Source: an uncultured Chloracidobacterium sp. (GTDB lineage: Bacteria > Acidobacteriota > Blastocatellia > Pyrinomonadales > Pyrinomonadaceae). From it: a stretch of 64,000 bases of DNA. The notes below the pieces were generated by a model. That model saw only the letters and a program-made list of their open reading frames with translations. It was not told the origin of the DNA and did not search any database. The stretch is taken from the NCBI GenBank assembly GCA_964625555.1, contig CAZVDM010000001.1, positions 13,573 to 77,572 on the forward strand, in the 5' to 3' direction. How positions within the stretch are numbered: the first letter of the stretch is position 1; each line of letters starts with the position of its first letter. Shown in pieces: positions 1-64,000 of the stretch. The position numbers and the translations under genes were made by a program.

Positions 1-2
1 TG

Positions 3-251
3 AAAGAAAGCTACGGCCACAACCGCATAGCCTTGCGTGCTACAGGCGGTGAAGCAGTGTTAAACGATAAAACGCTGGTCGAAAAAGTCATAGACCATGC
101 GGACGAAAAAGATATTGAGCTTGCAGGTGGAGCCGATCCGCAAAAACTGCTGGCGAAATTGGTCGTTGCTGGAGCCGTCATTTCCAAATTCGAGCAGGTC
201 GAGCCGAGCCTGAACGACATTTTTATTGAGCAGGTCAGCAAAACTGAATAA
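3..251 (+). CDS. ABC transporter ATP-binding protein, C-terminal part (5' end outside window)
   Basis: The frame is open from the window edge. The tail ...EPSLNDIFIEQVSK is typical of ABC-2/NatA-type ATPases. The TAA stop directly abuts the ATG of the ABC-2 permease at 252. Confidence 0.7.
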   Translation, partial: KESYGHNRIALRATGGEAVLNDKTLVEKVIDHADEKDIELAGGADPQKLLAKLVVAGAVISKFEQVEPSLNDIFIEQVSKTE

Positions 252-1607
252 ATGAGAAAATTCCTTGCTGTAGTAAAACACGAATATAAAAAGATCGTCT
301 ATAAATGGACGTTTCTGCTGGGCACACTTTTGTTTCCGTTGATCGGGATCGGATTTGCGGTAGTGCCGGCGATCATTTTTTCGATCAAGGGCGAAGCGAC
401 GCGGATCGTGGTCATCGACCAATCGAATAAGATCGCACCTCGGCTGAGAGAGAATCTATCGTCCGATCGCATTCAAGCAAAGGCACGACAGGCAGCAAAG
501 GAGCAGGTTGGCGATCTAAATGCCTCGCAGGAAGAAAAAATGAAGCGCGGTGCCGATCAGCTCGCGTCCGGATTTATCTTTGTCGAATATGACAGCACTG
601 GAAAATCGGCCGATCAGATCCGTCAGGAACTGAACGCCAAGGCCGCCGCTGACGAGATCGACGCGTATCTTGTCATTCCTTCCGATATAGGATCGAAAAA
701 GGCTGCGTTCGAGTTTCGTTCAAGAAAGGCCGGAGATTTTGTCGCAAACGACACGCTCAAGGACGCCCTGAACGAAGCCGTCCGTTCGCAGCGGCTCGCG
801 GACGCAAATATCAGTGAAACACTGCTCAAGGATCTCAGCCAAAATGTCACATTCGAGTCGAAGGCCATTAGCGAAAAGGGCGAGGAAAAGGATAGCGAAA
901 TGCTTTTTCTTGCGTCGCTTGTCATCGGAATGATGATCTACATCTCGCTGACGATATACGGCCAGGTCATAATGGGAGCGGTCGTTGAGGAAAAGGAAAC
1001 GCGGATCGCCGAGATACTTTTCTCTTCCGCCAGGCCGTTCGAGCTTCTCTTCGGCAAACTCGTCGGCGTTGGTTTGGCAGGCCTTACGCAGCTTGGTATA
1101 TGGGTGATCTCGCTAGCAGGAATGTTAGGGTTTTTGATCGCTCAAGGCGGTGGTGCCGGTGAGCTTCTGGGTTCCTTGCCGAGCATCACGCCGCTAATGG
1201 TCTTTTATTTTTTGATCTATTTTATCGTCGGATATTTCATTTATGCCTCGATATTTGCTTTGATCGGGGCAATGGTCACGACCGTGCAGGAAGGCGGGCA
1301 ATTCGCTTTTCCGCCGATAATGATAATGCTGATCGGTTTCTATTTTTGTTTTGCAGTGATCCGCGACCCGAACTCGGACCTGTCGTTCTGGGTCTCGATC
1401 GCACCGCTTTTCGCCCCGCTCACAATGCCTGTGCGAATACTCGCCGAGATGCCGCCATTCTGGCAGATAGCGCTTTCGATCGGGCTCAATGTACTGACGA
1501 TCGCCTTTCTTGTGTGGATCGCATCGCGAGTGTACCGCGTCGGCATGCTAATGTACGGCAAACGTGCAACTATCCCTGAAGTACTGAAGTGGATCAGGCA
1601 AGCGTAG
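252..1607 (+). CDS. ABC-2 type transporter permease (NatB-like)
   Basis: 451-aa ORF with an N-terminal TM helix, a long extracytoplasmic loop and a C-terminal bundle of about 5 TM helices. This is the ABC2_membrane_3 layout. The ORF is start/stop-coupled to the ATPase gene. Confidence 0.75.
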   Translation: MRKFLAVVKHEYKKIVYKWTFLLGTLLFPLIGIGFAVVPAIIFSIKGEATRIVVIDQSNKIAPRLRENLSSDRIQAKARQAAKEQVGDLNASQEEKMKRGADQLASGFIFVEYDSTGKSADQIRQELNAKAAADEIDAYLVIPSDIGSKKAAFEFRSRKAGDFVANDTLKDALNEAVRSQRLADANISETLLKDLSQNVTFESKAISEKGEEKDSEMLFLASLVIGMMIYISLTIYGQVIMGAVVEEKETRIAEILFSSARPFELLFGKLVGVGLAGLTQLGIWVISLAGMLGFLIAQGGGAGELLGSLPSITPLMVFYFLIYFIVGYFIYASIFALIGAMVTTVQEGGQFAFPPIMIMLIGFYFCFAVIRDPNSDLSFWVSIAPLFAPLTMPVRILAEMPPFWQIALSIGLNVLTIAFLVWIASRVYRVGMLMYGKRATIPEVLKWIRQA

Positions 1608-1641
1608 TCAGTTGTTAGTAGTCAGTTGTCAGTGGTCGGAG
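1607..1641. repeat. Tandem heptamer array (5 units)
   Basis: GTCAGTT GTTAGTA GTCAGTT GTCAGTG GTCGGAG lies between the permease stop and the next start codon. No inverted partner was seen. Confidence 0.6.
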
Positions 1642-1648
1642 ATTTGTT

Positions 1649-2461
1649 ATGAACAGGCTTTGGATCGTTTTAGTTGTCATGCTTTTCGTGTTCGGCTGCA
1701 AGTGGATCTCGGGGCCGGGGAAGAATGCTGAAGTCGCGAACAATGCCAACGTTCCCGCAGCGACGCCGGAACCGACGCCGGTAACGGTGACTCCGACGCC
1801 AACCGCAACGCCTTCTGAGGGAATGCCAAAGGGCGTGACTGTCGACAAGGTGATGAGCGTTAAGTTCGAGGGCGGCAAGTTTGCCGACGGATGGCGATGG
1901 ATCGATCCGGACGCCGAGTTCAGCCCGACGAAATACGAATTCAAAGACAACCGCCTGACGATGACGGTTCCGACGACCAAAGACCTCTATGGCGGCAACC
2001 GCACGGCACCGCGTCTGGTAAAGGCCTTGACCGGCGATTTTCAGCTCGAGGCGCGCATAAATTTTGTCCCCACCCGCGACTATCAAGGAGCCGGACTGCT
2101 GATCTATGTTGACGGTGATAATTACATTCGCCTCGAACGAGCATTTGGCGGGATCGGCGGAGGAGGCAGCGGCATTCGCCTCGACGCCCGCCGCAAAGAT
2201 AAGTACGAAGCGCTAACGACACCGATCGAGATCCCAACGATAACGACCAGCGTCAATCTAAAGATCACCCGACGGCTCAACATCTTCTCCGCATTTTGGC
2301 GCGAAGACGAAAGCTCAGAATGGCGTCTTATCGAAGACATCGAAACGGACTTCGGGAACACAGTACTCGCCGGAGTCGCGGCCTGCAACACTTCCGAAGA
2401 GATCGAGACGGAGTTCCAACAGATCAAAATATCGCCCCAGCCGCTTCAGCGGCCGTATTAG
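1649..2461 (+). CDS. Lipoprotein with a C-terminal beta-jelly-roll (DUF1349/ConA-like) domain
   Basis: Signal peptide ending LFVFGC (lipobox-like), then a Pro/Thr-rich linker. The ~200-aa beta-rich domain (GAGLLIYVDGDNYIRLE) resembles DUF1349/LamG-like folds; the family call is from memory only. Confidence 0.45.
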   Translation: MNRLWIVLVVMLFVFGCKWISGPGKNAEVANNANVPAATPEPTPVTVTPTPTATPSEGMPKGVTVDKVMSVKFEGGKFADGWRWIDPDAEFSPTKYEFKDNRLTMTVPTTKDLYGGNRTAPRLVKALTGDFQLEARINFVPTRDYQGAGLLIYVDGDNYIRLERAFGGIGGGGSGIRLDARRKDKYEALTTPIEIPTITTSVNLKITRRLNIFSAFWREDESSEWRLIEDIETDFGNTVLAGVAACNTSEEIETEFQQIKISPQPLQRPY

Positions 2462-2584
2462 CGAACATCGCGCGGAACTTCGACGTATCTTCATTTATGG
2501 TGAAACGTCTTGTGGTTTGCGGAAATTAGAGTTATTAATTAGGTACGCGAACGGACCGGTCACTTTTGGACAAGGAGAAAAATT

Positions 2585-2851
2585 ATGTTTGGAATCATTG
2601 GACAACTCATTGGTGGTTTGATCGTAGGTATCATCGCCAGGCTGATATTGCCAGGTAAAGAAGCGTTGCCTGAAGGGGCACTAGGGTGGCTGCTGACGGC
2701 AGTATTGGGTATTGCCGGAGCATTTGTCGGCGGATTTATAGCTAGATCTCTATGGGCAAGCGAGAATTATGCGGCCGGCTGGATTATGTCGATCCTCGGC
2801 GCGGTCTTACTTCTACTGCTCGTTAGGATGTTATTTGGTAAGAAGGCGTAG
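2585..2851 (+). CDS. GlsB/YeaQ/YmgE family stress-response membrane protein
   Basis: 88 aa with three Gly-rich TM helices. The N-terminus MFGIIGQLIGGLIVGIIARLILPGKE is characteristic of the transglycosylase-associated family. AAGGAG lies upstream. Confidence 0.85.
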   Translation: MFGIIGQLIGGLIVGIIARLILPGKEALPEGALGWLLTAVLGIAGAFVGGFIARSLWASENYAAGWIMSILGAVLLLLLVRMLFGKKA

Positions 2852-2862
2852 GAATCGATAGT

Positions 2863-2893
2863 CAGCGGTTCGGAATTTTACTCCGAACCGCTG
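2863..2893. terminator. Hairpin shared by two convergent genes
   Basis: CAGCGGTTCGGA-ATTTTAC-TCCGAACCGCTG forms a perfect 12-bp stem. It lies between the stop at 2851 (+) and the stop at 2903 (-). Confidence 0.65.
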
Positions 2894-2902
2894 ATTCTGA
2901 TT

Positions 2903-3049
2903 CTAGCCGCAACCTACGTGCCCGCAGTCGCAACTGATCTCGTCCAGATCCATTTCCGCGGCATCCGTGCAATGGTCGCTGCAGTATGCCGAATCTTCCC
3001 CGCTTGGGCAGCCGCATCCTTTGTGGCCGCATCTGTTTTCGTTATCCAT
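2903..3049 (-). CDS. Small Cys/His-rich protein, SmtA/BmtA-like metallothionein candidate (48 aa)
   Basis: The ORF is absent from the track because it is under 60 aa. It reads MDNENRCGHKGCGCPSGEDSAYCSDHCTDAAEMDLDEISCDCGHVGCG. AGGAGG at 3055-3060 lies 5 nt upstream of the ATG, and a terminator hairpin follows the stop. Confidence 0.6.
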   Translation of the reverse strand: MDNENRCGHKGCGCPSGEDSAYCSDHCTDAAEMDLDEISCDCGHVGCG

Positions 3050-3135
3050 AGGAACCTCCTTTTGCTTGTTGAGCAAGCATAGATTTACAGATGTCTGGAG
3101 CCGAGACTGTCTTCCAAGTCACACAGCGGTAAATT

Positions 3136-3729
3136 TCACTCCGCGATCTTGCGTTCGATCCGACGATCGGGGATGAGCCATATTGCGGCGACAATTGCGT
3201 ATAGAATGCCGGCGATGGCTTGATGGGCGAATGCCAGAGGTATCGCGGCGACGTAGCAGGCGATCGAGATCTTGCCCTTGAGATCACCGCCGATGGCGTT
3301 TGCCAATAGCTCGTTCTCGTGCGTGTCGTGTTTGACGATAGCCGTTTGCAGGATCGTGTACGCAACCGCACACATTAACAAAACTACGCCATACATTGAC
3401 GTCGGAAACGGTGCAAAGTGATTTTCGCCCATCCACCCCGTGACGAACGGCACGAGCGAGAGCCAAAACAGCAAGTGCATGTTCGCCCACAGCACTTTGC
3501 CGTTGACCTTTCGCGTTGCCTGGAGCATGTGGTGGTGGTTATTCCAGTAGATCCCAAGATAAATAAAGCTCAGTACATAAGCGACGAATATCCAGAACAG
3601 CGGCCTCAGTGCTTCGAGGTCCGTGCCGTGCGGTATCTTCAGCTCGAGGACCATGATCGTCATAATAATGGCGATAACGGCGTCCGAGAATGCTTCGAGT
3701 CGGGTCTTGTTCATAAGAGTTTTTGCCAC
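3136..3729 (-). CDS. TMEM175 family potassium channel (DUF1211)
   Basis: The N-terminal RLEAFSDAVIAIIMTIMVLEL matches the TMEM175 RxxxFSD signature helix. The protein has 6 TM helices in 197 aa. Confidence 0.85.
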   Translation of the reverse strand: MAKTLMNKTRLEAFSDAVIAIIMTIMVLELKIPHGTDLEALRPLFWIFVAYVLSFIYLGIYWNNHHHMLQATRKVNGKVLWANMHLLFWLSLVPFVTGWMGENHFAPFPTSMYGVVLLMCAVAYTILQTAIVKHDTHENELLANAIGGDLKGKISIACYVAAIPLAFAHQAIAGILYAIVAAIWLIPDRRIERKIAE

Positions 3730-3793
3730 GAATTACACGAATTGCACGAACAAGAAGGAAGAAACAATTATTTTTATTCGTGTAATTCGTGGC
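3725..3793. repeat. Hairpin of inverted 9-mer arrays (CACGAATTN units)
   Basis: Left arm GCCACGAATTACACGAAT(TGCACGAA) and right arm ATTCGTGTAATTCGTGGC form a perfect 18-bp inverted repeat. It overlaps the stop codon of the 3793-4194 gene and the start of the TMEM175 gene. Confidence 0.75.
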
Positions 3794-4194
3794 TAACTTG
3801 CCGGCGGCAATTCCATCTTCACCAGTCCGTCGAACGCTACATGATAGGCGACGCCCTTAATAGGGACGGTCATCTCTTCCTCTGTCTTGCCTTCAGAGTT
3901 GGCGATGCCAACGCTGGCAAAATAGCATGACGCGCCGTGTGCGTTAGCATGTTTAACGAGGTGTTCAAAGGTCTCCTGGTTTTCGATACGGCCGCGGCCG
4001 GGGTACATGGCCGTGCGAACAACGAAGAAGCCGATCTCGCCGTTTTTATGTGCAACGATCTGCGGTTCCTGCATACGATCGGCGTAGACATCGGCAGATT
4101 CGATTTCCCATTCGGCCTCGAGCAGCTGTTTATATACGATCTCGACGCCGAAAGCATGCACGTCGGATTCTTTCATCAATTCCGGTTCTGACAT
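3793..4194 (-). CDS. Hypothetical cytoplasmic protein
   Basis: 133-aa ORF with protein-like composition and no family recognised. Repeat hairpins flank it on both sides. Confidence 0.5.
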   Translation of the reverse strand: MSEPELMKESDVHAFGVEIVYKQLLEAEWEIESADVYADRMQEPQIVAHKNGEIGFFVVRTAMYPGRGRIENQETFEHLVKHANAHGASCYFASVGIANSEGKTEEEMTVPIKGVAYHVAFDGLVKMELPPAS

Positions 4195-4234
4195 TGAGAG
4201 TATTTTACTAGCCGCGAGTGGAATTCCAAAGACG

Positions 4235-4330
4235 GCGGAATAGAACGCGGATCAAGCGGATATGGCGGATCAAGGCGGATGTTAATATGAATTTCAGATC
4301 CGCGAAAATCCGCTCGATCCGCTTCATCCG
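4235..4330. repeat. Hairpin of inverted 9-mer arrays (GCGGATNNN units)
   Basis: The left arm is GCGGATCAA GCGGATATG GCGGATCAAG GCGGATGTT. The right arm is AGATCCGC GAAAATCCGC TCGATCCGC TTCATCCG, with about 4 units per arm. Confidence 0.75.
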
Positions 4331-4355
4331 AGTTCCATTCTGCTATATTACCCAA

Positions 4356-5309
4356 ATGGACATCAACGATATTAAAATCGCCGCCGAACGGATACGGCCT
4401 TACGTCAGGCGGACACATTTGGAATACAGCAACAGCCTGAGTAAACGCATCGGCGTGCATACGTCGGTCAAATTCGAGTTGTTCCAGAAGACCGGAGCGT
4501 TCAAGGCCCGCGGGGCGTTTAACAAACTGCTGACAATGTCAGACGCCGAGCGCGCCAAGGGCGTGGTCGCGGTCAGCGGGGGCAATCATGCGCAGGCGGT
4601 GGCGTATTCCTCGAGCGTCCTGGGTGTTGACGCGGTGATACTAATGCCCGCGAATACGCCGCAGGTCTATGTCGATGCTACGCGGGGTTATGGGGCGACG
4701 GTGGAATTGCAAGAGAATATTGGAGCCGCGTTTGAGAGGGTAAAGGATTTTGAGGCCGAGGGCCGAGTCTTTGTGCATCCGTTTGACGACGAAGTGATCA
4801 TCGCGGGGCAGGGAACCGTCGGGTTGGAGATACTCGAAGACGCTCCGGACACAACAGATATCATCCTCAGCATCGGCGGAGGCGGTTTGGCGGGCGGAGT
4901 TGCGGTGGCGGCGAAGTCCATTGATCCAAACATAAGAATGTGGGCAGTGGAAACGGAAGGAGCCGACGCGATGTCGCGTGCCGTTGCGGCTGGAAAGGTA
5001 GTCGAGATGGACGCCATCACATCGATCGCAAAGACGCTCGGAGCACCTTATGTTTCCGATCTCACGCTCGGGATGGTGCAGAAATACTACGAATCGGTCA
5101 CGGTCGTCACCGATGCCGAAGCTGTCGAAGCGATAGTCTTTATCGCCGAACGCCTCAAGGTCATAACCGAACCCGCCGCCGCCGTGACACTGGTCGCTGC
5201 CGAAAAGCTTCGTGCCAATTTCAACGAAGACAGTCGCGTCGTTCTCATCCTCTGCGGCGGAAACACCGGCGTCAGCGACCTGTGCAGCTATCTTCCGCTG
5301 CTGGGTTAA
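4356..5309 (+). CDS. Threonine/serine dehydratase (PLP-dependent, short catabolic-type form)
   Basis: Contains the PLP-lysine motif TGAFKARGA and the Gly loop GGGGLAGG. The start is set at MDINDIKIAAERI (4356) because the upstream part of the ORF only reads through the repeat element. Confidence 0.85.
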   Translation: MDINDIKIAAERIRPYVRRTHLEYSNSLSKRIGVHTSVKFELFQKTGAFKARGAFNKLLTMSDAERAKGVVAVSGGNHAQAVAYSSSVLGVDAVILMPANTPQVYVDATRGYGATVELQENIGAAFERVKDFEAEGRVFVHPFDDEVIIAGQGTVGLEILEDAPDTTDIILSIGGGGLAGGVAVAAKSIDPNIRMWAVETEGADAMSRAVAAGKVVEMDAITSIAKTLGAPYVSDLTLGMVQKYYESVTVVTDAEAVEAIVFIAERLKVITEPAAAVTLVAAEKLRANFNEDSRVVLILCGGNTGVSDLCSYLPLLG

Positions 5310-5395
5310 GGTCAGAATGACGTGCGTGAGAGGGTGGCGTGAACTTGCGTGTCGATCGAGGTCCAGGCCGCCCGCTTACGCAGGCGGTTCTGACC
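5310..5395. repeat. REP-doublet (REPIN-like) palindromic element, copy 1
   Basis: GGTCAGAATGACGTGCGTGAGAGGGTGGCG ... CCGCCCGCTTACGCAGGCGGTTCTGACC. The better-preserved right arm (CCGCCCGC-TTAC-GCAGGCGG) is itself a stem-loop. The element starts immediately after the dehydratase stop codon. Confidence 0.7.
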
Positions 5396-5404
5396 AGAAA
5401 CCGC

Positions 5405-5476
5405 AACGTCCTCATCCTCTGCGGCGGCAACACAGGCGTCAGCGATCTTTGCGGGTACTTGCCACTAGTTCAATAG
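5405..5476 (+). pseudogene. Orphan duplicate of the dehydratase 3' end (24 codons including the stop)
   Basis: NVLILCGGNTGVSDLCGYLPLVQ* compares with the gene end RVVLILCGGNTGVSDLCSYLPLLG* (5235-5309). The nucleotide similarity is obvious by eye over about 70 nt. Confidence 0.6.
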
Positions 5477-5535
5477 TGCGGCCGTTAACTGAGCGAAAAA
5501 GCTCATTGAAACCATTGGATCATCACTGTGCCATT

Positions 5536-5618
5536 GAAAACCCCGCGACCTACCTTGAAAACCCTGAGGTCTTGGCGAAAACCCCGCAACCTGCGGTGAA
5601 AACCGCCGGGGCTTGATT
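5536..5618. repeat. Four direct repeats with ~21-bp phasing (GAAAACC cores)
   Basis: GAAAACC begins at 5536, 5557, 5577 and 5598, giving spacings of 21, 20 and 21 nt. Confidence 0.6.
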
Positions 5619-5799
5619 AGGAAAAATTAGCTTTCATAATGATCGTTCCATTTAGCACTCTCTTATGATGGCGATTATAAACTGATGTCCTCTGAACGTC
5701 GACTACTCGCCAACAAAGGTGTCGAGTGCCTCGCGGACCGGCTTTTAGTTAGATGAGATCCGTTGTAATATATCCCGAAATCGATCACACGGTAAGCAT

Positions 5800-6534
5800 A
5801 TGGCAACAAATACTCAATTTGACTGGAGGCGTTCGGATCGCCGTGTATATGCGGCGGTCGCGGTGTTCTTTGTGTTAGTGGTCTTACTGGGATTCGGGCG
5901 GACCTACTATTTTAGGTTTGTGCTGGACGGTCCGGCGGTGCCGTCGATGCTCGTTCATTTGCATGGATTTGTAATGACGTTGTGGGTTGCTTTCTTTGTT
6001 TCGCAGGTATGGCTGATCCGCACAATGCGGGCTAAGGTCCATATGAATATGGGCATTCTCGGCATCGCCTTGGCAACTGTCGTCGTTGTGGTCGGGTTCT
6101 TTACCGGTGCGGCAGCCGCTAAGAATGGTTCGGCCGCGTCGCCTCCGGATATTCCGCCGCTGGCTTTTTTCATTGTGCCGTTCTTCGACATCGTATTGTT
6201 TGCGGCTTTCTTTGCAGCGGCGATCTACTACCGCAAACGGCTCGCGGATCACAAGAGGTTGATGCTGCTAACGGTGATCAACTTTCTGCCTCCCGCGGTG
6301 GCTCGGATCCCAATTCCGGCTCTTCAAGCTTTCGGCCCCTTATTCTTCTTTGGTATCCCAACACTTTTGGCGCTCGGATTTATCATCTACGACACAGTTA
6401 GGAACGGTAAGCTCAATAAGCCGTTTGCGATCGGTGCTGCCATATTGATCGCATCATATCCGCTGCGGTTGATGGCTTCAGAGACGAGTGCGTGGATGAG
6501 TTTCGCCGCGTGGATAACAAGTTGGGCAGCCTGA
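5800..6534 (+). CDS. Polytopic membrane protein of unknown function
   Basis: 244 aa with about 7 predicted TM helices. No family was recognised. Confidence 0.55.
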   Translation: MATNTQFDWRRSDRRVYAAVAVFFVLVVLLGFGRTYYFRFVLDGPAVPSMLVHLHGFVMTLWVAFFVSQVWLIRTMRAKVHMNMGILGIALATVVVVVGFFTGAAAAKNGSAASPPDIPPLAFFIVPFFDIVLFAAFFAAAIYYRKRLADHKRLMLLTVINFLPPAVARIPIPALQAFGPLFFFGIPTLLALGFIIYDTVRNGKLNKPFAIGAAILIASYPLRLMASETSAWMSFAAWITSWAA

Positions 6535-6541
6535 GTCACTT

Positions 6542-9382
6542 CTATTTATTCAAATCGGGCAATATCGCGTCAAAGGCTTCGCGGATGGCGAGACGGTGCG
6601 CCGTGAGATGTTCGAGGAGTTCGGCGGGGGACCCGAGACCCATGCGTTCGGCGATCGTCGCAAGTGCAGTTTGGTTGGCGATCGGAAGCCGCGTCGTCCG
6701 GCCTATCGTGAGACGAAGCTGGTGATCGAGAGCCGAGAGGAATTCATGGCCGGCTCGCAAAGACTTGAGACTAGAGACGGGAGACGGGGGAAGCGAGACG
6801 GGAGACGGGAGACTAGAGACGGGAGACAGACTATCAGTCGCGGTCGAATGATTAGTATATTTGGTTATGAGTTTGTCTAGCATTGCCGCTGTGGAACGCG
6901 GATTCTCCGGTTCCTGTTCACCCTTCTCCCGTCTCTTGTCTCCTGTCTCATTGTCTTCACCAACGTCCGGCACATTATCTCTAAGCTGCAGATATCGCAT
7001 CGCAAAGTAGATATCGAGCATGCCGCCGCTGCCGTATTTGATATCGATGTCGCCGCCACGTTGCGGACGAGCACGCTGCTTTTCTAAGGCTAGCCGGACG
7101 CGGCGGGTCTCTTGTCGGAGTTCGTCCGCGTCGACCGTCAGGGCACGTTCATGGATGATGCGGCGGGTTTCACTCTCGACATTCCTGGCAAGGCTTTCAT
7201 CACCGCCGACGGCACGCAGTTTGACGAATGCGAGCATCTCCCAGATGGCCGCCGTATCTCGCATATAGTCGAGAAAGGCGTCGATGGAGATGGCTGTCAT
7301 TCCCTTCGAGCCAAACGGACGGAGGCGGAGATCGACTCGATACAGATTGCCGTCGCGAGTCATCGATGAGAGTGTCGTGGTAAAGAGTTCTACCGTCCGC
7401 GCGTAGAATTCCGCCGCCGACAAGCCGGCGATCTGGTGCCCCGGATCAAAATAGACGATCACCAGATCAAGGTCCGAGTCGTAATCAAGCCCACGGCCGC
7501 CGAGCTTTCCGAGTGCGAGGATCGCGATATCGAGATTGACTTCGTACGGACGATAGCGGTTGATCAATTCATCGCGGACGACCTCGAGAGCGGCCTCGAT
7601 ACACGCTTCGGCAAGCTCGGTCTGTGCCCGTTTCGCTTCGCTGAGCGTCAATTTGCCAAAGATGTCACGAACGACCAACTCAAGCAGCAGCCGCGACCAT
7701 ACCTTTCGCATAGCCGACAAACGGCGGCCGAAATCTCTCGTACCGTCGATCGCCGCGGTCATTATCATCTCGTAATCGGGCTGTTCAAACTCGTCGTCAG
7801 GGTCAAGTAGATCTACAGCGAGCTGTGGGTTAGCGGCCAGCATCGATGCAAAATGCGGCGAAATGGCGATCACACGTTCGAGGACAGCGGCACTTTTCGT
7901 GGTCGGATCATAGGTGACGGACGATTTCTCGATCGAAGCAAGAATGTGTGAACGGGTTCTCTCGGCCGTGTCCGGTACCTCGGTAATGTCGAGATCGGTC
8001 ACGGCGGCAGGCGTTTCACCGAATATCCGTGTAAAGATACGGCTGACATTTCCGGTAGTTTCGATGAGGTCCGATTCGAATTCACCTGCGGAAGCAAAGG
8101 CCATTTTGCGGGCGAGCAGAGCACGTTTTTCAGGTTCAGCGGGTATCGTGTGGGTCTGAACGCCGTTCTTCATTTGCAGCACATGCTCGGCACGGCGCAG
8201 GAATTCGTAGGCGGCGGAAAGTTCGGACAATTCCGATTCTGAAATGTACTTGCGGTCCGCCAGCCGGGACAAACTGATAAGCGTGTGAGGTGACCGCAGC
8301 CATTTATCTTTGCCGCCATAAGCGAGCTGAAGTGCCTGGGCGAGAAATTCGATCTCGCGGATTCCGCCGCGGCCGAGTTTGACGTCGAAACCGCGTTTGT
8401 TGATGTTCTCGAGATCGATCCGTTCCTTTGAACGGCGAACGTTTGCGAGTGCGGTCTCTATCGTTTCTTTGCGTGAAAAGATCAGATCCTCGACCGCAGA
8501 TATGAATTGCTTGAATAGATCGGTGTCGCCTGCGCAGCCGCGGGAACGGATCAGCACCTGCCGTTCCCAGGCACGAGCCTCGGTCTTGAAATAGCGGATC
8601 ATATCGCCGACCGAGAATGCCAAAGCTCCGAGCGAACCGTGCGGACGAAGCCGTAAGTCGACTCGATATGCTGCACCCTCGCCGGACGGCGAGCCGACGA
8701 GTTTTGTGATATATTCGGCGAGTTTTACAAAATACTCGCGGTTTGTAACGCTCTCGCGCGAACCGCCTGTTGTCTTTCCCTCGGCGGAATAGATGAATAA
8801 TAGGTCGATATCGGAAGAATAGTTGAGTTCCTTAGAGCCGAGCTTGCCGAGTGCAGCAATACAGAATCCCGAGGGAGTAAAGCGGCCTTTGGCATCAGTT
8901 TGCTGCGGCTGGCCGAATCGATTATCGATCTCACGCCGGGCGCGTTCGAGAGCGGACTCAAGGATCGCGTCGGCAAGATTGGAGATCTCTTCGGTGATCT
9001 CGGCTATAGTAGCAAGCCGGCGAATATCGCGGAGGTAGATCCGCAGAAGTTCCCGGCGACGAAAACGTGCAAAGAGAACCTGAGGTTCGAGCTGGGAATT
9101 GGTAAGAGCGAAGCGGGCCAGCGATTCGAGCAGCTCTTCGCGGCCGCGAACGCCTGATTCGAGGCGTTTGCGGCCAAGCCACCAAATGTAGTCGGGATGC
9201 TGAAGCAGCGTGGTCGACAGCAGCGGGCTGAACGAGACCAGAGTCAGCACATCGGACAAAAGGCCTTCTTGTTTGAGCAGCTTCTCGGATTGCGACGGAT
9301 GCTGCTCGGCAAACTGGCCGAGAAATCGCCGGGCTGCATCGGCGTCGGGCAGGTCTCGGATCAATTGTTCTACTTTGCGCAT
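6542..9382 (-). CDS. glnE: Bifunctional glutamine synthetase adenylyltransferase/adenylyl-removing enzyme
   Basis: 946 aa with two nucleotidyltransferase modules (GKLGSKELNYSSDIDL and GKLGGRGLDYDSDLDL) plus GlnE-specific helical domains. Confidence 0.9.
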   Translation of the reverse strand: MRKVEQLIRDLPDADAARRFLGQFAEQHPSQSEKLLKQEGLLSDVLTLVSFSPLLSTTLLQHPDYIWWLGRKRLESGVRGREELLESLARFALTNSQLEPQVLFARFRRRELLRIYLRDIRRLATIAEITEEISNLADAILESALERARREIDNRFGQPQQTDAKGRFTPSGFCIAALGKLGSKELNYSSDIDLLFIYSAEGKTTGGSRESVTNREYFVKLAEYITKLVGSPSGEGAAYRVDLRLRPHGSLGALAFSVGDMIRYFKTEARAWERQVLIRSRGCAGDTDLFKQFISAVEDLIFSRKETIETALANVRRSKERIDLENINKRGFDVKLGRGGIREIEFLAQALQLAYGGKDKWLRSPHTLISLSRLADRKYISESELSELSAAYEFLRRAEHVLQMKNGVQTHTIPAEPEKRALLARKMAFASAGEFESDLIETTGNVSRIFTRIFGETPAAVTDLDITEVPDTAERTRSHILASIEKSSVTYDPTTKSAAVLERVIAISPHFASMLAANPQLAVDLLDPDDEFEQPDYEMIMTAAIDGTRDFGRRLSAMRKVWSRLLLELVVRDIFGKLTLSEAKRAQTELAEACIEAALEVVRDELINRYRPYEVNLDIAILALGKLGGRGLDYDSDLDLVIVYFDPGHQIAGLSAAEFYARTVELFTTTLSSMTRDGNLYRVDLRLRPFGSKGMTAISIDAFLDYMRDTAAIWEMLAFVKLRAVGGDESLARNVESETRRIIHERALTVDADELRQETRRVRLALEKQRARPQRGGDIDIKYGSGGMLDIYFAMRYLQLRDNVPDVGEDNETGDKRREKGEQEPENPRSTAAMLDKLITKYTNHSTATDSLSPVSSLPSPVSLPPSPVSSLKSLRAGHEFLSALDHQLRLTIGRTTRLPIANQTALATIAERMGLGSPAELLEHLTAHRLAIREAFDAILPDLNK
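6767..6956. repeat. Inverted heptamer arrays inside glnE
   Basis: Nine tandem GAGACGG-type heptamers lie at 6767-6829 and five reverse-complement CNGTCTC heptamers at 6922-6956. They are translated as SLSPVSSLPSPVSLPPSPVSSLKS and EDNETGDKRREKGEQEPE. Confidence 0.75.
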
Positions 9383-9421
9383 AGCTCGCGTTACGCCCTT
9401 AATACCGTGCGGGCCTTTGCT

Positions 9422-10900
9422 TCATCGGCGGAATCGCTTTCGATCGATCTCGTATTTTACTATTTTATAGCCGAGAATGCGTTCGGTCGAATCGAGCATT
9501 ATCGCGGCCTTCGCGACATTGCCGCGTGTGGATTTTAGCGTATCGATGATCAAGTCCCGCTCAAAGGCCTCGACCGCCGACGCAAGCGTTACACGGGTCT
9601 CGGTACCGCTGACCTCGGCGGTTTGCAGCGTCGGCGGCAAATGATGGCCGTGAATGACATTCGAATCGCAGACGAGCACCGAGCGTTCGATGACATTTTC
9701 AAGCTCACGCACATTGCCGGGATAATGATAGGCAGTGAGCATGTCGATCGCCGGCGTCGAAATGCGCTTGACGTTCTTTTTGTGTTCACGCTCGTACTTT
9801 TCGAGGAAATGCTCGGCAAGCAGCAGAATGTCGGACTTTCGTTCGCGTAGCGGCGGAAGATAAATCGTAAAGCCGCCCAGCTGATCTAACAGTTCACCGT
9901 CAAACGTGCCCACGCGAACCGCGTCCGCCAGATCCTGACTGGACGATGCGATAAGACGGACGTTGACGGGAAACTCTTCGCCGCTGTCCGTGCGTACGAA
10001 TTTGCGTTCCTGCACCGCACGGAGCACCTTGGACTGGAGATGGAGCGGCAGACCGCCCACTTCGTCAAAATAAAGCGTTCCGCCGTCGGCAAGTTCAAAG
10101 CGGCCCTTCTTATCCGATCCGAAGATCTCGTTTTCGATCAACGCGTCGGGCACATCAGAGCAGTTTAGCTTTACGAACGAGCGTTTCGAACGCAGGCTGT
10201 TGTAATGGATCGCGCCGGCGATAAGTTCCTTACCGGTTCCGTGTTCTCCGCGGAGAAGCACGGTCGAATTCGATCGTGCGATCTGCGTTACTTGATCGAG
10301 GGCGGCGCGCATCGCTCCGGAGTTGCCGATGAGCTGCGACAGGTCATACTTTTGCCTGAGCTCCTGCTTTAGGTGAAGATTTTCCTCGGCGAGTTTGCGG
10401 TTTGCGGCGTCCATCATCCGCTCGACGAGCATCGCCTGCGCAATAACAGAGGCGAATGCACCGAGCACTCTGACCACTCGGTTCTCTTCAACGCGCGATC
10501 CGCCGCGAAAACCCGCCGCGACCATGCCGACGGTCTTGCCTTTCACCGATACCGGGACAGCCACGAGGAAGCGGGTTTGCGTGCCAAATGCCAGGAAATC
10601 AAGTGCACGATCGGTACCGACATCATCGATAGCGAGAGGTTTTGAAAGCTCGAACATACGCCAAAGGCTGCTCTTTGCAATGCGCGATTCGAGGCGGCGA
10701 AAATCGGCGACGCCGACGCCTTCGGCCGCGACGAGGTCGGCGACGCCGTCGTCGGCACGCTGCCGGACGATGAATGCAACGTCAGCCGACAATGCGTGAA
10801 TTACGGTCTTCGTCACGACGCTTGCTCCATCGCGAAGCCCGCTGCCGTCCGCGAAAGCCCTGGCCGCCTTCGCGATGAGATCGATGTGGTCGAGTTTCAT
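9422..10900 (-). CDS. GAF-domain AAA+ transcriptional regulator of the NtrC/TyrR class (GAFTGA loop absent), C-terminal Fis-type HTH
   Basis: Contains Walker A GEHGTGKE, an R-finger region and WPGNVREL-like YPGNVRELEN. Where NtrC has FGHEKGAFTGA, this protein has FGSDKKGRFELADGGTLYFDEVG. The start is set at MKLDHIDLI (10900). Confidence 0.85.
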   Translation of the reverse strand: MKLDHIDLIAKAARAFADGSGLRDGASVVTKTVIHALSADVAFIVRQRADDGVADLVAAEGVGVADFRRLESRIAKSSLWRMFELSKPLAIDDVGTDRALDFLAFGTQTRFLVAVPVSVKGKTVGMVAAGFRGGSRVEENRVVRVLGAFASVIAQAMLVERMMDAANRKLAEENLHLKQELRQKYDLSQLIGNSGAMRAALDQVTQIARSNSTVLLRGEHGTGKELIAGAIHYNSLRSKRSFVKLNCSDVPDALIENEIFGSDKKGRFELADGGTLYFDEVGGLPLHLQSKVLRAVQERKFVRTDSGEEFPVNVRLIASSSQDLADAVRVGTFDGELLDQLGGFTIYLPPLRERKSDILLLAEHFLEKYEREHKKNVKRISTPAIDMLTAYHYPGNVRELENVIERSVLVCDSNVIHGHHLPPTLQTAEVSGTETRVTLASAVEAFERDLIIDTLKSTRGNVAKAAIMLDSTERILGYKIVKYEIDRKRFRR

Positions 10901-11089
10901 TTTACCTACAAAATTGTAGCGCAAACGGCAGAGCAATGGCGGAAACACGACCGGTAGGGAGTGTGTTCGTACGGCTCGGCGATGCCCAACGTGCTCTAAC
11001 GATCGACGGATAAAGTCGATCACCGGGAATACAATCCCTACCGGTCGTGATTCTGCCTCGCACGACACGCGATACGCTATAATCAAGTA

Positions 11090-12046
11090 GTGGAAACGCG
11101 TGTACACATCACGGCTGCATCCGAGCACAACAAAATGCGGCTCGAAGACTTCCTGCTCGGGCAATTTCGCTCGTTGAGCAAGATGTATCTTCGCGCGGTT
11201 GTGAAGGCCGAAAGGTGCGAAGTAAACGGACGTTGGGAAAACCGCGGTTACAAACTGCGGCCGAACGATTTCGTTGAGATCATGGTCGATCACACCCGCG
11301 GGACCGCTATGCAGCCGCAGGAGATCGGGCTCGATATCATCTTCGAAGACGACGAACTCATCGTCATCAACAAGCCCGAAGACATGTTGATGCATCCCTC
11401 GCATCGGGACAACAGCGGGACGCTGCTGAATGCCCTCGCGCATTACCTTAATGAAGGTGAGGAGTGGAGGAGTGGAGGAGTAGAGGAGTTAGATCACGAT
11501 CTCCCTCACTCCTCTACTCCTTCACTCCTGTACTCCTCCACTCGCCCAGTCGTCCGCCCGGGCCTTCCGCACAGGCTTGACAGGCTTACGTCGGGGCTTG
11601 TGGTCGTTACTAAGACCGCGCGGGCTCATCGGGTTATTTCGGGGCATTTTTTGAAGAAAAGAGTAGAGAAGCTGTATCTTGCGTTGGTTGACGGAGTGGT
11701 TGAGCAGGATAGCGGGACGATCGACGCGCCTATTGGGCGGTTTGCTGATATCAAACTTTGGGGCGTGAAGGACGACGGGAAGCAGGCTGTGACCAATTAC
11801 AAGGTTCGTGCGCGTTACGACAATACGACACTGCTCGAACTGGAGCCGGTCACGGGCCGTACGAATCAGCTTCGGATCCACACCGCGCATATTGGGCATC
11901 CGATCGTGGGCGATGTGCAGCGTGCGGGGACGGAATACCGGCGTCTATGTTTGCACGCCTATCGTCTTGCGTTCCCGCACCCGACGACGCGGGAGATGGC
12001 GCGGTTTGAGAGGGAAGTTGTGTTCCGGTCAGAACCGCCTGCGTAA
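11090..12046 (+). CDS. RluA-family pseudouridine synthase with N-terminal S4 domain
   Basis: Contains the HRLDRLTSGLVVV catalytic motif and an S4-like N-terminus. GTG start at 11090, with an alternative ATG at 11135. The last 6 codons and the stop lie inside a REPIN-like element. Confidence 0.85.
   Translation: METRVHITAASEHNKMRLEDFLLGQFRSLSKMYLRAVVKAERCEVNGRWENRGYKLRPNDFVEIMVDHTRGTAMQPQEIGLDIIFEDDELIVINKPEDMLMHPSHRDNSGTLLNALAHYLNEGEEWRSGGVEELDHDLPHSSTPSLLYSSTRPVVRPGLPHRLDRLTSGLVVVTKTARAHRVISGHFLKKRVEKLYLALVDGVVEQDSGTIDAPIGRFADIKLWGVKDDGKQAVTNYKVRARYDNTTLLELEPVTGRTNQLRIHTAHIGHPIVGDVQRAGTEYRRLCLHAYRLAFPHPTTREMARFEREVVFRSEPPA
11458..11543. repeat. Hairpin of inverted octamer arrays inside the rluA-family gene
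   Basis: The left arm is TGAGGAGT GGAGGAGT GGAGGAGT AGAGGAGT. An 18-nt loop contains the palindrome AGATCACGATCT. The right arm is ACTCCTCT ACTCCTTC ACTCCTGT ACTCCTCC ACTC. Confidence 0.8.
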
Positions 12047-12113
12047 GCGGGCGGCATGGACGTTGAATTTGCGCGACGGGCGTGCCCCCCGCTTATGCAG
12101 GGGGTTCTGGCAC
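12027..12113. repeat. REP-doublet (REPIN-like) palindromic element, copy 2
   Basis: GGTCAGAACCGCCTGCGTAAGCGGGCGG ... CCCCCCGCTTATGCAGGGGGTTCTGGCAC, with the same arm sequence as copy 1. Each arm is a GC stem with a GTAA or TTAT loop. Confidence 0.75.
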
Positions 12114-12132
12114 AGAGCTGCGACCCAAGAAT

Positions 12133-13119
12133 CTACTGCAAAACTATATCAAACGCCTTGCCGCGGGTGCCTTTTTTGAAACGGACGGTGACCGCGTAGT
12201 TTTTGCCGGCCTCGAGCGTCCAGCAGCCCTCGCCGTAGCCTTCGTAGTACTTGTTATCGGCGTAAAGCGTATTCGACCATACTTTGTAACAGTACTTGCC
12301 CGTTCCGTTAAAGGTGTACGACTGTTTGGCGATGGGTGTATTCGTATTGACGGCGAAGTCGCGCCTTAGGAGGTTTGTGCCGAACTGCATAATTATGTTC
12401 TCGGCGCGTTGTCCGGCAGCAACGTTCAGTTCGTCGGTGATAGTGATCTTTCCTTGCGGGGCGGCGGCGCGTGCGCCGTATAGCTTTTGGATTCCGACGA
12501 TGTCGAGCGGCGACAGAGTTCCGTCGTTATTCCAACGCGGGTTGCAGTAATTCATTACGCTGTCGGGGTCGTACACCGTCAAGAGCAGGCCGCCGGTCTT
12601 TTTGCTCTCAAGATTGCAGGTGGAATCGGCGCGGTCCTGTTCGTGCATCAGACCGATCGCGTGGCCGAACTCGTGCACCGCAACGCTTGATATACACGAC
12701 ATTCGCCGATTAGCAGCCTGGCATCCGGGCGAGAAGTTCTTGAACGTAAAGTTCAGCTCCATTCCGTTCTTCTGGCCGTCCATATATCGCCCGATACCTG
12801 AATTCGAACGCGTATCGGTAACAAGGATGCGTACGCCTTTGCTCGCGGCGAGACATTGCTGCCAGCCGTAAAAGTTTATGTTCGCCGCGGCTTGCCAGGT
12901 GGCTGTGACGCGGTCCTTGACCAGTGCCGTCTCGGAGTTCCAGCCCGTCGGATTCTCCCAGCAAACAGGAATGTACGCGATGCCGTCCGTCGATGCGGGC
13001 CACTGCCAACCGGCACCCGTGATCGCCATCGACCGGTTCGAGACCTGGGCGTTCGCGGACATGATCAGCCCCGCAAACAGCACGATCAACACCGCCGCTG
13101 CCCGTTTACAACAATCCAT
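12133..13119 (-). CDS. Secreted astacin-like zinc metalloprotease (M12A) with a C-terminal beta domain
   Basis: Has a signal peptide and the HEFGHAIGLMHEQDRAD motif, which matches the astacin signature HExxHxxGxxHE. Confidence 0.8.
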   Translation of the reverse strand: MDCCKRAAAVLIVLFAGLIMSANAQVSNRSMAITGAGWQWPASTDGIAYIPVCWENPTGWNSETALVKDRVTATWQAAANINFYGWQQCLAASKGVRILVTDTRSNSGIGRYMDGQKNGMELNFTFKNFSPGCQAANRRMSCISSVAVHEFGHAIGLMHEQDRADSTCNLESKKTGGLLLTVYDPDSVMNYCNPRWNNDGTLSPLDIVGIQKLYGARAAAPQGKITITDELNVAAGQRAENIIMQFGTNLLRRDFAVNTNTPIAKQSYTFNGTGKYCYKVWSNTLYADNKYYEGYGEGCWTLEAGKNYAVTVRFKKGTRGKAFDIVLQ

Positions 13120-13343
13120 CGATCTTCTCCGCCTTCTATTTTATTGGATAACTACGCTCTACAACATACCACAAAACGCGTTGTGAGATTGATGTAATTT
13201 GCGGTTCGCCGGGTTGCAGGGAAAGGTTCACCGTCTATGGTCACAGACATACTACTGTTGAGGCATTGGTGCACTGTTTACAGTCGACGTCGGCGTAGTC
13301 AAAGGGAGGACCTGGCACGATCGCAGCACGTTTTATTTGTTGA

Positions 13344-13370
13344 CAGCGGTGAACCCACGGTTCACCGCTG
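13344..13370 (-). terminator. Perfect 12-bp stem hairpin 25 nt after the TerC-family stop (non-canonical, A-rich tail)
   Basis: CAGCGGTGAACC-CAC-GGTTCACCGCTG. No U-run follows it on the minus strand. Confidence 0.35.
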
Positions 13371-13394
13371 CCAGATGTGCAAGGCCGCGAATTG

Positions 13395-14159
13395 CTATCC
13401 CTCGACCGCTTTCTTTTCGTCTTCGTCAGAAAACTGATTGTGGAGTTGGACCGGCGGAGCTTTCTTTCTCAATCGGATGTTGAGAAGCTCAACGAACACC
13501 GAGAAAGCCATCGCGAAGTAAACATAACCCTTAGGAATGTGGAAATGCAGCCCTTCGGCGATCAGCGACGTCCCTATCAGCAGCAGGAATGATAAGGCCA
13601 GCATTTTGATCGTCGGGTGACGTTGTACAAACGCACCGATCGAGCCGGCAAACAGCATCATCGCGATGATCGAGACCACGACCGCCGCGATCATGACCCA
13701 AATATTGTCAACCATACCGACCGCGGTGATCACGCTGTCGAGCGAAAACACGATGTCGAGCAGCATTATTTGGATGATAACGCCCGCAAAGCCCGCATAT
13801 ACTTTCTTCGAGCTTTCGCCCTCGGCTCCTTCGAGGCTGCCGTGTATCTCATGGGTGCTTTTGGCAAGGAGGAACAGTCCGCCGATCAGCAAGATCAGGT
13901 CGCGGCCCGAAACGCTCTGTCCCCAGACCGCAAATAGCGGAGCCGTGAGCCCCATTACCCATGTGAGCGAGAAGAGAAGCCCGATACGCATCAACAATGC
14001 GAGTGCGAGACCGATAAGGCGAGCCTTTTTTTGATCCTTCTCGGGCAGTTTGCCAGAGAGAATTGAGATAAAAATGACATTATCGATGCCGAGTACCAGT
14101 TCGAGCACCGAAAGCGTCAAAAACGCGATCCAAATTTGCGGGTCAGAGATCCATTCCAT
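13395..14159 (-). CDS. TerC family integral membrane protein
   Basis: The N-terminus FLTLSVLELVLGIDNVIFISIL and a second LDSVITAVG repeat are typical of the TerC/YkoY/Alx family. Confidence 0.9.
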   Translation of the reverse strand: MEWISDPQIWIAFLTLSVLELVLGIDNVIFISILSGKLPEKDQKKARLIGLALALLMRIGLLFSLTWVMGLTAPLFAVWGQSVSGRDLILLIGGLFLLAKSTHEIHGSLEGAEGESSKKVYAGFAGVIIQIMLLDIVFSLDSVITAVGMVDNIWVMIAAVVVSIIAMMLFAGSIGAFVQRHPTIKMLALSFLLLIGTSLIAEGLHFHIPKGYVYFAMAFSVFVELLNIRLRKKAPPVQLHNQFSDEDEKKAVEG

Positions 14160-14171
14160 TGTTTTTGCGTG

Positions 14172-14684
14172 TTAGTCGATCTGCTTGCAGACTTTGGTAG
14201 TGGCGGCATCGGCCGCCTTGCGAGCTTCTTCGTTCTGTTTGGCGCCCGGCATGATGACATCTGTCACACATGATTCTCTCGGTCCGATCTTTGAGACCAT
14301 CAGATAAGAAGTACTCTTTTGCGTGTCGTCGCTGCCGGCGACGTTGTAACGGACGATCATCGCGACGGGCACCTTGCCTTTCATACGCCACTCGATCTTT
14401 TCACCGACATATGAAAAGCCGCCGTAGAAGCCCCAGAAATTCAGTTCGAACTTCTTTTTCGCGGGTGTGATGATATTGATCGTTTGACGGATGTCGCCTT
14501 CGAGCAAACGGATCTTGTATCCGCCGACGCCGCTGCATTCGCCCTCGTACGAACCGCCTTCATCCGCGTTCGAACTGATCGTCCGGCAGGCACTGGTTTT
14601 GGTGCTCGAATAAACGCTCGTATTCTGTGCGAAAAGCATCGAGCAAAACGAAAGTACGAGGACACTCGCTGAGATTAGTTTCAT
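14172..14684 (-). CDS. Secreted Cys-containing protein, paralogue of the next gene
   Basis: The start is set at MKLISASVLVLSFCSMLFAQ (signal peptide). It shares YEGECSGVGGYK...GEKIEWR...SCVTDV...C with the 14725-15405 product. Confidence 0.6.
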   Translation of the reverse strand: MKLISASVLVLSFCSMLFAQNTSVYSSTKTSACRTISSNADEGGSYEGECSGVGGYKIRLLEGDIRQTINIITPAKKKFELNFWGFYGGFSYVGEKIEWRMKGKVPVAMIVRYNVAGSDDTQKSTSYLMVSKIGPRESCVTDVIMPGAKQNEEARKAADAATTKVCKQID

Positions 14685-14724
14685 AATTTTAATTTTGCCT
14701 TTGTGGTCCGTTTCTCTATTCGAT

Positions 14725-15405
14725 TCACTTAAGCTTTGGTACGCAGGGGCGATCTTTCGCGGTATCGGCGAGCTCACGGGCGCGGGCATTTTGATCCGGG
14801 GTTGACGGCCCGACGACATCAATAACGCATGAACCATTAGCCGAGATCTTGCCAACCAAAAGGTTGGATTCCTGTTTATTCAGATCGACGGGATCGATGA
14901 ACTTATTGGCCCGGACAATGAAAGCGTTGGGTACACCCTTATCTCCTAATCGCCACTCCATTTTGTCGCCGACTATAAAGCCTGCCGCCGAGTTGACCGC
15001 ATCACGAAGTCCGAGATCCGTCGATTTTCCAGCAGGATCTACTAATGTCAGCTCCGCCGAATGGTCGCTTGCAGAGTGAATAACCTTGTATCCGCCGGCC
15101 CCGGGACATTCGGCCTGATAAATGACCCCTTTGCTATTTGGATTCGGCTCGGTTTTCTTGCAAGTTTTCTCGTCAAGACCTGTATATGTGCTGTTTCCCG
15201 GAGCTGCCGGACTGGAACTCGAAATTGGTGACGACGCCTGGGGCGAAGCCGCCGAAACCACATTTGCTTTTGGGGCCTCCGTTTTTGATGTGCACGCAGT
15301 AATAAAAAACGATAATGCGAACAAAATAGTGATCAATGACTTTATAACATTAACCTCCAATTCGACGATAATAGGAATCGCCCGATCTCGTGCCATCCGA
15401 AACAA
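14725..15405 (-). CDS. Lipoprotein, paralogue of the 14172-14684 product (start uncertain)
   Basis: Signal/lipobox ILFALSFFITAC, then a Ser/Pro linker, then YQAECPGAGGYK...GDKMEWR...SCVIDV...C. A TTG at 15360 is a possible alternative start, but the nearby GGAGG overlaps that codon, so it does not support the TTG. Confidence 0.55.
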   Translation of the reverse strand: MFRMARDRAIPIIVELEVNVIKSLITILFALSFFITACTSKTEAPKANVVSAASPQASSPISSSSPAAPGNSTYTGLDEKTCKKTEPNPNSKGVIYQAECPGAGGYKVIHSASDHSAELTLVDPAGKSTDLGLRDAVNSAAGFIVGDKMEWRLGDKGVPNAFIVRANKFIDPVDLNKQESNLLVGKISANGSCVIDVVGPSTPDQNARARELADTAKDRPCVPKLK

Positions 15406-15411
15406 AGCGGA

Positions 15412-16695
15412 TTAGGCTCTGTAAACTATCTTCCCGCCAACGATCGTTGCGACGGCCCTTCCATTGAATTGCCATCCGTCAAACGGCGAGTTCTTCGATT
15501 TAGAACGCGAATTCGAATTAGTGTAAGTCCAAATCAAGTCGGGGTCAATAATAGTTACATCAGCAACCGAACCGGGAGCAAGTGTACCGCGGCCGGCAAG
15601 TTTGAAAATACGGGCCGGATTTGCCGAACATAACTCGACCAGCCGTACCAGATCGATCACGCCTTTGTGAACAAGCTCGTTAAATGCGAGGCCAAGTGCA
15701 GTCTCAAGGCCTGTTATGCCCATCGGGGCCCGGTCGTACTCAAGAGCTTTTTCGTCAGCGTGATGCGGGGCGTGGTCCGTTGCAATAGCGTCAATGGTGC
15801 CGTCTTTGATTCCCTCGATGATCGCTTGCAGATGCTCTTCGGACCGAAGCGGCGGCGCCATTTTCGTATTTGTATCGTATCCCTCGACCGCACGATCCGT
15901 AAGCGTGAAGTGGTGCGGCGTGACCTCGCACGTGACGTTCAGTCCCTCCGCTTTTGCCCTCCGTACCGCGTCAACGGCACCGGCTGTCGACACATGCGCG
16001 ATGTGTACGTGCGCGCCGGTGTCGCCGGCTATGATGATGTCGCGCACGGCGTCGATGTCTTCGGCCAGGGCGGGCATTCCTTTGAGGCCGAGCAGCAGGG
16101 AAATGCGGCCCTCGTGCATCACGCCGCCGCTCGAGAGCGATTTGTCTTCGCAATGATCGATCACGGGCAAGTCAAAATCGCGTGCGTACTGCATCGCCCG
16201 GCGCATAATTCCCGCGTTCGGCACCGGACGACCGTCGTCCGAGACTGCAACAGCACCGGCTGCTTTCATTTCGCCCATCTCCGCGAGCTCGCTGCCGTCA
16301 GAAGATTTTGTAATGGCACCGATCGGAAATACGTTCGCCAGCCCGGCACGCTCGGCCTGCTCGATCATGTATCGCGTGATCGCGGCGTTGTCATTGACCG
16401 GATTGGTGTTAGGCATCGGGCAAACGGACGTCCATCCGCCCGCGACGGCCGCCGCACATCCGGAGGCGATCGTCTCTTTGTGCTCCTGTCCCGGCTCACG
16501 CAGATGCACGTGCATGTCAATGAAACCGGGGGCGACGATCAGGCCGGTCGCGTCAAAAACTTCGGCGTCTGCTGGTGCGGGATCATTCTGTCCCAGCCAA
16601 GCCGATATTTTGCCGTCTTCGATCAGGACGTTCCTGCCGCTGTTCTCATTTGCGGCCGGATCGATGAGATGGCCGTTGGTTATTACGATCTTCAT
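15412..16695 (-). CDS. pyrC: Dihydroorotase
   Basis: 427 aa with [10 protein letters not shown] and other amidohydrolase metal ligands. The length fits the class I/multifunctional complex type. Confidence 0.9.
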
Positions 16696-17073
16696 TATTT
16701 TCTGATTAGTTTATTACATTTTCGAACAATTTCCTGAATCCATCCGTTCAAATATTGCGGTTGGAAAACAAACACGTCTTGAAAAACGTAACAATCCTCA
16801 ATGGATCGTTCGCTCGCGAAAGAAAAATACTGACCAGAATCGAAAAATGGTCAGCAATTGAGCAACCAATTGTGAGTAGGGCGTATCAAAACAAGATGAT
16901 TGACATAACGGCCGCTTATTGTTGGCAAATTTCAGAAAAATGGAAATTATGGTTCGATTATCCAAAATTGGCAACAAATGTGGCGGATCAAAACTCGTTC
17001 GGACGATGTGCCATGGGCGAATTGATCTCGTAAATGTGTGAAAATATTGAGTCTTCAGAACGACTCGATGTTT

Positions 17074-17089
17074 TGGCGCTAGGATTGCA
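17074..17089 (+). promoter_or_regulatory. Candidate sigma-54 type promoter (TGGCGC-N5-TTGCA)
   Basis: TGGCGC TAGGA TTGCA has the correct GG-N10-GC spacing. It lies about 270 nt upstream of the TonB-dependent receptor start. This is a single motif match only. Confidence 0.35.
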
Positions 17090-17189
17090 ATGCAAAAAGA
17101 TCAAAGGCTGAAACGCAGCTTTTGGAGATCGCTTCCAATGGAAGTGGTCATATCTCGTAGGTATCAAGGGACGAGAGGAGTAGTTATAC

Positions 17190-17256
17190 ACTTAAAGCCA
17201 TCAACAGCAGGCGTTCTATCTGGACAATAATCCGCCGAACCGAGATGGCTTTAAGT
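17190..17256 (+). promoter_or_regulatory. Long stem-loop in the receptor leader
   Basis: ACTTAAAGCCATC ... GATGGCTTTAAGT forms a perfect 13-bp stem enclosing 41 nt. A second imperfect palindrome, ATGAGACTGA-A-TCAGACTCAT, follows at 17262-17282. Confidence 0.4.
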
Positions 17257-17356
17257 TGGAATGAGACTGAATCAGACTCATGGCCGTGGCACATTTAAGC
17301 GCCGCAAGCCGTAAGGAGTATAACACTTTTCGATTCCTTTGTAATTCATTAAGGAG

Positions 17357-20300
17357 TTGAAAATGAAAAGATCACTATCAATAGTCATAACCAGTTTATG
17401 TCTTTTTACGTCGTTAGTTTTCGCCCAAGACCCGTTCGGGTCGCTCGAAGGAACGGTTAGAGATCCGCAAGGAGCCGTCGTTCAAAACGCGACCGTGACC
17501 GTCCGCAATAAAGCCACAAACAGCACTAAAACGGCCGTCACTAACGAAGAGGGCCATTACCGCATCTTGCAGCTGCAGCCGGGCTTGTATGAGGTCGCGG
17601 CGTCGGGTTCGGGATTCAAAAGATCGGTGCTCGAAAGTGTGCAGGTGCAGGTCGGACAGATCGCTTCGGCGGATGTCGGCCTCGAAGTCGGAGGAACTGC
17701 GGAAACGGTAACCGTCAACGCGACTGCCGAGGCCCAGATCGAGCGAACCGACAATACCGTTTCGGGCGTCGTCAACACAAAACAGATCGAGAATTTGCCG
17801 CTTAACGGCCGCAATTTCCTCGATCTCGCACAATTACAACCGGGAACCGAAAAGGTCGATGGAGGTTCGTTCGATCCGACGAAGGCCAATTTTACGGGCG
17901 TTTCGATCGGCGGACAGGCGGGGCGTTCGACTCAGATAACGGTTGACGGCGGTTCCGTCGTTGATAATGTGGTTGGTACGACCGTTCAGAATTTCTCGCA
18001 GGAGATCGTACAGGAATTTCAGGTCGGTCTGTCGAACTTCAGCATTGCGACCGGAGCCTCGGGCAGCGGTTCGGTGAACGTCGTATCGCGGTCCGGTTCC
18101 AATCAATTCAGCGGAAATGCGTTTAGTTATTTTCGTGACGACCACTGGGCGGCGTTTCCTGCGTTGAGCCGTTTAGATTCGGCACACGGCATTCCGCTGG
18201 CGGCACAGGCCGATCGGGTCCCGTTCGATCGGCAGCAGTTTGGCGGCACTTTGGGCGGCCCGATCGTTTCGGACAAGCTGTTCTTTTTCGCAAGCTATGA
18301 GCGGAACAATCAGGACGGATCGTCACTTTTCAATCCGTTAAGGGCTCCGAGTTTTGCCGGATTTTCACCAAATCCGTTCGATGAAACGCTATTGACGGCA
18401 AAGGTCGATTGGGTCGTCAATAACCGTTCATCAGCTTTCTTCCGTTATTCATTCAACGACAACGAACTGGTCGGCCCATTCCCGCCGGGATCGGGCATCG
18501 TGCCGAGATCCAGCACGAGCGGCATCTTTCAGTCGAATGACCAGATCGTTAAGAACCGTGCCAACAATTTGGTCAGTGGTTGGAACTTCTCGATCAATCC
18601 AAATGTCAGCAACAACCTTGTCTTCAATTTCAGCAAGTTTCGAAATTCGATCGACGCGGCAACGGTCGGCATTCCTGAGATCCGTTTGAATCCGGAACAA
18701 GATTGGCGTTCGGGCACAAATGCTCTGACACCGCAGGTCACGCCGCAGACGCGTGTACAGATCCGCGAGGATCTGACCTGGCTAAAGGGCGATCACACAT
18801 TCAACTTCGGCGGAAACTGGGAAAGGACCGCGATCGGTGGCTTATTTCAGTTTGCGAGTCCGGTTCGAATTCGTTTGTTTTCTACGGACGCGGCAGGGAA
18901 TCCGCTGCCGTTCAATACCGAGGCAAATTTCCTGAACGCGTTCGTGCAGGATATTTCGATGGGTGTCGGTGATCCAAACCTGCCGTTCAATCAAGTCGGC
19001 GACACGATCAACAATCGCTTTCAATTTTACGCGGGCGATTCGTGGAAGATAACGCCGAGATTCACATTCAATTACGGCCTCTCGTATCGCTGGGATTCAA
19101 ATCTTTGGAACCACGACCTCAGCCGTCCGGCTGTGGTTGCTCCACTATTTGAAGACGGTATGGCACCGTCGGCTCGCGACGACAACAATTTCTCGCCGCG
19201 TGTCGGATTCGCATGGGACGTGATGGGCGACAGCAAGACCGTGATAAGGGGCGGATTTGGCCTCTATTACGATAACACGATCGACAATCTGCGTCTTTTC
19301 GAACGGGCCGATCTCGGGCCGGTCGGTGCGGAACAGTTCCTGGTCGGAACTGCGATCGTCAGCCCGCTGCTAAATCCATATGGCGGCGACGGACGGTTCA
19401 ACCGCGGCCAGATCACGCTTGCTCAGATGCTCGCGCTGCATCCGGCAGTGAGAGCTGATCTCGAGTCGCGTCTGACGAGCTGCAGTCTGCCGACGGCGCT
19501 CGAATGCACCGGTTCCGTATCGGGGCCGATCTTTTCGAACAGGTTCCAGGTGCCGTATTCGCTGCAATATTCGATCGGCGTTCAGCGCGAATTGCCGCTC
19601 AATCTATTGCTGCAGGTAGATTACAATTATCGAAAGGGTCTGAACGAGGTCAACGTCTTTGACATCAACCAGGCCGATTCCGTAGCCGGACCGCGGCTCG
19701 GAGCGGCATTCCCATTCCCGGTTCCGTACGCGGACTCGTCCGCATTTTCGACATATTCGGGCATTCTTGCGAGGGTCGATCGCCGGTTTAGAAACGGTTT
19801 CCAATTCACGGCGAGCTATGCGTTGTCGAGTTTCAAGGCGTTTAGCGGTGACGCACTCGGTCTCGGCGGGGCACCGACGGATCTGAACAACCTCCGTTCT
19901 GATTTCGGCCCGGCCGGACTCGACCGGAAGCATCGTTTTGTATTCAGCGGGATTTACGAGCTGCCTTTCTTTAAGAGAAGCGATTCGTGGGTCAAGAAAA
20001 ACCTGATCGGAAACTGGACGCTTTCGTTGATCTCGACTTCGTTCAGCGGAACTCCGCAGAGTGTTTTCTTGCCGGACAGCGCTGATCTAAGCGGAACAGG
20101 TACGTTTGCGACCTATTTGCCTGGAACAGGTGCCGGTTCGATCGGCCGCAATATCAGAACCGTGAGCCAGATCAACGAACTGATCAGGGCCTATAACACC
20201 ACGCGAGCAGGCGGCGTTGATCCGTTTGGAACCCCGCTCTCACGTATCGCGGAACTGCCGCTCGACACGCAGCTAGGCAGCGACTCGGTGATATCGCAGG

Positions 20301-20536
20301 ACTTTAGAGTGACCAAAAACTTTAGCTTCGGCGAGAAATATCGGGTCCAACTGATCGGCGAGGTGTTCAATATGTTCAACATTGCCAATCTGGTGAACGT
20401 CAACGATCTGGTGCTTCCGGTAGAAGGAACTCCTGCCGATCAGATCACGACGCTTCGTCCGACGCAGCGTTCGAACAGCGTTTTCGGAACCGGCGGCCCG
20501 AGAGCGTTCCAATTTGGCGCGAGATTTACATTTTAG
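17357..20536 (+). CDS. TonB-dependent receptor with N-terminal carboxypeptidase-regulatory-like domain
   Basis: Signal peptide; CarboxypepD_reg-like GTVRDPQGAVVQNATVTV...GHYRILQLQPGLYEV; plug-region motif NLPLNGRNFLDL; a 1059-aa barrel ending in FGARFTF. Confidence 0.85.
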   Translation: MKMKRSLSIVITSLCLFTSLVFAQDPFGSLEGTVRDPQGAVVQNATVTVRNKATNSTKTAVTNEEGHYRILQLQPGLYEVAASGSGFKRSVLESVQVQVGQIASADVGLEVGGTAETVTVNATAEAQIERTDNTVSGVVNTKQIENLPLNGRNFLDLAQLQPGTEKVDGGSFDPTKANFTGVSIGGQAGRSTQITVDGGSVVDNVVGTTVQNFSQEIVQEFQVGLSNFSIATGASGSGSVNVVSRSGSNQFSGNAFSYFRDDHWAAFPALSRLDSAHGIPLAAQADRVPFDRQQFGGTLGGPIVSDKLFFFASYERNNQDGSSLFNPLRAPSFAGFSPNPFDETLLTAKVDWVVNNRSSAFFRYSFNDNELVGPFPPGSGIVPRSSTSGIFQSNDQIVKNRANNLVSGWNFSINPNVSNNLVFNFSKFRNSIDAATVGIPEIRLNPEQDWRSGTNALTPQVTPQTRVQIREDLTWLKGDHTFNFGGNWERTAIGGLFQFASPVRIRLFSTDAAGNPLPFNTEANFLNAFVQDISMGVGDPNLPFNQVGDTINNRFQFYAGDSWKITPRFTFNYGLSYRWDSNLWNHDLSRPAVVAPLFEDGMAPSARDDNNFSPRVGFAWDVMGDSKTVIRGGFGLYYDNTIDNLRLFERADLGPVGAEQFLVGTAIVSPLLNPYGGDGRFNRGQITLAQMLALHPAVRADLESRLTSCSLPTALECTGSVSGPIFSNRFQVPYSLQYSIGVQRELPLNLLLQVDYNYRKGLNEVNVFDINQADSVAGPRLGAAFPFPVPYADSSAFSTYSGILARVDRRFRNGFQFTASYALSSFKAFSGDALGLGGAPTDLNNLRSDFGPAGLDRKHRFVFSGIYELPFFKRSDSWVKKNLIGNWTLSLISTSFSGTPQSVFLPDSADLSGTGTFATYLPGTGAGSIGRNIRTVSQINELIRAYNTTRAGGVDPFGTPLSRIAELPLDTQLGSDSVISQDFRVTKNFSFGEKYRVQLIGEVFNMFNIANLVNVNDLVLPVEGTPADQITTLRPTQRSNSVFGTGGPRAFQFGARFTF

Positions 20537-20562
20537 GTAGATCTATGGTGCCAGCAACCAGG

Positions 20563-20596
20563 AAACGGGCAGAAATGCCCGTTTTCTGTTTTATTT
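20563..20596 (+). terminator. Intrinsic terminator after the receptor gene
   Basis: AAACGGGC-AGAAAT-GCCCGTTT followed by TCTGTTTTATTT. Confidence 0.7.
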
Positions 20597-20604
20597 GACT
20601 CGTG

Positions 20605-21552
20605 CTAATTGGCAGACGGCGATCCGCCGGTGGCGAGATAGAGTACTGCCATTCGTACCGCGACACCGTATTTTACCTGATCCAAAATCAGTGAGCGTGA
20701 ACTGTCGGCAACTTCGGAGGCGATCTCGATCCCGCGATTCATCGGGCCGGGGTGCAGGACGATCGCGTCCTTTTTGGCAAGGTCGAGGCGATCATTGGTC
20801 AGCCCGTAATGGATCGAATATTCACGCAGCGATGGGAAATACGCAGCGTCCTGCCGCTCACGTTGGATACGGAGGATCATGACGACGTCGGCGCCCTCTA
20901 TCGCATCTTCGACGTGCGGGCAAACCTCGAGATCGTGATCGACCAAGTGTTGAAAGTCGCCGGGAACAAGTGTGCCGGGACCGGCAACTCGCACTTTTGC
21001 TCCCATTTTCGTAAGCAGATGAATATTTGATCGTGCGACGCGACTATGGAGGATGTCACCGACTATCGCAACCTCGAGGCCCGCGATCTGCTTTTTGTGT
21101 TCGCGGATAGTCATAGCGTCCAGCAGGGCTTGTGTCGGATGTTCGTTCGCTCCGTCACCGGCGTTTACGATCGCGGCTTTGCTTACCTTGGCAAGCTGAT
21201 GCGGTACGCCGGCACTCGAATGGCGGACGACTATGCAGTCCGGTGCCATGGCGTCGAGGTTCATCGCCGTGTCGAGCAGCGTTTCGCCTTTGCTGACACT
21301 TGATGAAGAAACGCTTATGTTGACAGCGTCGGCAGAGAGCCGCTTGGCGGCAAGTTCAAATGATGTGCGTGTGCGGGTCGAGGCTTCGAAGAAAAGATTG
21401 ATCACGGTCTTTCCGCGGAGAGCAGGGACCTTTTTTACCTCTCTGGTCGAAATTTCGCTAAAGTTCTCAGCCGTGTCCAGAATGCCTACGATCTCCGCAG
21501 ACGTAAGGTCGCGGATTCCAAGTAGATCTCTGCGTCTGAACGGTTTGTCCAT
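20605..21552 (-). CDS. pyrB: Aspartate carbamoyltransferase catalytic subunit
   Basis: Contains STRTR, HPTQ and HPGP motifs. The ATG at 21552 ([12 protein letters not shown]) is preferred over the TTG at 21561. Confidence 0.9.
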
Positions 21553-21564
21553 TCTAAACAATAG

Positions 21565-21596
21565 GCGAAAAAAAACAGGCCATACAGCCTGTTTTA
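21565..21596 (-). terminator. Intrinsic terminator/attenuator between pyrR and pyrB
   Basis: The minus strand reads AAAACAGGC-UGUAUG-GCCUGUUUU followed by further U residues. It starts at the pyrR stop codon and ends about 12 nt before the pyrB ATG. Confidence 0.6.
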
Positions 21597-22157
21597 CGGT
21601 CTTTCAAAAATGCCAACGGCCTCGACATCGTCAAATTCTTTCAGCATCACCTTTATTATCTCGGTCTGCTTGGTCGGCACTAGTTTGCCGATAAAGTCAG
21701 CCTGGATCGGCAATTCGCGGTGTTCGCGTCCGCGATCGATAAGGACGGCGAGCTGTACTTTTCGCGGGCGGCCAAAATCCATAAGCTGGTCCATCGCTGC
21801 GCGGATCGTGCGGCCGGTGTAGAGCACATCGTCGACGAGAACAATGATCTTATCGTCGATGTCATGGTCCAATTCGGTTCGATTGACGATCGGATTTGCA
21901 CCGACGGTGGAAAGGTCGTCGCGATATAGTGTGATGTCGAGAATGCCGTAGAGCGGCCGTTCGCCTTCGATGGCTTCGATCTTTTCCACGATCTTTTCGG
22001 CAAGCGGCACGCCGCGTCGGCGAACGCCGACAATGTAGAGATCTTTTGCCCCATGATTTGTTTCGACGATCTCAGTCGAGAGCCGCCTCAATGCGCGCTT
22101 CATCGCGGCGGAATCCATGATCCGAGACTTTTCTACCAGTTTGATATCGTCACCCAT
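21594..22157 (-). CDS. pyrR: Bifunctional pyrimidine operon regulator/uracil phosphoribosyltransferase
   Basis: 187 aa with the PRPP-binding motif [18 protein letters not shown] and a PyrR-like N-terminus. Confidence 0.9.
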
Positions 22158-22255
22158 TTGCTAGCAAATCGTAACAAAGGTGCGGGTAAAGTTCAAAGTT
22201 TCGACTTCGAAGTTTTGATAATCGGCCGCTTCAACTAAAATCAAACACGAACACG

Positions 22256-23329
22256 ATGTCAAAACTCTGGGAAAACCTGATCAGACCGGCCTTGTTTCGT
22301 CTCGATGCCGAACGAGCGCACGAACTTGGCATAAAGGCGATGGAACTTGGATTGTCATCCATTTTTGCTTCATCGAGTGATGGAACGGCGATCGGCGGGG
22401 TCGAGCGGTTTGGATTGAAATTCGCGAATCCGCTCGGAATCGCCGCCGGTTTCGATAAGAACGGACTCGTTGTTAATCGCCTTGCGTCGCTTGGATTTGG
22501 ATTTGTCGAGGTCGGCACGGTCACGCTTGAGCCGCAGACCGGTAATCCAAAGCCGCGAATGTTTCGGCTTCCGGAAGATCAGGCCTTGATAAACCGGCTC
22601 GGATTTAACAATGACGGTGCCGCGGTTGTCGCCGACCGCCTGCGAGCTATCGATCGAAAGTGTGTTGTCGGCGTAAATATTGGCAAAAACAAAGATGTGC
22701 CGAACGAAGAAGCGACCGAAAACTACTTAAAGTGTTTTGACATCGTTCAACCGGTTGCGGATTACGTTGCAGTAAATATTTCATCTCCAAACACACCAAA
22801 TCTGCGGGAATTGCAGAAAGCGGAGAGTTTGGACGAATTGCTCGGTGCTCTGCAAGATCGAAATCAAGAGCTTGGTGAAAAGCCGCTTCTTGTAAAGATC
22901 GCACCTGATCTAAGCGAAGCCGAGATCGAATCGATCGTCGATATTGCTCTCAGATATGACCTCGCCGGAATGATAGCAACTAACACGACCGTATCCCGTG
23001 ACGGTCTGAAAACAAAGAACATTGACGGCATCGGAGCAGGCGGACTGAGTGGAAAGCCGCTAACCGACCGTTCGACCGATGTAGTTTCAACAATTCACCG
23101 TCATTCTAAGGGCAAACTGCCGATCATTGGCGTCGGTGGTATTTTTAGCGCAGAAGATGCCTTTGAAAAGATCGCCGCAGGTGCGAGCTTGCTCCAAGTG
23201 TATACCGGATTTGTATATGGCGGGCCGACATTTGCGGTCGAGATCAACCGGGGGTTAGCGGCAATCTTGGAAAAGCGCGGCTTTGCTTCTCTCGATGAAG
23301 CGAGCGGTTCAGGCGTGTCGCATACATAA
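22256..23329 (+). CDS. pyrD: Dihydroorotate dehydrogenase (quinone), class 2
   Basis: 357 aa with an N-terminal membrane-association helix. Contains the GFVEVGTVT and GGLSG motifs. Confidence 0.9.
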   Translation: MSKLWENLIRPALFRLDAERAHELGIKAMELGLSSIFASSSDGTAIGGVERFGLKFANPLGIAAGFDKNGLVVNRLASLGFGFVEVGTVTLEPQTGNPKPRMFRLPEDQALINRLGFNNDGAAVVADRLRAIDRKCVVGVNIGKNKDVPNEEATENYLKCFDIVQPVADYVAVNISSPNTPNLRELQKAESLDELLGALQDRNQELGEKPLLVKIAPDLSEAEIESIVDIALRYDLAGMIATNTTVSRDGLKTKNIDGIGAGGLSGKPLTDRSTDVVSTIHRHSKGKLPIIGVGGIFSAEDAFEKIAAGASLLQVYTGFVYGGPTFAVEINRGLAAILEKRGFASLDEASGSGVSHT

Positions 23330-23334
23330 AACAA

Positions 23335-23363
23335 TTGACTATAATCGCAACATATTGTAAAAT
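23335..23363 (+). promoter_or_regulatory. Near-consensus sigma-70 promoter with no obvious gene
   Basis: TTGACT, a 17-nt spacer, then TAAAAT, immediately after the pyrD stop. It points into the 9-mer array. Confidence 0.35.
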
Positions 23364-23417
23364 TTGTGATATGAGCAGGGCCTTCAACTCAATTTCTATG
23401 CCGCCACCGCCATGCCC

Positions 23418-23480
23418 TAAGTGGACACGCAGGACGGCATGTACAGAGTGTACATTGTGGACACCCGGGACAGTGTGGAC
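23418..23480. repeat. Tandem 9-mer array (7 units ending in GAC/TAC)
   Basis: AAGTGGAC ACGCAGGAC GGCATGTAC AGAGTGTAC ATTGTGGAC ACCCGGGAC AGTGTGGAC. The unit ends fall at 23426, 35, 44, 53, 62, 71 and 80. Confidence 0.65.
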
Positions 23481-23676
23481 AGTTGACGGATCCGAAAACG
23501 GACCGGCTCGACGGTCTAAGCAATTGAATCTCAATGGTTTATCGCCCCCGACTAGTTGAAAATGTTGTAACACACTGTAATACAGCGAACAGTTCGGTCG
23601 GTATTTGTTTTGATCTGAAAGGCGACTAATGGGCATCGAGTCAGTGTTCACATGCCGCCATTCCAAAGCTATTTGT

Positions 23677-23704
23677 TTGACAGTGAACCTTGAAAGGCTA
23701 TAAT
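23677..23704 (+). promoter_or_regulatory. Consensus sigma-70 promoter for the yceD-rpmF-fab operon
   Basis: TTGACA, a 16-nt spacer, then TATAAT, 47 nt upstream of the yceD start. Confidence 0.55.
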
Positions 23705-23750
23705 AAACGTTTGCTTTCTGCTTGGTGGAAAGCTGATATTTGCACTACGG

Positions 23751-24266
23751 GTGATGATCATAGATTTGGAAAGCGTCGTAGCTCGGCCGAAGGCGATCGA
23801 ACTGACGTTCACGCCGGATGATATTGATCTTGAGATCGACGGTTCAAAACTGGCCGGCGAAGGCTCGTTCCGAGGTGAGACCGAACGGGTCGATGATAAG
23901 GCTCACGTTCGTGGAAACATCGATGCGGAAGTACTGATCGATTGTACTCGGTGTCTGGTTCCCGTCGCTCGAAAGTTTGAGATCGTATTTGACGACATTT
24001 TCGTCGATCCAGCGAATGAACCGGGGGGTGTCGAGCTCATTCTCGATCCCGAAGCTCTCGACGAATCGATAGCTATTGACGGAAAGATAGACCTATCAGA
24101 GGTTATTCGGGAGCAAGTAATACTCGCCTTGCCCGACCAGGTTTATTGTAATGACGATTGCAGGGGTTTGTGTCCGCAGTGCGGATCGAATCGAAATTTG
24201 ATAGATTGTAGATGTATTGAAGACGAGATCGACCCCAGGTGGTCGGCTCTGAAAGGTTTTAAGTAG
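23751..24266 (+). CDS. yceD: YceD/DUF177 family protein
   Basis: 171 aa with C-terminal CxxC...CxxC and DPRW motifs. It occupies the conserved position upstream of rpmF. Confidence 0.8.
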   Translation: MMIIDLESVVARPKAIELTFTPDDIDLEIDGSKLAGEGSFRGETERVDDKAHVRGNIDAEVLIDCTRCLVPVARKFEIVFDDIFVDPANEPGGVELILDPEALDESIAIDGKIDLSEVIREQVILALPDQVYCNDDCRGLCPQCGSNRNLIDCRCIEDEIDPRWSALKGFK

Positions 24267-24348
24267 CCGCGAAAAGGCGCAAGAGATTCAGGAAAATGAC
24301 TTTTGCGATACTTGTGCTTTTTGCGGCCGATTATTTTTGAGGTAACAA

Positions 24349-24534
24349 ATGCCAAATCCAAAACGACGACATTCACATTCACGCACGCGTCAGCGCCGTG
24401 CACATGACGCTCTGGTCACGCCACAGTTTTACATCGACAAAGACTCGGGCGAAACGAAGCAGCCGCACCGAATTGACCCGAAAACGGGAATGTACAAGGG
24501 GCGCAAGATCGTCGACGTCAGAGAATCCGAATAA
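24349..24534 (+). CDS. rpmF: 50S ribosomal protein L32
   Basis: MPNPKRRHSHSRTRQRRAHDAL is the L32 N-terminal signature. Confidence 0.95.
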   Translation: MPNPKRRHSHSRTRQRRAHDALVTPQFYIDKDSGETKQPHRIDPKTGMYKGRKIVDVRESE

Positions 24535-24575
24535 ATTTTTGAAATTGTTCAAATCTTGAGTTCTAATTCGAACCA

Positions 24576-25562
24576 ATGACAGCATACAACGCGGGAATCA
24601 TCGGGATGGGGCACTCTTATCCGGAAGGTATTTTAACGAATGCCGACTTGGAAAAGATGGTCGACACTAACGATGAGTGGATAACGTCGCGCACCGGTAT
24701 CAAACAGCGCCACAGGGCGGCTGACAACGAATACACGTCGCAGTTTGGCACACGCGCCGCTCTGCAGGCGCTTGAGCGCGCAAATCTCAAACCCGAAGAT
24801 ATAGATCTGATCGTGTGTGCGACGACTACGCCCGATCAGATAATGCCGTCGACCGGAGCCTTGATACAGGCCCAGATCGGTGCCGTAAATGCTGCCGGAA
24901 TGGACATTTTTGCGGCGTGTTCGGGATTTCTATATGGCCTGACGATGGTCGAATCGATGATCCGGACCGAGCAGATTCGATATGCGTTGGTTATTGGAGC
25001 GGAGATCTTGACGAAATACGTCGATTACACTGACCGCGGAACGTGCGTAATATTCGGCGACGGAGCCGGTGCGGCAGTCCTTGGCCCGGTGCCCGAAGGA
25101 AAAGGGATACTGGCCACAAAGATCAAATCGGACGGCCGTTACGAAGAGCAGTTGTATGCCCCGGGCGGCGGGACGAAACTCGGCACAACTCACAAAACGA
25201 TCGATGATCGCGAGCATTTTTTCAAAATGAAAGGCAATGAGCTTTTCAAGGTTGCGGTGCGTTCGATGGCCGATATATCTGCTGAAATGGTCGAAAAGGC
25301 AGGGTATACCGTTGATGATATTGATATAGTCATCCCGCATCAGGCCAATCAGCGAATCACCGACGCGGTGGCGTCGCGTCTGGGCGTTCCAGATGAGAAG
25401 GTCTATTCGAACATCGCGATGATGGGCAACACTTCGTCGGCTTCGATACCGATCGCCATGGATGAATGTATCCAGTCGGGCAGGATCCATGAGGGAAGCC
25501 TGGTCTTGTTAACGGCGTTTGGTGGCGGTGTCACGTGGGGCGGAACGGTGATCCGATTTTAG
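24576..25562 (+). CDS. fabH: 3-oxoacyl-ACP synthase III
   Basis: 328 aa with the active-site AACSGF, HQAN and GNTSSAS motifs. Confidence 0.9.
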   Translation: MTAYNAGIIGMGHSYPEGILTNADLEKMVDTNDEWITSRTGIKQRHRAADNEYTSQFGTRAALQALERANLKPEDIDLIVCATTTPDQIMPSTGALIQAQIGAVNAAGMDIFAACSGFLYGLTMVESMIRTEQIRYALVIGAEILTKYVDYTDRGTCVIFGDGAGAAVLGPVPEGKGILATKIKSDGRYEEQLYAPGGGTKLGTTHKTIDDREHFFKMKGNELFKVAVRSMADISAEMVEKAGYTVDDIDIVIPHQANQRITDAVASRLGVPDEKVYSNIAMMGNTSSASIPIAMDECIQSGRIHEGSLVLLTAFGGGVTWGGTVIRF

Positions 25563-25574
25563 TTTTTAGTTAGT

Positions 25575-26507
25575 ATGTCGAAGACTGCCTATATATTTCC
25601 CGGCCAGGGCTCACAAGCCGTCGGAATGGGAAAAGAGCTTTTTGATAATTTCGCAGCGGCCCGTGAAGTGTTCGAAGCGGCGGACGATGCACTTGGTTTT
25701 TCGCTCTCGGAGATGTGCTTTTCCGGAGAAGAAGCCGATCTGCAGCTTACCGCTAATACTCAACCTGCGATCTTGACCGCATCGATCGCTGCGTATTATG
25801 CGTCAATGGCTGAGGGCTTGCCCGAACCGGATTTTGTTGCCGGTCATAGCCTGGGCGAATATTCGGCTTTGGTTGCGGCAGGTGTCCTGGATTTTGCGGA
25901 CGCGGTGCAGATAGTTCGAAAACGCGGAGCCTATATGCAGCAGGCGGTTCCGGTAGGCGTCGGAGCAATGGCTGCGATCTTGGGCCTTGATATTGCGACA
26001 GTCGAAGAAGGTTGCGCTGAGGCAGCAAACGGGCAGATCTGCAGTCCCGCAAATATCAATTCGCCTTCGCAGATAGTGATCGCCGGTAATTCGGAAGCTA
26101 TCGATCGGGCGTGCGAGATATTGAAAGAAAAAGGTGCGAAACGGGCGATCAAGCTTAATGTCTCGGCACCTTTTCATTGTGCGTTGATGATGCCGGCCGA
26201 AGAACGACTTGCTGCCGACCTCGGCAGATTTGAATATGGCGATTTTGCGTTTCCCATAGTCCATAATGTGGACGCTGCCGTGAATAGCGATCGGTCGAAA
26301 GTTCGCGAGAACCTCACTGACCAGGTTTCTTCGCCTGTGCGATGGCTGCAGTCCGTCGAGACGATGACGGCAACAGGAGTGGGTAAATTTGTTGAGATCG
26401 GACCGGGAAAGGTCCTAACGGGACTTGTGCGGCAGATAAGCCGTGACGTAACATACGCAAATATCGAGAATTTAGACAGTTTGAAAAATACTTTAGAAAG
26501 TTTATAA
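25575..26507 (+). CDS. fabD: Malonyl CoA-ACP transacylase
   Basis: Contains the FPGQGSQ and [10 protein letters not shown] motifs. Confidence 0.9.
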
Positions 26508-26521
26508 ACAGAGGAGAAATT

Positions 26522-26761
26522 ATGTCAGAAGTACAGGATAAGATTAAACAGATCAACGTTGACGAATTAGGAGTTGACGAGGCGGAAGTCACTGAAAATG
26601 CACGGTTTATCGAAGATCTCGGTGCAGATTCGCTCGACCTCGTCGAACTCGTGATGCGTTTCGAGGAGGAATTTGATATCGAAATTCCAGACGAAGATGC
26701 AGAAAAGATCCAAGGCGTTCGCGATGCGTACGCTTATGTCGAACAGCATAAGGCAGCCTAG
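26522..26761 (+). CDS. acpP: Acyl carrier protein
   Basis: 79 aa with the phosphopantetheine site [14 protein letters not shown]. Confidence 0.95.
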
Positions 26762-26769
26762 GTTTAACG

Positions 26770-26837
26770 GACAATTGATAATGGATAATGGAAAGTAAAT
26801 TGCCATTATCCGTTTTCCATTGTCCATTTTCCATTGA
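26770..26837. repeat. Hairpin of inverted heptamer arrays between acpP and fabF
   Basis: The left arm is GACAATT GATAATG GATAATG GAAAGTA. The right arm is CCATTAT CCGTTTT CCATTGT CCATTTT CCATTGA and ends 3 nt before the fabF ATG. Confidence 0.75.
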
Positions 26838-26840
26838 ATT

Positions 26841-28082
26841 ATGAAACGTCGTGTAGTAGTTACAGGACTTGGTTTAGTGACGCCGTGCGGAAACGACGTG
26901 CCCACCACCTGGAGCGCGTTGATGAATGGCGTCAGCGGCGCCGACTATATCAAGAAATTTGATGCCGAGAAATATTCGGCCAAGTTTGCGTGTGAAGTAA
27001 AGGATTTCGATCCGCTGAATTTTCTCGATAAGAAAGAAGCTCGCAGGATGGGAGCCTTCACGCATTTCGCTCTGGCCGCTTCTGATGAGGCAATGAAGCA
27101 CAGTGGACTCGTCATTGACGAGTCTAACGCTGAGATGGTTGGAACGTATATCAGTTCCGGCATCGGCGATTTCTGGGCGATCGAGCGCGAGCACGAGAAA
27201 CTGCTCAATTCCGGGCCTGACCGCGTTTCGCCGTTCTTTATCGTTTCGGCGATCGTCAATTTGGCATCAGGCAATGTGTCGATACGGCACGGTGCTAAAG
27301 GGCCGAATTCGGCGACAGCAACGGCCTGTTCTGCAGGTGCTCATGCAATAGGCGACAGCTTTCGTATTATTGAACGCGGTGATGCAGACGCAATGATCTG
27401 CGGCGGAGCCGAAAGTGCGATCACGCCAATGTCCGTTGCCGGATTTGCATCGATGCGGGCGTTGTCTACTAGGAATGACGATCCGAAGCACGCATCGCGT
27501 CCTTTCGATCTCACGCGGGACGGTTTTGTGATAGGTGAAGGCGCCGGACTTCTGATCCTGGAAGAGTTGGAATTTGCGAAAGCTCGCGGTGCCAACATTC
27601 TAGCGGAGGTTGTCGGTTACGGAATGAGCGGAGATGCTTTTCACGTGACAATGCCTGACGAGACAGGGTCCGGCGCTATTCGTGTGATGGAACGTGCGCT
27701 AAAGGATGCCGGGATTCGCCCCGACGAGATCGGATATATAAATGCTCACGGAACCTCAACGCCGTACAACGACAAGTTCGAAACGCTGGCCATTAAGAAA
27801 GTCTTTGGAGAAAACGCTTACAACATTCCGGTAAGCTCGACAAAATCTATGACGGGTCACGCCCTCGGTGCGGCCGGCGGGCTTGAAGCGGTGTTTTCTG
27901 TGAAGGTGCTTAATGAAAACAAACTACCGCCGACGATCAATTACGAATTCCCTGATCCCGACTGCGACCTCGATTACGTTCCGAACGCTGCCCGAGAAGC
28001 AACGGTGGACTATGTCCTGTCGAACAACTTCGGCTTCGGCGGAACAAACGCGTGTTTGATATTTAAGCGATATTCCGAATAA
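26841..28082 (+). CDS. fabF: 3-oxoacyl-ACP synthase II
   Basis: 413 aa with active-site Cys ACSAGAH, HGTSTP and GHALGAAG motifs. Confidence 0.9.
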
Positions 28083-28093
28083 GAGTACTGATT

Positions 28094-28870
28094 ATGAAGA
28101 TCATTGTGTTGATGAAGCAGGTCGCTAACAAGGATGCCGTTCTACGAATCGCGGGCGACGGGAAATGGATCAATGACGCAGATATTTCGCAACAGACGAA
28201 TGAATCTGATGGCTATGCGCTCGAAGAAGCTTTGCGGACTATAGAGTCGAAAGGTGAGGGCGAAGTCGTCGTATGCACTCTCGGACCGCAATCCGCGAAG
28301 ACGGTCATCAAAGACGCGCTCGCGCGTGGGGCAGATCGTGCTATACATGTGGTTGTCGAGGACAGCAAGACCCTTTCAGCTTATCAGATCGCTTCGGCAA
28401 TCGCGGATGCGATTCGCGATGAGAACGCTGACCTGGTTTTCAGCGGGCTCCAATCGGATGATGCGAGTTATGGTCAGACGGGAGTGATACTCGCCGAATT
28501 ACTCGGTATTCCACATGCCACGATCGTGATCGAGGTCGACCGAGCAAGCCTCGGCGAGACACTTCGCGTCAAGCGTGAACTTGAGAGCGGCTGGTATCAG
28601 TGGTTTACATACAAACTGCCTTCGCTGATGACCATTCAATCCGGCATTTCACAGATACGTTATGCTTCGCTGAAGGGAATCATGGCCGCAAAGAAGAAAG
28701 AGATCCGTGACGTCACGCCATCGGCCAGCACTTTTAGCTCGGCTGCTACCATCCAAAAAGTGTATATGCCGCTCAAGACCAAACAGACTCAGATACTTGG
28801 TAACGGCGATGCAAAGGCCGGAGCGGTAGAACTCGTTAAAAGACTGAAAGACGAAGCTCGCGTTATTTAG
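28094..28870 (+). CDS. etfB: Electron transfer flavoprotein beta subunit
   Basis: The N-terminus MKIIVLMKQV and the overall ETF-beta pattern. It forms a pair with etfA downstream. Confidence 0.85.
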   Translation: MKIIVLMKQVANKDAVLRIAGDGKWINDADISQQTNESDGYALEEALRTIESKGEGEVVVCTLGPQSAKTVIKDALARGADRAIHVVVEDSKTLSAYQIASAIADAIRDENADLVFSGLQSDDASYGQTGVILAELLGIPHATIVIEVDRASLGETLRVKRELESGWYQWFTYKLPSLMTIQSGISQIRYASLKGIMAAKKKEIRDVTPSASTFSSAATIQKVYMPLKTKQTQILGNGDAKAGAVELVKRLKDEARVI

Positions 28871-29101
28871 ATCTGGCACGATATGAATTTGGACGATGCG
28901 GCTCTTGATCGAAAAGTGGCCGCTTTTTGCGCTAAGTTTGGCGAGGTAGTTCGTTTGGTCAAGATAGTCGGGTTTTATTCATCATTTGACCGTTTCTTCC
29001 AGATTTTCGACCGAAATTCCTTGTAGAAATAGCCGAGTTCGGTTATACCTATTGTCGTAGCAATTACAAATCAAAAATAAACGACTTTTGGAGGGGAAAG
29101 T

Positions 29102-30508
29102 ATGTTGGTCAAATGTATCCAAAATACGGCAGCTCTACTGTCCGTGCTTCTCATGATCCTTTTAATCGCTCCTATGTTTTCTGCGTTAGCACAAGGCGAA
29201 TGTAACGTCCAAGGGGCTCCTCTTGTGACGACCGGAGATATTTCTGTCGGCGACGCTGATCAAACGTTGCGGCTATTCCGCGACGGTCGCGGGACGACAT
29301 GTTTGTTCAACCGTGCCCAAACCACATCGGCGGGCACGTATGACCACGATCAATATACCTTTACAAACGCGACCGGCGGCCCGATCTGCGTGCAGGTCGA
29401 TCTCGATGCGACCGGATGTGGCGTCGCTACAAACCAGATCAGTATGGCCGCGTATCTTGGTTCATATAATCCGGCGAGCATTCTGACAAATGTTATCGCG
29501 GACCCGGGACTCAGTACCGGGCAGAATTTTGCGACATCAATGTCGTTCTCGGTAGCAAACGGCGCCACGTACGTTATTGTTGTACACAGCATTAATGCCG
29601 CAACGACCTGTCCGAGTTACACGTTCAAACGAACGATCACCAACAATTGCCGAAACGCCGGTTACGATGCGGCCAATGACGGAAGCGCCGATCTGGCGTT
29701 ATTCCGTCCGAGCGGTGGATTGTCGACTTGGCATACGCAGCCGTTAACCGGCGGCATCGTCAATACACAGCTTGGTTCGACGGGCGATATTCCGGTCCCG
29801 GGAGACTATACAGGTGACGAAACAAGCGACGTCGCGGTTTACCGTCCGAGCAATGGAACATGGTATACATCGACGAGTCCAGCAAATAATTACAATGCTA
29901 AATTGTGGGGAATCGCCACGGATCTTCCGGTTCAGGGCGACTATGACCGCGATGGCATTACAGACCACGCAGTTTTTCGTCCTTCCGATAATAACTGGTA
30001 TGTTCTGCGTAGTTCTGATAGCTCCTATAATGTGATATCGCTGGGAACCGCGGGAGATAAACCTGTTCCGGCTGATTACGATGGCGATGGAAAGACTGAC
30101 GTCGCGGTATTTACGCCTGCTACAGGGCTCTGGACCGTTCGCGGAAGTGCGGGAAATTACGGCTCCCTTACCATTCAGGCTCTTTGGGGGATCTCAACCG
30201 ACAGTCCTGTGCCGGCTGATTACGATGGTGACGGCAAAGCCGATTTAGCCGTATTCAGAGGGTCCGATGGATTCTGGTACATTCGGCAAAGCAGCTTGGC
30301 CGGAACGCCGCTGCGAACTTTCCAACATGGACTCGCGGGCGATATCCCTCAGCCTGCTGACTATGACGGAGACCGGAAGGACGACTTTGCGGTATTCCGT
30401 CCGTCAAATAATACTTGGTATATCAACCGAAGTACGGCCGGAATTTTCCAGACTGTTTTTGGCCAGGCGGGCGATATTCCCTCTTCGGCGGCAAATCGTA
30501 ACCCGTAA
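29102..30508 (+). CDS. Secreted FG-GAP/VCBS-repeat beta-propeller protein
   Basis: Signal peptide, followed by 6-7 repeats of the pattern GDxPVPxDYDGDGKxDxAVFRPSxGxWY. Confidence 0.75.
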   Translation: MLVKCIQNTAALLSVLLMILLIAPMFSALAQGECNVQGAPLVTTGDISVGDADQTLRLFRDGRGTTCLFNRAQTTSAGTYDHDQYTFTNATGGPICVQVDLDATGCGVATNQISMAAYLGSYNPASILTNVIADPGLSTGQNFATSMSFSVANGATYVIVVHSINAATTCPSYTFKRTITNNCRNAGYDAANDGSADLALFRPSGGLSTWHTQPLTGGIVNTQLGSTGDIPVPGDYTGDETSDVAVYRPSNGTWYTSTSPANNYNAKLWGIATDLPVQGDYDRDGITDHAVFRPSDNNWYVLRSSDSSYNVISLGTAGDKPVPADYDGDGKTDVAVFTPATGLWTVRGSAGNYGSLTIQALWGISTDSPVPADYDGDGKADLAVFRGSDGFWYIRQSSLAGTPLRTFQHGLAGDIPQPADYDGDRKDDFAVFRPSNNTWYINRSTAGIFQTVFGQAGDIPSSAANRNP

Positions 30509-30536
30509 CCGCTCTCGTTGGGAAAGCGTTCACATC

Positions 30537-30574
30537 GACCGCAGTCAGGCGTTTGTCAGACTGCGGTCTTTTTG
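30537..30574 (+). terminator. Intrinsic terminator between the FG-GAP gene and etfA
   Basis: GACCGCAGTC-aggcgtttgtca-GACTGCGGTC followed by TTTTTG. Confidence 0.7.
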
Positions 30575-30604
30575 TGATAATTAGAGATTGTCGGCCTAAA
30601 AGTT

Positions 30605-31576
30605 ATGAGCATCTTAGTATTTATCGAACACAAAGACTGCGTTCTCAACAAGACCTCGCTTGAGGCAATCGCGGCTGCGCAGGAGATCGGAAAGAGCCTT
30701 GGGCTTTCAGTTTCTGCTGTTCTACCGTGCGACAAGGATTGCTCGCTTGCTCAAGAAATTGCCGGTTATGACCTCGAAAAGGTCATTGTTGCCAAGAACG
30801 AAAAGCTCGGGACCTACACACCTGACGGTTACGCTGATGCTTGGGAGCATGTCATTAAAACAGTAAACCCGCAATACACAGTGATGTCCCACACTTATCA
30901 GGTGCGCGATTTTGCACCGAAGGTGGCGGCGCGGCTTGGTCGCGAGGTTGTCGGCGATTGCATTCGATACACGGCCGAAGGTGGAAAATTGGTACTTACG
31001 CGTCGTATTTTCCTTGGCAAACTCGACGCTGACGTCTCGATTGGCGGCGATGCTCCATATTTCGTTACGTTCCAATCTGGTTCATTCCGCGGCGATAGTG
31101 CCGCAAAGGGAAGTGCATCGGTCGAAACAATGGATGTCACCGTCGGCGAAATCCGTATGACGCCCGAAGCACCATTCCAAGAAGCAAAAGCTACAGTTGA
31201 TCTTACAAAATCAGAGATAATCGTCGCCGTCGGCCGCGGTATCAAATCGCAGGAAAATATTGCCCTTGCCCAGCAGCTAGCCGATGTTCTCGGTGCCGAT
31301 CTTGCTGCGTCTCGCCCGATCTGCGACAGCGAATGGCTGCCGATCGATCGACAGATCGGTTCGTCGGGCCAGACGGTTTCTCCAAAGGTCTATATCGCGC
31401 TAGGTATCTCCGGTGCGATCCAGCATATTGTTGGTATGAAGAACGCCGGTACGATCGTCGCAGTAAACAAAGACTCGGAAGCTCCGATCTTTGACATCGC
31501 TGACTACGGTATCGTCGGCGACCTTTTCGATGCCGTTCCCGTGATGATCGAGGAAATAAAGAAAGCAAAGGGATAG
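30605..31576 (+). CDS. etfA: Electron transfer flavoprotein alpha subunit
   Basis: 323 aa with the C-terminal FAD-binding region GISGAIQHIVGM...IVAVNKD. Confidence 0.85.
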   Translation: MSILVFIEHKDCVLNKTSLEAIAAAQEIGKSLGLSVSAVLPCDKDCSLAQEIAGYDLEKVIVAKNEKLGTYTPDGYADAWEHVIKTVNPQYTVMSHTYQVRDFAPKVAARLGREVVGDCIRYTAEGGKLVLTRRIFLGKLDADVSIGGDAPYFVTFQSGSFRGDSAAKGSASVETMDVTVGEIRMTPEAPFQEAKATVDLTKSEIIVAVGRGIKSQENIALAQQLADVLGADLAASRPICDSEWLPIDRQIGSSGQTVSPKVYIALGISGAIQHIVGMKNAGTIVAVNKDSEAPIFDIADYGIVGDLFDAVPVMIEEIKKAKG

Positions 31577-31600
31577 GAATCGACCTTGAAAGAAACAAAG

Positions 31601-31633
31601 GACGCTGAAAAGTAATTCTCACTTTTCAGCGTC
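31601..31633. terminator. Bidirectional terminator hairpin
   Basis: GACGCTGAAAAGT-aattctc-ACTTTTCAGCGTC forms a 13-bp perfect stem. It lies between convergent etfA and the aminotransferase gene. Confidence 0.65.
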
Positions 31634-31660
31634 GTTTCTGTATTTCGCGTTTATAAGTCC

Positions 31661-33016
31661 TTAGATCGAAGCGGCGATCGCTTCGTCAAAGATCTCAAGA
31701 GCAACATCGACGTGTTCTTTTGCAAGAATGAGCGGCGGCGACCAGCGGATCGTACTTGTGCCGCAGCCAAGAATTATCAGCCCGCGGTTGAAGCACGCCA
31801 TTTCAATTCGGTCTCGCAGCTCCGGCGCCGGTTTCTTGGACGCTTTGCTGTCAACGAATTCGACGCCAAGCATCATTCCAAAGCCTCGAACGTCGCCGAT
31901 ACAATCATATTTCTCCGCGAGCTTGTTCAAGCCGGCTTCAAGATATGCTCCGACATCGCGGGCGTTATCGACGAGGCCGTTTTCGAGCAGTTCAATTGTT
32001 TTCAATGCAGACGCGATCGCGACCGGATTACCGCCGAATGTCGAGGCATGTGCGCCTTTGTGCCAATCCATGATCTCGGCCTTGGCAGTGCAAACCCCGA
32101 TCGGCATTCCGGAGCCGATGCCTTTGGCCATGCAGACGATGTCGGCTTTAATGCCATCGTGATGGTCGAGGGCGAACATCTTGCCGGTTCGGCCCATACC
32201 CGACTGCACCTCATCGATGATGAGCATTATTCCGTGTTCGTCACAGATCCGGCGGAGTTCTTTTACAAACGGAGTAGGAGCCGGAACATATCCGCCTTCG
32301 CCCTGTACAACTTCGAGTATGATGCCCGCAACCTCTTCGGGCGGCGTTGTTGTCAGAAAGAGTTTCTTTTCGATCCAGTTGATACAGTCGCGAGTGATCG
32401 TCGCCTCGTCAGAAGCTTCATTGGTCACGAAATGCCTATATTTATTGGGATACGGAATGTGAACGACGTCCAATGCCTGCCGCATAAAGCCGAGCCTCTG
32501 GGCTTTTTTTGAACTCGTGAGACTCAACGCTCCCAGTGTTCGTCCGTGGAACGAACCAAAAAACGAGATGAATTTTTGACGCCGCGTGTGGTACATCGCG
32601 AGCTTCAGTGCCGTTTCGATAGCCTCTGCGCCGGAGTTGGCAAAGTGCGATTTGGTCGGCCCTTCGATCGGCACGATCTCATCGAGCTTCTTGCCGAGGG
32701 CTGGCATGTGGCGATAATAGAAATCTGTGCCGCAGAGATGTATGAGTTCGGCAGCCTGATCAGAGATCGCCTTCACGATCTCAGGATGACAATGTCCGGT
32801 CGAGCAAACGGCGACGCCGGCGTTGCAATCAAGAAAAACGTTGCCGTCGGGATCTTCGATCCAAACGCCGTATCCTTTTTCGGCGACAAGTTTATAGTCC
32901 GGCCGCGGATAGCTCGGCGTAACGTATTTCGCGTCTGCTTCGATTATTTCACGTGATCTTGGTCCAGGAAGTTCTGTTTTGATAACGGGACGCTGGAATT
33001 CTGTCGATGGTGTCAT
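31661..33016 (-). CDS. Class-III PLP aminotransferase (GabT/ArgD-like)
   Basis: 451 aa with DEVQSGMGRTG and the PLP-lysine region DIVCMAKGIGSG. Confidence 0.85.
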   Translation of the reverse strand: MTPSTEFQRPVIKTELPGPRSREIIEADAKYVTPSYPRPDYKLVAEKGYGVWIEDPDGNVFLDCNAGVAVCSTGHCHPEIVKAISDQAAELIHLCGTDFYYRHMPALGKKLDEIVPIEGPTKSHFANSGAEAIETALKLAMYHTRRQKFISFFGSFHGRTLGALSLTSSKKAQRLGFMRQALDVVHIPYPNKYRHFVTNEASDEATITRDCINWIEKKLFLTTTPPEEVAGIILEVVQGEGGYVPAPTPFVKELRRICDEHGIMLIIDEVQSGMGRTGKMFALDHHDGIKADIVCMAKGIGSGMPIGVCTAKAEIMDWHKGAHASTFGGNPVAIASALKTIELLENGLVDNARDVGAYLEAGLNKLAEKYDCIGDVRGFGMMLGVEFVDSKASKKPAPELRDRIEMACFNRGLIILGCGTSTIRWSPPLILAKEHVDVALEIFDEAIAASI

Positions 33017-33258
33017 GATATTTCTCCAAAATGGTTAAGCACACGGTCGGTGACCGCTGTCTAGTCTACGGAATGGAAACGGTCAACGACCGTTGGCTCA
33101 ACAGATCGGGAGGGTTAATCACCAGCGAAAAGATTGGCACGCTGCTTCATAGGCCGGAGTTTTGAGACGCATCGTGGTGTCATAACAAAAGATGAGCCTA
33201 ATATAACAGAATGATCGAGGGGTTTCAAAAATCTGTTGTGGCGTGAAACAATAATTTC

Positions 33259-35262
33259 ATGGAAACGACGACACGATTCACGAACCACCTCATTAATGAG
33301 ACCAGCCCATACCTGCTCCAGCACGCTTACAATCCCGTCGAATGGTATCCGTGGGGCGATGAAGCGTTTGCGTTGGCAAAAGCCGAGAATAAGCCTGTGT
33401 TGGTCAGTATCGGCTATTCGGCCTGTCACTGGTGTCATGTGATGGAGCACGAATCGTTCGAGGACGAATCTGTCGCGGCGATAATGAATGAACACTTCGT
33501 CAATATTAAGGTCGATATGGAAGAGCGTCCCGATGTCGATCAGATCTACATGAATTTCGTTCAGCTGACGACCGGTCGCGGCGGTTGGCCGATGAATGTG
33601 TTTCTGACATCGGACAAGCGGCCGTTTTTTGGTGGCACCTATTTTCCGCCCGCTCCGCGATACAACATGCCGTCGTGGCCGCAGATCTTGACGAGTATTG
33701 CAGATGCATTCCGGGATAAACGAGATGAGTTGGAAAAGTCGGCAAACGATATGGTCGCGGAATTAAGGCGGTTGAACATCGTTGATTCGGCCCCCGGCGG
33801 CCTTTCAACAGACCTCCTCGATCACGCATTCACCAGTTTTACAAGAACATCCGATTCGGTGAACGGCGGATTCGGCGGAGCGCCGAAATTCCCGCCGGCG
33901 ATGTCGCTTGAATTCCTGCTCAGATATCACCACCGAACAGGCGACGACAAGGCATTATCGATCGTGACCCACACGCTCGATAAGATGGCCCTGGGCGGAA
34001 TATATGATCAGCTCGGCGGCGGATTTCACCGCTACGCTGTCGACGCGATCTGGCTTGTGCCGCATTTTGAAAAGATGCTTTACGACAATGCACAGTTGAT
34101 ACGTGTCTATCTGCATGCTTTCCAGGTGACCGGTAGCGACCTGTACAAGCGGATCGCCGTCGAAACGCTCGGGTATATTCGGAGGGAAATGTTACATCCC
34201 TCAGGTGGATTCTATTCAACGCAAGACGCTGACAGCGAAGGCGAAGAAGGGAAGTTTTTTGTCTGGACGCCCGAAGAGATCGGGAAAATATTGGACACGG
34301 AGGACGCCCAAGCCTTTTGCGCCTTTTATGACGTGACGAAGGAAGGGAATTTTGAGGGACACAACATTCTAAACATCAAGAACACCGAAATTCCCGCTCC
34401 CGCAGATCATATACGAGCAAACATCTTTGATGAGCGTGAAAAGCGGATAAAGCCTAACCGCGACGAAAAAATACTGACGGCCTGGAACGGACTCATGCTC
34501 GCCGCATTCGCGGATGCGGCGGCCGTTTTGGCAAACGACGAATATCTCGAGATCGCTAAGCGAAATGCGGAGTTTATCGAAGAGGAATTGCAACGCAATG
34601 GAATGCTGCTAAGAACATGGAAAGATGGCCAGGCCAAGCTGAATGGCTACCTCGAAGATTATGCAAATGTTGCCGACGGACTAGTGGTCCTTTATCAGGT
34701 TTCGGGTGAAACCAAATATCTGGCAGAAGCACAGCGTCTGGCGGACCTCATGATCACCGAGTTTTGGGACGCCGACAATGGAGGATTTTTCTTTACATCA
34801 AACGACCACGAGGACTTGATTGTTCGCAATAAGGACTTCTATGACAACGCAACACCCTCCGGGAATTCTGTTGCAGCCGACGTTTTGCTTCGATTGGCTA
34901 AACTGCTGGACGATGAAAAATATGAGAGATTTGCCATCTCGGTTTTGCGGCTGACCGCAACGCAACTGCGTCGACATCCTCAAGGCTTCGGCCGTGCGCT
35001 TTCGGCACTTGAATTTCATCTGGGTGAAACAAAAGAGATCGCCGTGATCGGCGAAAAAGGAAATGAACTTGAACGAGAGATTCTGGGACGCTACTTGCCA
35101 AATACAGTTATTGCGATCTCGGACGATCCCGGGCGTGATTCGGAACTGATCCCGCTTTTGGTAGGCCGAAGCATGGAAAACGGTAAGCCGACAGCATTTG
35201 TTTGTGAGAACTTCGTATGCCAACGACCGGGGACCACAATTGAAGAACTCGATCTAAAGTAG
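33259..35262 (+). CDS. Thioredoxin-domain protein of the DUF255/YyaL family
   Basis: The N-terminus has [18 protein letters not shown]. The C-terminal part is (alpha/alpha)6 N-acylglucosamine-epimerase-like. Confidence 0.85.
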
Positions 35263-35307
35263 GAAATGCGGATGAGTTGATCTCCGATGGGCGTCATAAA
35301 AATAAGT

Positions 35308-35334
35308 AGACCCGATCGTAAAACGATCGGGTCT
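35308..35334. terminator. Bidirectional terminator hairpin
   Basis: AGACCCGATCG-taaaa-CGATCGGGTCT lies between two convergent genes. Confidence 0.6.
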
Positions 35335-35363
35335 CTCAGTAAATAGCTCAAGAGCTATAAATA

Positions 35364-35621
35364 CTATTTGGTTGCAGGCTTCGCTGTGGCAGGCGTTGCA
35401 GGCTTGGTGTCTGCAGGCTTCATGGTCGACGAAGTTGCCGGTGCGGTCGTCGCCGGGGTTGCCGGTGCGGTCGTTGCCGGGGTCGCCGGTGCGGTCGTCG
35501 TCGGCGTTGCAGGCTTCACGTTGGTGTTGCCGTTCTTGTTGTTAGCTGCAGTGTCGCCGCCGCAAGCCATTCCGAGAGCGCTGAGGCCCAAAACTGCTGA
35601 TAATACAAATACTTTTGTCAT
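35364..35621 (-). CDS. Small lipoprotein with tandem ATPATTAP repeats
   Basis: Signal peptide with lipobox LGMAC. About three 24-bp tandem DNA repeats encode TTAPATPA. GGAG lies upstream. Confidence 0.6.
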   Translation of the reverse strand: MTKVFVLSAVLGLSALGMACGGDTAANNKNGNTNVKPATPTTTAPATPATTAPATPATTAPATSSTMKPADTKPATPATAKPATK

Positions 35622-35904
35622 TTTAGTAAGACTCCTTTCTTTCTCAAAGATAATTTAATCCTGTTTCCAGGGTTCGGTTGATGAAACACAACCGTTTTGC
35701 CGCGAACTCTTTCTTTTTCTCGGCAAACGAGAGAATAGAAATACGCGAAGCGTTTGTCAACTCAAAATCGACAAAAAATGAGCTTTTTTATGATTATTTT
35801 TTTACGGGAAAGTGTCGAATTTTCCGCAGTTCGCACAATGCCCGTAATCATTGAGCTGCGCGGAAAAACGTTGACGAGGTGTCGCGAAAAAAGTTATTCT
35901 GAGT

Positions 35905-37236
35905 GTGGAAATATTTCCTATTATTTCCGGCCTCACAACCCGCCGTCGCTCGTCTAAGATGAAACTTTCGGAACCGCAAAACACTGGTGTGAAAACTCAA
36001 ACTGCGCATATGGGCAATCCGGTGCTTCTTATTGGCGTATCGCTCGGGGCGATCGTTGCATCATTTGTGCTGGCAAGCTCCTCTTTTGACGTTGAGACGA
36101 AGTTAAAAGCCTTTTCCGCGATCATTGTCGTCTTCTTAACATATTGCGGAATAGCTCTTATCGGGCATGATGAACATTCTCGTTGGTACGGACGGTCATC
36201 GAATACGTTGATCCCAGATGAGGACATTGAAGGCAAACTCCTTTCTATCGAAGAAGCTGCGTCATATTTCGCCGGTTCCTTGAAGTCTTCTGATATGTTT
36301 CGGTTAATGACAAGCCGCGTTCGCGACTTGGTTCCGTTCGACGTCTGCTCGCTTTTCATGATCGACGGGGACGAGGTTCGATCGGTACGGACCGATGGCC
36401 AAGACTCAGAAGATCTACATTTACTCGACGCAAAACTTGATCGTGGTACCGTTGCATCCTGTATCGCCAGCGGCACCGTTGAGATCGTTAGAAAGGAGAT
36501 AATGGCGAACAACTCGGTATCAGTCGGAGTGACCGATCCTTTTCGCTCCGCGGCCGCATTACCGTTGAAGCGAAACGGTGAGGTATTTGCGGTGCTTGCA
36601 TTGTACTCTCGTTCAAACGATGCGTTTGGTACTGGCTCTCCAGAAATACTCGATGCGGTCTGCGAACGTGTATCGCCGATGGTCTTAGGGTCGCTTTCGT
36701 TTGAGCGAAATCTTAACAGTGCGTTGACCGATCCCGTTACCGACCTGCCAAATGAGCGGGCGTTTTTTATGATCGTCGAAAATCAGCTCGCGGAATCACA
36801 TCGGAATCGTGAGTGCCGCCCACTCTCGCTGTTGGCAGTGGATATCAAAGATTTTGCGGATCTCAATCAACGGTTCGGACACGCTGCAGGCGACCGGATC
36901 TTGAATCTTGTCGCCCAGAAGATTAAGGACCAGCTTCGGCAAATGGACTTTTTTGCACGCTCATCGAATGATGAGTTTCTTGTGATCTTGCCAACGGCTT
37001 CAGAGGTCGTTGCGGCCGAGATCGTCGCGCGGATTCATACTGAGTTCGCGAACTGCAAATATTCCGTCAATGAAACTCAGCGAGTTCAGATCGATCTGAA
37101 TTTCGGAGCGGCGACCTTCTGGAAAGATGGCGAGACAGCGCAAATGCTCTTAAACGCCGCCCGTGAACGGAAAGAACAATCGAAATCCGTTATTCCGAGT
37201 AAGGTCGTCTGGTTTCCAAAGGAATACGTTAATTAA
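35905..37236 (+). CDS. Membrane-anchored GAF plus degenerate GGDEF domain protein
   Basis: Two TM helices, a GAF-like middle region and a GGDEF fold. RQMDFFARSSNDEF aligns with RxxD-x4-GGDEF, so the I-site is kept and GG is changed to SN. The start may instead be the ATG at 35959. Confidence 0.75.
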   Translation: MEIFPIISGLTTRRRSSKMKLSEPQNTGVKTQTAHMGNPVLLIGVSLGAIVASFVLASSSFDVETKLKAFSAIIVVFLTYCGIALIGHDEHSRWYGRSSNTLIPDEDIEGKLLSIEEAASYFAGSLKSSDMFRLMTSRVRDLVPFDVCSLFMIDGDEVRSVRTDGQDSEDLHLLDAKLDRGTVASCIASGTVEIVRKEIMANNSVSVGVTDPFRSAAALPLKRNGEVFAVLALYSRSNDAFGTGSPEILDAVCERVSPMVLGSLSFERNLNSALTDPVTDLPNERAFFMIVENQLAESHRNRECRPLSLLAVDIKDFADLNQRFGHAAGDRILNLVAQKIKDQLRQMDFFARSSNDEFLVILPTASEVVAAEIVARIHTEFANCKYSVNETQRVQIDLNFGAATFWKDGETAQMLLNAARERKEQSKSVIPSKVVWFPKEYVN

Positions 37237-37313
37237 GAAACTTGAAAATCGTGTCTTGTAATGAAGATCAGTTAATTGGCTGGTCTTTTCGATTTTGTGA
37301 TAAATTCGCTCAT

Positions 37314-38717
37314 ATGGCAAGCATCACCTTTTACGGCGGCGTGGGTTCCGTCACCGGTTCTAAGTATCTTCTCGAACATAACGGTAAGAAAATACTCGTC
37401 GATTGCGGCTTATTTCAGGGCCTGAAAGAACTCCGGGAACGAAATTGGCAGGATCCTCCGTTTAGTGCTGAAGAGATCGACGCAGTGATCATTACACATG
37501 CACATATCGATCATACCGGCTGGCTTCCGCGGCTGGTTAAATTGGGGTTTATGGGTAAGGTGATAACATCTCGTGCCACCGGTGATCTGCTTAAGATATT
37601 GCTGCCGGATTCGGCCCGGCTACAGGAAGAAGAAGCCGATTATCGCAACAGACATCAATTGACCAGTCATACACCGGCATTGCCTCTGTATGACGAAGAT
37701 GACGCCCGCAGCGCACTGGATCGTCTTGCTCCGGTTCCGAACGACGGGAATCCGGTCTCGATCTGCGATGGCATCAAAGCAAGCTTCATGGTGGCGGGGC
37801 ATATCATGGGGGCGAGTCTGGTGCTGGTCGAGCTCGAAAACGCCCGTGCGGACGGCTCGTCTATAAGGTTCCTATTTTCGGGCGACCTCGGGCATTATGA
37901 CCAGCCGATCGTCAATGATCCAGCACCGCCGCCCGATTGTGACTATCTGATGTGTGAATCTACCTATGGCAATCGGCTACACGGCGATGTCGATTCGCCA
38001 ACGCAGATGGCGCGCATCATCAATGACGCCGCCCGACGCAACAGCCCGATGTTGATACCGGCGTTTGCGGTGGGACGAACCCAGGAAATTTTGTATATGA
38101 TCCGCGAGCTCGAAGAAGCAAAGCGGATACCGGTCTTGCCCGTAATAGTCGATTCGCCGATGGCGGCGCAGGCGACGCAGGTCTACAACCGTTGGCATGA
38201 GGAACATGACCGTGAATACGCCTCGATACTCGCTCACAAGAGGCATCCCTTGAGAACAGGTTCGATGTCGACGACTTCATCACGGGATGAATCCAAAAAG
38301 CTCAACGATATGAAAGGGGCGAGGATCATTATCTCGGCATCCGGCATGCTCAGCGGCGGCCGTGTACTTCATCACGCCATTCGAATGCTGCCGAATGAGA
38401 ATGCGACTCTCGTATTTGTCGGCTATCAGGCAGCCGGGACGACCGGACGGCGCATCCAAGACGGTGAACGCGAGGTCAAGATAATGAAGCGCTGGATACC
38501 TGTAAACTGCCACATCGAAAAGGTCGAAGGTTTTTCGGCTCATGCCGATTGGAAGGCGGTCATTCAATGGCTTAGCGGCCTGCGGAGCACGCCAAAGTTG
38601 GTATTCACGACACACGGCGAACCTGATGCCGCAGAGGCAATGGCCGGTCACATTCGCGATAGTTTCGGCTGGAATGTCATTGTTCCTGAATATGAACAGA
38701 CGGTTGAATTGGAGTAA
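37314..38717 (+). CDS. MBL-fold beta-CASP family (RNA-metabolising) hydrolase
   Basis: Contains the HAHIDHTG motif and the N-terminal GGVGSVTGSKYLLE. It has beta-CASP and C-terminal His motifs. The start is set at MASITFYGG. Confidence 0.85.
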   Translation: MASITFYGGVGSVTGSKYLLEHNGKKILVDCGLFQGLKELRERNWQDPPFSAEEIDAVIITHAHIDHTGWLPRLVKLGFMGKVITSRATGDLLKILLPDSARLQEEEADYRNRHQLTSHTPALPLYDEDDARSALDRLAPVPNDGNPVSICDGIKASFMVAGHIMGASLVLVELENARADGSSIRFLFSGDLGHYDQPIVNDPAPPPDCDYLMCESTYGNRLHGDVDSPTQMARIINDAARRNSPMLIPAFAVGRTQEILYMIRELEEAKRIPVLPVIVDSPMAAQATQVYNRWHEEHDREYASILAHKRHPLRTGSMSTTSSRDESKKLNDMKGARIIISASGMLSGGRVLHHAIRMLPNENATLVFVGYQAAGTTGRRIQDGEREVKIMKRWIPVNCHIEKVEGFSAHADWKAVIQWLSGLRSTPKLVFTTHGEPDAAEAMAGHIRDSFGWNVIVPEYEQTVELE

Positions 38718-38721
38718 AAGC

Positions 38722-39204
38722 ATGTCAAAATTCGTTTCTCTCGTGGCACTTGTCGTTTGCGTTTTCGGATCGGGGGTTGGTCAGAAGAAGATCACAACAA
38801 TCGCCGACCTTGGTAGAATGGCGGGATGCTGGGAACGCCGAGAACCAAAGAACGAATTGCTGGTAACCGAACAATGGATGTCGCCGGCCGGCACCTCGAT
38901 CCTTGGCATGGGAAGAACGGTGAAGAAGGAAAAGACCGTTGATTATGAGTTCATGCGGATCGAGCAGCGTGAGGATGGTTTATATTTTGTCGCCCAGCCC
39001 AAGGCCAACACAACGGAAACAGCTTTCAAGCTTATTAGGTCGTCAAACAACGAAATTGTATTCGAAAACAAGGACCACGATTTCCCTCAGCGGGTCATTT
39101 ACAAATTGTCGGGAAGGGCGTTGACCGGCCGGATCGAGGGCATTTCGAACAGTAGATCTATCGCTATCGACTTTCCGATGAACCGCGTAGAATGCACGCA
39201 ATAG
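38722..39204 (+). CDS. Secreted hypothetical protein coupled to the beta-CASP gene
   Basis: The ATG lies 4 nt after the upstream stop, and GGAG overlaps that stop. It has a signal peptide MSKFVSLVALVVCVFG. No family was confidently recognised. Confidence 0.55.
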   Translation: MSKFVSLVALVVCVFGSGVGQKKITTIADLGRMAGCWERREPKNELLVTEQWMSPAGTSILGMGRTVKKEKTVDYEFMRIEQREDGLYFVAQPKANTTETAFKLIRSSNNEIVFENKDHDFPQRVIYKLSGRALTGRIEGISNSRSIAIDFPMNRVECTQ

Positions 39205-39437
39205 CCCCCACTGTATTGACTGCAAAGGCCTCTTCTTAGGGCATCCACTGTCGAAAAAGCTTGACAGACGACAATTGAATGTGAAAAGATTCGGAGTGGT
39301 GTCGTGTGCCTGGTCCCTAACACTTTTCGGCCGAACCCTTTTTTATACGGTCGAACAAAAGCCCCTAACGCTGTTCGGTCAGATCAGACAATTGCTCCCT
39401 TACTAGCACGTAGCAGCCCAATAGTCCACACTATTTT

Positions 39438-40406
39438 ATGTCAAAGCGAAAAAAGACGCCGCCTGTCGATCAGGACGCGGTGGAACAGAGAATTGAAGAA
39501 CGAACAACACTAAAAGTTACGACAGTCGTGCAGTTCAAAGAACATGTTGACGAAGCCTGGAAAGAGATGTTGGAGGTGACCACTGTCTCAAAGAACGGCG
39601 CCGGATTAACGGTCTCCCGTGAATGTCCTGTTGGCAGGATCGTTTCACTTGTGATGCAGATGCCGCCGGAACTTCGGTTGTATGATCACGATGCTGATTT
39701 CTATCCAATGCTGGGTGTCGTTCAAAATTGTTATAAGACGACGGTTAATGATAAGACCGTCTATCATGTCGGGGTGGCATTTATCGGTAAGAAGATGCCG
39801 GAAAGCTACAAGATCAACCCGCGTCAGTCATACCGGATCTCCGGAATGACCGATGAAGGGCTTTGGGAGGCGGTAGAGGCAACCACTCAATTCAAGCCGA
39901 GAAAGGAATCCCGCTTATGGCGTCGATTCGAGGTGTCGTTGTCAATAAGAGATCAGGAAAAGAGGACCAGCAAGAAAGAGACCCTAATGTCCCGTGATGT
40001 CAGCCGCAGCGGCATGTCCATCTGGGGGAAGATCGATGCAAACGTCGGCGACAGAATTAAGATCTCGAGCAAAGTCCATGACTTCTATTCAATTGCGGTT
40101 ATCCGCAATCTCACATTAAACGAAAAGAACGAGTCTCAATCGACCATTAGTCTTGAGTTTGTCGGTGCCGAATTTCCGATGGAGAAGATCCTCTTACCAT
40201 TCATAGAGACGGATGGAAACGTCGAAGGCTCTGCTGGGAATGACGGCAACGTCGAAAGTCCTGTCGAGGACGAAGTGAACGCCGACGGCTATGAACCGGT
40301 GCAAGAGAGTACGGACTGGAATGCCGTTGAAGATCCCGACACTGCTGATGAATCCGAGTCTGACGAATCTAGTGATACAAAAGCGGGAGAGATCGTTCGA
40401 TTCTAA
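39438..40406 (+). CDS. Tandem PilZ-domain protein with an acidic C-terminal tail
   Basis: Domain 1 has RIEER ... TVSKNG. Domain 2 has RLWRR ... DVSRSG, which matches the canonical RxxxR / DxSxxG. Confidence 0.6.
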   Translation: MSKRKKTPPVDQDAVEQRIEERTTLKVTTVVQFKEHVDEAWKEMLEVTTVSKNGAGLTVSRECPVGRIVSLVMQMPPELRLYDHDADFYPMLGVVQNCYKTTVNDKTVYHVGVAFIGKKMPESYKINPRQSYRISGMTDEGLWEAVEATTQFKPRKESRLWRRFEVSLSIRDQEKRTSKKETLMSRDVSRSGMSIWGKIDANVGDRIKISSKVHDFYSIAVIRNLTLNEKNESQSTISLEFVGAEFPMEKILLPFIETDGNVEGSAGNDGNVESPVEDEVNADGYEPVQESTDWNAVEDPDTADESESDESSDTKAGEIVRF

Positions 40407-40425
40407 CGGACGAGTTTTGGCATAA

Positions 40426-41691
40426 CTACTCGTAACGGAGACACTCTATCGGATCGAGCCGGGATGCCTTTCGCGCCGGCAAAACCCCAAAAATAAGGCC
40501 GACGCCTATTGACGTGCCAAGTCCGGCAAGCACGGCCCACACCGGGACTTGAGCAGGTATACTTGGTATCAGCAGCATAATAAGATTGCTGATGCCGACC
40601 GCGACTATCACGCCGATGATGCCTCCAAAAAAGGTGAGCGTCATAGCTTCGAGCAGGAACTGCAGTACGATTGCCCCTTTTGTTGCTCCGATCGCCTTTC
40701 GTATACCGATCTCTTTGGTTCGTTCGGTGACCGAGACGAGCATAATATTCATTACCCCGATACCGCCAACGAGCAGACCCAAACACGAGATCGCGATCGC
40801 GGCGATGCCAACACCTCCGATGATGCCGTCAAATTGGGCGATGAAGTTGTCGGCAGTCTTGATATCAAAATTGTTCGGTTCGCCGAATTTCACCTCTCGA
40901 CGCTGACGCAAAATGCCTTCGACCTCGGCGACGGCGTCACTGATCTGGCCCGTTTTTGCCTGAATGATGATCAGCTCTTCTTCGCGGTCCGGAGCTGCTT
41001 TTCTTGCAGTTCGATACGGCAGGAACACCTTGCGATCTTCTTCGTTCTCGCCAAAGAATCCGGCCTTGCGTTTTTCTATCACCCCGACGATCTCCCAAGT
41101 GGTGCCATTCATGCGAACGAGTTTGCCGACGGCATCTTCCTCTTCACCTGGAAACAAAGCCTCTATCGTGTTGACGCCGACGACCAGAACGTTTCGCCTT
41201 TGGTAATTATCCGACTCCGTAATAAAACGGCCCGAGCGGAGCACAATATTGGTCATCTCCATGTAATTGGGCATGACACCGTCGGTCAATGCCCAACGGT
41301 AGTTTTTGCCTTCGTATACAAGGTTGTCGTCAAATCCGCCATTGAACGATCCGATATTCGGGGCAACTGTTGTCAGGTCGCTGATCGCTGTCGATTGGGC
41401 CAATATTGCCGTCGCGTCATCGTCAGTGAGCGGCTTGCGATTGCGTTCGTCGCGGCTGCGGGGGCCAAATCCCGTCGAAAGATGATATGCGTAAATGTTG
41501 CTCGTGCCATATTCTTCAACTATCGCGACGATAGAATTTCGCATTCCCGTCAGTATCGAAGCAACAACAATTGCGGTGATAACGCCGACTACAATACCAA
41601 GGATCGTCAAAAACGACCGAAACTTGTGCGAATAGATAGAGTCCATCGCCATTTTGAGTACTTCGCGCGGTAATGATGTTGACAGTGCCAT
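40426..41691 (-). CDS. MacB/LolCE-type ABC transporter permease (MacB_PCD + FtsX)
   Basis: 421 aa with TM1, a large periplasmic domain and three C-terminal TM helices. Contains [16 protein letters not shown]. Confidence 0.85.
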
Positions 41692-41698
41692 ATCGTTA

Positions 41699-42946
41699 TT
41701 AACTCTGGGTCAAGGCGACGATCGGATCGAGGCTTGATGCCTTCCACGCGGGGTAAAGGCCGGCAATTACACCAATACCGCTCGATACCGTAACAGACAA
41801 AATTACGTAGCCAATCGTTATGGTCATCGTCATTCCGGCCAGGATGGTGATCAACTGCACAACACCTGCAGCCAGGATCAAACCTATCACTCCGCCGATC
41901 ACGCAAAGCAACGACGATTCGATCAGAAATTGTAAGAGTATCTGCTTTCGCGTGGCACCGATCGCCTTTCTGAGGCCGACTTCGAACGTTCGCTCGGTCA
42001 CCGATACGAGCATAATGTTCATCACCACGATTCCGCCGACGATCAGAATGATCATCGTGATAGGGACGACCACGGCCGCAATGGCACCCGTGAACTGGTC
42101 CATCTGAGAGCCAAATTCTTCAGTATTTACGACGCTAAATGTTTCTTCCTGACTACCGATAAGCTGGCGATGATTGCGAAGCAATAGTTTCGCCTCGTCG
42201 ATCGCAAGCTGAAACATCTCCTTGCTTTCCGCCTTGCCGTGGATCTGTATTCCGCCAGTGCGTGAAAACATTTTATTGTGAAGCGTTATCGGTATATAGA
42301 TCATCCGATCCATCGACTGCCCGAGAAATGAGCCGCGTTTACCTTCGACACCGATCACCTCAAGCGGTATACCGCGAACTTTCAAGATCTTTCCGACAGG
42401 CGAACCTGACGTCTCGAAAAACTTCTCTTTCACATCTGTACCGATGACGCAGACATTTGCCGCACGTGTAACCTCTTCTGCAGTGAAAAAGCGGCCGTCT
42501 TCGAGTGACTTATCGGTCATCTCGTACATATTGTCGGTCGAGCCAAAGATCTGCAGGGACGGCATTTCGATGCCTTCCATGTTAACGTCCGTGTTCGCTC
42601 CGATCTCGGCACCAACATATAGGCAGTTCTTGCAGTTTGCTCTGAGATAGAGATATTCGGACCAAATGACGTCTTTGTTGTTGCGGTTCTTCCGCTCGAA
42701 TTCCTCATCTGACATACGTCCGGTCGATGCCATTCGCGTTATCATGAAGTGGTTTGTGCCGAGCACTTTTCCGACTTTATCAACGACGTAGGTCTTCAGA
42801 CCGCTGATCGATGCTCCGACGACCACTACGGCTGCGACGCCTATGATTATTCCGATAAGCGTTAAGAATGCACGCAGTTTGTGCTCGAGGATCGATTTAA
42901 CGGCGATCCAGAAGGCATCAAAATAAAATGAGTAAACTTCGCGCAT
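41699..42946 (-). CDS. MacB/LolCE-type ABC transporter permease (MacB_PCD + FtsX)
   Basis: 415 aa with the same layout as its neighbour. Contains VTERTFEVGLRKAIGA. Confidence 0.85.
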   Translation of the reverse strand: MREVYSFYFDAFWIAVKSILEHKLRAFLTLIGIIIGVAAVVVVGASISGLKTYVVDKVGKVLGTNHFMITRMASTGRMSDEEFERKNRNNKDVIWSEYLYLRANCKNCLYVGAEIGANTDVNMEGIEMPSLQIFGSTDNMYEMTDKSLEDGRFFTAEEVTRAANVCVIGTDVKEKFFETSGSPVGKILKVRGIPLEVIGVEGKRGSFLGQSMDRMIYIPITLHNKMFSRTGGIQIHGKAESKEMFQLAIDEAKLLLRNHRQLIGSQEETFSVVNTEEFGSQMDQFTGAIAAVVVPITMIILIVGGIVVMNIMLVSVTERTFEVGLRKAIGATRKQILLQFLIESSLLCVIGGVIGLILAAGVVQLITILAGMTMTITIGYVILSVTVSSGIGVIAGLYPAWKASSLDPIVALTQS

Positions 42947-43462
42947 AAATTATGTGCATTGAGTTCCAACTCGAGTTGGCCGTTTCGATCAATTTTGCCG
43001 CGGTTGGACAGCACTCAAAACTTTGGTCAATGTTGCAAACGTATTCGAGCCGCGTTTTGTTCAGCAAAATCTCACCATCTGCTTATTTTGTCCCAAATGG
43101 GACGGTCCCGGGACAACCATGTTGACGTATAAACTGTTGATAATATTGTATGTTACGTCGTTTATCTAAAGTGTCCCATTTTTCGCACCTCAGCGCGCGC
43201 GCGCCTTTTTATCTGTGTTGCCCGGGAGTAGACGTGCAACTTTTTAACGAGACGTTGCTTTCCTTCCTTGTATCAATCCCGACCATTGGCTTACTACCAC
43301 AGTAAATTTCGCATTTCCGTCAGAGATGTACTTAACTCATCGTTGCAAGCTTAGCACAATATTGCATAAATGTCTATCCTTTTGCGTTTGCCAGACTGTT
43401 GGTATCGCGTGATATACTTTCCCATTGTTTAATTCAGCTTACGGAAAATAAGGAGCGCAAAA

Positions 43463-44329
43463 TTGAGCGTTTTAGTAGATAAAAATACACGTCTGATCGT
43501 ACAGGGAATCACGGGCAAAGAAGGCACGTTTCACATGCTGCAGATGCGCGATTACGGGACGTACGTAGTCGGCGGCGTCACGCCCGGCAAAGGCGGTACG
43601 ACGCACGAAGGCGTTGCGGTATTTAACACCGTCGCCGATGCTGTGAAGGAAACCGGTGCGAACGCTTCGGTGATCTATGTCCCGCCCGCATTTGCTGCGG
43701 ACGCGATCATGGAAGCGGCTGACGCGGGAATCGCGCTTGTTGTATGCATTACCGAAGGCATACCGGTCGCCGATATGGTCAAGGCGAACGAGTATCTATC
43801 GACTCGCTTGACGCGAATGATCGGACCCAATTGCCCTGGCATCATTTCGCCCGGCAAATGTAAGATCGGAATTATGCCCGGCCATATCCACAAGGAGGGC
43901 AGAATCGGTGTCGTTTCGCGTTCGGGAACGCTGACGTACGAGGCGGTCGGCCAGTTGACAGCATTAGGCCTTGGCCAATCGACCGCCATCGGTATCGGCG
44001 GAGATCCGATCATCGGCACAAATCATACCGACGCGCTCAGAATGTTTCAGGAAGATGACGAAACCGATGCGATCGTAATGATCGGCGAGATCGGCGGCAC
44101 TGCCGAGGAAGACGCCGCTGCATATGCCAAAGACCACGTCACCAAACCGATCGTCGCCTTCATCGCCGGCCAGACCGCACCTCCGGGACGGCGAATGGGC
44201 CACGCCGGTGCGATCATTTCGGGCGGCAAGGGAACTGCGGCCGAAAAGAGGAAAGCCCTGACCGAGGCCGGGATCAAGGTCGTACAATCTCCCGCTGATA
44301 TCGGGCAGGCAGTGAAAGACTTACTTTGA
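43463..44329 (+). CDS. sucD: Succinate--CoA ligase subunit alpha
   Basis: TTG start preceded by AAGGAG. Contains SRSGTLTYE and the phospho-His loop [14 protein letters not shown]. Confidence 0.9.
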
Positions 44330-44348
44330 TTGACTGATCCAGACGATC

Positions 44349-45068
44349 ATGAACCGTTTCGGAATATCAAATATGCGTTTACTTTCGGCGATTTTACTAC
44401 TATTGTCGATTTGCGAACTAGGTCTGAGCCAAAAAACTCAAAAGGTCGAAGGCTGGGAATCGAAGCCGATTGAATCATGGGATGCTAGAGACGTTGATTC
44501 TATCTTGAAAAACTCTGCATGGAGTCGAATCGTAGAGGGCCATAAATCTACCGATAGCTTTCTCGGAACTATGGCAGCACCCACGTCGATCTCTTACACT
44601 TTGAGATCGGCATTGAATGTTCGGTATGCGATCATCCGTAAACGTCAGATCGAATCTGGCTTTGATACAATGAGTGACGCGAAGAAGGCGGAGTTCACTG
44701 AGAAAAATCGTGCACTTTTGGATTGCCCCGCGTGTGAAAAATATTACGTGATCGTAATTACTTGCGACTGCGACTTGCTCCGGAATGCGGGTTTGGTAAA
44801 AGGCCGCGAAAAGAATATTTTTTTATCGAACGATCGAGGTGAAAGAAGGCAACTTGCCAATTTTACGACGAATTCTAAATTGGGAGTAGAGGCGACATTC
44901 TATTTTCCTCGTTTTGACAGTAAAGGCAGCCCGCTGATCGTTCCAGGGGACAAAAGATTTACATTCAATTTTGAAAACAGATCTGAGGATGATGCTGCCA
45001 TCAAAATTCTTGAACGCCTTGAGTTTGATGTTGCGGCGATATCTCGTGAGGGACAGGTAATCTTTTGA
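44349..45068 (+). CDS. Secreted hypothetical protein
   Basis: 239 aa with a signal peptide (MRLLSAILLLLSICELGLSQ). No family was recognised. Confidence 0.5.
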   Translation: MNRFGISNMRLLSAILLLLSICELGLSQKTQKVEGWESKPIESWDARDVDSILKNSAWSRIVEGHKSTDSFLGTMAAPTSISYTLRSALNVRYAIIRKRQIESGFDTMSDAKKAEFTEKNRALLDCPACEKYYVIVITCDCDLLRNAGLVKGREKNIFLSNDRGERRQLANFTTNSKLGVEATFYFPRFDSKGSPLIVPGDKRFTFNFENRSEDDAAIKILERLEFDVAAISREGQVIF

Positions 45069-45086
45069 AAAGGCGGCCGCGAGAAT

Positions 45087-45224
45087 ATGACAGACGAATA
45101 TCACACGCTCATGCATCGTTGGTTTGCCGAAGTTTGGAACCAAAAGCGAACGGACACTATCGTCGAAATGATGTCGGAAGAAACGCTTCATCACGGTCTG
45201 ACCGGGCCGGGCGGTTCCGGCTAA
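45087..45224 (+). pseudogene. Truncated paralogue (45 codons) of the SnoaL-like ester cyclase gene
   Basis: MTDEYHTLMHRWFAEVWNQKRTDTIVEMM... compares with MMNNEYPTFLHRWFEEVWNNKSEDAIDEML... at 45486. It stops after GLTGPGGSG. Confidence 0.5.
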
Positions 45225-45249
45225 CGATTCCGGTCAATTACTATTCACG

Positions 45250-45489
45250 ATGAAGAGTTGGTACTGGATACTTGTTGTGCTAGCGGGCAGTTTGCCGATC
45301 GGAAGTGCGCTGCAATACTACTTTGCCGGCGAGGCTGAACGAAACACGCCGACCCGAAATTGGCTCGTCGTAGGACAGGCAGTATTGGGGCTGCTCATAA
45401 TGGGATTCGGGCTTTATATGCAGAACAAGGCCTCGAGGCGAATACCGCCGGATGACCACGAGAAGCTTAAGATCACTGAGGATGAATGA
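45250..45489 (+). CDS. Small two-TM membrane protein
   Basis: 79 aa. Its stop overlaps the next ATG (ATGA). Confidence 0.5.
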   Translation: MKSWYWILVVLAGSLPIGSALQYYFAGEAERNTPTRNWLVVGQAVLGLLIMGFGLYMQNKASRRIPPDDHEKLKITEDE

Positions 45490-45935
45490 TGAACAACGAA
45501 TATCCCACATTTCTCCACCGTTGGTTCGAAGAGGTTTGGAATAATAAGAGCGAAGACGCGATCGACGAAATGCTCGCCGCCGACGTCGTCGGTTATGGGC
45601 TGAGCGAACCGGACGGAAGTCAGATAGTCGGTCCCGAGAGCTTTAAGCGTCTGCATCGAGCGTTCATCTCGGCCTTTCCCGATATTCGGATAACGGTCGA
45701 AGACACCGTGACCGAAGGTAATAAGATCGCGGGCCGCTGCCGCGTCACCGGTACTCATGACGGCGAAGGGGTCGGGGTCGCGCCAACGCGGCAAAATGTA
45801 GATTTCACAGGTATGATCATCGTCTATCTAAAAGATGGAAAGATGATCGAGGTGTGGAACGAGTTCAATTTTATGGATATGTATACGCAGGTCGGGGCAC
45901 TAACACTAGATCTGCAGCAGCCATCAGATCAATAA
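45486..45935 (+). CDS. SnoaL-like ester cyclase family protein
   Basis: 149 aa containing WFEEVWNNK...DVVGYG..., typical of the ester cyclase/NTF2-like fold. Confidence 0.7.
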   Translation: MMNNEYPTFLHRWFEEVWNNKSEDAIDEMLAADVVGYGLSEPDGSQIVGPESFKRLHRAFISAFPDIRITVEDTVTEGNKIAGRCRVTGTHDGEGVGVAPTRQNVDFTGMIIVYLKDGKMIEVWNEFNFMDMYTQVGALTLDLQQPSDQ

Positions 45936-45955
45936 TAAGGAAAATTCAATTTATA

Positions 45956-46372
45956 ATGAGCAATTTAACATTTGGAATTATCAAGCCCGACGCGGTTCGG
46001 GCAGGGAAACAGGGACAGATCATTTCGCGCATTTTGGGTGCGGGATTTAAGATCCGCGGGATGAAGCTGATTCATCAGACGCGTAAGCAGGCAGAGGGCT
46101 TTTATGCCGTTCACGCGGGCAAGGGCTTTTTCGACGAGCTGTGTGATTTTATGTCGAGCGGACCTTGTGTCGTGCTGGCGCTCGAGAAGGAAAACGCTGT
46201 CCCGGCGTGGCGTGAACTGATGGGAGCGACCAATCCGGCTGAGGCCGCACCTGACACGCTGCGAAAGGATTTTGCGACGTCGATCGGCGAGAATGCCGTT
46301 CACGGTTCGGATTCTGACGAAAATGCCACGATCGAGATCGCATATTTCTTTAGCAAACTTGAATTAGTTTAG
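45956..46372 (+). CDS. ndk: Nucleoside-diphosphate kinase
   Basis: TFGIIKPDAV ... NAVHGSDS contains the active-site His motif. The start is set at MSNLTFGI. Confidence 0.95.
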   Translation: MSNLTFGIIKPDAVRAGKQGQIISRILGAGFKIRGMKLIHQTRKQAEGFYAVHAGKGFFDELCDFMSSGPCVVLALEKENAVPAWRELMGATNPAEAAPDTLRKDFATSIGENAVHGSDSDENATIEIAYFFSKLELV

Positions 46373-46464
46373 GCGGTAAAGTATAAAAGTTGCAGAACTT
46401 TAACGCTTAAAAAGGGGAAAGTGCCACATCTGCTGCGGCAGACGGACTTGACAGGACTAAATTC

Positions 46465-47514
46465 ATGAAAAAATGCCCAAGTTGTGAAAAGACGTTCGAA
46501 GATTCGATGAGGTTTTGTCAGGTCGACGGCACGCCGCTGGTCGATGACGCCCCGGCGTTCGATCCGTATGCCACGATTGTCGCTCCGGCCGGTTCTGCAG
46601 CACCGCCCGAGCCTGAACCGCCCGTAGCGGTTGAGCCCCCGGTGATGTCGATCGAACCGATCGAGACCGCCGAATCCGAGGCTGCGACACAGATCGCGGA
46701 TTATCCTCAGACTGCCGCACCGATCGCCGAACCCGATGACGTCCTTGACCTTCCGTCTGAACCTGATCCGCTAAAGACCATGTATGTCTCTGAGGACGAA
46801 ATGCGTGCGGCCTTGGGCTCTGTCGACGCGGCGGACGATCAGATAATGGAGATCCCGGAGGCGGCCCCTGAGCCACCGGCATTCATTGCGCCTGAGATCG
46901 CTACGCCGCCGTCACCGTTTGCCGCAGAAACGCCTTCGGAGCCGGTTTTTGCCGCGTCCGAACCGGCAATACCATCGCCGTTCGGTGATCAGGCACCGGT
47001 CGCTGAAGAAGTTCAAACTCCGCAATTCACGGCCCCTGAGACGCCTCCGTTCAAAGAGCCCGAACCGGTATTTGATCCGTCAATCGCTGAGCCGGCAACG
47101 TCATCGCCTCCCGCCGAATGGACACCGCCGCCGGCGCCCGATGCGAGTTGGCAAAATCAGGAGATCGGGTCGAACACGCCGTTCCAGCAACCACCTGTTG
47201 GTGCCGCCTCGCCGAGTTCCGTGCTTGCCATTATATCGCTTGTATTGGGTGTTATCGGATTTCTATCGGCGATCGGAATATTGATTCCACTTCTAGGCGT
47301 CTTATGTGCGTTAGTTACACTCGGGTTGGGGCTTGCGGCGATAATTACTGGATTTTTGGCAAGGAGCCGAGTCAATCGTTCGCCCGATCAGTATGGAGGA
47401 AAAGGGCTTGCGACGGTTGGGATTATACTGGGAGTTCTCGACCTAATTGCACCTTTCGTAATTTACGGGGTCGTTTTTCTGTTAATGGGCGGTATGTCGG
47501 CTTTTTCTCGTTAG
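46465..47514 (+). CDS. Zinc-ribbon / Pro-rich linker / DUF4190-like membrane protein
   Basis: The N-terminus is MKKCPSCEKTFEDSMRFCQVDGTPL. It has a long Pro/Glu/Ala linker and C-terminal TM helices. Confidence 0.6.
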   Translation: MKKCPSCEKTFEDSMRFCQVDGTPLVDDAPAFDPYATIVAPAGSAAPPEPEPPVAVEPPVMSIEPIETAESEAATQIADYPQTAAPIAEPDDVLDLPSEPDPLKTMYVSEDEMRAALGSVDAADDQIMEIPEAAPEPPAFIAPEIATPPSPFAAETPSEPVFAASEPAIPSPFGDQAPVAEEVQTPQFTAPETPPFKEPEPVFDPSIAEPATSSPPAEWTPPPAPDASWQNQEIGSNTPFQQPPVGAASPSSVLAIISLVLGVIGFLSAIGILIPLLGVLCALVTLGLGLAAIITGFLARSRVNRSPDQYGGKGLATVGIILGVLDLIAPFVIYGVVFLLMGGMSAFSR

Positions 47515-47531
47515 GATAGAGTAATTAATTT

Positions 47532-48053
47532 ATGTCGTTAGTTTCAGATGTTTTTCAGTCGACAATTGCGGTCATCAAGGGGATGAAACGTACCATCTCC
47601 GAAATTCCACGGGCGAAATGGACCGTCCAATATCCTGATGTGCCGATCACCGTACAGCCTCGATATCGCGGGCAACATCTGCTTCACGTTGATGAGAACG
47701 GCAAGGAAAAGTGCGTCGCATGTTATCTATGTGCGGCAGCCTGCCCGTCGGATTGCATCTATATCGAAGCCATAGACGACCCGCGTCCGTATGCCGAACG
47801 CGTTGGACGCGACGAACGATATGCAAAGGTCTACAACATCGATTACGGTCGATGCATATTCTGCGGATTTTGCGTCGAAGCCTGTCCGAAAGATGCGATC
47901 ACTCATGGCTACAACTTCGAACTTTCGGTCTATAATCGTGCCGACCTTCTGAAGACCAAGGACGATCTTTTGATCACAAAGCAAGTGCAATCAAAGAATT
48001 ACCGAGTGGCTTTGTCTTCGGAAGATGTTGATTCAGAATACAAAGAAGTCTGA
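47532..48053 (+). CDS. nuoI: NADH-quinone oxidoreductase subunit I-like 2x[4Fe-4S] protein
   Basis: Contains CVACYLCAAACP and CIFCGFCVEACP, with NuoI-like flanks. No other nuo genes are adjacent. Confidence 0.8.
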   Translation: MSLVSDVFQSTIAVIKGMKRTISEIPRAKWTVQYPDVPITVQPRYRGQHLLHVDENGKEKCVACYLCAAACPSDCIYIEAIDDPRPYAERVGRDERYAKVYNIDYGRCIFCGFCVEACPKDAITHGYNFELSVYNRADLLKTKDDLLITKQVQSKNYRVALSSEDVDSEYKEV

Positions 48054-48086
48054 CCGAGTGCGGAATGCGGAGTTAAGGCCATAGCC

Positions 48087-48698
48087 GTGGATCCAACTGA
48101 TCTACCACCTACACAAAAAGGCCGGCATCACGAAATTCGTGCCCGGGGATTGCGTGAATTTGCCGGACTGCGTCGCGACGACGAACCGCTTGATCCATTT
48201 AAACTCGCCCATTACGCCAATCTGCTTGTCGCTCCTTACGATGCGATCGAACCGCTGCTGACCGAGGAAACAAAGGCTCATTTAATTGGGGACGGCAAGA
48301 ACTCATGGTCAGGCGGCGCTGCTTCGCACACGCTGCCGAATGGGCAAAAACTCATCATCCTGAATCCGACACACGGAAAAGCGAGGCAGCGGGCTACGTT
48401 GATGGAAGAGGTTTGCCACGTCTTTCTCGGCCATCAACCAAGCCGTCTTGCGATCAAAAATAAAAACAAGAACGGTGAAACCATCGCCCGCGATTATAAC
48501 GAGGCGATCGAGGAAGAGGCCTATTCGACCGGAACTGCTGCCTTGGTCCCGTACACGGCACTCAAACGGATGGTCAACGAGGGCAAGACAGTCAGCGAGA
48601 TCGCACGACATTTTCAGGTCAGCAAACCGCTTGTCGAATTTCGCATCAAGGTTTCCCGACTCTGGGAACTATACTCAACCAAATTTATCAGCGGCTAA
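48087..48698 (+). CDS. ImmA/IrrE (COG2856)-like protein with a variant metal motif
   Basis: RQRATLMEEVCHVFLGH aligns with the family pattern RxrFtlaHElgHlllh, giving EExxH instead of HExxH. The downstream EEEAYSTGTAALVP and the C-terminal helix fit the family. GTG start. Confidence 0.6.
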   Translation: MDPTDLPPTQKGRHHEIRARGLREFAGLRRDDEPLDPFKLAHYANLLVAPYDAIEPLLTEETKAHLIGDGKNSWSGGAASHTLPNGQKLIILNPTHGKARQRATLMEEVCHVFLGHQPSRLAIKNKNKNGETIARDYNEAIEEEAYSTGTAALVPYTALKRMVNEGKTVSEIARHFQVSKPLVEFRIKVSRLWELYSTKFISG

Positions 48699-48797
48699 CT
48701 TCCAATGTTCGTACGTCGCTGAGGCCCATTCATTCAAGCTGCCTGTGCCGTTGCTTTTCGCAATTTGTGTATAATTGGGATTCGATAATTTCTTCAA

Positions 48798-50078
48798 ATG
48801 AGTGATGCCCTAGAACCAACCGCCCCAAAACTATCGACTGTAGACAAGCTGCGTCTATTGCTGGACATTACCAAGACCATCAGTCGTTCGCTTGATCTCG
48901 ACGAGGTTCTCAATCTTGTAATGGACACGCTCGGGTCGCTAATTCCATACGACGCGGCCGGGATCTATCTCATAGAATTTGGAGCCGAAGAAAAGAGCCC
49001 TTACGTTTTCAAATCAAAGGTAATTCGCGGCTATCAGATCAGTTTTGACCTGATCGAACCGCGACTGAAGATCGGCGAGGGCTTTCTCGGAACGGTCGCT
49101 CAGACCGGCAAGCCGATCATCTCGCACGATGTGAGCAAGGACGAGCGATATTTCGCGGCACGCGAACTGACAAAGTCCGAAATGCTCTGTCCTATCATCT
49201 CGAATGAACACGTCATCGGTGTCTTCGATCTCGAAAGCGACAGCCTTGACGCATATTCGGAAGACGACCTCGAGGTAATGCAGCTCCTCACATCGCAGGT
49301 CGCTATCATTATTGAAAAGGTTAGGCTCCATGACGAGGTCGTTGAGAAAAAGCGTATACAGGCGCAGCTCGAGATCGCTCGATCGGTCCAACTCGAGCTG
49401 CTGCCCGAAAATGACCCCGTCGTTCCAAATTTCGACATCAGTGCGTATGTTTTTCCGACCGAGGAAGTTTCCGGCGACTATTACGACTGGGTCAAGGTGT
49501 TTGACGATCAGGTCGGTATAGTTGTCGCGGATGCGGTCGGAAAGGGAATTCCGGCGGCTCTGCTGATGTCGTTCTTGCGGGCGTGCTTGAGGTCGTGCGT
49601 ACAGATCGGATATGCACCGCACATTGCTTTTTCAAAGGTGAGCAATTTGCTGCGCGATTCGATCGAGGACAATCAATTCATTACCGCGATATACGGGCTT
49701 CTCGATTCGACCAACAAAACATTTGTATTCTCGAACGCCGGCCATAATCCGCCTCTGCTGATCCAGCCGGACGGCGAATACCGCTTCGTCGAATACGGTG
49801 ATATGCCGTTGGGGATGTTCGATGATATCCATTATCACCAGCACTTCATCCGTTTTGTGCCTGGCATGGTGATGGTTATCTATACCGACGGCATTACCGA
49901 AGCTGCCAATCCGAATGGCGAGGAATATGGAAATGAACGTTTCGCCGCGCGCGTCCTAGATGGCATCGATATGCCTGCAAAAAAGATGATCGACCACATA
50001 CGAAAAGGCGTGGCCGATTTTACCGAACGCAAGTTTCTAGACGATGACGGAACGTTGTTTATCGTCAAAGCGGAGTAG
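48798..50078 (+). CDS. GAF domain plus PP2C/SpoIIE-type serine phosphatase (RsbU-like)
   Basis: An N-terminal GAF domain followed by a C-terminal SpoIIE domain (SGDYYDW ... DGITEA ... DDGTLFIV). Confidence 0.85.
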   Translation: MSDALEPTAPKLSTVDKLRLLLDITKTISRSLDLDEVLNLVMDTLGSLIPYDAAGIYLIEFGAEEKSPYVFKSKVIRGYQISFDLIEPRLKIGEGFLGTVAQTGKPIISHDVSKDERYFAARELTKSEMLCPIISNEHVIGVFDLESDSLDAYSEDDLEVMQLLTSQVAIIIEKVRLHDEVVEKKRIQAQLEIARSVQLELLPENDPVVPNFDISAYVFPTEEVSGDYYDWVKVFDDQVGIVVADAVGKGIPAALLMSFLRACLRSCVQIGYAPHIAFSKVSNLLRDSIEDNQFITAIYGLLDSTNKTFVFSNAGHNPPLLIQPDGEYRFVEYGDMPLGMFDDIHYHQHFIRFVPGMVMVIYTDGITEAANPNGEEYGNERFAARVLDGIDMPAKKMIDHIRKGVADFTERKFLDDDGTLFIVKAE

Positions 50079-50081
50079 GCT

Positions 50082-50149
50082 AGTAAAGAGTAAAAGTGAA
50101 AGAGTGAAAAAGTATCGCGAGATAAACTCGAACTTTTTCACTCTTTCAC
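50082..50149. repeat. Hairpin of inverted 8-mer arrays (GTGAAAGA units)
   Basis: GTGAAAGAGTGAAAAAGT (50096-50113) and ACTTTTTCACTCTTTCAC (50132-50149) form a perfect 18-bp inverted repeat. There are extra AGTAAAG units on the left. Confidence 0.75.
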
Positions 50150-50186
50150 AGTTTCCGAGCGTTTGTTCAGTTGTTGGAAATTGCTA

Positions 50187-50444
50187 TCAATGTGCCGTCA
50201 GCGAGCAATGGACAAAATCACCACCCGGTACGACCGGGGTTCGGTAGTCGTTGTAGTTGATCTTGTCATTACCCGTCGAGAAAGCGTAAATGTCAAACCC
50301 GTAGGCGTCAAGAAAATCTGTCAGTTCGCCCGAACGGTCGAGATAGATCGTCTCAGCAAATCCCAGCTCTTGACGAATTTGCAGCAGCCGCTCAATTACT
50401 TCGAGCGGTGCGAAACAAATATCCGGATCTTTGAAAGTAGCCAT
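50187..50444 (-). CDS. Hypothetical small acidic protein
   Basis: 85-aa ORF with more protein-like composition than the overlapping plus-strand ORF. It has no clear RBS and no recognised family. Confidence 0.35.
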   Translation of the reverse strand: MATFKDPDICFAPLEVIERLLQIRQELGFAETIYLDRSGELTDFLDAYGFDIYAFSTGNDKINYNDYRTPVVPGGDFVHCSLTAH

Positions 50445-50645
50445 AAGGGAAAAGCCATTTTTCAGGCAGCCGGTCTCGCTTGCCCGGCATCTGATTAGAG
50501 TACGGTCAATGCAATTTGGTTGTTCGCAAAAACTCTCGAATTTTCATCAAATTGCACGCATCCGGAAAATTGAACGAAAATAATGGAAGTTTTTGCCGAA
50601 AAAGCATAAGATTGTGTCATACGACACTTCCCTAAGGAGATCATC

Positions 50646-51779
50646 ATGACCATCAAATCAATTCGGTTCGCATTTTGTATCGCAATGACAATGTGCCTCG
50701 GCACGGTTCTGATAGCTCAGGATCGCCGCGTGCTCTCAGCAGCCGGTGATAAATACGTGATCTCAGCAAATGCCGGCGGCGTCAATTTTACTGAAGGTGC
50801 AGTAACCGTCATCCGAAAGGAAGGCCGCAGCGGCGTACTCCTTAAGGGCGACCAGATCGAGATCGGCGATCGCGTCTCGACCGGAGCTGAAGGCAAGGTC
50901 GAGATCTTGTTAAATCCCGGTTCGTACGTTCGGCTTGGTTCAAATTCGACTTTCGAATTCAAAACGACCTCGCTCGATGATCTCAAGTTACGTGTAGACA
51001 GCGGTTCTGCGATGTTCGAGGTTTTTGCGACCAACGAATTTAAGGTCACAGTTTTCACGCCGAAGGGTCAGGTGACTTTGGTTGACACGGGCATATATCG
51101 TGTTGACGTTTCGTCGAGCGGCTCCGCGAAAGTATCAGTGTGGGACGGATTTGCTGAGCTTTCTGATGGAAGCAGCAGGGTCAAAAAGGGCCGTGCAGTG
51201 ACCGTCGGCAACGGTGCTCCATCGATCGCGAAGTTTGACCGTGACGAAATGGATGCTCTTGCGATCTGGAGTAAAGAACGCGGAAAAATGCTCTCGAAGG
51301 CAACGGCTTCTCTAAAGAATAAAGTTGTTCGAGATTCACTTATCAATGCATACAACGGCGGCCGTTGGGGCATGTTCGATGCGTTTGGGTTATGGATCTA
51401 TAGTTCGCAGTTTGGCGGGCATTGTTTCTTGCCGTTTGGACGCGGTTGGTATTCGCCCTATGGATATTGGTTTGGAAATAACATCTGGTGGTACGATCTA
51501 CCGACGGTGATCTATTATCCTCCTATGCCGACACCCAGCATTTTTGGAACAAAGAATCGCAGCCGCGAGGATGAGATCGGCGGCGGTGGTGGTGGCGGCA
51601 ATTCGCTTCCGCCTTTCGTTCGTGTTCAGGAGGGGATCAAGACAAATAATCCGATCCGCGAACCGGCTGACATCAATAACAACAACAATACGGACCGTTC
51701 GCCCGTTTTCTTTCCGTCAACGCCATCGGTCGTGACCGCCGTACCGTCGCCGACCGGAACAAAGACGCGAGATAACTGA
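50646..51779 (+). CDS. Secreted FecR-domain protein
   Basis: Signal peptide and AAGGAG upstream. The FecR-like beta domain contains GDRVSTGAEGKVEILLNPGSYVRLGSNSTFEF. The C-terminus is rich in Gly, Trp and Tyr. Confidence 0.7.
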   Translation: MTIKSIRFAFCIAMTMCLGTVLIAQDRRVLSAAGDKYVISANAGGVNFTEGAVTVIRKEGRSGVLLKGDQIEIGDRVSTGAEGKVEILLNPGSYVRLGSNSTFEFKTTSLDDLKLRVDSGSAMFEVFATNEFKVTVFTPKGQVTLVDTGIYRVDVSSSGSAKVSVWDGFAELSDGSSRVKKGRAVTVGNGAPSIAKFDRDEMDALAIWSKERGKMLSKATASLKNKVVRDSLINAYNGGRWGMFDAFGLWIYSSQFGGHCFLPFGRGWYSPYGYWFGNNIWWYDLPTVIYYPPMPTPSIFGTKNRSREDEIGGGGGGGNSLPPFVRVQEGIKTNNPIREPADINNNNNTDRSPVFFPSTPSVVTAVPSPTGTKTRDN

Positions 51780-51799
51780 GGTTGGTATCCTTGAAAGTC

Positions 51800-51836
51800 A
51801 AAAGGCGGGAGAATTCGATTTCTCCCGCCTTTTTTA
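51800..51836. terminator. Bidirectional intrinsic terminator
   Basis: AAA-AGGCGGGAGA-attcgatt-TCTCCCGCCT-TTTTT lies between convergent genes. Confidence 0.75.
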
Positions 51837-52697
51837 TTTGATCAAGTGAAAAAACACGCCGGGGTCAGGCGGCCTATCCAATTCACCAGTCATTGAGCCC
51901 AATACAAGCAGGAGCGATTGAATTCCGTTAAATAGCGTGTGCAAGATGATGCACGGCAGCAGATTTTTGGTCCAAACCCGCAAACCGGTGAGGATCACAC
52001 TGAGTAAACCAAGCAGAAGGATCGTCGAATAGCTAGGATAATATTGCGGCACATGAACGATTGCGAACATTAGCGTTACGATCAAAAACGCAGCCGGCAC
52101 GCCGACTGTCCGCTGAAACGCCGAATACAGAACGCCTCGATAGATAACCTCTTCTATAAGCGGAGCGGTAAACGTCGCGAGAAATGCGACGATGTAGACA
52201 GCCGATCTCGACGACCTTAACATTCTGATCAGATCGTTTTCCTGCTCGGGGAAATAGTTGCCGACCACGACGGCGATCGCGGCAAATGCAACCAGGATCG
52301 CAGGATAATGCCACCACGAAATGCCTCCCGCCTTCCATCCGAGCGTCTTTGTAAAGGAATATTTTCGAAATCTGGTCACGACCAGCCATGCGACCAGCAG
52401 TGTCAGCAGATGGGCCGGAATGATCGAGACGATCTGCAAAATGATCGCGAATGGATCATTTTTGGCGAATTCGACCAACGCTTCGCTTTCTGTGATCGGC
52501 GGATCGAGCGTCAGAGCATACGGCAACAAGAACAGTGAAGGGACAATAATGATCAACAGAACGCTGATGAACCACGTGCCGACCGCTACCCAGCCATTCC
52601 ACGGCGGATCGTTTGGTGTAGGTTCGACGTCCGGTCCTATCTGATTGTCGCGAGGATTCAACGGTCGATAGTCGAGAGTTTGTTCGATATTTTCCAC
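51834..52697 (-). CDS. CPBP family intramembrane glutamic endopeptidase (CAAX/Abi)
   Basis: Contains EEVIYRG, FAIVH and LHTLFN motifs in a polytopic membrane protein. Confidence 0.8.
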   Translation of the reverse strand: MENIEQTLDYRPLNPRDNQIGPDVEPTPNDPPWNGWVAVGTWFISVLLIIIVPSLFLLPYALTLDPPITESEALVEFAKNDPFAIILQIVSIIPAHLLTLLVAWLVVTRFRKYSFTKTLGWKAGGISWWHYPAILVAFAAIAVVVGNYFPEQENDLIRMLRSSRSAVYIVAFLATFTAPLIEEVIYRGVLYSAFQRTVGVPAAFLIVTLMFAIVHVPQYYPSYSTILLLGLLSVILTGLRVWTKNLLPCIILHTLFNGIQSLLLVLGSMTGELDRPPDPGVFFHLIK

Positions 52698-52784
52698 GAG
52701 AGTGAGTTTAGCGAATCAAGGTTTAACTTCAAAACTCGATTTCAATCTTGCTATTTCATCTAAATACAGATAACCTAAAATCCC

Positions 52785-53588
52785 GTGGAGTTACACGGGA
52801 AAATCCAACAACAATTAGTCATCGCGATCATACCGGCACGTTACGGTTCTATCCGTTTGCCTGGGAAGATGTTGCTCGATATCGCTGGTAAACCGTTGAT
52901 CCTGCATACGTTAGCTCAAACGCAAAAGGCGAGAAATGTTGAGCGTGTGATCGTTGCTACCGACGATCGGCGAATATTGGATGTTGTGAATCAAAGCGGC
53001 GGAGAGGCAGTGATGACCTCGCCCGACCACCATTCAGGCAGCGACCGTTTGGCTGAGGTCGCCGAAACGCTGCCCGCGGGTTCGATCATTGTAAATGTAC
53101 AAGGCGACGAACCGACGATCTCGCCGCTGACCATCGAGGCGGCGGTGGACGCGCTCGTCAATGACGATTCGGCAGACATGTCGACGACGTGTGAAAACAT
53201 CCAAAGCATCGACGACCTAATGAATGGCAACCTCGTTAAGGTGGTAACGAATGACGCGGGCTACGCAGTCTTTTTTTCGCGTTCGCCAATACCATATCCG
53301 AGGGATGCAGCGTTAGCACACGGTGGAACGGAAAGAGCTCTGTACGAAAAACCTGAGCTACTGTCGCTGTTTCGAAAACATACCGGGCTTTATGCGTATC
53401 GCCGCGAGTTTTTGCTCAAATTTACCGCGATGCCTCAGACGAGACTCGAAAGAATTGAGATGCTCGAGCAATTGAGGGCGTTGGAGAATGGTGCGAAGAT
53501 AAAGGTGGTGGAGGTCGATCAGCAGTCGATCGGCGTTGACACATTAGAAGACTTTCAATTGATCAGAACGATGCTCTCGGGAACGTAG
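52785..53588 (+). CDS. kdsB: 3-deoxy-manno-octulosonate cytidylyltransferase
   Basis: IIPARYGSIRLPGK ... VNVQGDEP ... RSPIPY motifs. GTG start. Confidence 0.9.
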   Translation: MELHGKIQQQLVIAIIPARYGSIRLPGKMLLDIAGKPLILHTLAQTQKARNVERVIVATDDRRILDVVNQSGGEAVMTSPDHHSGSDRLAEVAETLPAGSIIVNVQGDEPTISPLTIEAAVDALVNDDSADMSTTCENIQSIDDLMNGNLVKVVTNDAGYAVFFSRSPIPYPRDAALAHGGTERALYEKPELLSLFRKHTGLYAYRREFLLKFTAMPQTRLERIEMLEQLRALENGAKIKVVEVDQQSIGVDTLEDFQLIRTMLSGT

Positions 53589-53590
53589 TT

Positions 53591-53860
53591 ATGGGTGACT
53601 GGATCGGGCTTGGATTTTTTGTCCTTCTAATTGTCAGTGCGATCGTCGCGTTGAAAATCCTTAGCAAACCGCGTGTATCTAGTTCGGATGAATTTGAGCG
53701 AAACGCAGCAGAAGGCACGACGGCGCTCGGAGCTACAATGAACGCTTTGCAGGAACTAATGGATCCGGCCGAGGCAAAGGCGAAAGAAGTAATTGCGCAG
53801 ATGAAGGAAGGTAACTTCCAGAAGAAAAAGCGGGAAGGGAAGGCGGAAGGGGAAGATTGA
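53591..53860 (+). CDS. Small membrane-anchored protein
   Basis: 89 aa with one N-terminal TM helix. It starts 2 nt after the kdsB stop. Confidence 0.45.
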   Translation: MGDWIGLGFFVLLIVSAIVALKILSKPRVSSSDEFERNAAEGTTALGATMNALQELMDPAEAKAKEVIAQMKEGNFQKKKREGKAEGED

Positions 53861-53863
53861 GTT

Positions 53864-55653
<1,790 letters not shown>

Positions 55654-55686
55654 GCCCAAACTGCCGGTTGATGGGAAATTTGAAAT

Positions 55687-56490
55687 ATGAGAGTGCTGTT
55701 AGCGATCACAGTATTAGTCATGCTCAATATCAGTACTTTCGCCCACGAATACTGGTTTGAGTATGACAATTTCTTTTCGCGTGTAAACGAACGGACGGAC
55801 CTTCGCCTTTTTGTCGGTTCGGCTCTGAAGAAAGAAGAGGAGCGAACGTATCAAGCGTCGAAAACTGATTCATTTCAGATGTTCTCAGCCGGCGAGGTAT
55901 TTGATGTGCGGCCGCTTGCCGAAGACGGTAGATCGCCGATACTTAAATTCGCCTCAGATCATGCAGGAACATTCCTGTTGTCGATGGAACGGAACTGGTC
56001 GTATATCAAGCTCGATGCAGACAAATTTGACGAATATCTCCGTGAGGACGGAATGGAGTACATAATAGCCGAACGCAAACGTCTCGGCGAATCGGCAAAA
56101 GAAGGCCGTGAACGCTATTCGCGTTATCTGAAAACACTTATCCAGGTCGGCGACAGCCGCACGGGTTCGGCAAAAACGCGTGTCGGATCAAAGATCGAGA
56201 TCGTCCCGCTCGAGAATCCATATTCCAAAAAGGTCGGTGACAATCTGAAACTGCAGGTCTATTTCTCGGGCTTTCCGCTTGCCGATCGAGCTGTTGTTGC
56301 CGACAACCGTGACGGTGAAAATTACTCGTCGCAGAAATTCTCTACGGACAAAGACGGCAAATTCACCGTAAAACTCATGAATAAAGGCGTCTGGCTAATT
56401 CGACTTGTACATATGCAGCGATGCGCTAAGAACTGTGGAGACGTTGATTGGGAGAGCTTTTGGGGTGCATTGACGTTTGGTCTGAGATAG
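55687..56490 (+). CDS. DUF4198 domain periplasmic protein
   Basis: The signal peptide is followed directly by HEYWFE, which is typical of mature DUF4198/NikM-like N-termini. Confidence 0.7.
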   Translation: MRVLLAITVLVMLNISTFAHEYWFEYDNFFSRVNERTDLRLFVGSALKKEEERTYQASKTDSFQMFSAGEVFDVRPLAEDGRSPILKFASDHAGTFLLSMERNWSYIKLDADKFDEYLREDGMEYIIAERKRLGESAKEGRERYSRYLKTLIQVGDSRTGSAKTRVGSKIEIVPLENPYSKKVGDNLKLQVYFSGFPLADRAVVADNRDGENYSSQKFSTDKDGKFTVKLMNKGVWLIRLVHMQRCAKNCGDVDWESFWGALTFGLR

Positions 56491-56517
56491 AGAAAAAGAT
56501 AATTAACCACATATAAA

Positions 56518-56580
56518 GCACAGATATACACGGATTTTGGATTGATTTTATCTGTGCTAATCTGTGTGCATCCGTGGTGC
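56518..56580. repeat. Hairpin of inverted ~9-mer arrays (ATCYGTG units)
   Basis: AGCACAGATA TACACGGAT ... ATCTGTGCT AATCTGTGTGC ATCCGTGGTG. It overlaps the GTG at 56574, which favours the ATG at 56589 as the kdsA start. Confidence 0.65.
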
Positions 56581-56588
56581 CCTTCGAT

Positions 56589-57404
56589 ATGCAAGTATTT
56601 GATGTAAGTAAAGTGAGATTCGGCGACGGCCGCTTGTCGTTCATTCTGGGCCCTTGCGTCGTCGAGTCGGCCAAGCACGCAATGTTTATGGCGCAGGAGA
56701 TAAAGGATATATGCGCCAATGTCGGCGTCGATTTTGTGTACAAATCATCGTTTGACAAAGCAAATCGAAGCTCGATCGAGAGTTTTCGGGGGCAGGGAAT
56801 GGAGTTTGGTCTCGAGGTCTTGGCTCAGGTGAAGAGCGAAGTCGACGTGCCTGTGATCACAGACGTTCACGAACCGTGGCAATGTGAAAAGGCCGCCGAG
56901 GTCGCGGATATGCTGCAGATCCCGGCGTTTTTGTGCCGTCAGACAGATCTGCTCGTTGCCGCGGCGAAGACCGGCAAAGCGGTGAATGTTAAGAAAGGCC
57001 AATTTCTCGCTCCGTGGGATTGTAAGAATATAGTCGATAAATTGAGCGAAGCCGGATGTGAGAAGATATTGCTTACCGAACGCGGAGCGAGTTTCGGCTA
57101 CAATAATCTCGTTGTCGATCTGCGATCGTTCCCGATAATGCGTGAGTTTGGCGTGCCCGTTGTATTTGACGTGACGCATTCGCTGCAGTTGCCGGGTGGA
57201 CTTGGCAAGGCAACGGACGGGCAGGGGCAATACATCGAAAACTTTGCTCGCGCCGGTGTTGCATGCGGTGTTGATGCTGTTTTCATGGAGGTCCACGACA
57301 ACCCCGCGAAAGCTCCTAGCGATGGGCCGAACCAATTGCCCCTCAGCCGGTTGGAAAAGCTTTTGACCAAACTCCGTGAGATCCATTCGATCGTAAACTC
57401 GTGA
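56589..57404 (+). CDS. kdsA: 3-deoxy-8-phosphooctulonate synthase
   Basis: [34 protein letters not shown] and FDVTHSLQ motifs. Confidence 0.9.
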
Positions 57405-57409
57405 TCACA

Positions 57410-59668
57410 ATGAAGAAACTTCGCTTAACTATTTGTCTCGTTATCGTCTTACTATTGACTTCCGCGCTTGTTGCGCAGGACGAGACGCGTTCTGCCGCAA
57501 CCTGGCGAGTGCAAAAGTACGACATCGAGGCAACGTTGCCGGCTTCGGAACGTGAGCGCGTATTGACCTCTAGAGCATCGTTGGAATTGATGAACGTATC
57601 GAGCAGACCGGCTACGACGCTGACGCTCAGGATCGGTACGAATGCTGAGGTTACAGGCATCAAGATAAACGGATCGGTAGTCGAGTTTTCCAAGAGCGAA
57701 GAAAAGATAAATGCAAGTTCGAGTCTCCAGCGAAATGTGGTCCGTTTGCCTGCGGCCGCAGCGGGTTCGGTCATTACCGCTGTTGTTGAGTATAAGCTGA
57801 CTCTCAAAGACAATTCGGGTGTCAGTTCGATATCACCTGCAGGGGCTCATTTCTTGCCGCTTTCGTTTTGGTATCCGACTCCGAATAGCTGGTTTTACGG
57901 CCGAGGTGCGGACTCGGCGCCCGTCAGAATAAAGGTTATCGCGCCCGGCGGCCAGACGGCGATCGCGTCAGGAACCGAGGCGGGCGGATCATTCGATCAG
58001 AAATTAGGTTCCCAGCCATTTTTTGCGACCGGGCATTGGGATGTTTCAAATTCAAACGGCGTAGCTGTCTTCGCTCCAAAAAGCACGTCTGCCGAGGGGC
58101 TCAAACGCGCGTCGGAGATGTCGGCGATCGTCGCCGAGGCACGAGCATTCACAGTAGGATATCTGGGAAGCTCTCCTGATGTGCCGCTCCGAATTGTCGC
58201 GGTCCGGCGCGGAGCGGGATATTCGAGTGCGGGAACGATCTTGGTCGACGAAGCGGTATTTCGACGGTCAAAGGTCGATTCGCTTACGGCAATGATCCTA
58301 GCTGAATCCGCCGTTAGGACATGGATAGGAGGGTCTATCGCTGCTACAGGCGACGGTTATGGAGTCGTTCGCGAGGGGCTGACCCGCCTAATCGCGACTG
58401 AGTTTCTAGAATCCAAATTCGGCAAAGATGTCGCCGACATCGAACGATTGCGGCAGCGGACCGCTTATGCCGCGATCTCAAAACGTGATGCACCGATGAG
58501 CCGGACCTCGCCGCTTGATGATTTTTATTTTCCTGAAGTCGCGAATAAAGGTGCAATGGCCTGGCGATTGATCGCAAAACGGGTCGGGCCGGCCGAATTT
58601 TCAAGGATCCTGAAAGCAAATGCACTCGACGGTGACCTGACCGTGTCAGAACTAAGGAACGCATTCGCAGAAAACAAAGAACTTATTGACTACCTTTTTG
58701 ACCAAGTAACGGAAATGAATTTGCTGGTCGGATTGCCGCAAATCTCCGGCGGCGATGCGAAGGTCGCGCTCCGCAACACCGGAGCGATTGATGCCACTGT
58801 CACTGTTCGAGCGACCTTGCAGTCCGGCTCGCCGATTGAATCATCCACGACGTTGAAATCGCTTAGTTTTGGCGAGATCACGTTTAAGACGACAAGCAAG
58901 ATCACACGCGTCGAGATCGATACTGACAAGCTTTACCCGCAGATCGAATATTCTGACGACGTCGCACCTCGCGAATCGACCGACAGCGATCCGCTGCTAA
59001 CCGTGAAGCGAGCTTTCGACAAACAGGATTTTGGCGGTGCCGAAACGGCCGCGAAGATAATTCTCCGTGATCTGCCGCGATTTGATGAGGTCCGTACGTA
59101 CCTCGGACGGGCATTAATTGCCCAGAATAGAAATGCCGAAGCGGAAAGAGAGTTTAAGACAGTACTGGACGAAAAGTCGCCTAACGCCCGCAGCCTTGGC
59201 TGGGCAAACGTCGGTTTGGCACAAGCCGCGTCAGCTGCAAACCAAAACGATCTGGCGATACGATACGCCGAAGCTGCGATCATTGCCGATGCGGACTTCG
59301 GCGCTTCGTTTGCGGCTAGAAACTTAAGGGCCAAAGTCGTTTCCGGCGTCGCCGTCGATGCGAGCGTCAATAAATTCTTCGCGGATTTTGATCGTGCCGC
59401 CGCGTCAAACCGCAAGGCGGAACTCGACGCAATGTTTTTGGCGGGCGAGGCCACCAAGTTCGTAAGCGGTATTTCGGGTTCGACGGAACAATGGCAAACG
59501 CAGGTACGGAGTGTAGATCGCCTTGACAGCAACACAGTTCTGGTCGAGACTATGCTGAACATCAAGCTGCTGACCAAGGAACCGGAGTCAGGCACCGCAG
59601 TTTATCGGCTGATTCGAGTGGGATCCGGGTGGAAGGTCGCGGCGGTCGAGATGTTTGAGGTCAGATAG
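57410..59668 (+). CDS. Exported M1-aminopeptidase-like pseudoenzyme with TPR and NTF2-like C-terminal parts
   Basis: Signal peptide MKKLRLTICLVIVLLLTSALVAQ. GAGYSSAGTIL aligns with GAMENxGL, and ILAESAVRTWIGG aligns with HExxHxW, with both His residues lost. REGLT aligns with the third-ligand region. Confidence 0.6.
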   Translation: MKKLRLTICLVIVLLLTSALVAQDETRSAATWRVQKYDIEATLPASERERVLTSRASLELMNVSSRPATTLTLRIGTNAEVTGIKINGSVVEFSKSEEKINASSSLQRNVVRLPAAAAGSVITAVVEYKLTLKDNSGVSSISPAGAHFLPLSFWYPTPNSWFYGRGADSAPVRIKVIAPGGQTAIASGTEAGGSFDQKLGSQPFFATGHWDVSNSNGVAVFAPKSTSAEGLKRASEMSAIVAEARAFTVGYLGSSPDVPLRIVAVRRGAGYSSAGTILVDEAVFRRSKVDSLTAMILAESAVRTWIGGSIAATGDGYGVVREGLTRLIATEFLESKFGKDVADIERLRQRTAYAAISKRDAPMSRTSPLDDFYFPEVANKGAMAWRLIAKRVGPAEFSRILKANALDGDLTVSELRNAFAENKELIDYLFDQVTEMNLLVGLPQISGGDAKVALRNTGAIDATVTVRATLQSGSPIESSTTLKSLSFGEITFKTTSKITRVEIDTDKLYPQIEYSDDVAPRESTDSDPLLTVKRAFDKQDFGGAETAAKIILRDLPRFDEVRTYLGRALIAQNRNAEAEREFKTVLDEKSPNARSLGWANVGLAQAASAANQNDLAIRYAEAAIIADADFGASFAARNLRAKVVSGVAVDASVNKFFADFDRAAASNRKAELDAMFLAGEATKFVSGISGSTEQWQTQVRSVDRLDSNTVLVETMLNIKLLTKEPESGTAVYRLIRVGSGWKVAAVEMFEVR

Positions 59669-59683
59669 ACTGGAGGTGCTGAA

Positions 59684-60190
59684 ATGAATGCAAAAACACT
59701 GATATTTTTCGTGCTGTCGTTGATTCTTTTATTTAGTTCGGTCGAAGTTACTGCCCAAAAGAAACAGGCGAAGGGCAAAGTTTGTGGTGACCCGACGGTT
59801 CCCTGCAAATCTGCCGAGGACTTTCAGCCGTTCGATCTGGCTTTCAATACCGGAAAGAGTTTTGCGATATTCGAATCTGAGAGGTTTTACGGCATCGTAC
59901 TTCGAAGCGTCAAACTCAGTGATTGGGGCAATTGCGAAGCTCCCAGCTTTGCCGAATCCGAGCGGCTGCCCATCCAGGAATTGTTTCCTCATAATAAGGT
60001 CTTCGCACAAAACTGTGTCGAGACCGGTACTAACTATTATTCCGGCGTCGCCGACAAGACCGCATTCATCGGTGTGTATGCAGGCCGAACACTCGCAGAG
60101 GCGAATCTGTTCCTAAAAGCCGTGAAGGCGACCGGTAAATTCCCGGGCGTAAAGGTCCGTCAGATGTCGATCGGAATTAACGGTACCTAG
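59684..60190 (+). CDS. Secreted hypothetical protein (4 Cys)
   Basis: Has a signal peptide and GGAGG upstream. Its stop lies 1 nt before the kdsC ATG. Confidence 0.5.
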   Translation: MNAKTLIFFVLSLILLFSSVEVTAQKKQAKGKVCGDPTVPCKSAEDFQPFDLAFNTGKSFAIFESERFYGIVLRSVKLSDWGNCEAPSFAESERLPIQELFPHNKVFAQNCVETGTNYYSGVADKTAFIGVYAGRTLAEANLFLKAVKATGKFPGVKVRQMSIGINGT

Positions 60191-60191
60191 T

Positions 60192-60683
60192 ATGGAATTG
60201 CACGAACGGGCGAGCCGCGTAACTTTGCTGCTGATGGATTGCGATGGTGTTCTGACCGACGGGCGTCTCTATTTCGGGCCGACTGGCGAGGAATTAAAAG
60301 TATTTCACGCACGGGATGGTGAGGGAATTGTCGCGTGGAATAAAGCGGGCTTCAGATCTGGCATCATCTCCGGCCGAAATTCGCCGATAGTCGAAATGCG
60401 TGCCAAACAGCTTGGGATCGAATTCATTAAACAGGGCCGCAAAGACAAAGCAGTAGCTCTCGCCGAGCTCCTCGCTGAATCCGGCGCCGCGGCGGAAGAC
60501 GCCGCATTCATCGGCGACGATACGCCTGATATTCAGGTCTTCGAACGAGTCGGATTCGCCGCCGCAGTTAGCGACGCCCATGACTCGGTAAGAAAAGCCG
60601 CCCACTTCATTACTGAAACGGACGGCGGCCGCGGAGCAGTTCGCGAAGTGATCGATTTTCTCTTACACGCAAAAAACCGTTGA
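60192..60683 (+). CDS. kdsC: KDO 8-phosphate phosphatase (HAD-IIIA)
   Basis: LLLMDCDGVLTDG ... FHARDG ... FIGDDTPD motifs in 163 aa. Confidence 0.85.
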   Translation: MELHERASRVTLLLMDCDGVLTDGRLYFGPTGEELKVFHARDGEGIVAWNKAGFRSGIISGRNSPIVEMRAKQLGIEFIKQGRKDKAVALAELLAESGAAAEDAAFIGDDTPDIQVFERVGFAAAVSDAHDSVRKAAHFITETDGGRGAVREVIDFLLHAKNR

Positions 60684-60720
60684 TATCTTTACACGAATTC
60701 TGATATCATTCCCGCAATTA

Positions 60721-60795
<75 letters not shown>

Positions 60796-60817
60796 GATCA
60801 ACTTCTCAACATTACGC

Positions 60818-62359
60818 CTATGCAAAGAGTAGGCCGGATTCTGCCAGCTTTGCTAAATTTGATTCGATCATTTCGGGAAGGTTGGCCTCGAAAGCTTCTC
60901 GTTGGTCACTCGGCACATCGAACATATTTTTCATTTCGTTGAATAGTGCCTGGCGATCTCGTGTGCCGTCGAGTAACGATATCAGAGTGCGGACGGCCTC
61001 GAATTCGGGTTCGAGGTTGAGGCCGCTCAGCGTTGTGACGCTTTTCGAGCCATTCGAGACCTGCCAACGTGCGAAAGCGCTCGCGATGGGGAACTCGCTC
61101 GCCTCGATCGCAAAATCGGGCGTGTGCTGGTGAAACTTTACAAATCCGGCCCCATAGAGCTGGATAAGATATGCGGCGGTTCGTTCTGACTCAGAATCGA
61201 TCGAACTATCATCGAATTCTGAGAGCAGCTCCCGTGCCTGCCTTATTAATTCGGGAAATGGAGTCGACCTTGACCATGTATTCTTCAAATAGACCAGCGT
61301 CGCCTTTGTCAAAGGATGGTTGATCTCAAGCGAAGCCTCGTTGGGTCCAATAAACCTCAGGGGTACGGGATCGGAAAGGTTGTCAAGCGAACCCGCAGAT
61401 ACGACATGAGAGGCAACCCGAAGCCTCTTCAGTACCGAGGGCTGGGGGTTGCGAACCGGTTTGAGGCTCGTCCGGCAGATCAGTGAAGATCGGAACCGTC
61501 GGCATCTAACAAAATCGATGTATTGTTCGAGCCTGATCAGATCATCGCTGAGTGCTCCGAACATTTCCCTAGCTTCCGCGGACAGATCGTTTGTGTTCAA
61601 CGATATCGGGTCAGCCTCAGCGAGGTATTGCAGCCCGTTTTCGCTGATCTGATCGACGAATTCGTGAAAATAGAACGGTTGGTTTATATCGGCGAAATCG
61701 TCATGAAAGACGTTTTGAACCGAACGCTCTTCGATCTGACCGAGTTCGAGTTTGAGCATTGTCTGATATAAAGAGTCGCCTTCGGCTGCTTCGGCAACAA
61801 ATCGCAGGATCGATTTGCCTTGTTCGACCTTTTCGAGCGGATCTATCGTGCTTTTTGCGTGATAGCGCATCATCCCCCGAGTCATATCCCTAATATGACA
61901 GCCCGGATAGGCGTTATAACTTATGTAGCCGATTCCGTTTGGAGCTAGGCAATCTTTATATATTGCCAGTATCGAATCGCGGACAAAGTCCGGCACCCAA
62001 GAATACAATCCGTGCGCAACGATGAAATCAAATTCGCCCAACTCGACCGTTTCGAGTTCGACAACATCTTCCTTTAGAAAGCTAGTATTCGAGAGGCCAA
62101 GCGTATCGGCAGCTTGTTTGGCGTCATTGATATGGACCTCCGACAGATCAATCCCGACAAAGGTACTCTCCGGCAGTGCATATGCCATCGAGATCAGATT
62201 CGTGCCGTTCCCGCAACCAAGCTCAAGAACTCGGCATTTTTCAGGTGGCGCTGTATCAAGTCCGTAAAACGCTCCGATGGTCGCAAGGCGGTCCGGATGG
62301 GTCTGCGGGAACGTAAAACTCGGATAAGGAACCTCGTCGTAGCTAAAAGTGGTGTCCAT
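60818..62359 (-). CDS. Class I SAM-dependent methyltransferase with a C-terminal methyltransferase-regulatory domain
   Basis: Contains motif I VLELGCGNGTN. The long C-terminal extension resembles the MethyTransf_Reg architecture (from memory). Confidence 0.75.
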   Translation of the reverse strand: MDTTFSYDEVPYPSFTFPQTHPDRLATIGAFYGLDTAPPEKCRVLELGCGNGTNLISMAYALPESTFVGIDLSEVHINDAKQAADTLGLSNTSFLKEDVVELETVELGEFDFIVAHGLYSWVPDFVRDSILAIYKDCLAPNGIGYISYNAYPGCHIRDMTRGMMRYHAKSTIDPLEKVEQGKSILRFVAEAAEGDSLYQTMLKLELGQIEERSVQNVFHDDFADINQPFYFHEFVDQISENGLQYLAEADPISLNTNDLSAEAREMFGALSDDLIRLEQYIDFVRCRRFRSSLICRTSLKPVRNPQPSVLKRLRVASHVVSAGSLDNLSDPVPLRFIGPNEASLEINHPLTKATLVYLKNTWSRSTPFPELIRQARELLSEFDDSSIDSESERTAAYLIQLYGAGFVKFHQHTPDFAIEASEFPIASAFARWQVSNGSKSVTTLSGLNLEPEFEAVRTLISLLDGTRDRQALFNEMKNMFDVPSDQREAFEANLPEMIESNLAKLAESGLLFA

Positions 62360-62745
62360 ATTTTGCCAGGGTTGTAAGAGCGAAATTTGATTCAGTTATT
62401 AAATTACACCCCAACCCAAATTTGGCAAAGAAAGCAACGCGGAAATTGATGAAAGTCACTAGGAAATCGTTTCCGAATATGAGAACACTGAATTCTGATC
62501 ACATTCGATGACCGGCCAAATGTCAGATTGCTTTCGTTGAGACCGTCTCCCAGCGTCTGATCTGATCAATTTCAGCGAATTCTCCAATTGCTGGTCGACA
62601 GTGACTTCGTTCGGTCGTGAAACGTCGCTTGGCAGTCCGGGTTCCGTGTTTTGTAGTAGAATCAATACCGCCCCGACAAGGCTTAGCGTTTCTACAACAA
62701 AATATGATCGACGGTCCAGGATAATGGACCCGAACAATTCCTTTC

Positions 62746-64000
62746 ATGCAAAATTTCACGGACAGCATTACCGATCTTTGCGAGACTCAATGGTGCTGTC
62801 TGGTCTTACTGTTGTCGGCATGCTTTTTGGTCATCATACTGCCGATCTACTTTGGAGGGCTTCATTCTTCCGGGGATTTGGCGGTGTTCCTGGGCTTTGC
62901 GGAAGACTTTCGCTCGGGATTGGTTTCCGGCGACCTCTTTCCCGGGATATCCGATGGTAAAGGTGGATTTGGCGATCTCGGAATTAGATTCTATCCACCG
63001 CTCGCCCCGTTACTCACCGCCGCTATAGCACTTCTGACTCAAAACATGTATGACGCGATATGGATCTTCATCCTGGTCTGCATGTTCGTAGGTTGTTTAG
63101 GCGTTTACCTTTTTGTTAGAGACTGGGGAACTCCTGTCCAGGCTGCTTGTGCGGGAATGCTTTATGCAATAGTACCGTTTCCGTTGGCCAAAATTTATCA
63201 ATTCTCTTTGTATGCTGAATTTGCGGCCGGGTCCCTTATACCGTTTTGCTTTCTTTTCGCCTCAAGGATTTGCCGAAGGCGTCACTGGCTCGACGTCGTT
63301 TTATTTGCCGTTTCATTTTCTCTCTTAATATTGACGCATATTCCGAGCACGGTCTTTACAGCTATCGGCTTGTCCGTTTATGTCATGTTCATCATGGATT
63401 GGCGGAATATCTGGCGGATCGTGACTTCGTTAGGAGTGGCAGCGACTGCCGCTTTGCTTGCGACGTCCTTTTACTGGATCAACGTTCTCACGGAGGTCAG
63501 TTGGCTTGCCCATTACAAAGATGAATTTTCGACTGGTATGTATTCGTTTGATTCTTGGCTTTTCCCAAATTCGATCCCACCGGGGGATGTTCCCGTCTAC
63601 TATTTTCCACATTTTAGGAACATCGACGCGATGATCGTGTTAAGTGTTTTGTTGATCGTCCCGTCCGTTATTCTCTGGATGGGTAGGCGATCTTGGTCAA
63701 AGAGTGTCGGGTGGCGAATAGTGTTACCGGTCTCATTTACCGCTTTATTGGCTTTGTTCATGACGACGAGGGCGAGTTATTTTATTTGGCAAGTATTTCC
63801 GGTGCTTCAAAAGACCCAGTTTCCCTGGCGCTGGCTCACGATGGTTTCAGTCCTGTCAACGATCGCATTTGTATTGTCGCTGCCACACCTTTGGCGGGAG
63901 TTCCCGGCATTCCGGACCGTAATTGGGGTTTTCGTTGCCGGATTGGTCATGCTGATGATCGGATTCGACATTCGGCAAAGCTTTGCTCGGCCGAACATTA
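62746..64000 (+). CDS. Large polytopic membrane protein, GT-C/ArnT-like (3' end outside window)
   Basis: I translated this by hand; it is not in the track because no stop is reached. It reads MQNFTDSITDLCETQWCCLVLLLSACFLVIILPIYFGGLHSSGDLAVF...GIRFYPPLAPLL... with at least 9 TM helices. The family call is tentative. Confidence 0.55.
   Translation, partial: MQNFTDSITDLCETQWCCLVLLLSACFLVIILPIYFGGLHSSGDLAVFLGFAEDFRSGLVSGDLFPGISDGKGGFGDLGIRFYPPLAPLLTAAIALLTQNMYDAIWIFILVCMFVGCLGVYLFVRDWGTPVQAACAGMLYAIVPFPLAKIYQFSLYAEFAAGSLIPFCFLFASRICRRRHWLDVVLFAVSFSLLILTHIPSTVFTAIGLSVYVMFIMDWRNIWRIVTSLGVAATAALLATSFYWINVLTEVSWLAHYKDEFSTGMYSFDSWLFPNSIPPGDVPVYYFPHFRNIDAMIVLSVLLIVPSVILWMGRRSWSKSVGWRIVLPVSFTALLALFMTTRASYFIWQVFPVLQKTQFPWRWLTMVSVLSTIAFVLSLPHLWREFPAFRTVIGVFVAGLVMLMIGFDIRQSFARPNI

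Follow-up and report, generated by a model that had tools for sequence, protein, structure and literature searches.

A REPIN between two copies of a gene's 3' end in a genome of the Pyrinomonadaceae

Introduction

The closest described relatives of the element reported here are the REPINs of the REPIN-RAYT systems (PMC3116915, PMC2817692). These are inverted REP doublets that form one hairpin, occur in tens of copies per genome and are shared vertically across a genus. For each REP subfamily there is a separate Y1 gene flanked by its REPs, and the elements are extragenic, often lie behind stop codons and vary in presence and absence. The mode of REPIN insertion and the origin of ordered REP/BIME arrays are unknown according to those who described them (PMC3337134). 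In Pseudomonas fluorescens SBW25, Bertels and Rainey reported REPINs that are tandemly repeated "including the flanking sequences" (PMC3116915 Fig. S7, PMC3337134), clusters for which, by the authors' own statement, a mechanism has yet to be proposed (PMC3116915, PMC3337134), and Nunvar et al. found BIMEs that contain the 3' ends of rayt genes (PMC2817692 Additional file 4). In GTAG/CGTC-tagged REPs the termini themselves were shown to serve as stop codons (Di Nocera et al. 2013, PMC3733652). Transposition of the IS200/IS605 type, which also relies on a Y1 enzyme, makes no target duplication (PMC2817692).

Here we analyse a dehydratase locus in a 64,000-nt stretch of DNA from an uncultured Chloracidobacterium sp. 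(hereafter the window), in which a REPIN lies between two copies of the gene's 3' end. The family to which this REPIN belongs shares with REPIN-RAYT all of the features listed above. It differs in that its host belongs to the Acidobacteriota, that its REP tail is (T/A)(T/A)GTCAGAACC instead of GTAG, that its transposases reach only 24-33 bits on Pfam Y1_Tnp and stay below the NCBIfam RAYT cut-off, and that some copies carry long direct target duplications, which lie outside described REPIN biology. As in the tandem REPIN clusters and BIMEs, flanking sequence is repeated together with a REP or REPIN, and the rayt 3' end of Nunvar et al. has an exact counterpart in one of our cases (L139). The published examples are repeats of full units, however, whereas at the dehydratase locus one element separates two target copies, of which one serves an intact gene while the other, a dated relic, is decaying.

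The "peel and paste" transposons of the IS200/IS605 type resemble our family in their related HUH/Y1 transposases, their subterminal hairpins and their asymmetric ends, many copies here reading ..TA(A)G followed by TCAGAACC ... GGTTCTGACAAG(A). They leave no target duplication, whereas the footprint described below is variable (18-83 nt) and measures 79-83 nt at the dehydratase; about 97% of the other doublets do behave like IS200/IS605 in this respect. Classical MITE/DDE elements, for their part, make a short duplication of fixed length at every copy, and here duplications are rare and range from 18 to 83 nt. Abutment on, or overlap with, stop codons is common to our family and the GTAG/CGTC REPs, for which Di Nocera et al. 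report no duplicated gene tails. More general parallels are integrative elements that carry replacement 3' ends and homology-facilitated illegitimate recombination. In those systems, too, an intact gene end lies beside the insert and an older end beyond it, with differences that are mostly silent, but the present insert is an 86-nt hairpin with neither integrase nor cargo, and the joint falls exactly at the REP terminus. A limited literature search found no description of the minimal form, with one element and two target copies, one of which serves the gene.

Results

The dehydratase gene is intact and ends ...RVVLILCGGNTGVSDLCSYLPLLG before its TAA stop codon at 5307-5309 (Table 1). It most plausibly starts with the ATG at 4356, as suggested by relatives of 90-98% amino-acid identity whose proteins have the same MDIND... 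start. The neighbours of the locus are a conserved membrane-protein gene and glnE, with no integrase gene nearby. The host genome is a fragmented Pyrinomonadaceae MAG of 3.88 Mb in 332 contigs.

Table 1. Features of the dehydratase locus, RAYT-like genes of the host, and further REP doublets with duplicated flanks.
Feature	Location	Strand	Details
PLP-dependent threonine/serine dehydratase gene (PALP fold), intact	4356..5309	+	Pfam PALP 236.7 bits
T, functional copy of the duplicated target	5227..5309	+	last 26 codons and stop, preceded by AAGA
REPIN	5310..5398	.	fold, REP census, spacer common to L211, L029, L208 and L030
T', relic copy of the gene tail	5399..5476	+	stop TAG at 5474-5476
244-aa membrane-protein gene, without Pfam family	5800..6534	+	native downstream neighbour, on the far side of the site
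Second REPIN, same family	12027..12112	.	perfect left REP 12027-12054, diverged right REP 12085-12112
Y1 (RAYT-like) gene	C36:5759-6280		between subfamily-1 REPs; Y1_Tnp 23.8 bits, cut-off 23
Y1 (RAYT-like) gene	C20:10139-10672		between subfamily-2 REPs; Y1_Tnp 30.6 bits, cut-off 23
Duplicated gene end	G000 C188		score 26; T about 39 nt; ..GDIPVPSAFVR / GDVPVPSAFVR, each before a stop
Duplicated end of a RAYT homologue	L139		score 19; T 24 nt; ..DDLPEFD / NDLPEFE, each before a stop
Duplicated first nine codons of a DUF1835 gene	G000 C1:8230-8334		score 14; T 27 nt
Duplicated end of an FtsX permease gene	L154		score 11, anchored at both ends; T 18 nt; ..ALRYE / PLRYE, each before a stop

A preliminary description of this DNA, made from the letters alone, had noted a REPIN-like, 86-bp palindromic element right behind the stop codon of the dehydratase. 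Its position and size held: the element lies directly 3' of the TAA and forms an imperfect hairpin of 86-89 nt, and the stretch 5310-5395 starts with GGTCAGAA and ends with TTCTGACC. As a palindrome it is less regular than had been thought. While the right arm (CCGCCCGC-TTAC-GCAGGCGG) is a perfect REP at 5368-5395, the reverse complement of GGTCAGAACCGCCTGCGTAAGCGGGCGG, with its tail AGA at 5396-5398, the left arm is a degenerate REP (about 5310-5338) followed by a locus-specific spacer; in the orthologous copies of L208 and L030 both arms are good. The single strand was predicted to fold with -59.2 kcal/mol (z = -6.1), a stability that 0 of 200 shuffled sequences equalled. Inverted REPs with a short spacer, able to form one long hairpin, are what defines a REPIN, and this is what was found at 5310-5398. 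Both ends are normal REPIN termini, one of which directly meets the terminal codon of the gene's functional copy. The element behind the dehydratase is a true REPIN. A known structured RNA or an intrinsic terminator was considered and rejected, as a search of Rfam around the REPIN and the second gene end gave no match at E up to 1 and no terminator-like site was found in 5150-5850. An RNAalifold consensus of the five orthologous REPIN copies contained 0 compensatory pairs, which is evidence in neither direction for selection on the hairpin.

We then placed the element in its family. The 28-mer GGTCAGAACCGCCTGCGTAAGCGGGCGG and a sister subfamily (..CCACCTGCGGTAGCGGGTGG) together have 70 matches in the 3.88-Mb genome at 5 mismatches or fewer, most of them arranged as inverted (+/-) pairs 30-100 nt apart. 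Of 61 sampled genomes of the genus, 58 contain the REP core pattern, with up to 76 occurrences per genome; the reversed control pattern had 0 matches. As with described REPINs, the family is multi-copy and mostly extragenic, with doublets predominating. A census of REP positions at stop codons, which the preliminary description had recommended, found long-ORF stops abutting 20 of 87 REP tails, no more than 1-2 nt away in 11 cases; for random positions the rate was 2.5%.

The RAYT gene that the same description had proposed to look for was sought with Pfam Y1_Tnp, which detected eight loci in the host genome. Two of these lie between inverted REPs with the tails pointing outward, one for each REP subfamily, as expected of a REPIN-RAYT system, and both encode an HxH (HUH-type) motif. 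On the NCBIfam RAYT model (NF047646, cut-off 80 bits) the C36 and C20 genes reach only 17 and 29 bits, respectively. They are RAYT-like by gene context, distant in sequence and outside the curated NF047646 equivalog. The element is a bona fide REPIN of a new acidobacterial REP/RAYT-like family, whose REPs have been spread through Pyrinomonadaceae genomes by RAYT-like Y1 (HUH) transposases.

Behind the REPIN, the preliminary description had recognised a diverged second copy of the gene end with a length of about 70 nt. A diverged duplicate is indeed present: the stretch 5402-5476 reads RNVLILCGGNTGVSDLCGYLPLVQ before a stop and repeats the last 24 codons. A repeat finder aligned 5235-5299 with 5402-5466 at 80% identity over 65 nt and a spacing of 167 nt, and the local alignment of the gene copy (T) with the downstream copy (T') scored 33.5, whereas the maximum in 1000 shuffles was 13; the two gene ends are homologous. 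The length had been put a little too low: the duplication takes up about 79-83 nt of the gene and 78-81 nt of the downstream sequence, and the alignment includes a 1-nt indel. Homology begins at AAGA-CAG (5227/5231) and resumes directly after the REP tail ...GACCAGA (5396-5398), the gene reading GAAGA/CAGTCGC at the junction and the downstream copy GACCAGA/AAC-CGC after the REP tail. The AAGA at 5227-5230 is also how the consensus REP tail ends, so that AAGA/CAGA is a microhomology common to both.

T and T' lie in different reading frames (167 = 3x55+2), and read-through of the stop codon thus cannot reach T'. Between the window and the orthologous locus L029, T differs at 7 of 75 nt (9%) and T' at 20 of 72 nt (28%; both hand counts), the latter with differences distributed 6:4:9 over the codon positions. 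The divergence of T' matches that of the third positions of the dehydratase gene (0.30), indicating that T' evolves neutrally, and its roughly threefold faster change compared with T marks it as a relic. T' is a non-functional, silent relic, and T continues the reading frame under purifying selection. When T' was searched against the whole host genome (blastn, tblastn), T was its sole match.

Close relatives were found by means of the dehydratase protein and their contigs (labelled L) were compared with the window. Three kinds of empty site were seen: in L036 (94% amino-acid identity) the stop is followed by 161 nt and then the same membrane-protein gene, in L031-35 (91%) by 147 nt and then glnE, and in L212 the gene has the tail YLPLLS before its stop and no REPIN. 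The membrane-protein gene, directly 3' of the dehydratase in L036, is present in L029, L208, L211 and L212 too. Filled sites were found in L211, about 99% identical to the window and from a different sample, and in L029, with 88% nucleotide identity and a more decayed second copy (RVVLVLCGGIRGVSGVCSYLSLF before a stop). In L208/L210 and in L030 the REPIN directly adjoins the TAA; after it come AGATAGCCGCC.. or AGACAGGCACG.. and, next, a 21-22-nt tandem array. Such presence and absence at orthologous sites is the behaviour expected of a mobile REPIN. The five filled alleles share the locus-specific REPIN spacer and the REP-T' junction, which points to a single event before these lineages separated. 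Judged from these sequences, the alleles show that T-REPIN-T', with about 80 nt of target on both sides, arose in an ancestor of several present lineages. T' has mostly been lost in L208 and L030: in a position-anchored comparison of the first 7 bases of T right after the REP tail, 6 of 7 are kept in L208 and 4 of 7 in L030, and a free local alignment of the L030 remnant was not significant (p = 0.43).

Where the site is empty, the lineage has either lost the REPIN unit, perhaps through recombination between T and T', or acquired another allele. The gene tree leaves these lineages unresolved. Tails of the functional type (YLPLL[GS] or YLPMLG before the stop) occur at the empty sites of L212 and L031, the last codons of the dehydratase family vary greatly, and in a hand comparison neither T nor T' was clearly closer to the empty-site relatives. 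The species representatives of the genus, with only 55-76% amino-acid identity, are too distant for polarising the tails. The differences between the window and L211 are clustered, with four synonymous changes within 19 nt of T and only 5 changes across 540 nt of REPIN, T' and downstream sequence. This clustering indicates recombination tracts, one of them inside T.

We next compared both flanks of each REP doublet; the null, built from mismatched flanks, reached a score of 13 at most. A footprint of the same kind, in which 18-83 nt of a gene terminus lie on both sides of a REP or REPIN, was found at four more of about 156 doublets (Table 1). In these four the direct repeat abuts both REPIN ends. 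Across the cases one end of the element directly meets a stop or start codon, the REP tail attaches at a point 18-83 nt within the gene, and native downstream sequence follows T'. The flanking genes were confirmed as real by Pfam; at C1:8230-8334 the functional copy is the one that adjoins the gene body, and the gene tail at C188 belongs to a multi-copy family with 8 matches in the host genome. A microhomology at the REP-T' junction is clear in the dehydratase locus family only. Given these few cases among about 156 doublets and the array of L200 described below, we consider the footprint rare but recurrent.

The scan was negative at most doublets. About 97% of those examined, many with perfect arms, have no flanking duplication, and an additional set of 42, drawn from genomes rich in REPs and again including many with perfect arms, gave none above the null. 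The flanks of 141 doublets contain no constant short direct repeat. No T/T' pair with identical copies was found among the roughly 156 doublets, the best pair having 91% identity. Since IS200/IS605-type transposition makes no target duplication and about 97% of the doublets have none, the duplication is no regular product of insertion.

Tandem arrays of REPs or REPINs with flanking sequence also occur in the genus (L250, 405 nt x 3.0; L199, 79 nt x 5.3; L200, 104 nt x 3.6). L250 is a plain, intergenic array of 3.0 copies. In L200, from another species, the tail of an SDR gene with its TAA plus a REP is repeated three times and followed by a fourth tail, which is the most diverged, has the stop TAG and is followed by unique sequence. 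The array of L201 was dropped as a further example of (T-R)n-T, as a REP remnant precedes its first unit.

Discussion

The preliminary description had proposed that the insertion of the element was repaired by duplication or replacement of the gene's 3' end. The target-REPIN-target structure and the empty sites in L036, L031 and L212 fit this proposal. Two further possible routes, absent from that description, are replication slippage at the hairpin and import from a related lineage. The reading towards which we lean, if only slightly, is that the duplication was made in place and that T later underwent allelic exchange, with part of the share of this reading going to the tandem duplication considered below. 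The REPIN came to lie exactly behind the dehydratase stop in the common ancestor. The target could have been duplicated as the element was joined in, by a long staggered joining, or replication may have skipped the hairpin, copied the gene tail and then returned to the REP end by way of the AAGA microhomology. The AAGA common to the REP tail and the gene fits such a hairpin bypass with template switch. From then on the inner copy has stayed under purifying selection, and the outer copy has decayed neutrally until nearly gone in some lineages. Differences between T and T' that are mostly synonymous may come from allelic recombination tracts repeatedly striking the functional copy; one such tract is seen in T between the window and L211, showing that exchange suffices to "recode" T after an in-place duplication.

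The T/T' differences lean towards synonymous changes, which counts marginally against this reading. Over the independent events we counted 23 synonymous and 6 non-synonymous differences (21% non-synonymous). Third positions change about twice as fast even in relics, from which an in-place duplication with a neutral relic is predicted to give about 36% non-synonymous differences; the observed synonymous excess over this prediction is only marginal (p ~0.06). A stronger claim of "recoding", drawn from the raw counts (14 differences at position 1, 6 at position 2 and 32 at position 3, of 91 each), was toned down in view of the neutral 6:4:9 pattern between the two relics. Other observations also run counter to duplication in place. 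IS200/IS605-type transposition and about 97% of the doublets show no target duplication, identical T copies were not found, and junction microhomology is clear in this locus family only. Of 5 independent events, 4 have unlike stop codons in T and T', and 5 of 5 single cases lie at gene termini, although only about 1/4 of REP tails abut genes. In addition, the last ~130 nt of the dehydratase gene are closer to the REPIN-bearing L030 than to the empty L036 allele (Fisher p = 0.004). These counterpoints suit an import from another lineage at least as well.

Such an import, unlikely on balance in our view, would have brought in the 3' part of a related lineage's gene together with its REPIN. It would be a one-sided, homology-facilitated illegitimate recombination: homologous recombination inside the gene on one side, and on the REPIN side an illegitimate joint about 80 nt upstream of the recipient's stop, in which case T would come from the donor and T' would be the recipient's own tail. 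Before the lineages of the window and L029 separated, only synonymous T/T' differences had arisen (7/7, hand count), in line with the overall 23:6, and the stop codons are unlike in 4 of 5 events. Gene termini, to which all the duplicated stretches belong, are the sole sequences conserved enough to anchor recombination between lineages. Recombination is rampant at the dehydratase locus, and the alleles switch near gene position ~828, with L036:L030 informative sites of 27:5 before and 5:8 after this point (p = 0.004). The absence of identical-copy duplications among the ~156 doublets also agrees with import. Yet this account requires an illegitimate joint exactly at the REP terminus in each case. 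The empirically faster third positions leave the synonymous excess marginal, and later allelic replacement of T, of which a tract has been directly seen, gives the same pattern. Neither tail is clearly nearer to the empty-site relatives. Finally, the intergenic arrays with identical units argue that duplication in place does happen in the genus.

It is improbable that T-REPIN-T' goes back to an ordinary tandem duplication of [T+REPIN] after which the second REPIN was precisely lost. Arrays with repeated flanks are known from the genus (L250, L199, L200) and from Pseudomonas, and REPIN excision has been documented (both PMC3116915). Two events would be needed, however, at each of at least 5 loci, the intermediate T-REPIN-T-REPIN was not seen at these loci, and none of the five REPIN-bearing alleles has a second REPIN after T'. 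The clean array of L200 ends in a T' without REP, so that the T-REPIN-T' form looks primary. A plain tandem duplication of a 167-nt unit was rejected outright, as the sequence beyond T' is unlike the REPIN.

Very little speaks for attL/attR-like remains of a larger integrative element with a replacement 3' end, or for the recombination with a paralogue that had been offered at the outset as an alternative to insertion. It is true that an integrative element inserting at the 3' end of a gene displaces the original end and leaves it behind, and the copies here differ mostly at silent sites. What lies between the copies in all five alleles is only 86-89 nt and entirely REPIN, and neither cargo nor an integrase gene nearby marks an att site; moreover, genes unrelated to the dehydratase have the footprint too, each time around a REP. 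A paralogue as partner fails because T' has no other match in the genome and the junction is common to the orthologous loci of several lineages. An assembly artefact, such as two strain alleles stitched together in this fragmented MAG of 332 contigs, is hardly credible, the same architecture being present in independent assemblies from other samples (L211 at ~99% and L029 at 88%) and the same REPIN and junction in L208/L210 and L030.

More broadly, we tentatively suggest that REPs and REPINs may occasionally integrate, or pass between lineages, with a long and variable (18-83 nt) duplication of a gene terminus, a general and so far undescribed footprint. If this is true, a hairpin element can sit flush with a coding end while the gene stays unharmed and a datable relic is left behind. 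Direct repeats would be created from which BIME-like arrays can grow. The footprint at other REPs and the (T-REP)x3-T' array of L200 suggest that T-REPIN-T' is a seed, from which BIME-like tandem REP arrays would arise by unequal crossing-over; an exchange between T and T' would be a simple origin for them. The footprint would also bear on the mechanism by which RAYTs mediate REPIN insertion. Concrete junctions come from the relatives, which offer an unoccupied site, a relic that is dated and a small series of parallel cases, the largest a three-unit array, and these constrain the models: long staggered joining, hairpin bypass with template switch, and one-sided recombination of an imported piece. 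In annotation, such relics yield spurious small ORFs and "gene remnant" calls.

The second REPIN of the window, at 12027-12112, has no duplicate in its flanks and stands in another relation to its gene: the TAA within its REP loop is the stop codon of the upstream gene.

REPINs and other hairpins at gene boundaries

A REPIN upstream of a DUF1835 gene in the same genome is the mirror image of the dehydratase case, affecting a gene start instead of a gene end: the ATG lies 3 nt downstream of the element, and the gene's nine initial codons are repeated as a relic (GTGATCTACCACGTTTTGCCCGGTGAT) on the element's other side, away from the gene. The window itself contains a second REPIN of the family found at the dehydratase locus. 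Here the ORF upstream enters the left REP and its stop is the TAA in the REP hairpin loop; therefore, the REPIN provides approximately the last seven codons together with the stop. This element has no duplicate copy in its flanks.

Location of repeat features in the window, its genome and the genus
Feature	Location	Details
REPIN, same family as at the dehydratase locus	window 12027-12112	upstream ORF 11090-12046 ends within the left REP
REPIN upstream of DUF1835 gene	G000 (genome of the window) contig C1:8230-8334	~5.3 kb ahead of window start
Four direct repeats, GAAAACC core	window 5536-5615	spacing 20-21 nt; between the relic dehydratase tail and the membrane-protein gene
Ordered tandem array, REPIN or REP + flanking sequence	L250 (G047:C2:2042300-2044100)	405 nt x3.0
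Ordered tandem array, REPIN or REP + flanking sequence	L199 (G048:C1:2388900-2390100)	79 nt x5.3

The dehydratase stop of another lineage (L039, the contig encoding P0015, about 830-1063) has given way to a palindromic repeat of a different kind (GGCCGGAACGCAGCCGCCCTC ... GAGGGCGCCTGCGTTCCGGC), which lengthens the ORF by 17 codons; thus, a second hairpin family has struck the same gene end. At the other end of the dehydratase gene in the window, the longest ORF call starts at GTG 4218. Comparison with relatives indicates that ATG 4356 is the true start and that 4218-4355, which overlaps upstream sequence rich in repeats, would be a false N-terminal extension.

Tandem repeats and recombination

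At the place homologous to the GAAAACC-core repeats, the REPIN-bearing relatives L030 and L208/L210 have a related unit of 21-22 nt (GACCGCAGCCAAAAWTAA..) that is present in 6-8 copies, the whole being a fast-evolving tandem array. Between window 3100-6900 and L211, the nearest relative, the 157 differences are strongly clustered (for example at 3220-3351, 4823-4958 and 6330-6401) and separated by long identical stretches, a pattern that points to pervasive homologous recombination in this population.

As regards the ordered arrays, the gene just downstream of that in L199 has an N-terminus that, by eye, we take to be rlmN-like. In genome G008 (L069, L080 and L081), a separate hairpin repeat family (GCATTGCAGAAGCCCGCACG..TAAGGGC) alternates with REPs within arrays.

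Follow-up and report, generated by a model that had tools for sequence, protein, structure and literature searches.

Rickettsia palindromic elements (RPEs), a term found in PMC1779305 among other papers, are selfish palindromic repeats that lie in frame in protein-coding genes, as reportedly described by Ogata et al. in 2000. The locus described here, a pair of inverted heptamer arrays inside glnE of an uncultured Chloracidobacterium sp. (Pyrinomonadaceae), resembles them as hairpin DNA that is translated in frame in a housekeeping gene, tolerated in surface loops, and present or absent among orthologs. However, RPEs are dispersed consensus copies, each inserted as one contiguous piece, whereas the glnE unit is locus specific, its stem consists of tandem heptamers, and its array cores stand 92 nt apart around the native motif RSTxxMLxxL. 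The glnE arrays are an in-frame palindrome at a tolerated site, as RPEs are, and belong neither to a dispersed family nor to a single contiguous insertion.

Cyanobacterial STRR heptamers are related to the heptamer repeats of Xanthomonas and Nostoc. The latter are heptameric simple-sequence repeats of the unit GGGAATC in Xanthomonas, which has 70 to 75 convergent inverted pairs, and GGGGAYT in Nostoc (PMC4692102). They share with the arrays reported here tandem 7-nt units, often in inverted array pairs able to form stem-loops, a position near stop codons between co-oriented genes (as for our intergenic members), and an array length that differs between related genomes. One unit is used genome-wide there, whereas here the unit varies by locus, no single unit is shared by many loci, and the members in glnE and rluA are translated rather than intergenic.

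Genes with long inverted repeats are comparable in that both arms are translated and secondary structure is set in compromise with protein sequence; their perfect, nonrepetitive arms encode conserved regions, whereas the glnE arms are lineage-specific insertions of tandem units. REP/BIME-type extragenic palindromes are short hairpins in operon-internal spacers past stop codons (PMC3733652). A dispersed palindrome of the window (5368-5394 and 12028-12054) is reminiscent of these, but REPs are conserved in sequence, nontandem, and normally extragenic, and the glnE arms are none of these. Finally, template switching yields reverse-complement repeats and fixes stem pairing (PMC8794818), and it homogenizes inverted-repeat arms in coding sequence (PMC8604942) and can give multibase “compensatory” changes without selection (PMC8794818; PMC8604942, PMC13100816). 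The resulting quasi-palindromes arise as reverse-complement copies of nearby sequence whose arms are homogenized and extended, as the covarying glnE arms require, the difference being that this is a mechanism and not a family and has not been described on tandem-unit arms in bacterial genes. In our literature search, no account of repeat-built hairpins in Acidobacteria emerged.

The window, that is, the whole 64-kb stretch of DNA analyzed, holds a glnE gene (Table 1) whose product contains two PF03710 nucleotidyltransferase domains (2 stretches; E = 1.6e-104), each followed by a helical PF08335-type domain (2 stretches; E = 2.4e-34). The protein matches the Escherichia coli GlnE structures 3k7d and 1v4a and is 100% identical to homolog P0001; homologs that carry names are from Pyrinomonadaceae. 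The initial annotation had placed inverted heptamer arrays in frame inside this gene, and the ORF is indeed unbroken across them. Invariant residues are kept C-terminal to the arrays (F881, L882, D886, H887, R890, L891, G894, and R895), which requires in-frame read-through.

Table 1. Coordinates of glnE, its two arrays, and the other repeat-built hairpins, as positions in the window
Feature	Position	Strand	Description
glnE, glutamine synthetase adenylyltransferase/adenylyl-removing enzyme	6542..9382	minus	single ORF, 946 aa; hosts arrays
Arm 2	6760..6829	minus	ten coding-strand pyrimidine-rich heptamers, residues 852-874 (LSPVSSLPSPVSLPPSPVSSLKS): CTGTCTC CCGTCTC TAGTCTC CCGTCTC CCGTCTC GCTTCCC CCGTCTC CCGTCTC TAGTCTC AAGTCTT
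Native inter-arm segment	6830..6898	minus	residues 829-851 (RSTAAMLDKLITKYTNHSTATDS); would be hairpin loop; encodes confident helix
Site-1 insertion	6899..6964	minus	residues 807-828 (VGEDNETGDKRREKGEQEPENP), between invariant P805-D806 and R829-S830-T831
Arm 1 core	6922..6949	minus	four coding-strand purine-rich heptamers: GAGACAG GAGACAA GAGACGG GAGAAGG
rluA-type member	11459..11543	+	(GAGGAGTG)x4, 12-nt loop, (CACTCCTC)x4-5; in RluA-type pseudouridine synthase gene 11090..12046
Spacer member	3722..3796		CACGAATTA 9-mers and complement; 21-nt arms, 95% complementary
Intergenic member	26765..26836		(TAATGGA)n, 5-nt loop, (TCCATTx)n; unit contains TAA
Intergenic member	50082..50154		AAAGAGTG-type octamers and complement; unit contains TGA

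On the plus strand, the left array (6767-6829) reads GAGACTA GAGACGG GAGACGG GGGAAGC GAGACGG GAGACGG GAGACTA GAGACGG GAGACAG. These are the nine tandem GAGACGG-type heptamers originally counted, five exact and one divergent, with a tenth, degenerate unit at 6760-6766. TRF assigns a period of 7 (7.7 copies, 78% matches) and, as the better solution, a period of 21 (85% matches, score 82). Five of the 11 GAGACGG matches in the window fall inside one 50-nt stretch of this array; since 10.7 matches are expected by chance in the whole window, the signal is the clustering and not the word itself. The right array (6922-6956) reads CCTTCTC CCGTCTC TTGTCTC CTGTCTC ATTGTCT, and here the annotated count of five CNGTCTC heptamers was slightly generous: CCGTCTC, TTGTCTC, and CTGTCTC fit the reverse-complement type well, and the outer two units are degenerate. 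The quoted translations (EDNETGDKRREKGEQEPE, NPRSTAAMLDKLITKYTNHSTATD, and SLSPVSSLPSPVSLPPSPVSSLKS) are exact, with 24 residues of the quoted sequence between the arms. As inverted repeats the arms extend over 45 nt at 78% complementarity, or 25 nt at 92%, and arm 1 pairs with arm 2 in minimum-free-energy folds.

The ortholog alignment that had been suggested as a check was made from the C termini of 120 GlnE homologs and the DNA of 48 orthologous Pyrinomonadaceae loci, close relatives being located by a search for contigs encoding the protein. A metagenome scan for closer relatives gave only four loci, at 57 to 58% identity and not useful, and a scan of genome contigs gave none closer than 70% apart from one truncated contig. 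The region is 177 nt long in 30 of the 48 loci, the commonest state, versus 300 nt in the window. The 177-nt state reads ...LQLRDNVPD-xxxDRSTxFMLERLKAxGSLxxxxxxxLxAGYxFLSxLDHNLRL, of which the window GlnE retains VPD, RSTxxMLxxL, and LRAGHEFLSALDHQLRL. Relative to this base state the arms have been added around native sequence, as proposed from the start: 18 extra residues follow VPD at site 1 (the purine arm), where base-state orthologs have 4 residues, and 23 precede LRAGHEFL at site 2 (the pyrimidine arm). The intervening RSTxxMLxxL is found in all 120 homologs, with S830 and T831 invariant and M834, L835, and L838 nearly so. The added segments are absent from most relatives, so the objection that they might be an ordinary domain, conserved in unrelated GlnE proteins, does not refute the reading. 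The proposed match to a native linker of E. coli GlnE is borne out in part: phmmer aligns VSSLKSLRAGHEFLSALDHQLRL with a stretch of chain 1v4a, which is the paralogous N-terminal domain, and against 3k7d, the structure of the C-terminal domain, the match ends at YLQLR.

AlphaFold gives a mean pLDDT of 60 to 68 for residues 811-830 (site 1), compared with >90 in the flanking helices, then a helix at 831-851 (mean pLDDT, 92 for 831-840 and 79 for 841-850) and a coil at 852-868 (arm 2), with a mean pLDDT of 52 for residues 851-860. The arms are predicted to occupy two surface loops, one at each end of a native helix that belongs to the helical subdomain at the C terminus of GlnE. The 41-residue low-complexity addition, a charged E/D/K/R/G loop plus an S/P/V/L loop, is translated and tolerated; most likely it serves no dedicated function.

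Six relatives (at least 93% identity) lack exactly 21 nt of arm 2 through one clean indel of three heptamers that keeps the frame, and the arm 2 array in the window itself shows a 21-nt higher-order period. Arm 1 is identical at the DNA level in one of them (L042) and near-identical as protein in the other five. We found no frameshift in the region in the seven closest sequences or in the 48 loci. A phase-variation contingency locus, in which gain or loss of one heptamer would shift the frame and reversibly switch off the C-terminal adenylyltransferase domain, is invited by arrays within an ORF whose unit length is not divisible by three and which vary in length among close relatives. We nonetheless regard it as highly improbable, given that the arrays are imperfect (78% matches), which suppresses slippage, that the sole variation seen is ±21 nt with no frameshifted allele among the 48 loci, and that a similar array lies in rluA, where switching has no obvious use.

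Identical independent assemblies and the preserved frame rule out an assembly artifact, the other objection raised in advance. The same in-frame architecture is recovered in each, and three pairs are DNA-identical across the region: L043 (JGI) and L044 (ENA), L045 and L046 (two NCBI MAGs), and L047 (NCBI) and L048 (Logan). A supposed break of one contig (L024) at the repeats by assembly failure was dropped, as this contig ends near residue 545. In sum, the initial observation is real and its reading is supported as essentially right. In a neighbor-joining tree, a homolog with no arrays and a base-like region (P0008/L052) nests within the array-bearing clade, so that the history involves loss, recombination, or repeated gain.

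Pairing of the arms into a long stem in both mRNA and single-stranded DNA, as the initial annotation envisaged, is predicted with z about -4.5 for either molecule. The folding energy is -92 kcal/mol for the mRNA strand (z = -4.64) and -48.1 kcal/mol for the plus-strand DNA (z = -4.37), and in each case 0 of 200 dinucleotide shuffles reached that stability. Across loci, where z-scores are based on mononucleotide shuffles, array-bearing loci range from -2.3 to -8.1 and array-less orthologs lie near 0. Beyond what had been annotated, we observe that the unit varies among orthologs and that the arms remain complementary. In coding orientation, the same two glnE sites are occupied by GAGACNG//CNGTCTC in the window, L042, L051, and L019, by GTGAGAA//TTCTCAC in L043, by GGAGAAGA//CTTCTCC in L045, by GAGGAGTG//CACTCCTC in L047, and by GRGGAGTN//ACTCCCCT in L050, with complementarity within each lineage. 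When arms are combined across lineages in a duplex matrix, the best partners share a unit type; duplexes within the GAGACNG group reach -45 to -75 kcal/mol versus -30 to -46 with other types, and the L047 pair reaches -84, whereas no other partner brings its arms beyond -62. Because each lineage with arrays has two arms that match each other, chance complementarity of two independent microsatellites is rejected. One lineage (L049) has kept a long insertion as protein with decayed complementarity (z = -0.9).

The persistence of this last insertion after repeat decay, together with the position of the loops on either side of a conserved helix, is what could be said for selection of two low-complexity loops as protein, flexible charged and proline/serine-rich segments that modulate GlnE, with complementarity incidental. 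Such selection has very little probability in our view: it does not predict eight lineages with their own complementary arms of different units, the peptide sequences differ strongly between lineages, and the duplex matrix already indicates complementarity beyond codon and composition constraints.

In 6 of the 8 glnE lineages with arrays, it is the antisense RNA that folds more stably; the sense strand shows no enrichment of G-U-compatible mismatches, and strand preference at the other genic sites is not consistent, being mixed at rluA and at a glnE site near residue 660. The comparison of sense and antisense folds gives no support for a selected stem in the sense mRNA. The window was scanned against Rfam at gathering thresholds and positions 6600-7100 permissively, and the only matches were a tRNA at 60721-60792 and subthreshold miRNA-precursor hairpins (15.8 to 25.6 bits against gathering scores of 60 to 99), and no terminator or promoter was found within the glnE array region.

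The initial annotation had also not reported that the glnE case belongs to a class of repeat-built hairpins that spans the lineage. Five hairpins with five different units are present in the window; besides the glnE pair, one is likewise read in frame, within the gene for a pseudouridine synthase (PF00849), and three are intergenic. The rluA octamer arrays encode EGEEWRSGGVEELDHDLPHSSTPSLLYSST directly ahead of the HRLD motif, extend the distance from GTLLNAL to HRLD from 81 to 87 nt in base-state orthologs to 165 nt, and fold as RNA at -62.7 kcal/mol; rluA orthologs carry different hairpins in the same loop. Among the intergenic members, the one at 26765 lies between a short ORF ending ...VEQHKAA* and the next plus-strand ORF (starting at 26841), the one at 50082 begins 4 nt past the stop codon of ORF 48798..50078, and the one at 3722 is mostly between two minus-strand ORFs, its arm ends overlapping both ORF ends. 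In 786 kb of related loci we count 25 array pairs, with units that differ at nearly every locus. Genic hairpins occur only in glnE, which has a second hotspot near residue 660 (L021, L022, and L038), and in rluA, among roughly 700 genes sampled with a bias, because every locus was fetched through glnE; elsewhere the class is mostly intergenic. Units within genes are nearly always free of stops in all frames on both arms (12 of 13, versus 6 of 13 intergenic units). About 18 of 20 hairpins begin with their purine-rich arm.

Much of this would also follow if the stem were a selected cis-acting structure. In the glnE mRNA it could mark a site of RNase III-type processing or decay, or make the ribosome or RNA polymerase pause between folding units; in DNA it could form a cruciform or be bound by a structure-specific protein, a role suggested for REP elements. 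Any complementary repeat would suffice, so that the sequence would drift while pairing is kept. Complementarity is maintained through at least five unit types in eight lineages, folds are strong outliers in most lineages (z of -4 to -8), unrelated hairpin kinds recur at the same glnE and rluA positions, and the intergenic members lie directly past stop codons, like mRNA-stabilizing REP elements. In addition, arms of similar kind bracket an ORF of the 23S rRNA intervening-sequence family (23S_rRNA_IVP) in L011 and L002, the only two array-flanked cases returned by tblastn; the stems of 23S rRNA intervening-sequence elements are RNase III substrates. We still think this explanation unlikely, in view of the antisense bias and the unenriched G-U mismatches, the unequal arm lengths and loose register, the missing Rfam match and terminator pattern, retention of the L049 insertion without pairing, and the 30 of 48 loci that lack any insertion, which makes the structure dispensable for GlnE. 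The corresponding broader proposition, that Pyrinomonadaceae actively maintain tandem-unit hairpins at specific positions, including the essential glnE and rluA, with coevolving arms and use of the stem itself, is similarly doubtful. If true, the stem could act structure-specifically to signal processing, decay, or pausing or be a stem-only relative of the intervening-sequence-like elements of L011 and L002, and the glnE case would be a regulatory RNA or DNA structure spanning a native protein helix, the protein being merely forced to translate the arms.

We lean instead toward a nonmobile, locally generated coding quasi-palindrome, built by slippage, kept complementary via intrastrand template switching, and tolerated only in permissive loops. 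Pyrinomonadaceae genomes are observed to be rich in hairpins with stems of tandem 7- to 10-nt units, most of them in short intergenic spacers just past stop codons and a few in permissive protein loops. Each arm would lengthen or shorten by replication slippage, of which one 21-nt step is observed; only frame-keeping changes would survive inside a gene, so that a heptamer array moves three units (21 nt) at a time. Intrastrand template switching or hairpin-templated correction would make the arms reverse complementary and keep them so, which would explain both why they flank native sequence and how their units change jointly without selection for function. Purifying selection on the protein acts as the filter, as observed in the stop-free genic units and in insertions that persist only in low-confidence surface loops; purine-only and pyrimidine-only units are stop-free automatically.

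The arms covary by unit type across lineages, as template switching would have it, but no single event could be polarized, and the one recent indel, of 21 nt, is confined to one arm. Several findings weigh against the quasi-palindrome: direct reconstruction of a template-switch event was not achieved, the single very recent change hits arm 2 alone, the arms are very unequal (28 nt versus 70 nt), which tight copying would not predict, the purine-arm-first bias is unexplained by the model, and array-less P0008/L052 nests within the array-bearing clade. Persistence of complementarity across a clade with GlnE 79 to 93% identical and recurrence of hairpins at the same few loops fit structure selection equally, and the few genic sites among the sampled genes, a biased sample, look more like site-specific persistence than like random generation and filtering.

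As the locus illustrates, some 120 nt of self-complementary microsatellite can lie, and be translated, in the gene of a central metabolic regulator under clear and testable constraints, namely, stop-free units and length steps of three units. Because the arms switch units jointly, nature here allows one to ask whether selection is needed for “compensatory” stem evolution or whether template switching alone can bring it about. Pyrinomonadaceae stand out as free-living soil bacteria in which several kinds of hairpin repeat repeatedly colonize the same protein loops, as in Rickettsia. The arrays also make annotated proteins of MAGs longer and more varied in length, and they are places where assembly from short reads may get the size of a gene wrong.

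An RPE- or MITE-type mobile hairpin element, inserted in frame and then rearranged, or two elements at two loops, appears improbable for glnE. GAGACNG dimers occur only at the glnE site among 56 loci (about 790 kb of related sequence), GAGACGG is at chance rate elsewhere in the window, and native coding sequence of conserved position divides the arms, an arrangement that one insertion could not create; an unsystematic look noticed neither a target-site duplication nor terminal inverted repeats apart from the arrays. It is clear, however, that palindromic repeats do enter permissive loops in frame in these genomes, and unit types such as GAGGAGTG, GAGAAGAG, and GCGGAAT turn up at one gene in one genome and at another gene in another. 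The dispersed palindrome, CCGCCCGCTTACGCAGGCGGTTCTGAC, is present in 7 loci besides its two copies in the window, and in-frame reading of related palindromes gives PPAYAGGSD/SPPYEGGV-type peptides in rluA (L045 and L024; L001 and L002 have similar forms), at site 1 of GlnE (P0035, P0037, and P0074), and in a pyrB-like ORF (L011).

The GlnE encoded in the window has two GlnE nucleotidyltransferase domains with associated helical domains (Pfam), and its closest named relatives are Pyrinomonadaceae of the phylum Acidobacteriota. We aligned the C-termini of its best 120 homologues and took the DNA between the motifs YFAMRYLQL and LDHxLRL from 48 loci. The array-free base state, found in 30 of these 48 loci, measures 177 nt in this region, and the window measures 300 nt. 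Base-state proteins follow the pattern ...RDNVPD-xxxDRSTxFMLERLKAxGSLxxxxxxxLxAGYxFL..., in which P805 and D806 are nearly invariant and S830 and T831 invariant; the window protein retains VPD, RST, M834, L835, L838 and G878-F881-L882. The alignment thus bears out the proposal of the initial annotation that two arms were added on either side of native sequence, and the added segments are not conserved in unrelated GlnE. That annotation also matched the intervening region with the native linker preceding a helix of E. coli GlnE; phmmer does recover this helix, aligning VSSLKSLRAGHEFLSALDHQLRL with chain 1v4a, but 1v4a represents the paralogous N-terminal domain. In an AlphaFold2 model computed from 75 aligned sequences (mean pLDDT 84.8), the arms are two predicted loops, one at each end of a native helix.

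Coordinates of the arrays, hairpins and other repeats (window positions unless a homologous locus, L0xx, or GlnE residues are named)
Feature	Position	Strand	Description
glnE	6542..9382	-	Single ORF, 946 aa
Left array (arm 2)	6760-6829	read on +	Nine GAGACGG-type heptamers at 6767-6829, tenth degenerate at 6760-6766
Right array (arm 1 core)	6922-6949	read on +	Four units of reverse-complement type
Site 1	6899-6964	-	18 extra residues after VPD; contains purine-rich arm
Site 2	arm at 6760-6829	-	23 extra residues preceding LRAGHEFL; contains pyrimidine-rich arm
Helix	GlnE 788-801		High confidence (AlphaFold2)
Region including arm 1	GlnE 802-830		10-residue block mean pLDDT 60-79, lowest (60-68) over 811-830
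Native helix	GlnE 831-851		Block mean pLDDT 92 (831-840), 79 (841-850)
Coil including arm 2	GlnE 852-868		Block mean pLDDT 52 (851-860)
Helix	GlnE 869-892		High confidence (AlphaFold2)
rluA hairpin	11459-11543	+	In frame in 11090..12046 (PF00849); GAGGAGTG/CACTCCTC octamers
Hairpin, unit TAATGGA	26765-26836		Directly after stop codon, in or at edge of spacer, co-oriented ORFs
Hairpin, unit AAAGAGTG	50082-50154		Directly after stop codon, in or at edge of spacer, co-oriented ORFs
Hairpin, unit CACGAATTA	3722-3796		Directly after stop codon, in or at edge of spacer, co-oriented ORFs
glnE-660 hairpins	L021 11964-12077; L022 6440-6550; L038 8004-8110		Three species
REP-like palindrome CCGCCCGCTTACGCAGGCGGTTCTGAC	5368-5394; 12028-12054	+; -	27 nt, two identical copies
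ATTGCGG/CCGCAAT arrays	L011 2244-2683; L002 1179-1618		Inverted heptamer arrays, 373 nt apart
Inverted repeat	10938-11057		Non-repetitive; 31 nt, 87% complementary, 58-nt spacer
Direct repeat TGAAAACCCCGCGACCTnnGG	5535-5604		~21 nt, three to four copies
Tandem array GTCAGTT/GTAGTCAGTTGTCA	1604-1637		~10 nt upstream of ATG at 1650

All nine GAGACGG-type heptamers first described here are present on the plus strand, and the translations offered for both arrays are exact; of five supposed reverse-complement heptamers, four stand and the fifth is degenerate. The left array scores best in TRF at a period of 21 (85% matches). GAGACGG shows no overall excess in the window (11 observed versus 10.7 expected), with 5 of the 11 occurrences inside this array. 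The arms are 78% complementary over 45 nt and 92% over 25 nt, and folding predicts the suggested stem in both nucleic acids, with -92 kcal/mol for the mRNA strand with paired arms (z = -4.64; none of 200 dinucleotide shuffles equally stable) and z = -4.37 for the DNA strand.

The array-bearing GlnE proteins (P0001, which is the window's, to P0007, and P0009) form one clade in an approximate neighbour-joining tree with the variable region masked. Within it, repeat units differ between sister lineages, and arm 1 and arm 2 match within each. In coding orientation, the arms read GAGACNG and CNGTCTC in the window, L042 (93% identical protein) and L051 (79%), GTGAGAA and TTCTCAC in L043 (86%), GGAGAAGA and CTTCTCC in L045 (84%), GAGGAGTG and CACTCCTC in L047 (84%), and GRGGAGTN and ACTCCCCT in L050 (79%); split GAGACNG arms also occur in L019, which belongs to another clade. 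A matrix of duplex energies between every arm 1 and arm 2 shows blocks that follow unit type, with -45 to -75 kcal/mol inside the GAGACNG group versus -30 to -46 with other types, and -84 kcal/mol for the L047 arms with each other versus -62 or weaker otherwise. With mononucleotide shuffles, fold z ranges from -2.3 to -8.1 at array-bearing loci and is near 0 in array-free orthologues; L049 retains a long insertion whose complementarity has decayed (z = -0.9, same shuffles). L052 (protein P0008) has an armless, base-like region, yet is nested within the array-bearing clade, and the history therefore involves loss, recombination or repeated gain.

Recent change is also visible. Exactly SSLPSPV of arm 2 is missing in all six close relatives (P0002 plus the remainder of the 90% cluster to which the window protein belongs, five proteins; at least 93% identical), which have 939 aa versus 946 aa in the window; P0123 is longer than the other close relatives at the N-terminus only. 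At the DNA level, the window and L042 differ in arm 2 by a single clean 21-nt indel, equal to three heptamers. Arm 1 is identical in L042 DNA and differs by one or two residues in the five other relatives, compared as proteins only. All relatives are metagenome-assembled, and arrays may be mis-sized in short-read assemblies. Independent assemblies agree base for base over this region (L043 with L044, L045 with L046, L047 with L048), which rules out an assembly artefact.

We favour, with moderate confidence, the reading that the glnE feature is a locally generated coding quasi-palindrome. Slippage would build and resize each arm, and intrastrand template switching or hairpin-templated correction would make one arm as a reverse-complement copy of the other across the native helix-coding segment, arm 1 from arm 2 or the reverse. 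The same template switching or correction would keep the arms matched as a new unit spreads, and protein-level selection would leave in-frame, stop-free arrays in permissive loops only. Template switching is known to create reverse-complement repeats and fix stems (PMC8794818) and to homogenize inverted-repeat arms within coding sequence (PMC8604942). The data show the insertions themselves, their covariation and polymorphism, their position in loops, the stop-free filter and the lack of dispersal; we infer the template-switch step, as well as the lack of a function.

The main rival, that the stem is a selected structure, appears unlikely to us. Pairing does persist long, and hairpins recur at the same few sites. 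However, 30 of the 48 orthologous loci lack any insertion, and a selected sense mRNA stem predicts G-U-compatible sense mismatches, whereas in 6 of the 8 glnE lineages with arrays it is the antisense strand that folds more stably, and neither rluA, the window's RluA-type pseudouridine synthase gene, nor the second glnE site near residue 660 shows consistent strand bias. In addition, we found no Rfam family match and no terminator or promoter pattern. These observations argue against a dedicated mRNA function; the stem may have a DNA-level or strand-independent role. Phase variation and a purely protein-level cause are less likely still.

Since a heptamer array runs through all three frames, purine-only units (no T) and their pyrimidine-only complements (no A) are natural survivors. 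Units are stop-free in all three frames of both arms in 12 of 13 genic versus 6 of 13 intergenic cases, as called by ORF logic and Pfam rather than curated annotation. The frame survives a change of length only in steps of three heptamers, in keeping with the 21-nt indel and with a higher-order period of likewise 21 nt.

The rluA hairpin encodes EGEEWRSGGVEELDHDLPHSSTPSLLYSST in a loop just upstream of the catalytic HRLD motif; base-state orthologues have 81 to 87 nt at the site of this loop. Other orthologues have at least six further kinds of hairpin insert in this loop, or none, including GAGAAGAG, GAGAAAAG, GCGGAAT or GAACGCG arrays and dispersed palindromes. The second glnE hotspot is a loop that follows the DLDL motif in nucleotidyltransferase domain 2. 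Contiguous hairpins of mutually related units (GTTCCAA, ATTCCRG and GTCCAAA) replace the native loop there; in eight further loci this position has a different insert, 10 residues long (..RASRESSRLLPG..).

Across the window and 52 loci (786 kb), TRF recovers approximately 25 inverted pairs of 7- to 10-nt tandem arrays, with different units at almost every locus; because sampling was glnE-centred, it yields no estimate of the genic fraction. Five such repeat-built hairpins lie in the window, three of them beside stop codons. The TAATGGA hairpin separates a short ORF ending ..VEQHKAA*, which we take to be acyl-carrier-protein-like, from a presumably FabF-like ORF. GAGACNG arrays were found only at the glnE site in the loci searched and therefore constitute no dispersed mobile family; a mobile-element explanation is correspondingly weaker. 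Of the two arms, the 5' one is the richer in purines in approximately 18 of 20 distinct repeat-built hairpins of this set, a strand-independent property. Intergenic hairpins have an A-rich 5' arm and a T-rich 3' arm, like bidirectional terminators, and the bias is also seen inside genes.

Rickettsia palindromic elements are a dispersed consensus family of contiguous insertions translated in housekeeping genes. The glnE arms resemble them as translated hairpin DNA in loops of a housekeeping protein, but lack both defining features, the dispersed consensus family and the contiguous insertion. They also resemble the inverted heptamer pairs of Xanthomonas, which use one unit genome-wide and avoid coding regions (PMC4692102), and the coding palindromes of Nematomorpha mitochondria, whose arms encode conserved protein (PMC6649704). 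Our literature search turned up no account of hairpins built from repeats in Acidobacteria.

Several other repeats were noted. The minus-strand copy of CCGCCCGCTTACGCAGGCGGTTCTGAC overlaps the rluA stop codon and encodes the final residues (..SEPPA*). Related copies occur in seven loci, and related palindromes lie in frame and encode peptides of the PPAYAGGSD/SPPYEGGV type in rluA of L045 and L024 (related forms in L001 and L002), at GlnE site 1 (P0035, P0037 and P0074) and in a pyrB-like ORF (L011 2635-3759). The ATTGCGG/CCGCAAT arrays flank a 118-aa ORF whose product belongs to the 23S rRNA intervening-sequence protein family (PF05635, E = 6e-16); this element is inserted between pyrR-like and pyrB-like genes, and its right arm is the translated N-terminus of the pyrB-like ORF. 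No inverted partner was found for the GTCAGTT/GTAGTCAGTTGTCA array. The non-repetitive inverted repeat lies where rluA and a sigma-54 activator ORF (9422..11443, its true start probably further in) diverge, and the TGAAAACCCCGCGACCTnnGG repeats occupy the spacer between a PALP-family gene (4218..5309) and a membrane-protein ORF (5800..6534). Finally, the GlnE homologues P0067, P0107, P0050 and P0053 have other, unrelated long inserts at site 1 (e.g., WNAGDSPATTQSGVMPATYRDTKCNRERTQSDSPRASETLTL in P0067), and the rluA loop of L006 has a PRASETL-like motif as well, which suggests yet another dispersed palindrome read in frame.

What the first reader, a model, noticed from the sequence alone, without database searches (positions are those of the whole stretch)
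11458..11543. 86-nt hairpin of inverted GGAGGAGT octamers read through in frame in a pseudouridine synthase gene
Four GGAGGAGT-type octamers, an 18-nt loop containing AGATCACGATCT, and 4.5 ACTCCTNN octamers sit between ...LLNALAHYL and RPGLPHRLDRLTSG of the RluA-family protein. They add about 29 residues (NEGEEWRSGGVEELDHDLPHSSTPSLLYSST). As I recall E. coli RluD, only about 9 residues separate HY from the HRLD motif. The element therefore sits in a surface loop immediately before the catalytic Asp motif without breaking the frame. The GGAGG cores are also Shine-Dalgarno-like sequences inside a coding region.
Basis: partly seen in the sequence, partly recalled or inferred. Interest (0 to 1): 0.7.

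Follow-up and report, generated by a model that had tools for sequence, protein, structure and literature searches.

The report
Translated repeat hairpin inside rluD-like gene
An 85-base DNA hairpin built from inverted runs of an 8-base repeat sits in frame inside an intact RNA-modifying enzyme gene of a soil acidobacterium, at a loop where over half of 206 related genes also carry extra sequence of several unrelated kinds, most of it hairpin-forming where the DNA could be read.

Summary
Window 11458-11543 holds four GGAGGAGT-type octamers, an 18-nt loop and 4.5 ACTCCTNN octamers. It folds at -62.7 kcal/mol (z -7.1). It lies in frame in a 318-aa RluD-like pseudouridine synthase, 9 codons before the catalytic HRLD motif.

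It adds 28 residues to a loop that is 6-7 residues long in empty orthologues and in E. coli RluD. AlphaFold2 predicts the insert to be disordered. The rest of the gene is under purifying selection (dN/dS 0.09-0.17).

The main new result is that this loop is the gene's only internal indel site. Of 206 Pyrinomonadaceae orthologues, 114 carry 14-56 extra-loop residues there, always in frame. The inserts belong to several unrelated hairpin families. Relatives within dS 1.4 of the window show four different occupants or an empty site.

GGAGGAGT hairpins also occur at many other loci, each with a different loop. In the window's glnE gene the two arms of a similar hairpin flank conserved host codons.

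Best reading: a non-adaptive, translated palindromic repeat tolerated in a permissive loop. Its arms are probably built and kept complementary by slippage and template switching. It is a new variant of the known "protein-coding palindrome" kind.

The parts
11090..12046 (+). Host gene: RluD-like (RluA-family) pseudouridine synthase, 318 aa, GTG start
   Evidence: ORF list. PF00849 E = 4.9e-28. PDB RluD hits E about 1e-36. Foldseek best hit 2ist, E = 6e-25. dN/dS 0.09-0.17 against relatives. Synteny with the sigma-54 activator, peptidase and TerC genes is conserved in L082 and L083 and in L105; L104 keeps the same order but has no peptidase gene called.
11453..11554 (+). Variable-loop codons (34 codons, EGEEWRSGGVEELDHDLPHSSTPSLLYSSTRPVV) between the conserved ...YLN and RPGLPHRLD. 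The same interval is 6-7 codons in empty orthologues.
   Evidence: AlphaFold2 pLDDT averages 45-61 over residues 121-150.
11458..11489 (+). Left arm: four GGAGGAGT-type octamers. In frame they read (G)EEWRSGGVEE.
11490..11507 (+). 18-nt loop TAGATCACGATCTCCCTC, which contains the small palindrome AGATC-AC-GATCT
   Evidence: The loop is unique to this locus: the 16 other GGAGGAGT hairpin loci found carry other loops, two of them shared by two contigs each.
11508..11543 (+). Right arm: 4.5 ACTCCTNN octamers, the complement of the left arm. In frame they read HSSTPSLLYSST.
   Evidence: The arms pair over 34 nt at 88% complementarity. RNA fold -62.7 kcal/mol, z = -7.1.
11570..11581 (+). Codons for HRLD, the catalytic-Asp motif of the RluA family, 9 codons after the hairpin
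   Evidence: H161, R162, L163 and D164 are invariant in 60 orthologues.
12028..12111 (+). REPIN-like double palindrome (TCAGAACCGCCTGCGTAAGCGGGCGG ... CCCCCCGCTTATGCAGGGGGTTCTGG) overlapping the 3' end of the gene. Its TAA (12044-12046) is the gene's stop codon (...VVF-RSEPPA*). The same family fills the variable loop in relative L082.
   Evidence: -71.4 kcal/mol, the most stable fold in the window. In L081 and L082 the gene ends VVF-TGA. The L082 loop insert is shown.
10946..11049 (.). Long-range inverted repeat (CACGACCGGTAGGGA ... TCCCTACCGGTCGTG, 15-nt arms about 74 nt apart) in the divergent intergenic region just upstream of the gene
   Evidence: (-58.9 kcal/mol). Its relation to the finding was not established.

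Best explanation
The element is a hairpin-forming repeat made of two inverted arrays of an 8-nt unit around a unique centre. It arose at the DNA level inside the one loop of this RluD-like gene that tolerates extra residues. It is transcribed and translated straight through as about 28 extra, disordered, surface-exposed residues just before the catalytic HRLD strand.

It survives for three reasons. Its length is a multiple of three. Its unit is free of stop codons in all six frames. The loop is structurally permissive. It is best read as non-adaptive (selfish or mutation-driven) DNA filtered by selection on the protein, not as a device the enzyme needs.

Shown:
- In-frame read-through is the rule at this site.
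- The gene is under purifying selection.
- The occupant of this site differs between close relatives.
- The same unit type is present at unrelated loci.
- Older inserts have lost their pairing while the peptide persists.

Inferred:
- How the arms are made. I favour in-situ growth (about 50% within this explanation). Replication slippage expands a short repeat next to a small inverted repeat, and intrastrand template switching (the quasipalindrome-correction mechanism) copies the changes onto the partner arm. Both arms would then lengthen and co-evolve around pre-existing sequence.
- The alternative is insertion of ready-made foldback-like mobile elements (about 35%).
- REPIN-like occupants of the same loop in relatives are clearly dispersed repeats that arrived by insertion.
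For: 1. Translated, functional host. All 80 species-level loci read through the site in frame, including the 33 with inserts of 14 aa or more. The same holds for 114 of 206 orthologues overall. dN/dS outside the insert is 0.09-0.17. HRLD is invariant. The fold matches RluD.

2. Permissive loop. pLDDT is 45-61 across the insert and above 90 in the flanks. It is the only internal indel region between residues 21 and 305 in 206 sequences.

3. No sequence requirement. Unrelated families occupy the same loop: GGAGGAGT-type, AATGCGG-type, GAGTCGA-type, REPIN-like and ASRLRV..ASETLAV-type. Within the window's own shallow clade (dS 1.4 or less) the states are GGAGGAGT (window, L081), REPIN-like (L082), AATGCGG (L104), a degraded hairpin (L105, -32.6 kcal/mol) and empty (L083, L085).

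4. Pairing decays while the peptide stays. The LTQRRKxAK...ESAIRNPxSAI inserts are (ACGCAAAG)n plus (AATCCGC)n, the two arrays are not complementary, and they fold at only -9 to -23 kcal/mol.

5. Stop-codon filter. All six intragenic units tested are stop-free in six frames. Five of seven units of arrays found outside this loop and the glnE site are not; four of those seven were checked to be intergenic.

6. The element type is general. There are 16 metagenome loci with GGAGGAGT inverted arrays, none in rluD, with 14 different loops and 2-9 recognisable units per arm as I read the printed sequences. There are also 166 tiny ORFs over such repeats, none of the 120 listed with a Pfam domain. One in-frame copy sits in an ABC-ATPase-like ORF (L093).

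7. Support for in-situ arm growth. In glnE the two arms flank conserved host codons (NPRSTxxMLDKL) that are present in orthologues without arrays. The unit differs by genome: GAGACGG, GGAGAAGA or GGAGGAGT. Each arm matches its own partner better than the orthologous arms do: scores 21 and 27 within a genome against 8-18 between genomes. In AATGCGG-type inserts the outermost unit contains the conserved Asn121 codon AAT.

8. Template switching that homogenises inverted-repeat arms is an established mutational mechanism (PMC7202029), and it has been described in coding sequence (PMC8604942).
Against: - Occupancy of this one loop is very high (55%). The comparable glnE site is filled in only about 5 of 60 orthologues, and no other loop of the gene carries anything. 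Pure tolerance does not obviously explain such a hot spot. A targeting mechanism or a benefit cannot be excluded.
- Arm complementarity at glnE has been kept across dS of about 0.7 or more despite unit turnover. That could equally reflect selection for the structure.
- The three most stable folds around this gene sit at its 5' end, middle and 3' end, which could hint at a role in expression.
- No step of the proposed slippage and template-switch pathway was observed directly. For the rluD hairpin itself I could not show that the centre is ancestral host sequence (the comparison is ambiguous).
- No target-site duplication was found, but none is required for some insertion mechanisms.
Confidence: 0.6

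Rival explanations
1. The hairpin is a cis-acting nucleic-acid structure kept by selection. As RNA it could pause or throttle translation between the N-terminal S4-like part and the catalytic domain, set mRNA half-life, or act as an RNase site. As DNA it could affect replication or transcription. The peptide would then be a by-product.
For: - Very high stability: -62.7 kcal/mol, z = -7.1.
- Arms remain complementary at the analogous glnE site although the unit sequence has changed between genomes.
- This loop is occupied in 55% of orthologues, often by strongly folding inserts (-50 to -100 kcal/mol).
- The gene is also bracketed by strong folds upstream (10946-11049) and at its stop codon (12028-12111).
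- The left arm carries four Shine-Dalgarno-like GGAGG cores.
Against: - 45% of orthologues, including the window's near relatives L083 and L085, have only 6-13 residues and no hairpin.
- Many long inserts no longer fold (z about 0), so the structure is not maintained once lost.
- Occupants belong to unrelated families with different lengths and positions within the loop.
- There is no match to any curated RNA family. Only generic sub-threshold miRNA-precursor hairpin hits appear (20-36 bits against gathering scores of 58-137).
- There is no U-tract or terminator signature.
- Complementarity can be kept by template switching without selection.
Confidence: 0.2
2. The insert is an adaptive protein feature: a new charged, flexible loop next to the active site that changes RNA substrate binding or ribosome-assembly interactions of the synthase. 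The palindromic DNA would only be the raw material.
For: - The position is 9 codons before the catalytic Asp motif, on the face where RluA-family enzymes meet RNA (family knowledge; position).
- Some insert peptides persist long after the DNA pairing has decayed. For example, LTQRRKxAK...SAIRNPxSAI is seen in many branches. This is compatible with retention for protein reasons.
- Palindromic repeats have been proposed as a source of new protein segments in Rickettsia (cited in PMC3733652 and PMC10969869).
Against: - The insert peptides are unrelated in sequence and charge between close relatives, and nearly half of the orthologues lack them.
- The segment is predicted to be disordered, with no confident contacts.
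- The peptide sequence is dictated by the repeat unit (GGVEEWRS / TPPLLHSS periodicity), and the same peptide appears in an unrelated ABC-ATPase-like protein and in glnE of L104.
Confidence: 0.1
3. The element is not really part of an expressed protein. The gene could be a pseudogene. The hairpin could be an assembly artefact. Or the segment could be skipped, by translational bypassing as in T4 gene 60 or the mitochondrial byp elements, or by excision.
For: Strong hairpins can cause assembly errors and can promote ribosome take-off in known bypassing systems (general knowledge). Nothing in the data points this way.
Against: - Identical DNA is present in an independent assembly (L081).
- dN/dS is 0.09-0.17 and the catalytic motif is intact.
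- All 33 insert-bearing species-level loci are in frame and stop-free. Bypassing or excision would not require this. The chance expectation for frame alone is (1/3)^33.
- Intragenic repeat units are specifically the stop-free ones.
Confidence: 0.03

Closest known systems
Rickettsia palindromic elements (RPEs), the 'protein-coding palindromes' of Ogata, Claverie and colleagues, as summarised in PMC3733652 and PMC10969869
   Same: Both are hairpin-forming repeats inserted in frame in otherwise normal housekeeping genes. Both are translated as extra segments compatible with the fold, are found in many unrelated genes, and are interpreted as selfish DNA filtered by protein function.
   Different: RPEs are families of about 100-150-bp elements with a conserved full-length consensus and a conserved encoded peptide. 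Here only the 8-nt unit of the arms is shared between loci. The loops are unique, unit number varies, and the arms can flank pre-existing host codons (glnE). The phylum differs (Acidobacteriota, Pyrinomonadaceae-like). One loop is reused by several families.
REP / REPIN elements, including intragenic REPs (PMC3733652, PMC3116915)
   Same: Both are short palindromic repeats, often paired in inverted orientation, mostly extragenic but occasionally inside ORFs or supplying stop codons. A REPIN-like family is present in this window (5310-5392 and 12028-12111). That family fills the same rluD loop in relative L082 and supplies the stop codon of the window's gene.
   Different: The GGAGGAGT hairpin has no conserved REP consensus and no GTAG/CGTC end tag. 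It is built from tandem units and has no near-identical copies in the window. No RAYT gene was looked for or linked.
Short tandemly repeated heptamers and octamers of bacteria (cyanobacterial STRR-type and long simple sequence repeats; TAACTGA repeats of Beggiatoaceae, PMC4679880; G-rich heptamers, PMC4692102)
   Same: Both have 7-8-nt units in short tandem arrays, are abundant in particular lineages, are mostly intergenic, and are thought to expand by slippage. Only units without stop codons are tolerated in ORFs; the same argument is made for TAACTGA in PMC4679880.
   Different: In the papers I read, those repeats are described as direct arrays. Here the defining feature is a pair of mutually complementary arrays forming a long hairpin, and the unit sequence differs from locus to locus.
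Quasipalindrome-associated template-switch mutation (PMC7202029) and its effect on coding sequence (PMC8604942)
   Same: This is a mechanism that makes imperfect inverted repeats more perfect and homogenises their arms, including within genes. It would explain co-evolving arms around an unchanged centre.
   Different: The known events are small corrections of a few bases. Growth of 30-70-nt tandem-unit arms by repeated slippage and switching has not been described, to my knowledge, and is inferred here.
Eukaryotic foldback (FB) transposons (from my own knowledge; not checked in the library)
   Same: Both have long inverted arms composed of short tandem repeats, with variable arm length and a variable central region.
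   Different: FB elements are on a kilobase scale, are eukaryotic, and are associated with transposase-bearing copies and target duplications. There is no evidence of any of these here. This is an analogy only.

Membership tests
RluA/RluD-family pseudouridine synthase (host gene) | PseudoU_synth_2 catalytic domain | tested here: met
   PF00849 E = 4.9e-28, 98.7 bits against a cut-off of 26.8. PDB RluD hits E about 1e-36. Foldseek 2ist E = 6e-25.
RluA/RluD-family pseudouridine synthase (host gene) | Catalytic Asp in the HRLD motif | tested here: met
   HRLD at residues 161-164 (11570-11581), invariant in 60 orthologues.
RluA/RluD-family pseudouridine synthase (host gene) | Specificity for 23S rRNA positions 1911/1915/1917 (RluD proper) | not testable with these tools
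   There are only source annotations of homologues and full-length alignment to RluD including the N-terminal part.
Protein-coding palindromes (RPE-like) | Hairpin-forming repeat inserted in frame in a gene that stays functional | tested here: met
Protein-coding palindromes (RPE-like) | Insert lies in a surface or loop position compatible with the fold | tested here: met
   The AlphaFold2 model has the insert at pLDDT 45-61 between confident elements. This is a prediction only.
Protein-coding palindromes (RPE-like) | Member of a dispersed family with a conserved full-length consensus | tested here: not met
   The 16 other GGAGGAGT hairpin loci share the unit only. There are 14 different loops, none like the window's, and the number of recognisable units per arm ranges from about 2 to 9 in the printed sequences. 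There is no second copy in the window.
REP / REPIN | Conserved 20-40-bp imperfect palindrome, often with a GTAG or CGTC end tag, present in many near-identical copies | tested here: not met
   There is no such consensus in 11458-11543. By contrast, the 12028-12111 and 5310-5392 elements share a 23-mer: 0 mismatches at 5368-5390 and 12032-12054, and 3 mismatches at 12085-12107.
REP / REPIN | Cognate RAYT transposase in the genome | not tested
   The window's ORFs were not screened for Y1 transposases, and the whole genome is not available.
MITE | Terminal inverted repeats plus a target-site duplication | tested here: not met
   The arms are inverted, but no direct duplication flanks 11458-11543 (GAAGGT | ... 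| GCCCAG) when compared with the empty sites of L083 and L085.
Intrinsic terminator | GC-rich stem-loop followed by a U-tract | tested here: not met
   No terminator-like site is found at the hairpin, and the sequence after the stem is CGCCCAGTCGTCC.
Known RNA families (Rfam 15) | Score at or above a family's gathering threshold | tested here: not met
   There are only generic miRNA-precursor hits of 20-36 bits against gathering scores of 58-137.
Translational bypassing elements (T4 gene 60 / byp-like) | Insert need not be in frame or stop-free because ribosomes skip it | tested here: not met
   33 of 33 insert-bearing species-level loci are in frame and open. Intragenic units are all stop-free.
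Tandem heptamer/octamer simple repeats (STRR / LSSR type) | Head-to-tail copies of a 7-8-nt unit | tested here: met
   Period 8, 3.9 and 4.6 copies. The inverted pairing of two arrays is an additional feature and not part of that definition.

The most novel reading that the evidence does not exclude
These tandem-repeat hairpins are a distinct, undescribed class of self-perpetuating micro-palindromes in Pyrinomonadaceae-like soil bacteria. Starting from any short inverted repeat, the two arms grow and co-evolve in place (by slippage plus intrastrand template switching, or by an unknown dedicated enzyme) around pre-existing sequence. They can therefore invade coding regions on both sides of conserved codons and generate new disordered protein segments. 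The RluD loop would then be a natural hot spot where the process can be watched: four different occupant states or an empty site in the five lineages within dS 1.4.
Probability: 0.3. Interest if true: 0.8.

Novelty: new variant of a known kind. Interest (0 to 1): 0.6.

Why it matters
In-frame palindromic repeats in bacterial genes are best known from Rickettsia, where they raised the idea that selfish hairpin DNA can create new protein segments. Three things would matter here if they hold up.

1. The same phenomenon appears in an unrelated, free-living soil lineage, and in a different form. The arms are tandem 7-8-nt units and the centre is locus-specific.

2. A single surface loop of a conserved rRNA-modifying enzyme is filled in 55% of 206 orthologues by several unrelated hairpin families, with turnover among close relatives. 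This is a natural series for measuring how fast such DNA arrives, decays and is purged. It also lets one test whether the site is targeted or merely tolerant.

3. The glnE case, where complementary arrays flank conserved host codons and change unit between genomes while staying complementary, argues that long hairpins can be built in place rather than inserted. If confirmed, this would extend template-switch mutagenesis from small corrections to the construction of 30-70-nt arms.

There is also a practical point. Gene callers turn the intergenic copies into many tiny spurious "hypothetical proteins" (166 clusters for this one unit type).

Tried and rejected
- **Known RNA families.** Rfam with permissive thresholds over 10800-12300 gave only generic miRNA-precursor hairpin hits far below gathering scores. 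I rejected any known RNA family.
- **Terminator or promoter.** The consensus scan found nothing at the hairpin.
- **Classical mobile element.** I looked for a second copy in the window (only one weak 3-mismatch hit, at 17169) and for target-site duplications against empty sites. Neither was found.
- **Dispersed family with conserved loops.** The metagenome scan found 16 loci, but the loops all differ. I also estimated that, if units were drawn at random from the possible 7-8-mers, a collection of this size could yield a similar number of hits for one unit. The scan alone therefore does not prove a mobile family.
- **In-frame copies in other proteins.** A protein search with an idealised repeat peptide returned only domain-less ORFs of 34-104 aa, meaning intergenic copies miscalled as genes. 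Two of them on one 392-kb contig lie 700 bp apart in a region of tiny ORFs and were uninformative.
- **Extra constraint on the hairpin.** There are no differences in 102 nt between the window and the 98%-identical L081, but only about 1.8 are expected. This is not significant.
- **Ancestral centre.** I tried to decide whether the 18-nt loop derives from the ancestral loop codons (GAT CTC against GAC CTT for Asp-Leu). The comparison is ambiguous.
- **Literature.** Searches for such hairpins in Acidobacteria or Blastocatellia, and for tandem-heptamer hairpins, found nothing directly relevant. The library does not hold most subscription journals, so this is weak evidence of absence.
- **Insert tree.** The neighbour-joining tree used to order the inserts rests on about 270 residues and is not reliable enough to count independent gains.
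Full report
**1. The observation**

- four octamers TGAGGAGT, GGAGGAGT, GGAGGAGT, AGAGGAGT at 11458-11489;
- an 18-nt loop TAGATCACGATCTCCCTC at 11490-11507, containing AGATCACGATCT;
- ACTCCTCT, ACTCCTTC, ACTCCTGT, ACTCCTCC, ACTC at 11508-11543.

Tandem Repeats Finder calls two period-8 arrays of 3.9 and 4.6 copies. The repeat finder gives 34-nt arms, 88% complementary, 12 nt apart. A 16-mer made of two units matches 8 times in the window against 0.24 expected, and 7 of the matches lie here.

The RNA fold is -62.7 kcal/mol (z = -7.1, 0 of 200 shuffles as stable). The DNA fold is -29.9 kcal/mol (z = -5.9). In a sliding 110-nt scan it is the second most stable fold of the 64-kb window.

The same DNA, base for base, is present in an independent assembly of a strain 98% identical in DNA over the shared 2.7 kb (L081). 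It is therefore real sequence and not an assembly artefact.

**2. The host gene**

The element lies in ORF 11090..12046 (+), 318 aa.
- The protein has a PseudoU_synth_2 domain (PF00849, E = 4.9e-28).
- It matches E. coli RluD at E of about 1e-36.
- An AlphaFold2 model (mean pLDDT 84.8) has E. coli RluD 2ist as its best structural match (E = 6e-25).
- The nearest homologues are named Pyrinomonadaceae or Acidobacteria. Gene order (sigma-54 activator, this gene, a metallopeptidase-like gene, TerC) is conserved in L082, L083 and L105; L104 keeps the same order but has no peptidase gene called.
- The alignment to RluD breaks exactly at the element. Query 2-120 aligns to RluD 2-123 and query 153-280 to RluD 128-255.
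- Outside the insert, dN/dS against four relatives is 0.09-0.17.
- The HRLD catalytic motif (11570-11581) is invariant in 60 orthologues.
- The insert region has pLDDT 45-61 between a confident helix (112-120) and the catalytic strand.

**3. What the orthologues show**

I aligned 206 orthologues: 120 proteins from the homology search, plus the window and the 85 loci held at that point (80 species-level genome loci, L081-L085).

*Length of the interval between ...YLN and RPGLxHRLD.*
- It is 6-13 residues in 92 sequences. The mode is 7 (43 sequences).
- It is 14-56 residues in 114 sequences.
- Among the 80 species-level loci, 33 carry 14 or more residues. All 80 read through in frame.
- It is the only internal indel region of the gene. 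Between residues 21 and 305, only 2-3 sequences have any other indel, of at most 7 residues.

*The inserts are not one family*. The classes are:
- purine-rich GGAGGAGT / GGAGAAG types (peptides like EEWRSGGVEE...HSSTPSLL, or EEEKRR...SSSPLPF);
- AATGCGG heptamer hairpins (AECGxRNAE...SAFRxPHSAFI; for example L072 at -101 kcal/mol, and L074);
- GAGTCGA heptamers (L047);
- a REPIN-like double palindrome (SEPPAxAGG...PPAxAGGSD; L005, L027, L082);
- an ASRLRV...ASETLAV palindrome (L010);
- composite inserts with (ACGCAAAG)n on the left and (AATCCGC)n on the right. These two arrays are not complementary and fold weakly, at -9 to -23 kcal/mol (L004, L009, L011, L020, L028).

*Turnover is fast.* In the window's own shallow clade (dS to the window 0.11-1.37 for the four relatives measured) the site holds:
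- the GGAGGAGT hairpin in the window and L081;
- a REPIN-like element in L082;
- an AATGCGG hairpin in L104;
- a degraded hairpin in L105;
- nothing (6 residues) in L083, L084 and L085.

**4. The element type elsewhere**

The window holds other hairpins made of inverted tandem arrays, each with its own unit:
- 4247-4330 (GCGGATCAAG-like);
- 26765-26836 (GATAATG-like);
- 50082-50150 (AGTGAAAG-like);
- 6767-6956 (GAGACGG);
- a single array at 1604-1637.

By ORF context, all but the glnE one are intergenic.

A scan of metagenome contigs for GAGGAGTGGAGGAGT, a gap of 8-38 nt, then ACTCCTNNACTCC found 16 loci. None is in an rluD gene. They carry 14 different loops (two loops are each shared by two contigs, probably the same locus sampled twice), none like the window's. 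By my reading of the printed sequences the arms hold about 2 to 9 recognisable units. One copy (L093) is in frame in a 429-aa ABC-ATPase-like ORF, between the signature motif and Walker B.

A protein search with an idealised repeat peptide returned 166 ORFs (34-104 aa among the 120 listed); none of the 120 listed carries a Pfam domain. I take these to be intergenic copies miscalled as genes.

The unit type is therefore widespread, but only the unit is shared, not the whole element. With a collection this large, the scan alone cannot distinguish a mobile family from recurrent independent origin.

**5. A second in-frame case that bears on mechanism**

In the window's glnE-like gene (minus strand, about 6542-9382) the two GAGACGG arrays are both in frame. 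They lie on either side of about 100 nt that encode a conserved host segment (NPRSTAAMLDKL...).
- L083 lacks the arrays but has the core (RSTPFMLGRL).
- 55 of 60 other orthologues show a plain 38-41-residue interval containing the RST core.
- The window's relatives have arrays at the same two positions but with other units: GGAGAAGA in L082 and L105, and GGAGGAGT in L104. The last is the unit that sits in rluD in the window.
- Local alignment scores show that each left arm matches the reverse complement of its own right arm better than it matches orthologous arms. The scores are 21 for the window and 27 for L104, against 8-18 across genomes. L082 is not distinct.

So a ready-made hairpin was not simply dropped in. 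Complementary arrays exist on both sides of pre-existing sequence, and they change together.

In the AATGCGG inserts of rluD, the outermost left unit includes the conserved Asn121 codon AAT, and the right arm ends in the GCA TTC ATC (Ala-Phe-Ile) codons. Some short, apparently empty loops also end in ...AFI. I read this as compatible with growth from, and collapse back to, a short local inverted repeat.

**6. A filter by the reading frame**

A unit of 7 or 8 nt cycles through all three frames. An array is therefore readable only if the unit and its complement lack stop codons in every phase.
- All six intragenic units tested are open in six frames: GGAGGAGT, GAGACGG, AATGCGG, GAGTCGA, ACGCAAAG and AATCCGC.
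- Five of seven units of arrays found outside this loop and the glnE site are not open. The four from the window are intergenic by ORF context; the context of the other three was not checked.
- The REPIN-like family normally contains TAA. In the window its copy at 12028-12111 supplies the stop codon of this very gene (...VVF-RSEPPA-TAA). Strain L081 and L082 end VVF-TGA. In the loop copy of L082 that TAA reads TCA.

**7. Explanation**

The best-supported reading is a DNA-level, non-adaptive hairpin repeat that is translated as a disordered loop. It is kept only because it is open, a multiple of three, and in a permissive place (confidence 0.6).

I favour in-situ arm building by replication slippage plus intrastrand template switching. 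That mechanism is established for small quasipalindrome corrections (PMC7202029), and it is reported to homogenise inverted-repeat arms in coding sequence (PMC8604942). It explains the locus-specific centres, the flanking of host codons in glnE and the co-evolving arms. Insertion of foldback-like mobile elements remains possible, and insertion clearly applies to the REPIN-like occupants.

What this does not explain well is the 55% occupancy of this one loop. The glnE site is filled in only about 5 of 60 orthologues, and no other loop of the gene carries anything. A targeting mechanism or a benefit is not excluded.

The rivals are:
- **A selected RNA or DNA structure (0.2).** It is supported by the stability, by the maintained complementarity, and by the strong folds at the gene's 5' end, middle and 3' end. 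It is weakened by the empty sites in near relatives, by decayed inserts, by the absence of an Rfam family and by the absence of a terminator.
- **An adaptive protein loop (0.1).** It is weakened by the unrelated peptides and by the same peptide appearing in unrelated proteins.
- **Artefact, pseudogene or bypassing (0.03).** It is contradicted by the independent assembly, by dN/dS and by 33 of 33 in-frame inserts.

**8. Comparison with known systems**

It works like the Rickettsia palindromic elements and the intragenic REPs (PMC3733652, PMC10969869): hairpin repeats read through in frame in functional genes. It is not a member of those families. It has no conserved full-length consensus, no REP tag and no target duplication.

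It shares the 7-8-nt tandem unit with bacterial heptamer repeats (PMC4679880, PMC4692102), but adds the paired, complementary arrangement. It resembles eukaryotic foldback elements only by analogy.

I found no description of such hairpins in Acidobacteria in the searchable library. That library omits most subscription journals.

**9. Verdict**

It is a new variant of a known kind. Three features are unusual: tandem-unit arms, a single hypervariable loop reused by several hairpin families with fast turnover, and a sister case where the arms flank conserved codons. Interest 0.6.

Noticed in passing
window 6767-6827 and 6925-6956 (minus-strand glnE-like ORF, about 6542-9382): This is a second in-frame tandem-repeat hairpin. 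(GAGACGG)n and its complement flank about 100 nt of conserved host codons (NPRSTAAMLDKL). Relatives have other units at the same two positions: GGAGAAGA in L082 and L105, and GGAGGAGT in L104. L083 and 55 of 60 other orthologues have no arrays.
   Followed up: yes
window 12028-12111: An 84-nt REPIN-like double palindrome, the most stable fold in the window (-71.4 kcal/mol), overlaps the 3' end of the rluD-like gene. Its TAA is the gene's stop codon (...VVF-RSEPPA*). In the 98%-identical strain L081 and in L082 the gene ends VVF-TGA, so the 3' end differs between very close strains.
   Followed up: partly
window 5310-5392: This is another copy of the same REPIN-like family (exact 23-mer GAACCGCCTGCGTAAGCGGGCGG on the minus strand), directly after the stop of the ORF that ends at 5309, which by synteny with L082 I take to be the PALP-domain gene.
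   Followed up: no
window 10946-11049: A perfect 15-nt inverted repeat (CACGACCGGTAGGGA / TCCCTACCGGTCGTG) with arms about 74 nt apart (-58.9 kcal/mol) lies in the divergent intergenic region between the sigma-54 activator gene and the rluD-like gene. Ten of the differences from strain L081 fall in this intergenic region.
   Followed up: no
window 4247-4330, 26765-26836, 50082-50150 and 1604-1637: These are intergenic hairpins made of inverted tandem 7-10-nt units, each with a different unit (GCGGATCAAG-, GATAATG- and AGTGAAAG-like), plus a single GTCAGTT array between two genes. Their units contain stop codons in one orientation, unlike the intragenic ones.
   Followed up: partly
L093 7703-8992 (metagenome contig Ga0163210_1001289): A 429-aa ABC-ATPase-like ORF (Walker A GPSGSGKST, Walker B VVFDEFT) carries a GGAGGAGT-type hairpin in frame (EEKRSGGVEERRRPSHSSTPLLPHSS) between the signature region and Walker B.
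   Followed up: partly
L004, L009, L011, L020 and L028, rluD variable loop: These inserts are made of two different tandem arrays that are not complementary: (ACGCAAAG)3-4 on the left and (AATCCGC)4 on the right. They read LTQRRKxAK...SAIRNPxSAI and fold weakly (-9 to -23 kcal/mol). They may be decayed or composite remnants of two hairpins.
   Followed up: partly
window 11161-11221: Fifteen of the 25 nucleotide differences between the window and strain L081 in the 5' part of the rluD-like gene cluster in 61 nt. This looks like a short recombination tract rather than scattered mutation.
   Followed up: no
window 35434-35510: A 24-nt tandem repeat (GTTGCCGGTGCGGTCGTCGCCGGG, 3.2 copies, 88% matches) was not covered by any ORF of 100 aa or more in my scan.
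   Followed up: no
proteins P0195-P0314: More than 100 'hypothetical proteins' of 34-104 aa in public collections are translations of GGAGGAGT-type repeat hairpins, including records attributed to cyanobacteria (Plectonema, Tolypothrix). They are probably spurious gene calls over intergenic repeats.
   Followed up: partly

Follow-up and report, generated by a model that had tools for sequence, protein, structure and literature searches.

Hairpins with tandem-array arms in Pyrinomonadaceae: a coding-tolerant repeat class that may arise and change in place

Background

Between two convergent genes at positions 50082-50149 of the window, as we call the whole 64,000-nt stretch of DNA analyzed here, which comes from a soil acidobacterium of the family Pyrinomonadaceae, a short tandem array runs into one arm of a perfect hairpin. 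An earlier note on this DNA had regarded it as the best example of a class of hairpins built from inverted arrays of 7-9 nt repeats, each copy with its own unit, and had suggested a local origin by slippage plus template switching at hairpins. Does such a class exist, how far does it extend beyond the window, and how do its members come about? When the window was compared with shuffled sequence and with loci of relatives, the array hairpins proved to be a real, non-random, coding-tolerant and family-wide class in Pyrinomonadaceae. Our preferred reading, to which we give about an even chance of being right, is that they are a fast-evolving class of repeats that mostly arise and change in place.

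Array hairpins of the window

The flagged element (50082-50149) consists of a left array (50082-50113), a perfect 18-bp stem and an 18-nt loop, exactly as described before. Its two 18-nt arms, GTGAAAGAGTGAAAAAGT (50096-50113) and ACTTTTTCACTCTTTCAC (50132-50149), are 100 % complementary with 18 nt between them, and the left arm forms the end of an array of period 7/8 (50082-50114) with AGTRAAAG units. RNA folding gave -29 kcal/mol, with z-scores of -5.9 on the plus strand and -7.2 on the minus strand. The element follows the stop codon of a GAF-SpoIIE phosphatase gene (48798-50078, plus strand); on its other side lies the 3' end of an 85-aa ORF (50187-50444, minus strand) that converges with the phosphatase gene. 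When syntenic contigs of relatives (labelled L with a number here and below) were examined, a hairpin was found at the orthologous site in L130, L132, L133 and L134. The L132 hairpin has a 22-bp perfect stem with the arm sequence of the window, and the arms of the L130 hairpin are changed. The loops differ from contig to contig, and each is itself palindromic. Such retention of arms with replacement of the loop could mean selection on the stem.

The further array hairpins that had been noticed near 3725, 4235, 6767, 11458 and 26770 are all present; the strong ones fold with z-scores of -5.5 to -7.4, and loops of the window's array hairpins range from 5 to 98 nt. The element at 3722-3796, with CACGAATTN array arms (3722-3756 and 3771-3796; 21-nt arms, 95 % complementary; z -6.4), is flanked by a hypothetical gene (3793-4194) and a TMEM175-family gene (3136-3729), both on the minus strand. 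At 4235-4343, GCGGATNNN array arms (4235-4285 and 4293-4343) pair over 51 nt at 75 % (-58.8 kcal/mol, z -7.4) between divergent genes, upstream of one that encodes a PALP (cysteine-synthase-like) protein and has its real start at about 4363. The hairpin at 26766-26836 has AATGGAT/CCATTNT array arms (29 nt, 83 %; z -5.5) and lies between acpP (about 26522-26761, placed from the L042 gene calls) and fabF (26841-28082). Two elements are within genes: a split hairpin in glnE (6761-6956, minus strand), with a (GAGACGG)n arm at 6761-6827 and the complementary arm at 6904-6956 (arms of about 45 nt, loop of 77-98 nt), and a plus-strand hairpin with GGAGGAGT array arms in an RluA-family gene (11459-11543; 34-nt arms, 88 %; -61 kcal/mol, z -7.2).

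Other proposed copies held in part. The element at 56518-56580, with CACRGAT and ATCYGTG units spaced about 10 nt apart, is present between a DUF4198 gene and a DAHP_synth_1-family gene (Pfam PF00793; family-level assignment only) but folds modestly (z only -2.6). The compound palindrome placed at 53864-53918 is a strong one, with 25-bp arms at 53861-53885 and 53896-53920 (z -8.2), but these arms are not tandem arrays; together with a preceding GGGAAG array (53830-53855) it makes up an element at 53830-53920 just upstream of pyrG. Two one-armed arrays had also been listed; both are on the plus strand. The one at 1604-1641 is a true array of GTCAGTT (detected as a 14-nt unit) in the 41-nt spacer from an ABC-2 permease gene to a DUF1349 gene, but the TGTGGACAG-like units at 23418-23483, downstream of a dihydroorotate dehydrogenase gene, form a poor one (65 % matches, score 33). 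No inverted partner was found within 600 nt of either.

When 20 window ORFs were scanned against Pfam for gene context, the elements at 1604, 3722, 26766 and 56518 were assigned to co-directional spacers, that at 4235 to a divergent region and that at 50082 to a convergent one, with 6761-6956 and 11459-11543 intragenic. No Rfam 15 family matched the window at its gathering score except a tRNA at 60721-60792. A terminator scan of 49000-57500 called an ordinary terminator at 51800-51833 and did not call the elements at 50082, 53861 and 56518.

Excess over chance and spread in the family

When ungapped stems (score of at least 12, loop of at most 120) were collected and arms with a periodicity of at least 0.78 at period 7-9 were counted as periodic, the window contained 15 strong hairpins, five of them with periodic arms (starts 3725, 6802, 11459, 26769 and 50096). 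The 4238 element is borderline for arm periodicity, and overall the window has five to seven periodic-arm hairpins. In 24 dinucleotide shuffles of the window the mean was 0.96 hairpins with a score of at least 12, none of them periodic-armed. TRF arrays of period 6-11 numbered 16 in the window vs 2.1 in 50 shuffles, and those with a score of at least 40 numbered seven vs 0.06. A 50-kb control from E. coli K-12 contained two hairpins, neither periodic, and three weak arrays.

A search with the glnE protein returned 41 loci, every one of which belongs to Pyrinomonadaceae or Pyrinomonadales (Acidobacteriota); identities were 45-70 %, with one partial match at 82 %. These relatives' loci (629 kb) contained 119 strong hairpins, of which 14 were periodic-armed, with units all different; units also differ where several hairpins occur within a single locus (L018, L021, L027). 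In 693 kb of family sequence there were 154 short-period arrays. An inverted partner within 600 nt accompanied 57 of the 154, a direct partner only four; among strong arrays, 42 of 72 had an inverted partner. The spacing between inverted partners is mostly 3-110 nt. The existence of the class, its excess and its bias toward inverted pairing are direct observations.

Arms of different window elements match one another with scores of at most 8, compared with 14-22 between the arms of the same element in six of seven cases; in the seventh, at 56518, the element's own arms score only 8 ungapped. The view that only the construction principle is conserved is therefore correct within the 64 kb. It does not extend to the family, in which the units AATCCGC, ACGCAAAG, ATTCCAA, AAAGTTC and GAGAAGAG reappear in several species at non-orthologous sites, and a complete lack of sequence conservation is contradicted by one group of units, GATTGCG/GAATGCG, which is tied to the PF05635 gene family (see below). 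CRISPR-like arrays were also considered and rejected, as there are no spacers of regular size.

Recurrence of unit families at non-orthologous sites and in different species is, on its own, an observation that counts against an origin in place.

Copies inside glnE and an RluA-family gene

The copies reported within glnE and the rluA-family gene are both in-frame insertions in conserved genes of essential enzymes. The glnE ORF (6542-9382, minus strand) encodes 946 aa, and homologues align over residues 1-941. At the site that carries the window's split hairpin (site 1), the protein has two separate in-frame insertions, VGEDNETGDKRREKGEQ and roughly SLSPVSSLPSPVSLPPSPVSS, one per arm, with the native conserved coding segment NPRSTAAMLDKL between them; most homologues lack both. 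Since native coding sequence lies between the arms, the hairpin did not come in as a single insertion. L043 and L045 have GAGAAGAG-like arms at these two linkers, L001 and L002 are one-armed at site 1, and L046 has neither arm. At a second site, the loop that follows DLDLVxVYD, the array hairpins of L021, L022, L031 and L038 are orthologous and in frame; L029 has a single array arm there, and L025 has no insertion. Both arms are alike in unit at this site, with AGATTCC in L022, AAGTCCA in L038 and AAGTTCC in L021.

The RluA-family pseudouridine synthase ORF (11090-12046, plus strand) is full length when compared with 26 syntenic homologues. The 11459 hairpin adds about 27 codons, in frame, to the loop that joins YLN to the RPGLPHRLD motif. 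In relatives the same loop is occupied by hairpins of unrelated sequence: L008 and L018 have (GAGAAGAG)n there, L028 has (GCGGAAY)n with a stem of 40 bp, L006 has another hairpin, and L001, L002, L024 and L045 have a REPIN-like element. L009 has two non-complementary arrays, and five loci are empty. One-armed states are seen in the protein as 'NSAFRTPHSALI' forms. When a tree was drawn for 120 homologues of the protein, the insertion classes were interspersed on it. Among close relatives, L043 has a decayed related hairpin, L045 the REPIN-like element and L046 an empty site, at which the native GAGGGCGGCGAC is purine-rich like the window's array there. Selection for low-complexity protein linkers was considered as a cause of arm complementarity and rejected, as it would not predict complementary DNA arms.

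That unrelated hairpins, including a REPIN-like one, hit the same codon of the RluA-family gene in very close relatives looks like repeated insertion.

Gain, loss and change between relatives

Syntenic contigs were obtained via near-identical proteins (L042, with 97.1 % DNA identity, L043, L045, L046 and L130-L134). The strain-level contig L042 covers only 23459-34624 and one element, that at 26766, which is identical in it. The 1604 array is shorter in L043 and L045, and its copy number thus varies. The 3722 hairpin is absent from the orthologous site in L043, L045 and L046. The 4235 element is common to the window and L043, where the right arm has one extra 9-nt unit (GCTTCATCC) and the changes in the left arm are uncompensated; in L045 the site is occupied by an unrelated hairpin of 130 nt, and L046 lacks a hairpin there. 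The 56518 element is conserved in L133, and its site is taken by a three-gene insertion in L132 and by three copies of ATCCTGNNN plus a T-run in L130.

The comparison of orthologous regions that had been proposed as a check thus revealed gain, loss and unit-number change between close relatives, all observed directly, as is joint change of the two arms. At each of the three orthologous sites tested, arm-to-arm complementarity was higher within than across species, which indicates that the arms evolve in concert. Arms that change together and are more alike than independent mutation would leave them are expected of quasi-palindrome template switching; the complementarity at the three sites and the turnover of units in both arms at glnE agree with this.

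PF05635 genes between inverted heptamer arrays

In L002 and L011, a gene for a 118-aa PF05635 protein (23S rRNA intervening-sequence protein) lies between inverted (GATTGCG)4.6 and (AATCCGC)4.6 arrays. L003, L009 and L035 have an ordinary intrinsic terminator hairpin at the empty site; the cassette is an insertion of about 400 nt that took the terminator's place, and the downstream gene now has an N-terminal extension encoded by the right array. When PF05635 homologues were surveyed in 80 metagenomic loci, 66 of which had complete 160-nt flanks, an inverted repeat between the flanks was found in 55 of the 66 and heptamer periodicity in 51 of those 55, against 1 and 0, respectively, of 168 shifted controls. 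The flanking arms contain 4-5 units each (medians 4.4 and 4.6), and the array upstream of the gene on the coding strand is the G-rich one in 50 of 61 cases. Units vary from cassette to cassette (ATTGCGG 16, AATGCGG 11, many singletons). The contigs with PF05635 genes also carry gene-less periodic hairpins (19 in 262 kb), often with the cassette's own unit, as for ATTTATT in L108 and GATTGCG in L082, L087 and L114.

A co-distributed enzyme, such as a RAYT-like nuclease, had been suggested as something to look for. PF05635 is a candidate for the co-distributed gene, but it is not a RAYT-like nuclease. Apart from those in L002 and L011, searches with tblastn and the family HMM found no PF05635 gene, either in the window or among the 48 loci of relatives. 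Stems of inverted repeats with heptamers are found in the window elements and the cassettes alike, and the S23p ORF between inverted arms is confined to the cassettes, as no window element has one.

PF05635 genes have been reported scattered within cas loci (PMC3936711), and the family is related to the Avd protein of diversity-generating retroelements (PMC10053308). In the rRNA intervening sequence of Coxiella, an S23p ORF occurs together with terminal inverted repeats that RNase III cuts and with heptameric repeats that vary in number; the origin of this sequence was called unclear (PMC4990558). No account of PF05635 genes between inverted heptamer arrays at sites other than rRNA came up in the literature searched, which is not proof that none exists.

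Proposed origin

In the origin that we favour, a short array would form by replication slippage, often from purine-rich or simple local sequence, and an intramolecular template switch would lay down an inverted copy of it from a few to about 100 nt away. Slippage would then alter the number of units, and repeated template switching from arm to arm (quasi-palindrome correction) would keep the arms alike while each locus drifts to its own unit. In E. coli, quasi-palindrome template switching is reportedly suppressed by the 3' exonucleases ExoI and ExoVII. Elements would persist where they do little harm, namely in intergenic spacers and in permissive surface loops of proteins, where they must stay in frame and free of stops. 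Template switching is documented as creating, homogenising and lengthening inverted repeats, also in coding sequence (PMC8794818, PMC7202029, PMC8604942, PMC13100816), and palindromes in coding sequence are present in nematomorph mitochondria (PMC6649704). The process known from quasi-palindromes resembles the one proposed here in that it makes inverted repeats, equalises and lengthens their arms and can invert the spacer; it differs in having been described as single events at arbitrary sequences and not as a genome-wide class with tandem-array arms.

An origin in place is indicated by arms that native sequence separates, by one-armed forms of sites that have hairpins in other relatives, by changes in unit number and by the turnover of units in both arms. 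Slippage plus arm-to-arm switching is the best fit to the changes in place and to the 14-fold bias toward inverted partners. The local mechanism put forward by the earlier note is accordingly plausible and in part supported by the comparative data (unit number, lineage-specific units in both arms, split glnE arms), although we infer its individual steps from the outcomes at these sites. The joint change of arms could alternatively come from selection for pairing.

An origin in place does not account for two features, the frequency with which hairpin arms are arrays and not arbitrary sequence, and the placement of PF05635 genes between inverted heptamer arrays that vary so little in length (4-5 units). 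Together with the repeated hits at one codon of the RluA-family gene, they leave room for the involvement of PF05635 or of another trans-acting factor.

If the elements are remade in this way, Pyrinomonadaceae would be a lineage in which repeat-armed hairpins are produced and remodelled fast enough for the steps to show between relatives, as at the split glnE arms and the RluA-family hot spot, and a natural system for the study of template-switch mutagenesis and of the birth of protein insertions. Annotation also needs care, since these hairpins make conserved proteins longer and can look like regulatory structures.

Alternative explanations

The stems might instead be functional cis structures (bidirectional terminators, 3'-end stabilisers, RNase III sites or attenuators), selected as stems with the periodicity as a by-product. 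The flagged hairpin suits this explanation, as it lies between convergent genes and keeps its arms in relatives with 91-96 % identity in the neighbouring proteins while its loop changes. The place of the 26766 element between acpP and fabF, the former terminator position occupied by the L002 cassette, and stems of 18-45 bp, a size suited to RNase III, which cuts the stems of rRNA intervening sequences (PMC4990558), point the same way. However, the elements keep no constant position with respect to genes, and two of them are translated as parts of enzymes; a T-tract after a GC-rich stem is missing from most, and in 49000-57500 the terminator scan called 51800-51833 but none of the elements; no Rfam family matched; and presence varies among close relatives, with uncompensated decay in L043. 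As an identity for the class, intrinsic terminators were rejected, since the combination of GC-rich stem, short loop and T-tract was not found at the elements within 49000-57500 and two further elements lie in coding sequence. We regard cis function as quite unlikely to explain the class. Inconsistent gene positions, presence and absence between relatives and the L043 decay make any one common function improbable, and from them we infer that the array hairpins are probably mostly non-functional, while single copies, such as the flagged one with its convergent genes and conserved arms, may have been co-opted. Ordinary mobile repeats (MITE or REP/REPIN), which would look unrelated because 64 kb samples one copy of each diverged family, are less probable still. 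A genuine REPIN-like family does exist in the window (5368-5390 and 12032-12107) and sits in the same RluA-family loop in L001, L002, L024 and L045, the classes of insertion are intermixed on the RluA-family protein tree, and units recur across species and sites. Against this, no two window elements have sequence in common, filled and empty sites compared at the PF05635 cassette and the RluA-family loop revealed neither target-site duplications nor defined ends, the glnE arms surround native coding sequence, and units turn over inside orthologous copies. The terminal inverted repeats, target-site duplication and one-unit insertion of a MITE were not found together, nor do the array hairpins occur as many copies of one conserved palindromic sequence as REP/REPIN elements do; a single MITE or REP family was rejected on the cross-element arm scores of at most 8 in the window. 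That the elements are chance matches or assembly artefacts is scarcely credible: apart from the metagenomic source of most sequences nothing speaks for it, and the shuffles, the E. coli control, the recurrence of the same elements in independent assemblies and reading frames preserved through the elements all speak against it.

The strongest competitor of an origin in place, possible but in our judgement doubtful, is that the hairpins are gene-less relatives of the PF05635 cassette. The arrays would then be putative binding sites of a pentamer of this four-helix bundle, Avd-like protein, with about one heptamer per subunit, and would be spread or maintained in trans, as MITEs are by IS elements and REPINs by RAYTs. 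The flanks of the PF05635 genes (55 of 66 inverted and 51 heptameric, against 1 and 0 of 168 in the controls), the units common to cassettes and gene-less hairpins on one contig, and the insertion of the roughly 400-nt cassette in place of a terminator in L002 and L011 are consistent with it. So are the 4-5 units per arm, as a homopentamer has been reported for S23p (PMC4990558, which cites Lin 2006); the Coxiella intervening sequence, which has the parts of the cassette (S23p ORF, terminal inverted repeats and heptameric repeats; PMC4990558); and the window element at 4235, which has GCGGAT units like those of cassette arrays. On the other hand, the gene is missing from the window and from all of the 48 relatives' loci but L002 and L011, most window units (GAGACGG, GGAGGAGT, AATGGAT, AGTGAAAG) are unlike GATTGCG, and native sequence lies between the glnE arms. 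The family has no known mobility mechanism or enzymatic activity, and the binding of arrays is a guess. More speculative, and in our estimate unlikely, is that array hairpins, PF05635 cassettes and 23S rRNA intervening sequences are one phenomenon, in which hairpins would nucleate at tolerant sites and grow in place through slippage and template switching between arms, and the pentameric PF05635 protein would recognise 4-5 heptamers on single-stranded nucleic acid and promote or exploit the structures. If true, this would explain in a concrete, testable way how rRNA intervening sequences originated and would assign a function to a very large orphan family related to Avd. The association of PF05635 with the arrays is in itself a handle on the origin of these intervening sequences and on the role of an abundant four-helix-bundle family.

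Comparison with known repeats

The inverted, coding-tolerant form had been thought undescribed, which the literature does not support. Tandem GGGAATC heptamers are present as inverted pairs in Xanthomonas, at 70-75 per genome and in part in coding regions (Rehm et al. 2015, PMC4692102), and in Geobacter metallireducens tandem 7-9-mers are paired across the two strands and heptamer elements also lie within genes (Aklujkar et al. 2009, PMC2700814). Both complete sequence independence and the novelty of an inverted coding-tolerant form were thus claimed too strongly. The Xanthomonas arrays share with those described here the close convergent placement on opposite strands, possible stem-loops and strong variation in length and sequence between close relatives, but belong to one G-rich unit family with quadruplex potential, whereas in this other phylum each locus has its own unit, of 7-9 nt and mostly not G-rich (PMC4692102). 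The Geobacter sites likewise consist of 3-5 tandem octa-, nona- or heptanucleotides paired on opposite strands at variable distance, with a heptamer element in genes; they differ in forming three or four multi-copy consensus families (24, 21 and 8 pairs), with IS elements at a fixed distance, and were read as binding sites of global regulators (PMC2700814). Two arrays of one unit on nearby opposite strands, as in both of these systems, are found here as well, but one or few consensus units common to all copies were found neither in the window nor in the relatives' loci.

The 23S rRNA intervening sequences of Coxiella and Leptospira (PMC4990558) also have a long stem from terminal inverted repeats and variable heptamers beside an ORF, and PF05635 genes are flanked by such arrays in 51 of the 66 loci surveyed here; the window elements, by contrast, are outside rRNA and have loops without an ORF. 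Direct TAACTGA arrays are known from Beggiatoaceae and cyanobacteria (PMC4679880). They resemble the present arrays as dispersed tandem heptamers, mostly intergenic and often just upstream of start codons, but are overwhelmingly direct and of few fixed units, with one inverted case in 170 sets (PMC4679880). Dispersed tandem arrays of 7-nt units are found both in the window and in the family. The cyanobacterial STRR sequences, for which such arrays are typical, are reportedly dispersed tandem heptamers too, mostly in direct arrays of few fixed units that occur in about 100 copies per genome. The palindromic elements of Rickettsia are said to be a conserved hairpin-forming family that lies in frame in protein loops. 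REP/REPIN sequences (PMC3116915) are short hairpin-forming repeats in conserved sequence families, and one REPIN-like family enters the RluA-family loop in frame here, whereas the array hairpins share no sequence between loci of the window.

Loop replacement and other occupants of the hairpin sites

When the hairpin at 50082-50149 (a perfect 18-bp stem, 50096-50113 / 50132-50149) was compared with its orthologues on three contigs of relatives (L130, L132 and L133), the arms were found to be nearly unchanged. The loop (50114-50131) has been replaced and has a different sequence in each relative. The replacement loops are themselves palindromic in most relatives. This change may represent spacer inversion or renewal at the hairpin apex.

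Upstream of PALP, the window and the related contig L043 carry a GCGGAT array hairpin. The corresponding position in contig L045 (3400-3530) is taken up by a hairpin without array arms that is about 130 nt long (-94.7 kcal/mol, computed for the 212-nt region). The position of the 56518 hairpin is taken in L132 by three small inserted genes (17760-18754), one of which has an HNH endonuclease domain; the insertion has the DUF4198 gene on one side and the gene of the DAHP_synth_1 family on the other. In the insertion-free glnE of another relative (L046), a short perfect palindrome, TTCCGAATTCGGAA, is present at site 1, in the exact place of the first hairpin arm of the relatives.

Two unlike array hairpins, one at 3722-3796 and the other at 4235-4343, flank a 133-aa ORF without a Pfam match (3793-4194, minus strand). 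This ORF is conserved in L043, L045 and L046 (125-155 aa), also where the hairpins are missing.

PF05635 genes and inverted heptamer arrays

Inverted arrays of 4-5 heptamers flank genes for PF05635 (23S rRNA intervening-sequence protein) in 51 of the 66 metagenomic loci with complete 160-nt flanks, compared with 0/168 in shifted controls. The same arrangement of gene and inverted arrays is found in two loci of relatives, L002 (1179-1618) and L011 (2244-2683). The number of heptamers per array (4-5) agrees with the pentameric state reported for the PF05635 protein.

Other repeats and the rluA-family gene

A REPIN-like family with the core GAACCGCCTGCGTAAGCGGGCGG was also observed in the window, as a single copy on the minus strand (5368-5390; region 5361-5402) and as an inverted doublet (12032-12107; region 12030-12109). 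The doublet overlaps the stop codon with which the rluA-family gene ends, giving the protein a C-terminal ...RSEPPA. This C-terminus corresponds to the peptide encoded by the REPIN-like element that lies in frame inside the rluA-family gene of four relatives (L024, L001, L002 and L045; SEPPAVAGG...PPATAGGSD).

A hairpin without array arms (10938-11057; 31-nt arms, 87% complementary, 58-nt loop) is located in what is actually intergenic DNA, with the sigma-54 activator gene on one side and the rluA-family gene on the other. ORF 9422-11443 (673 aa) is over-extended, as its counterparts in relatives have 492-498 aa.

Two tandem repeats, at 35434-35510 (24-nt unit, 3.2 copies, GTTGCCGGTGCGGTCGTCGCCGGG; TRF score 126) and at 5535-5604 (21-nt unit, 3.4 copies), have longer periods and do not belong to the hairpin class.
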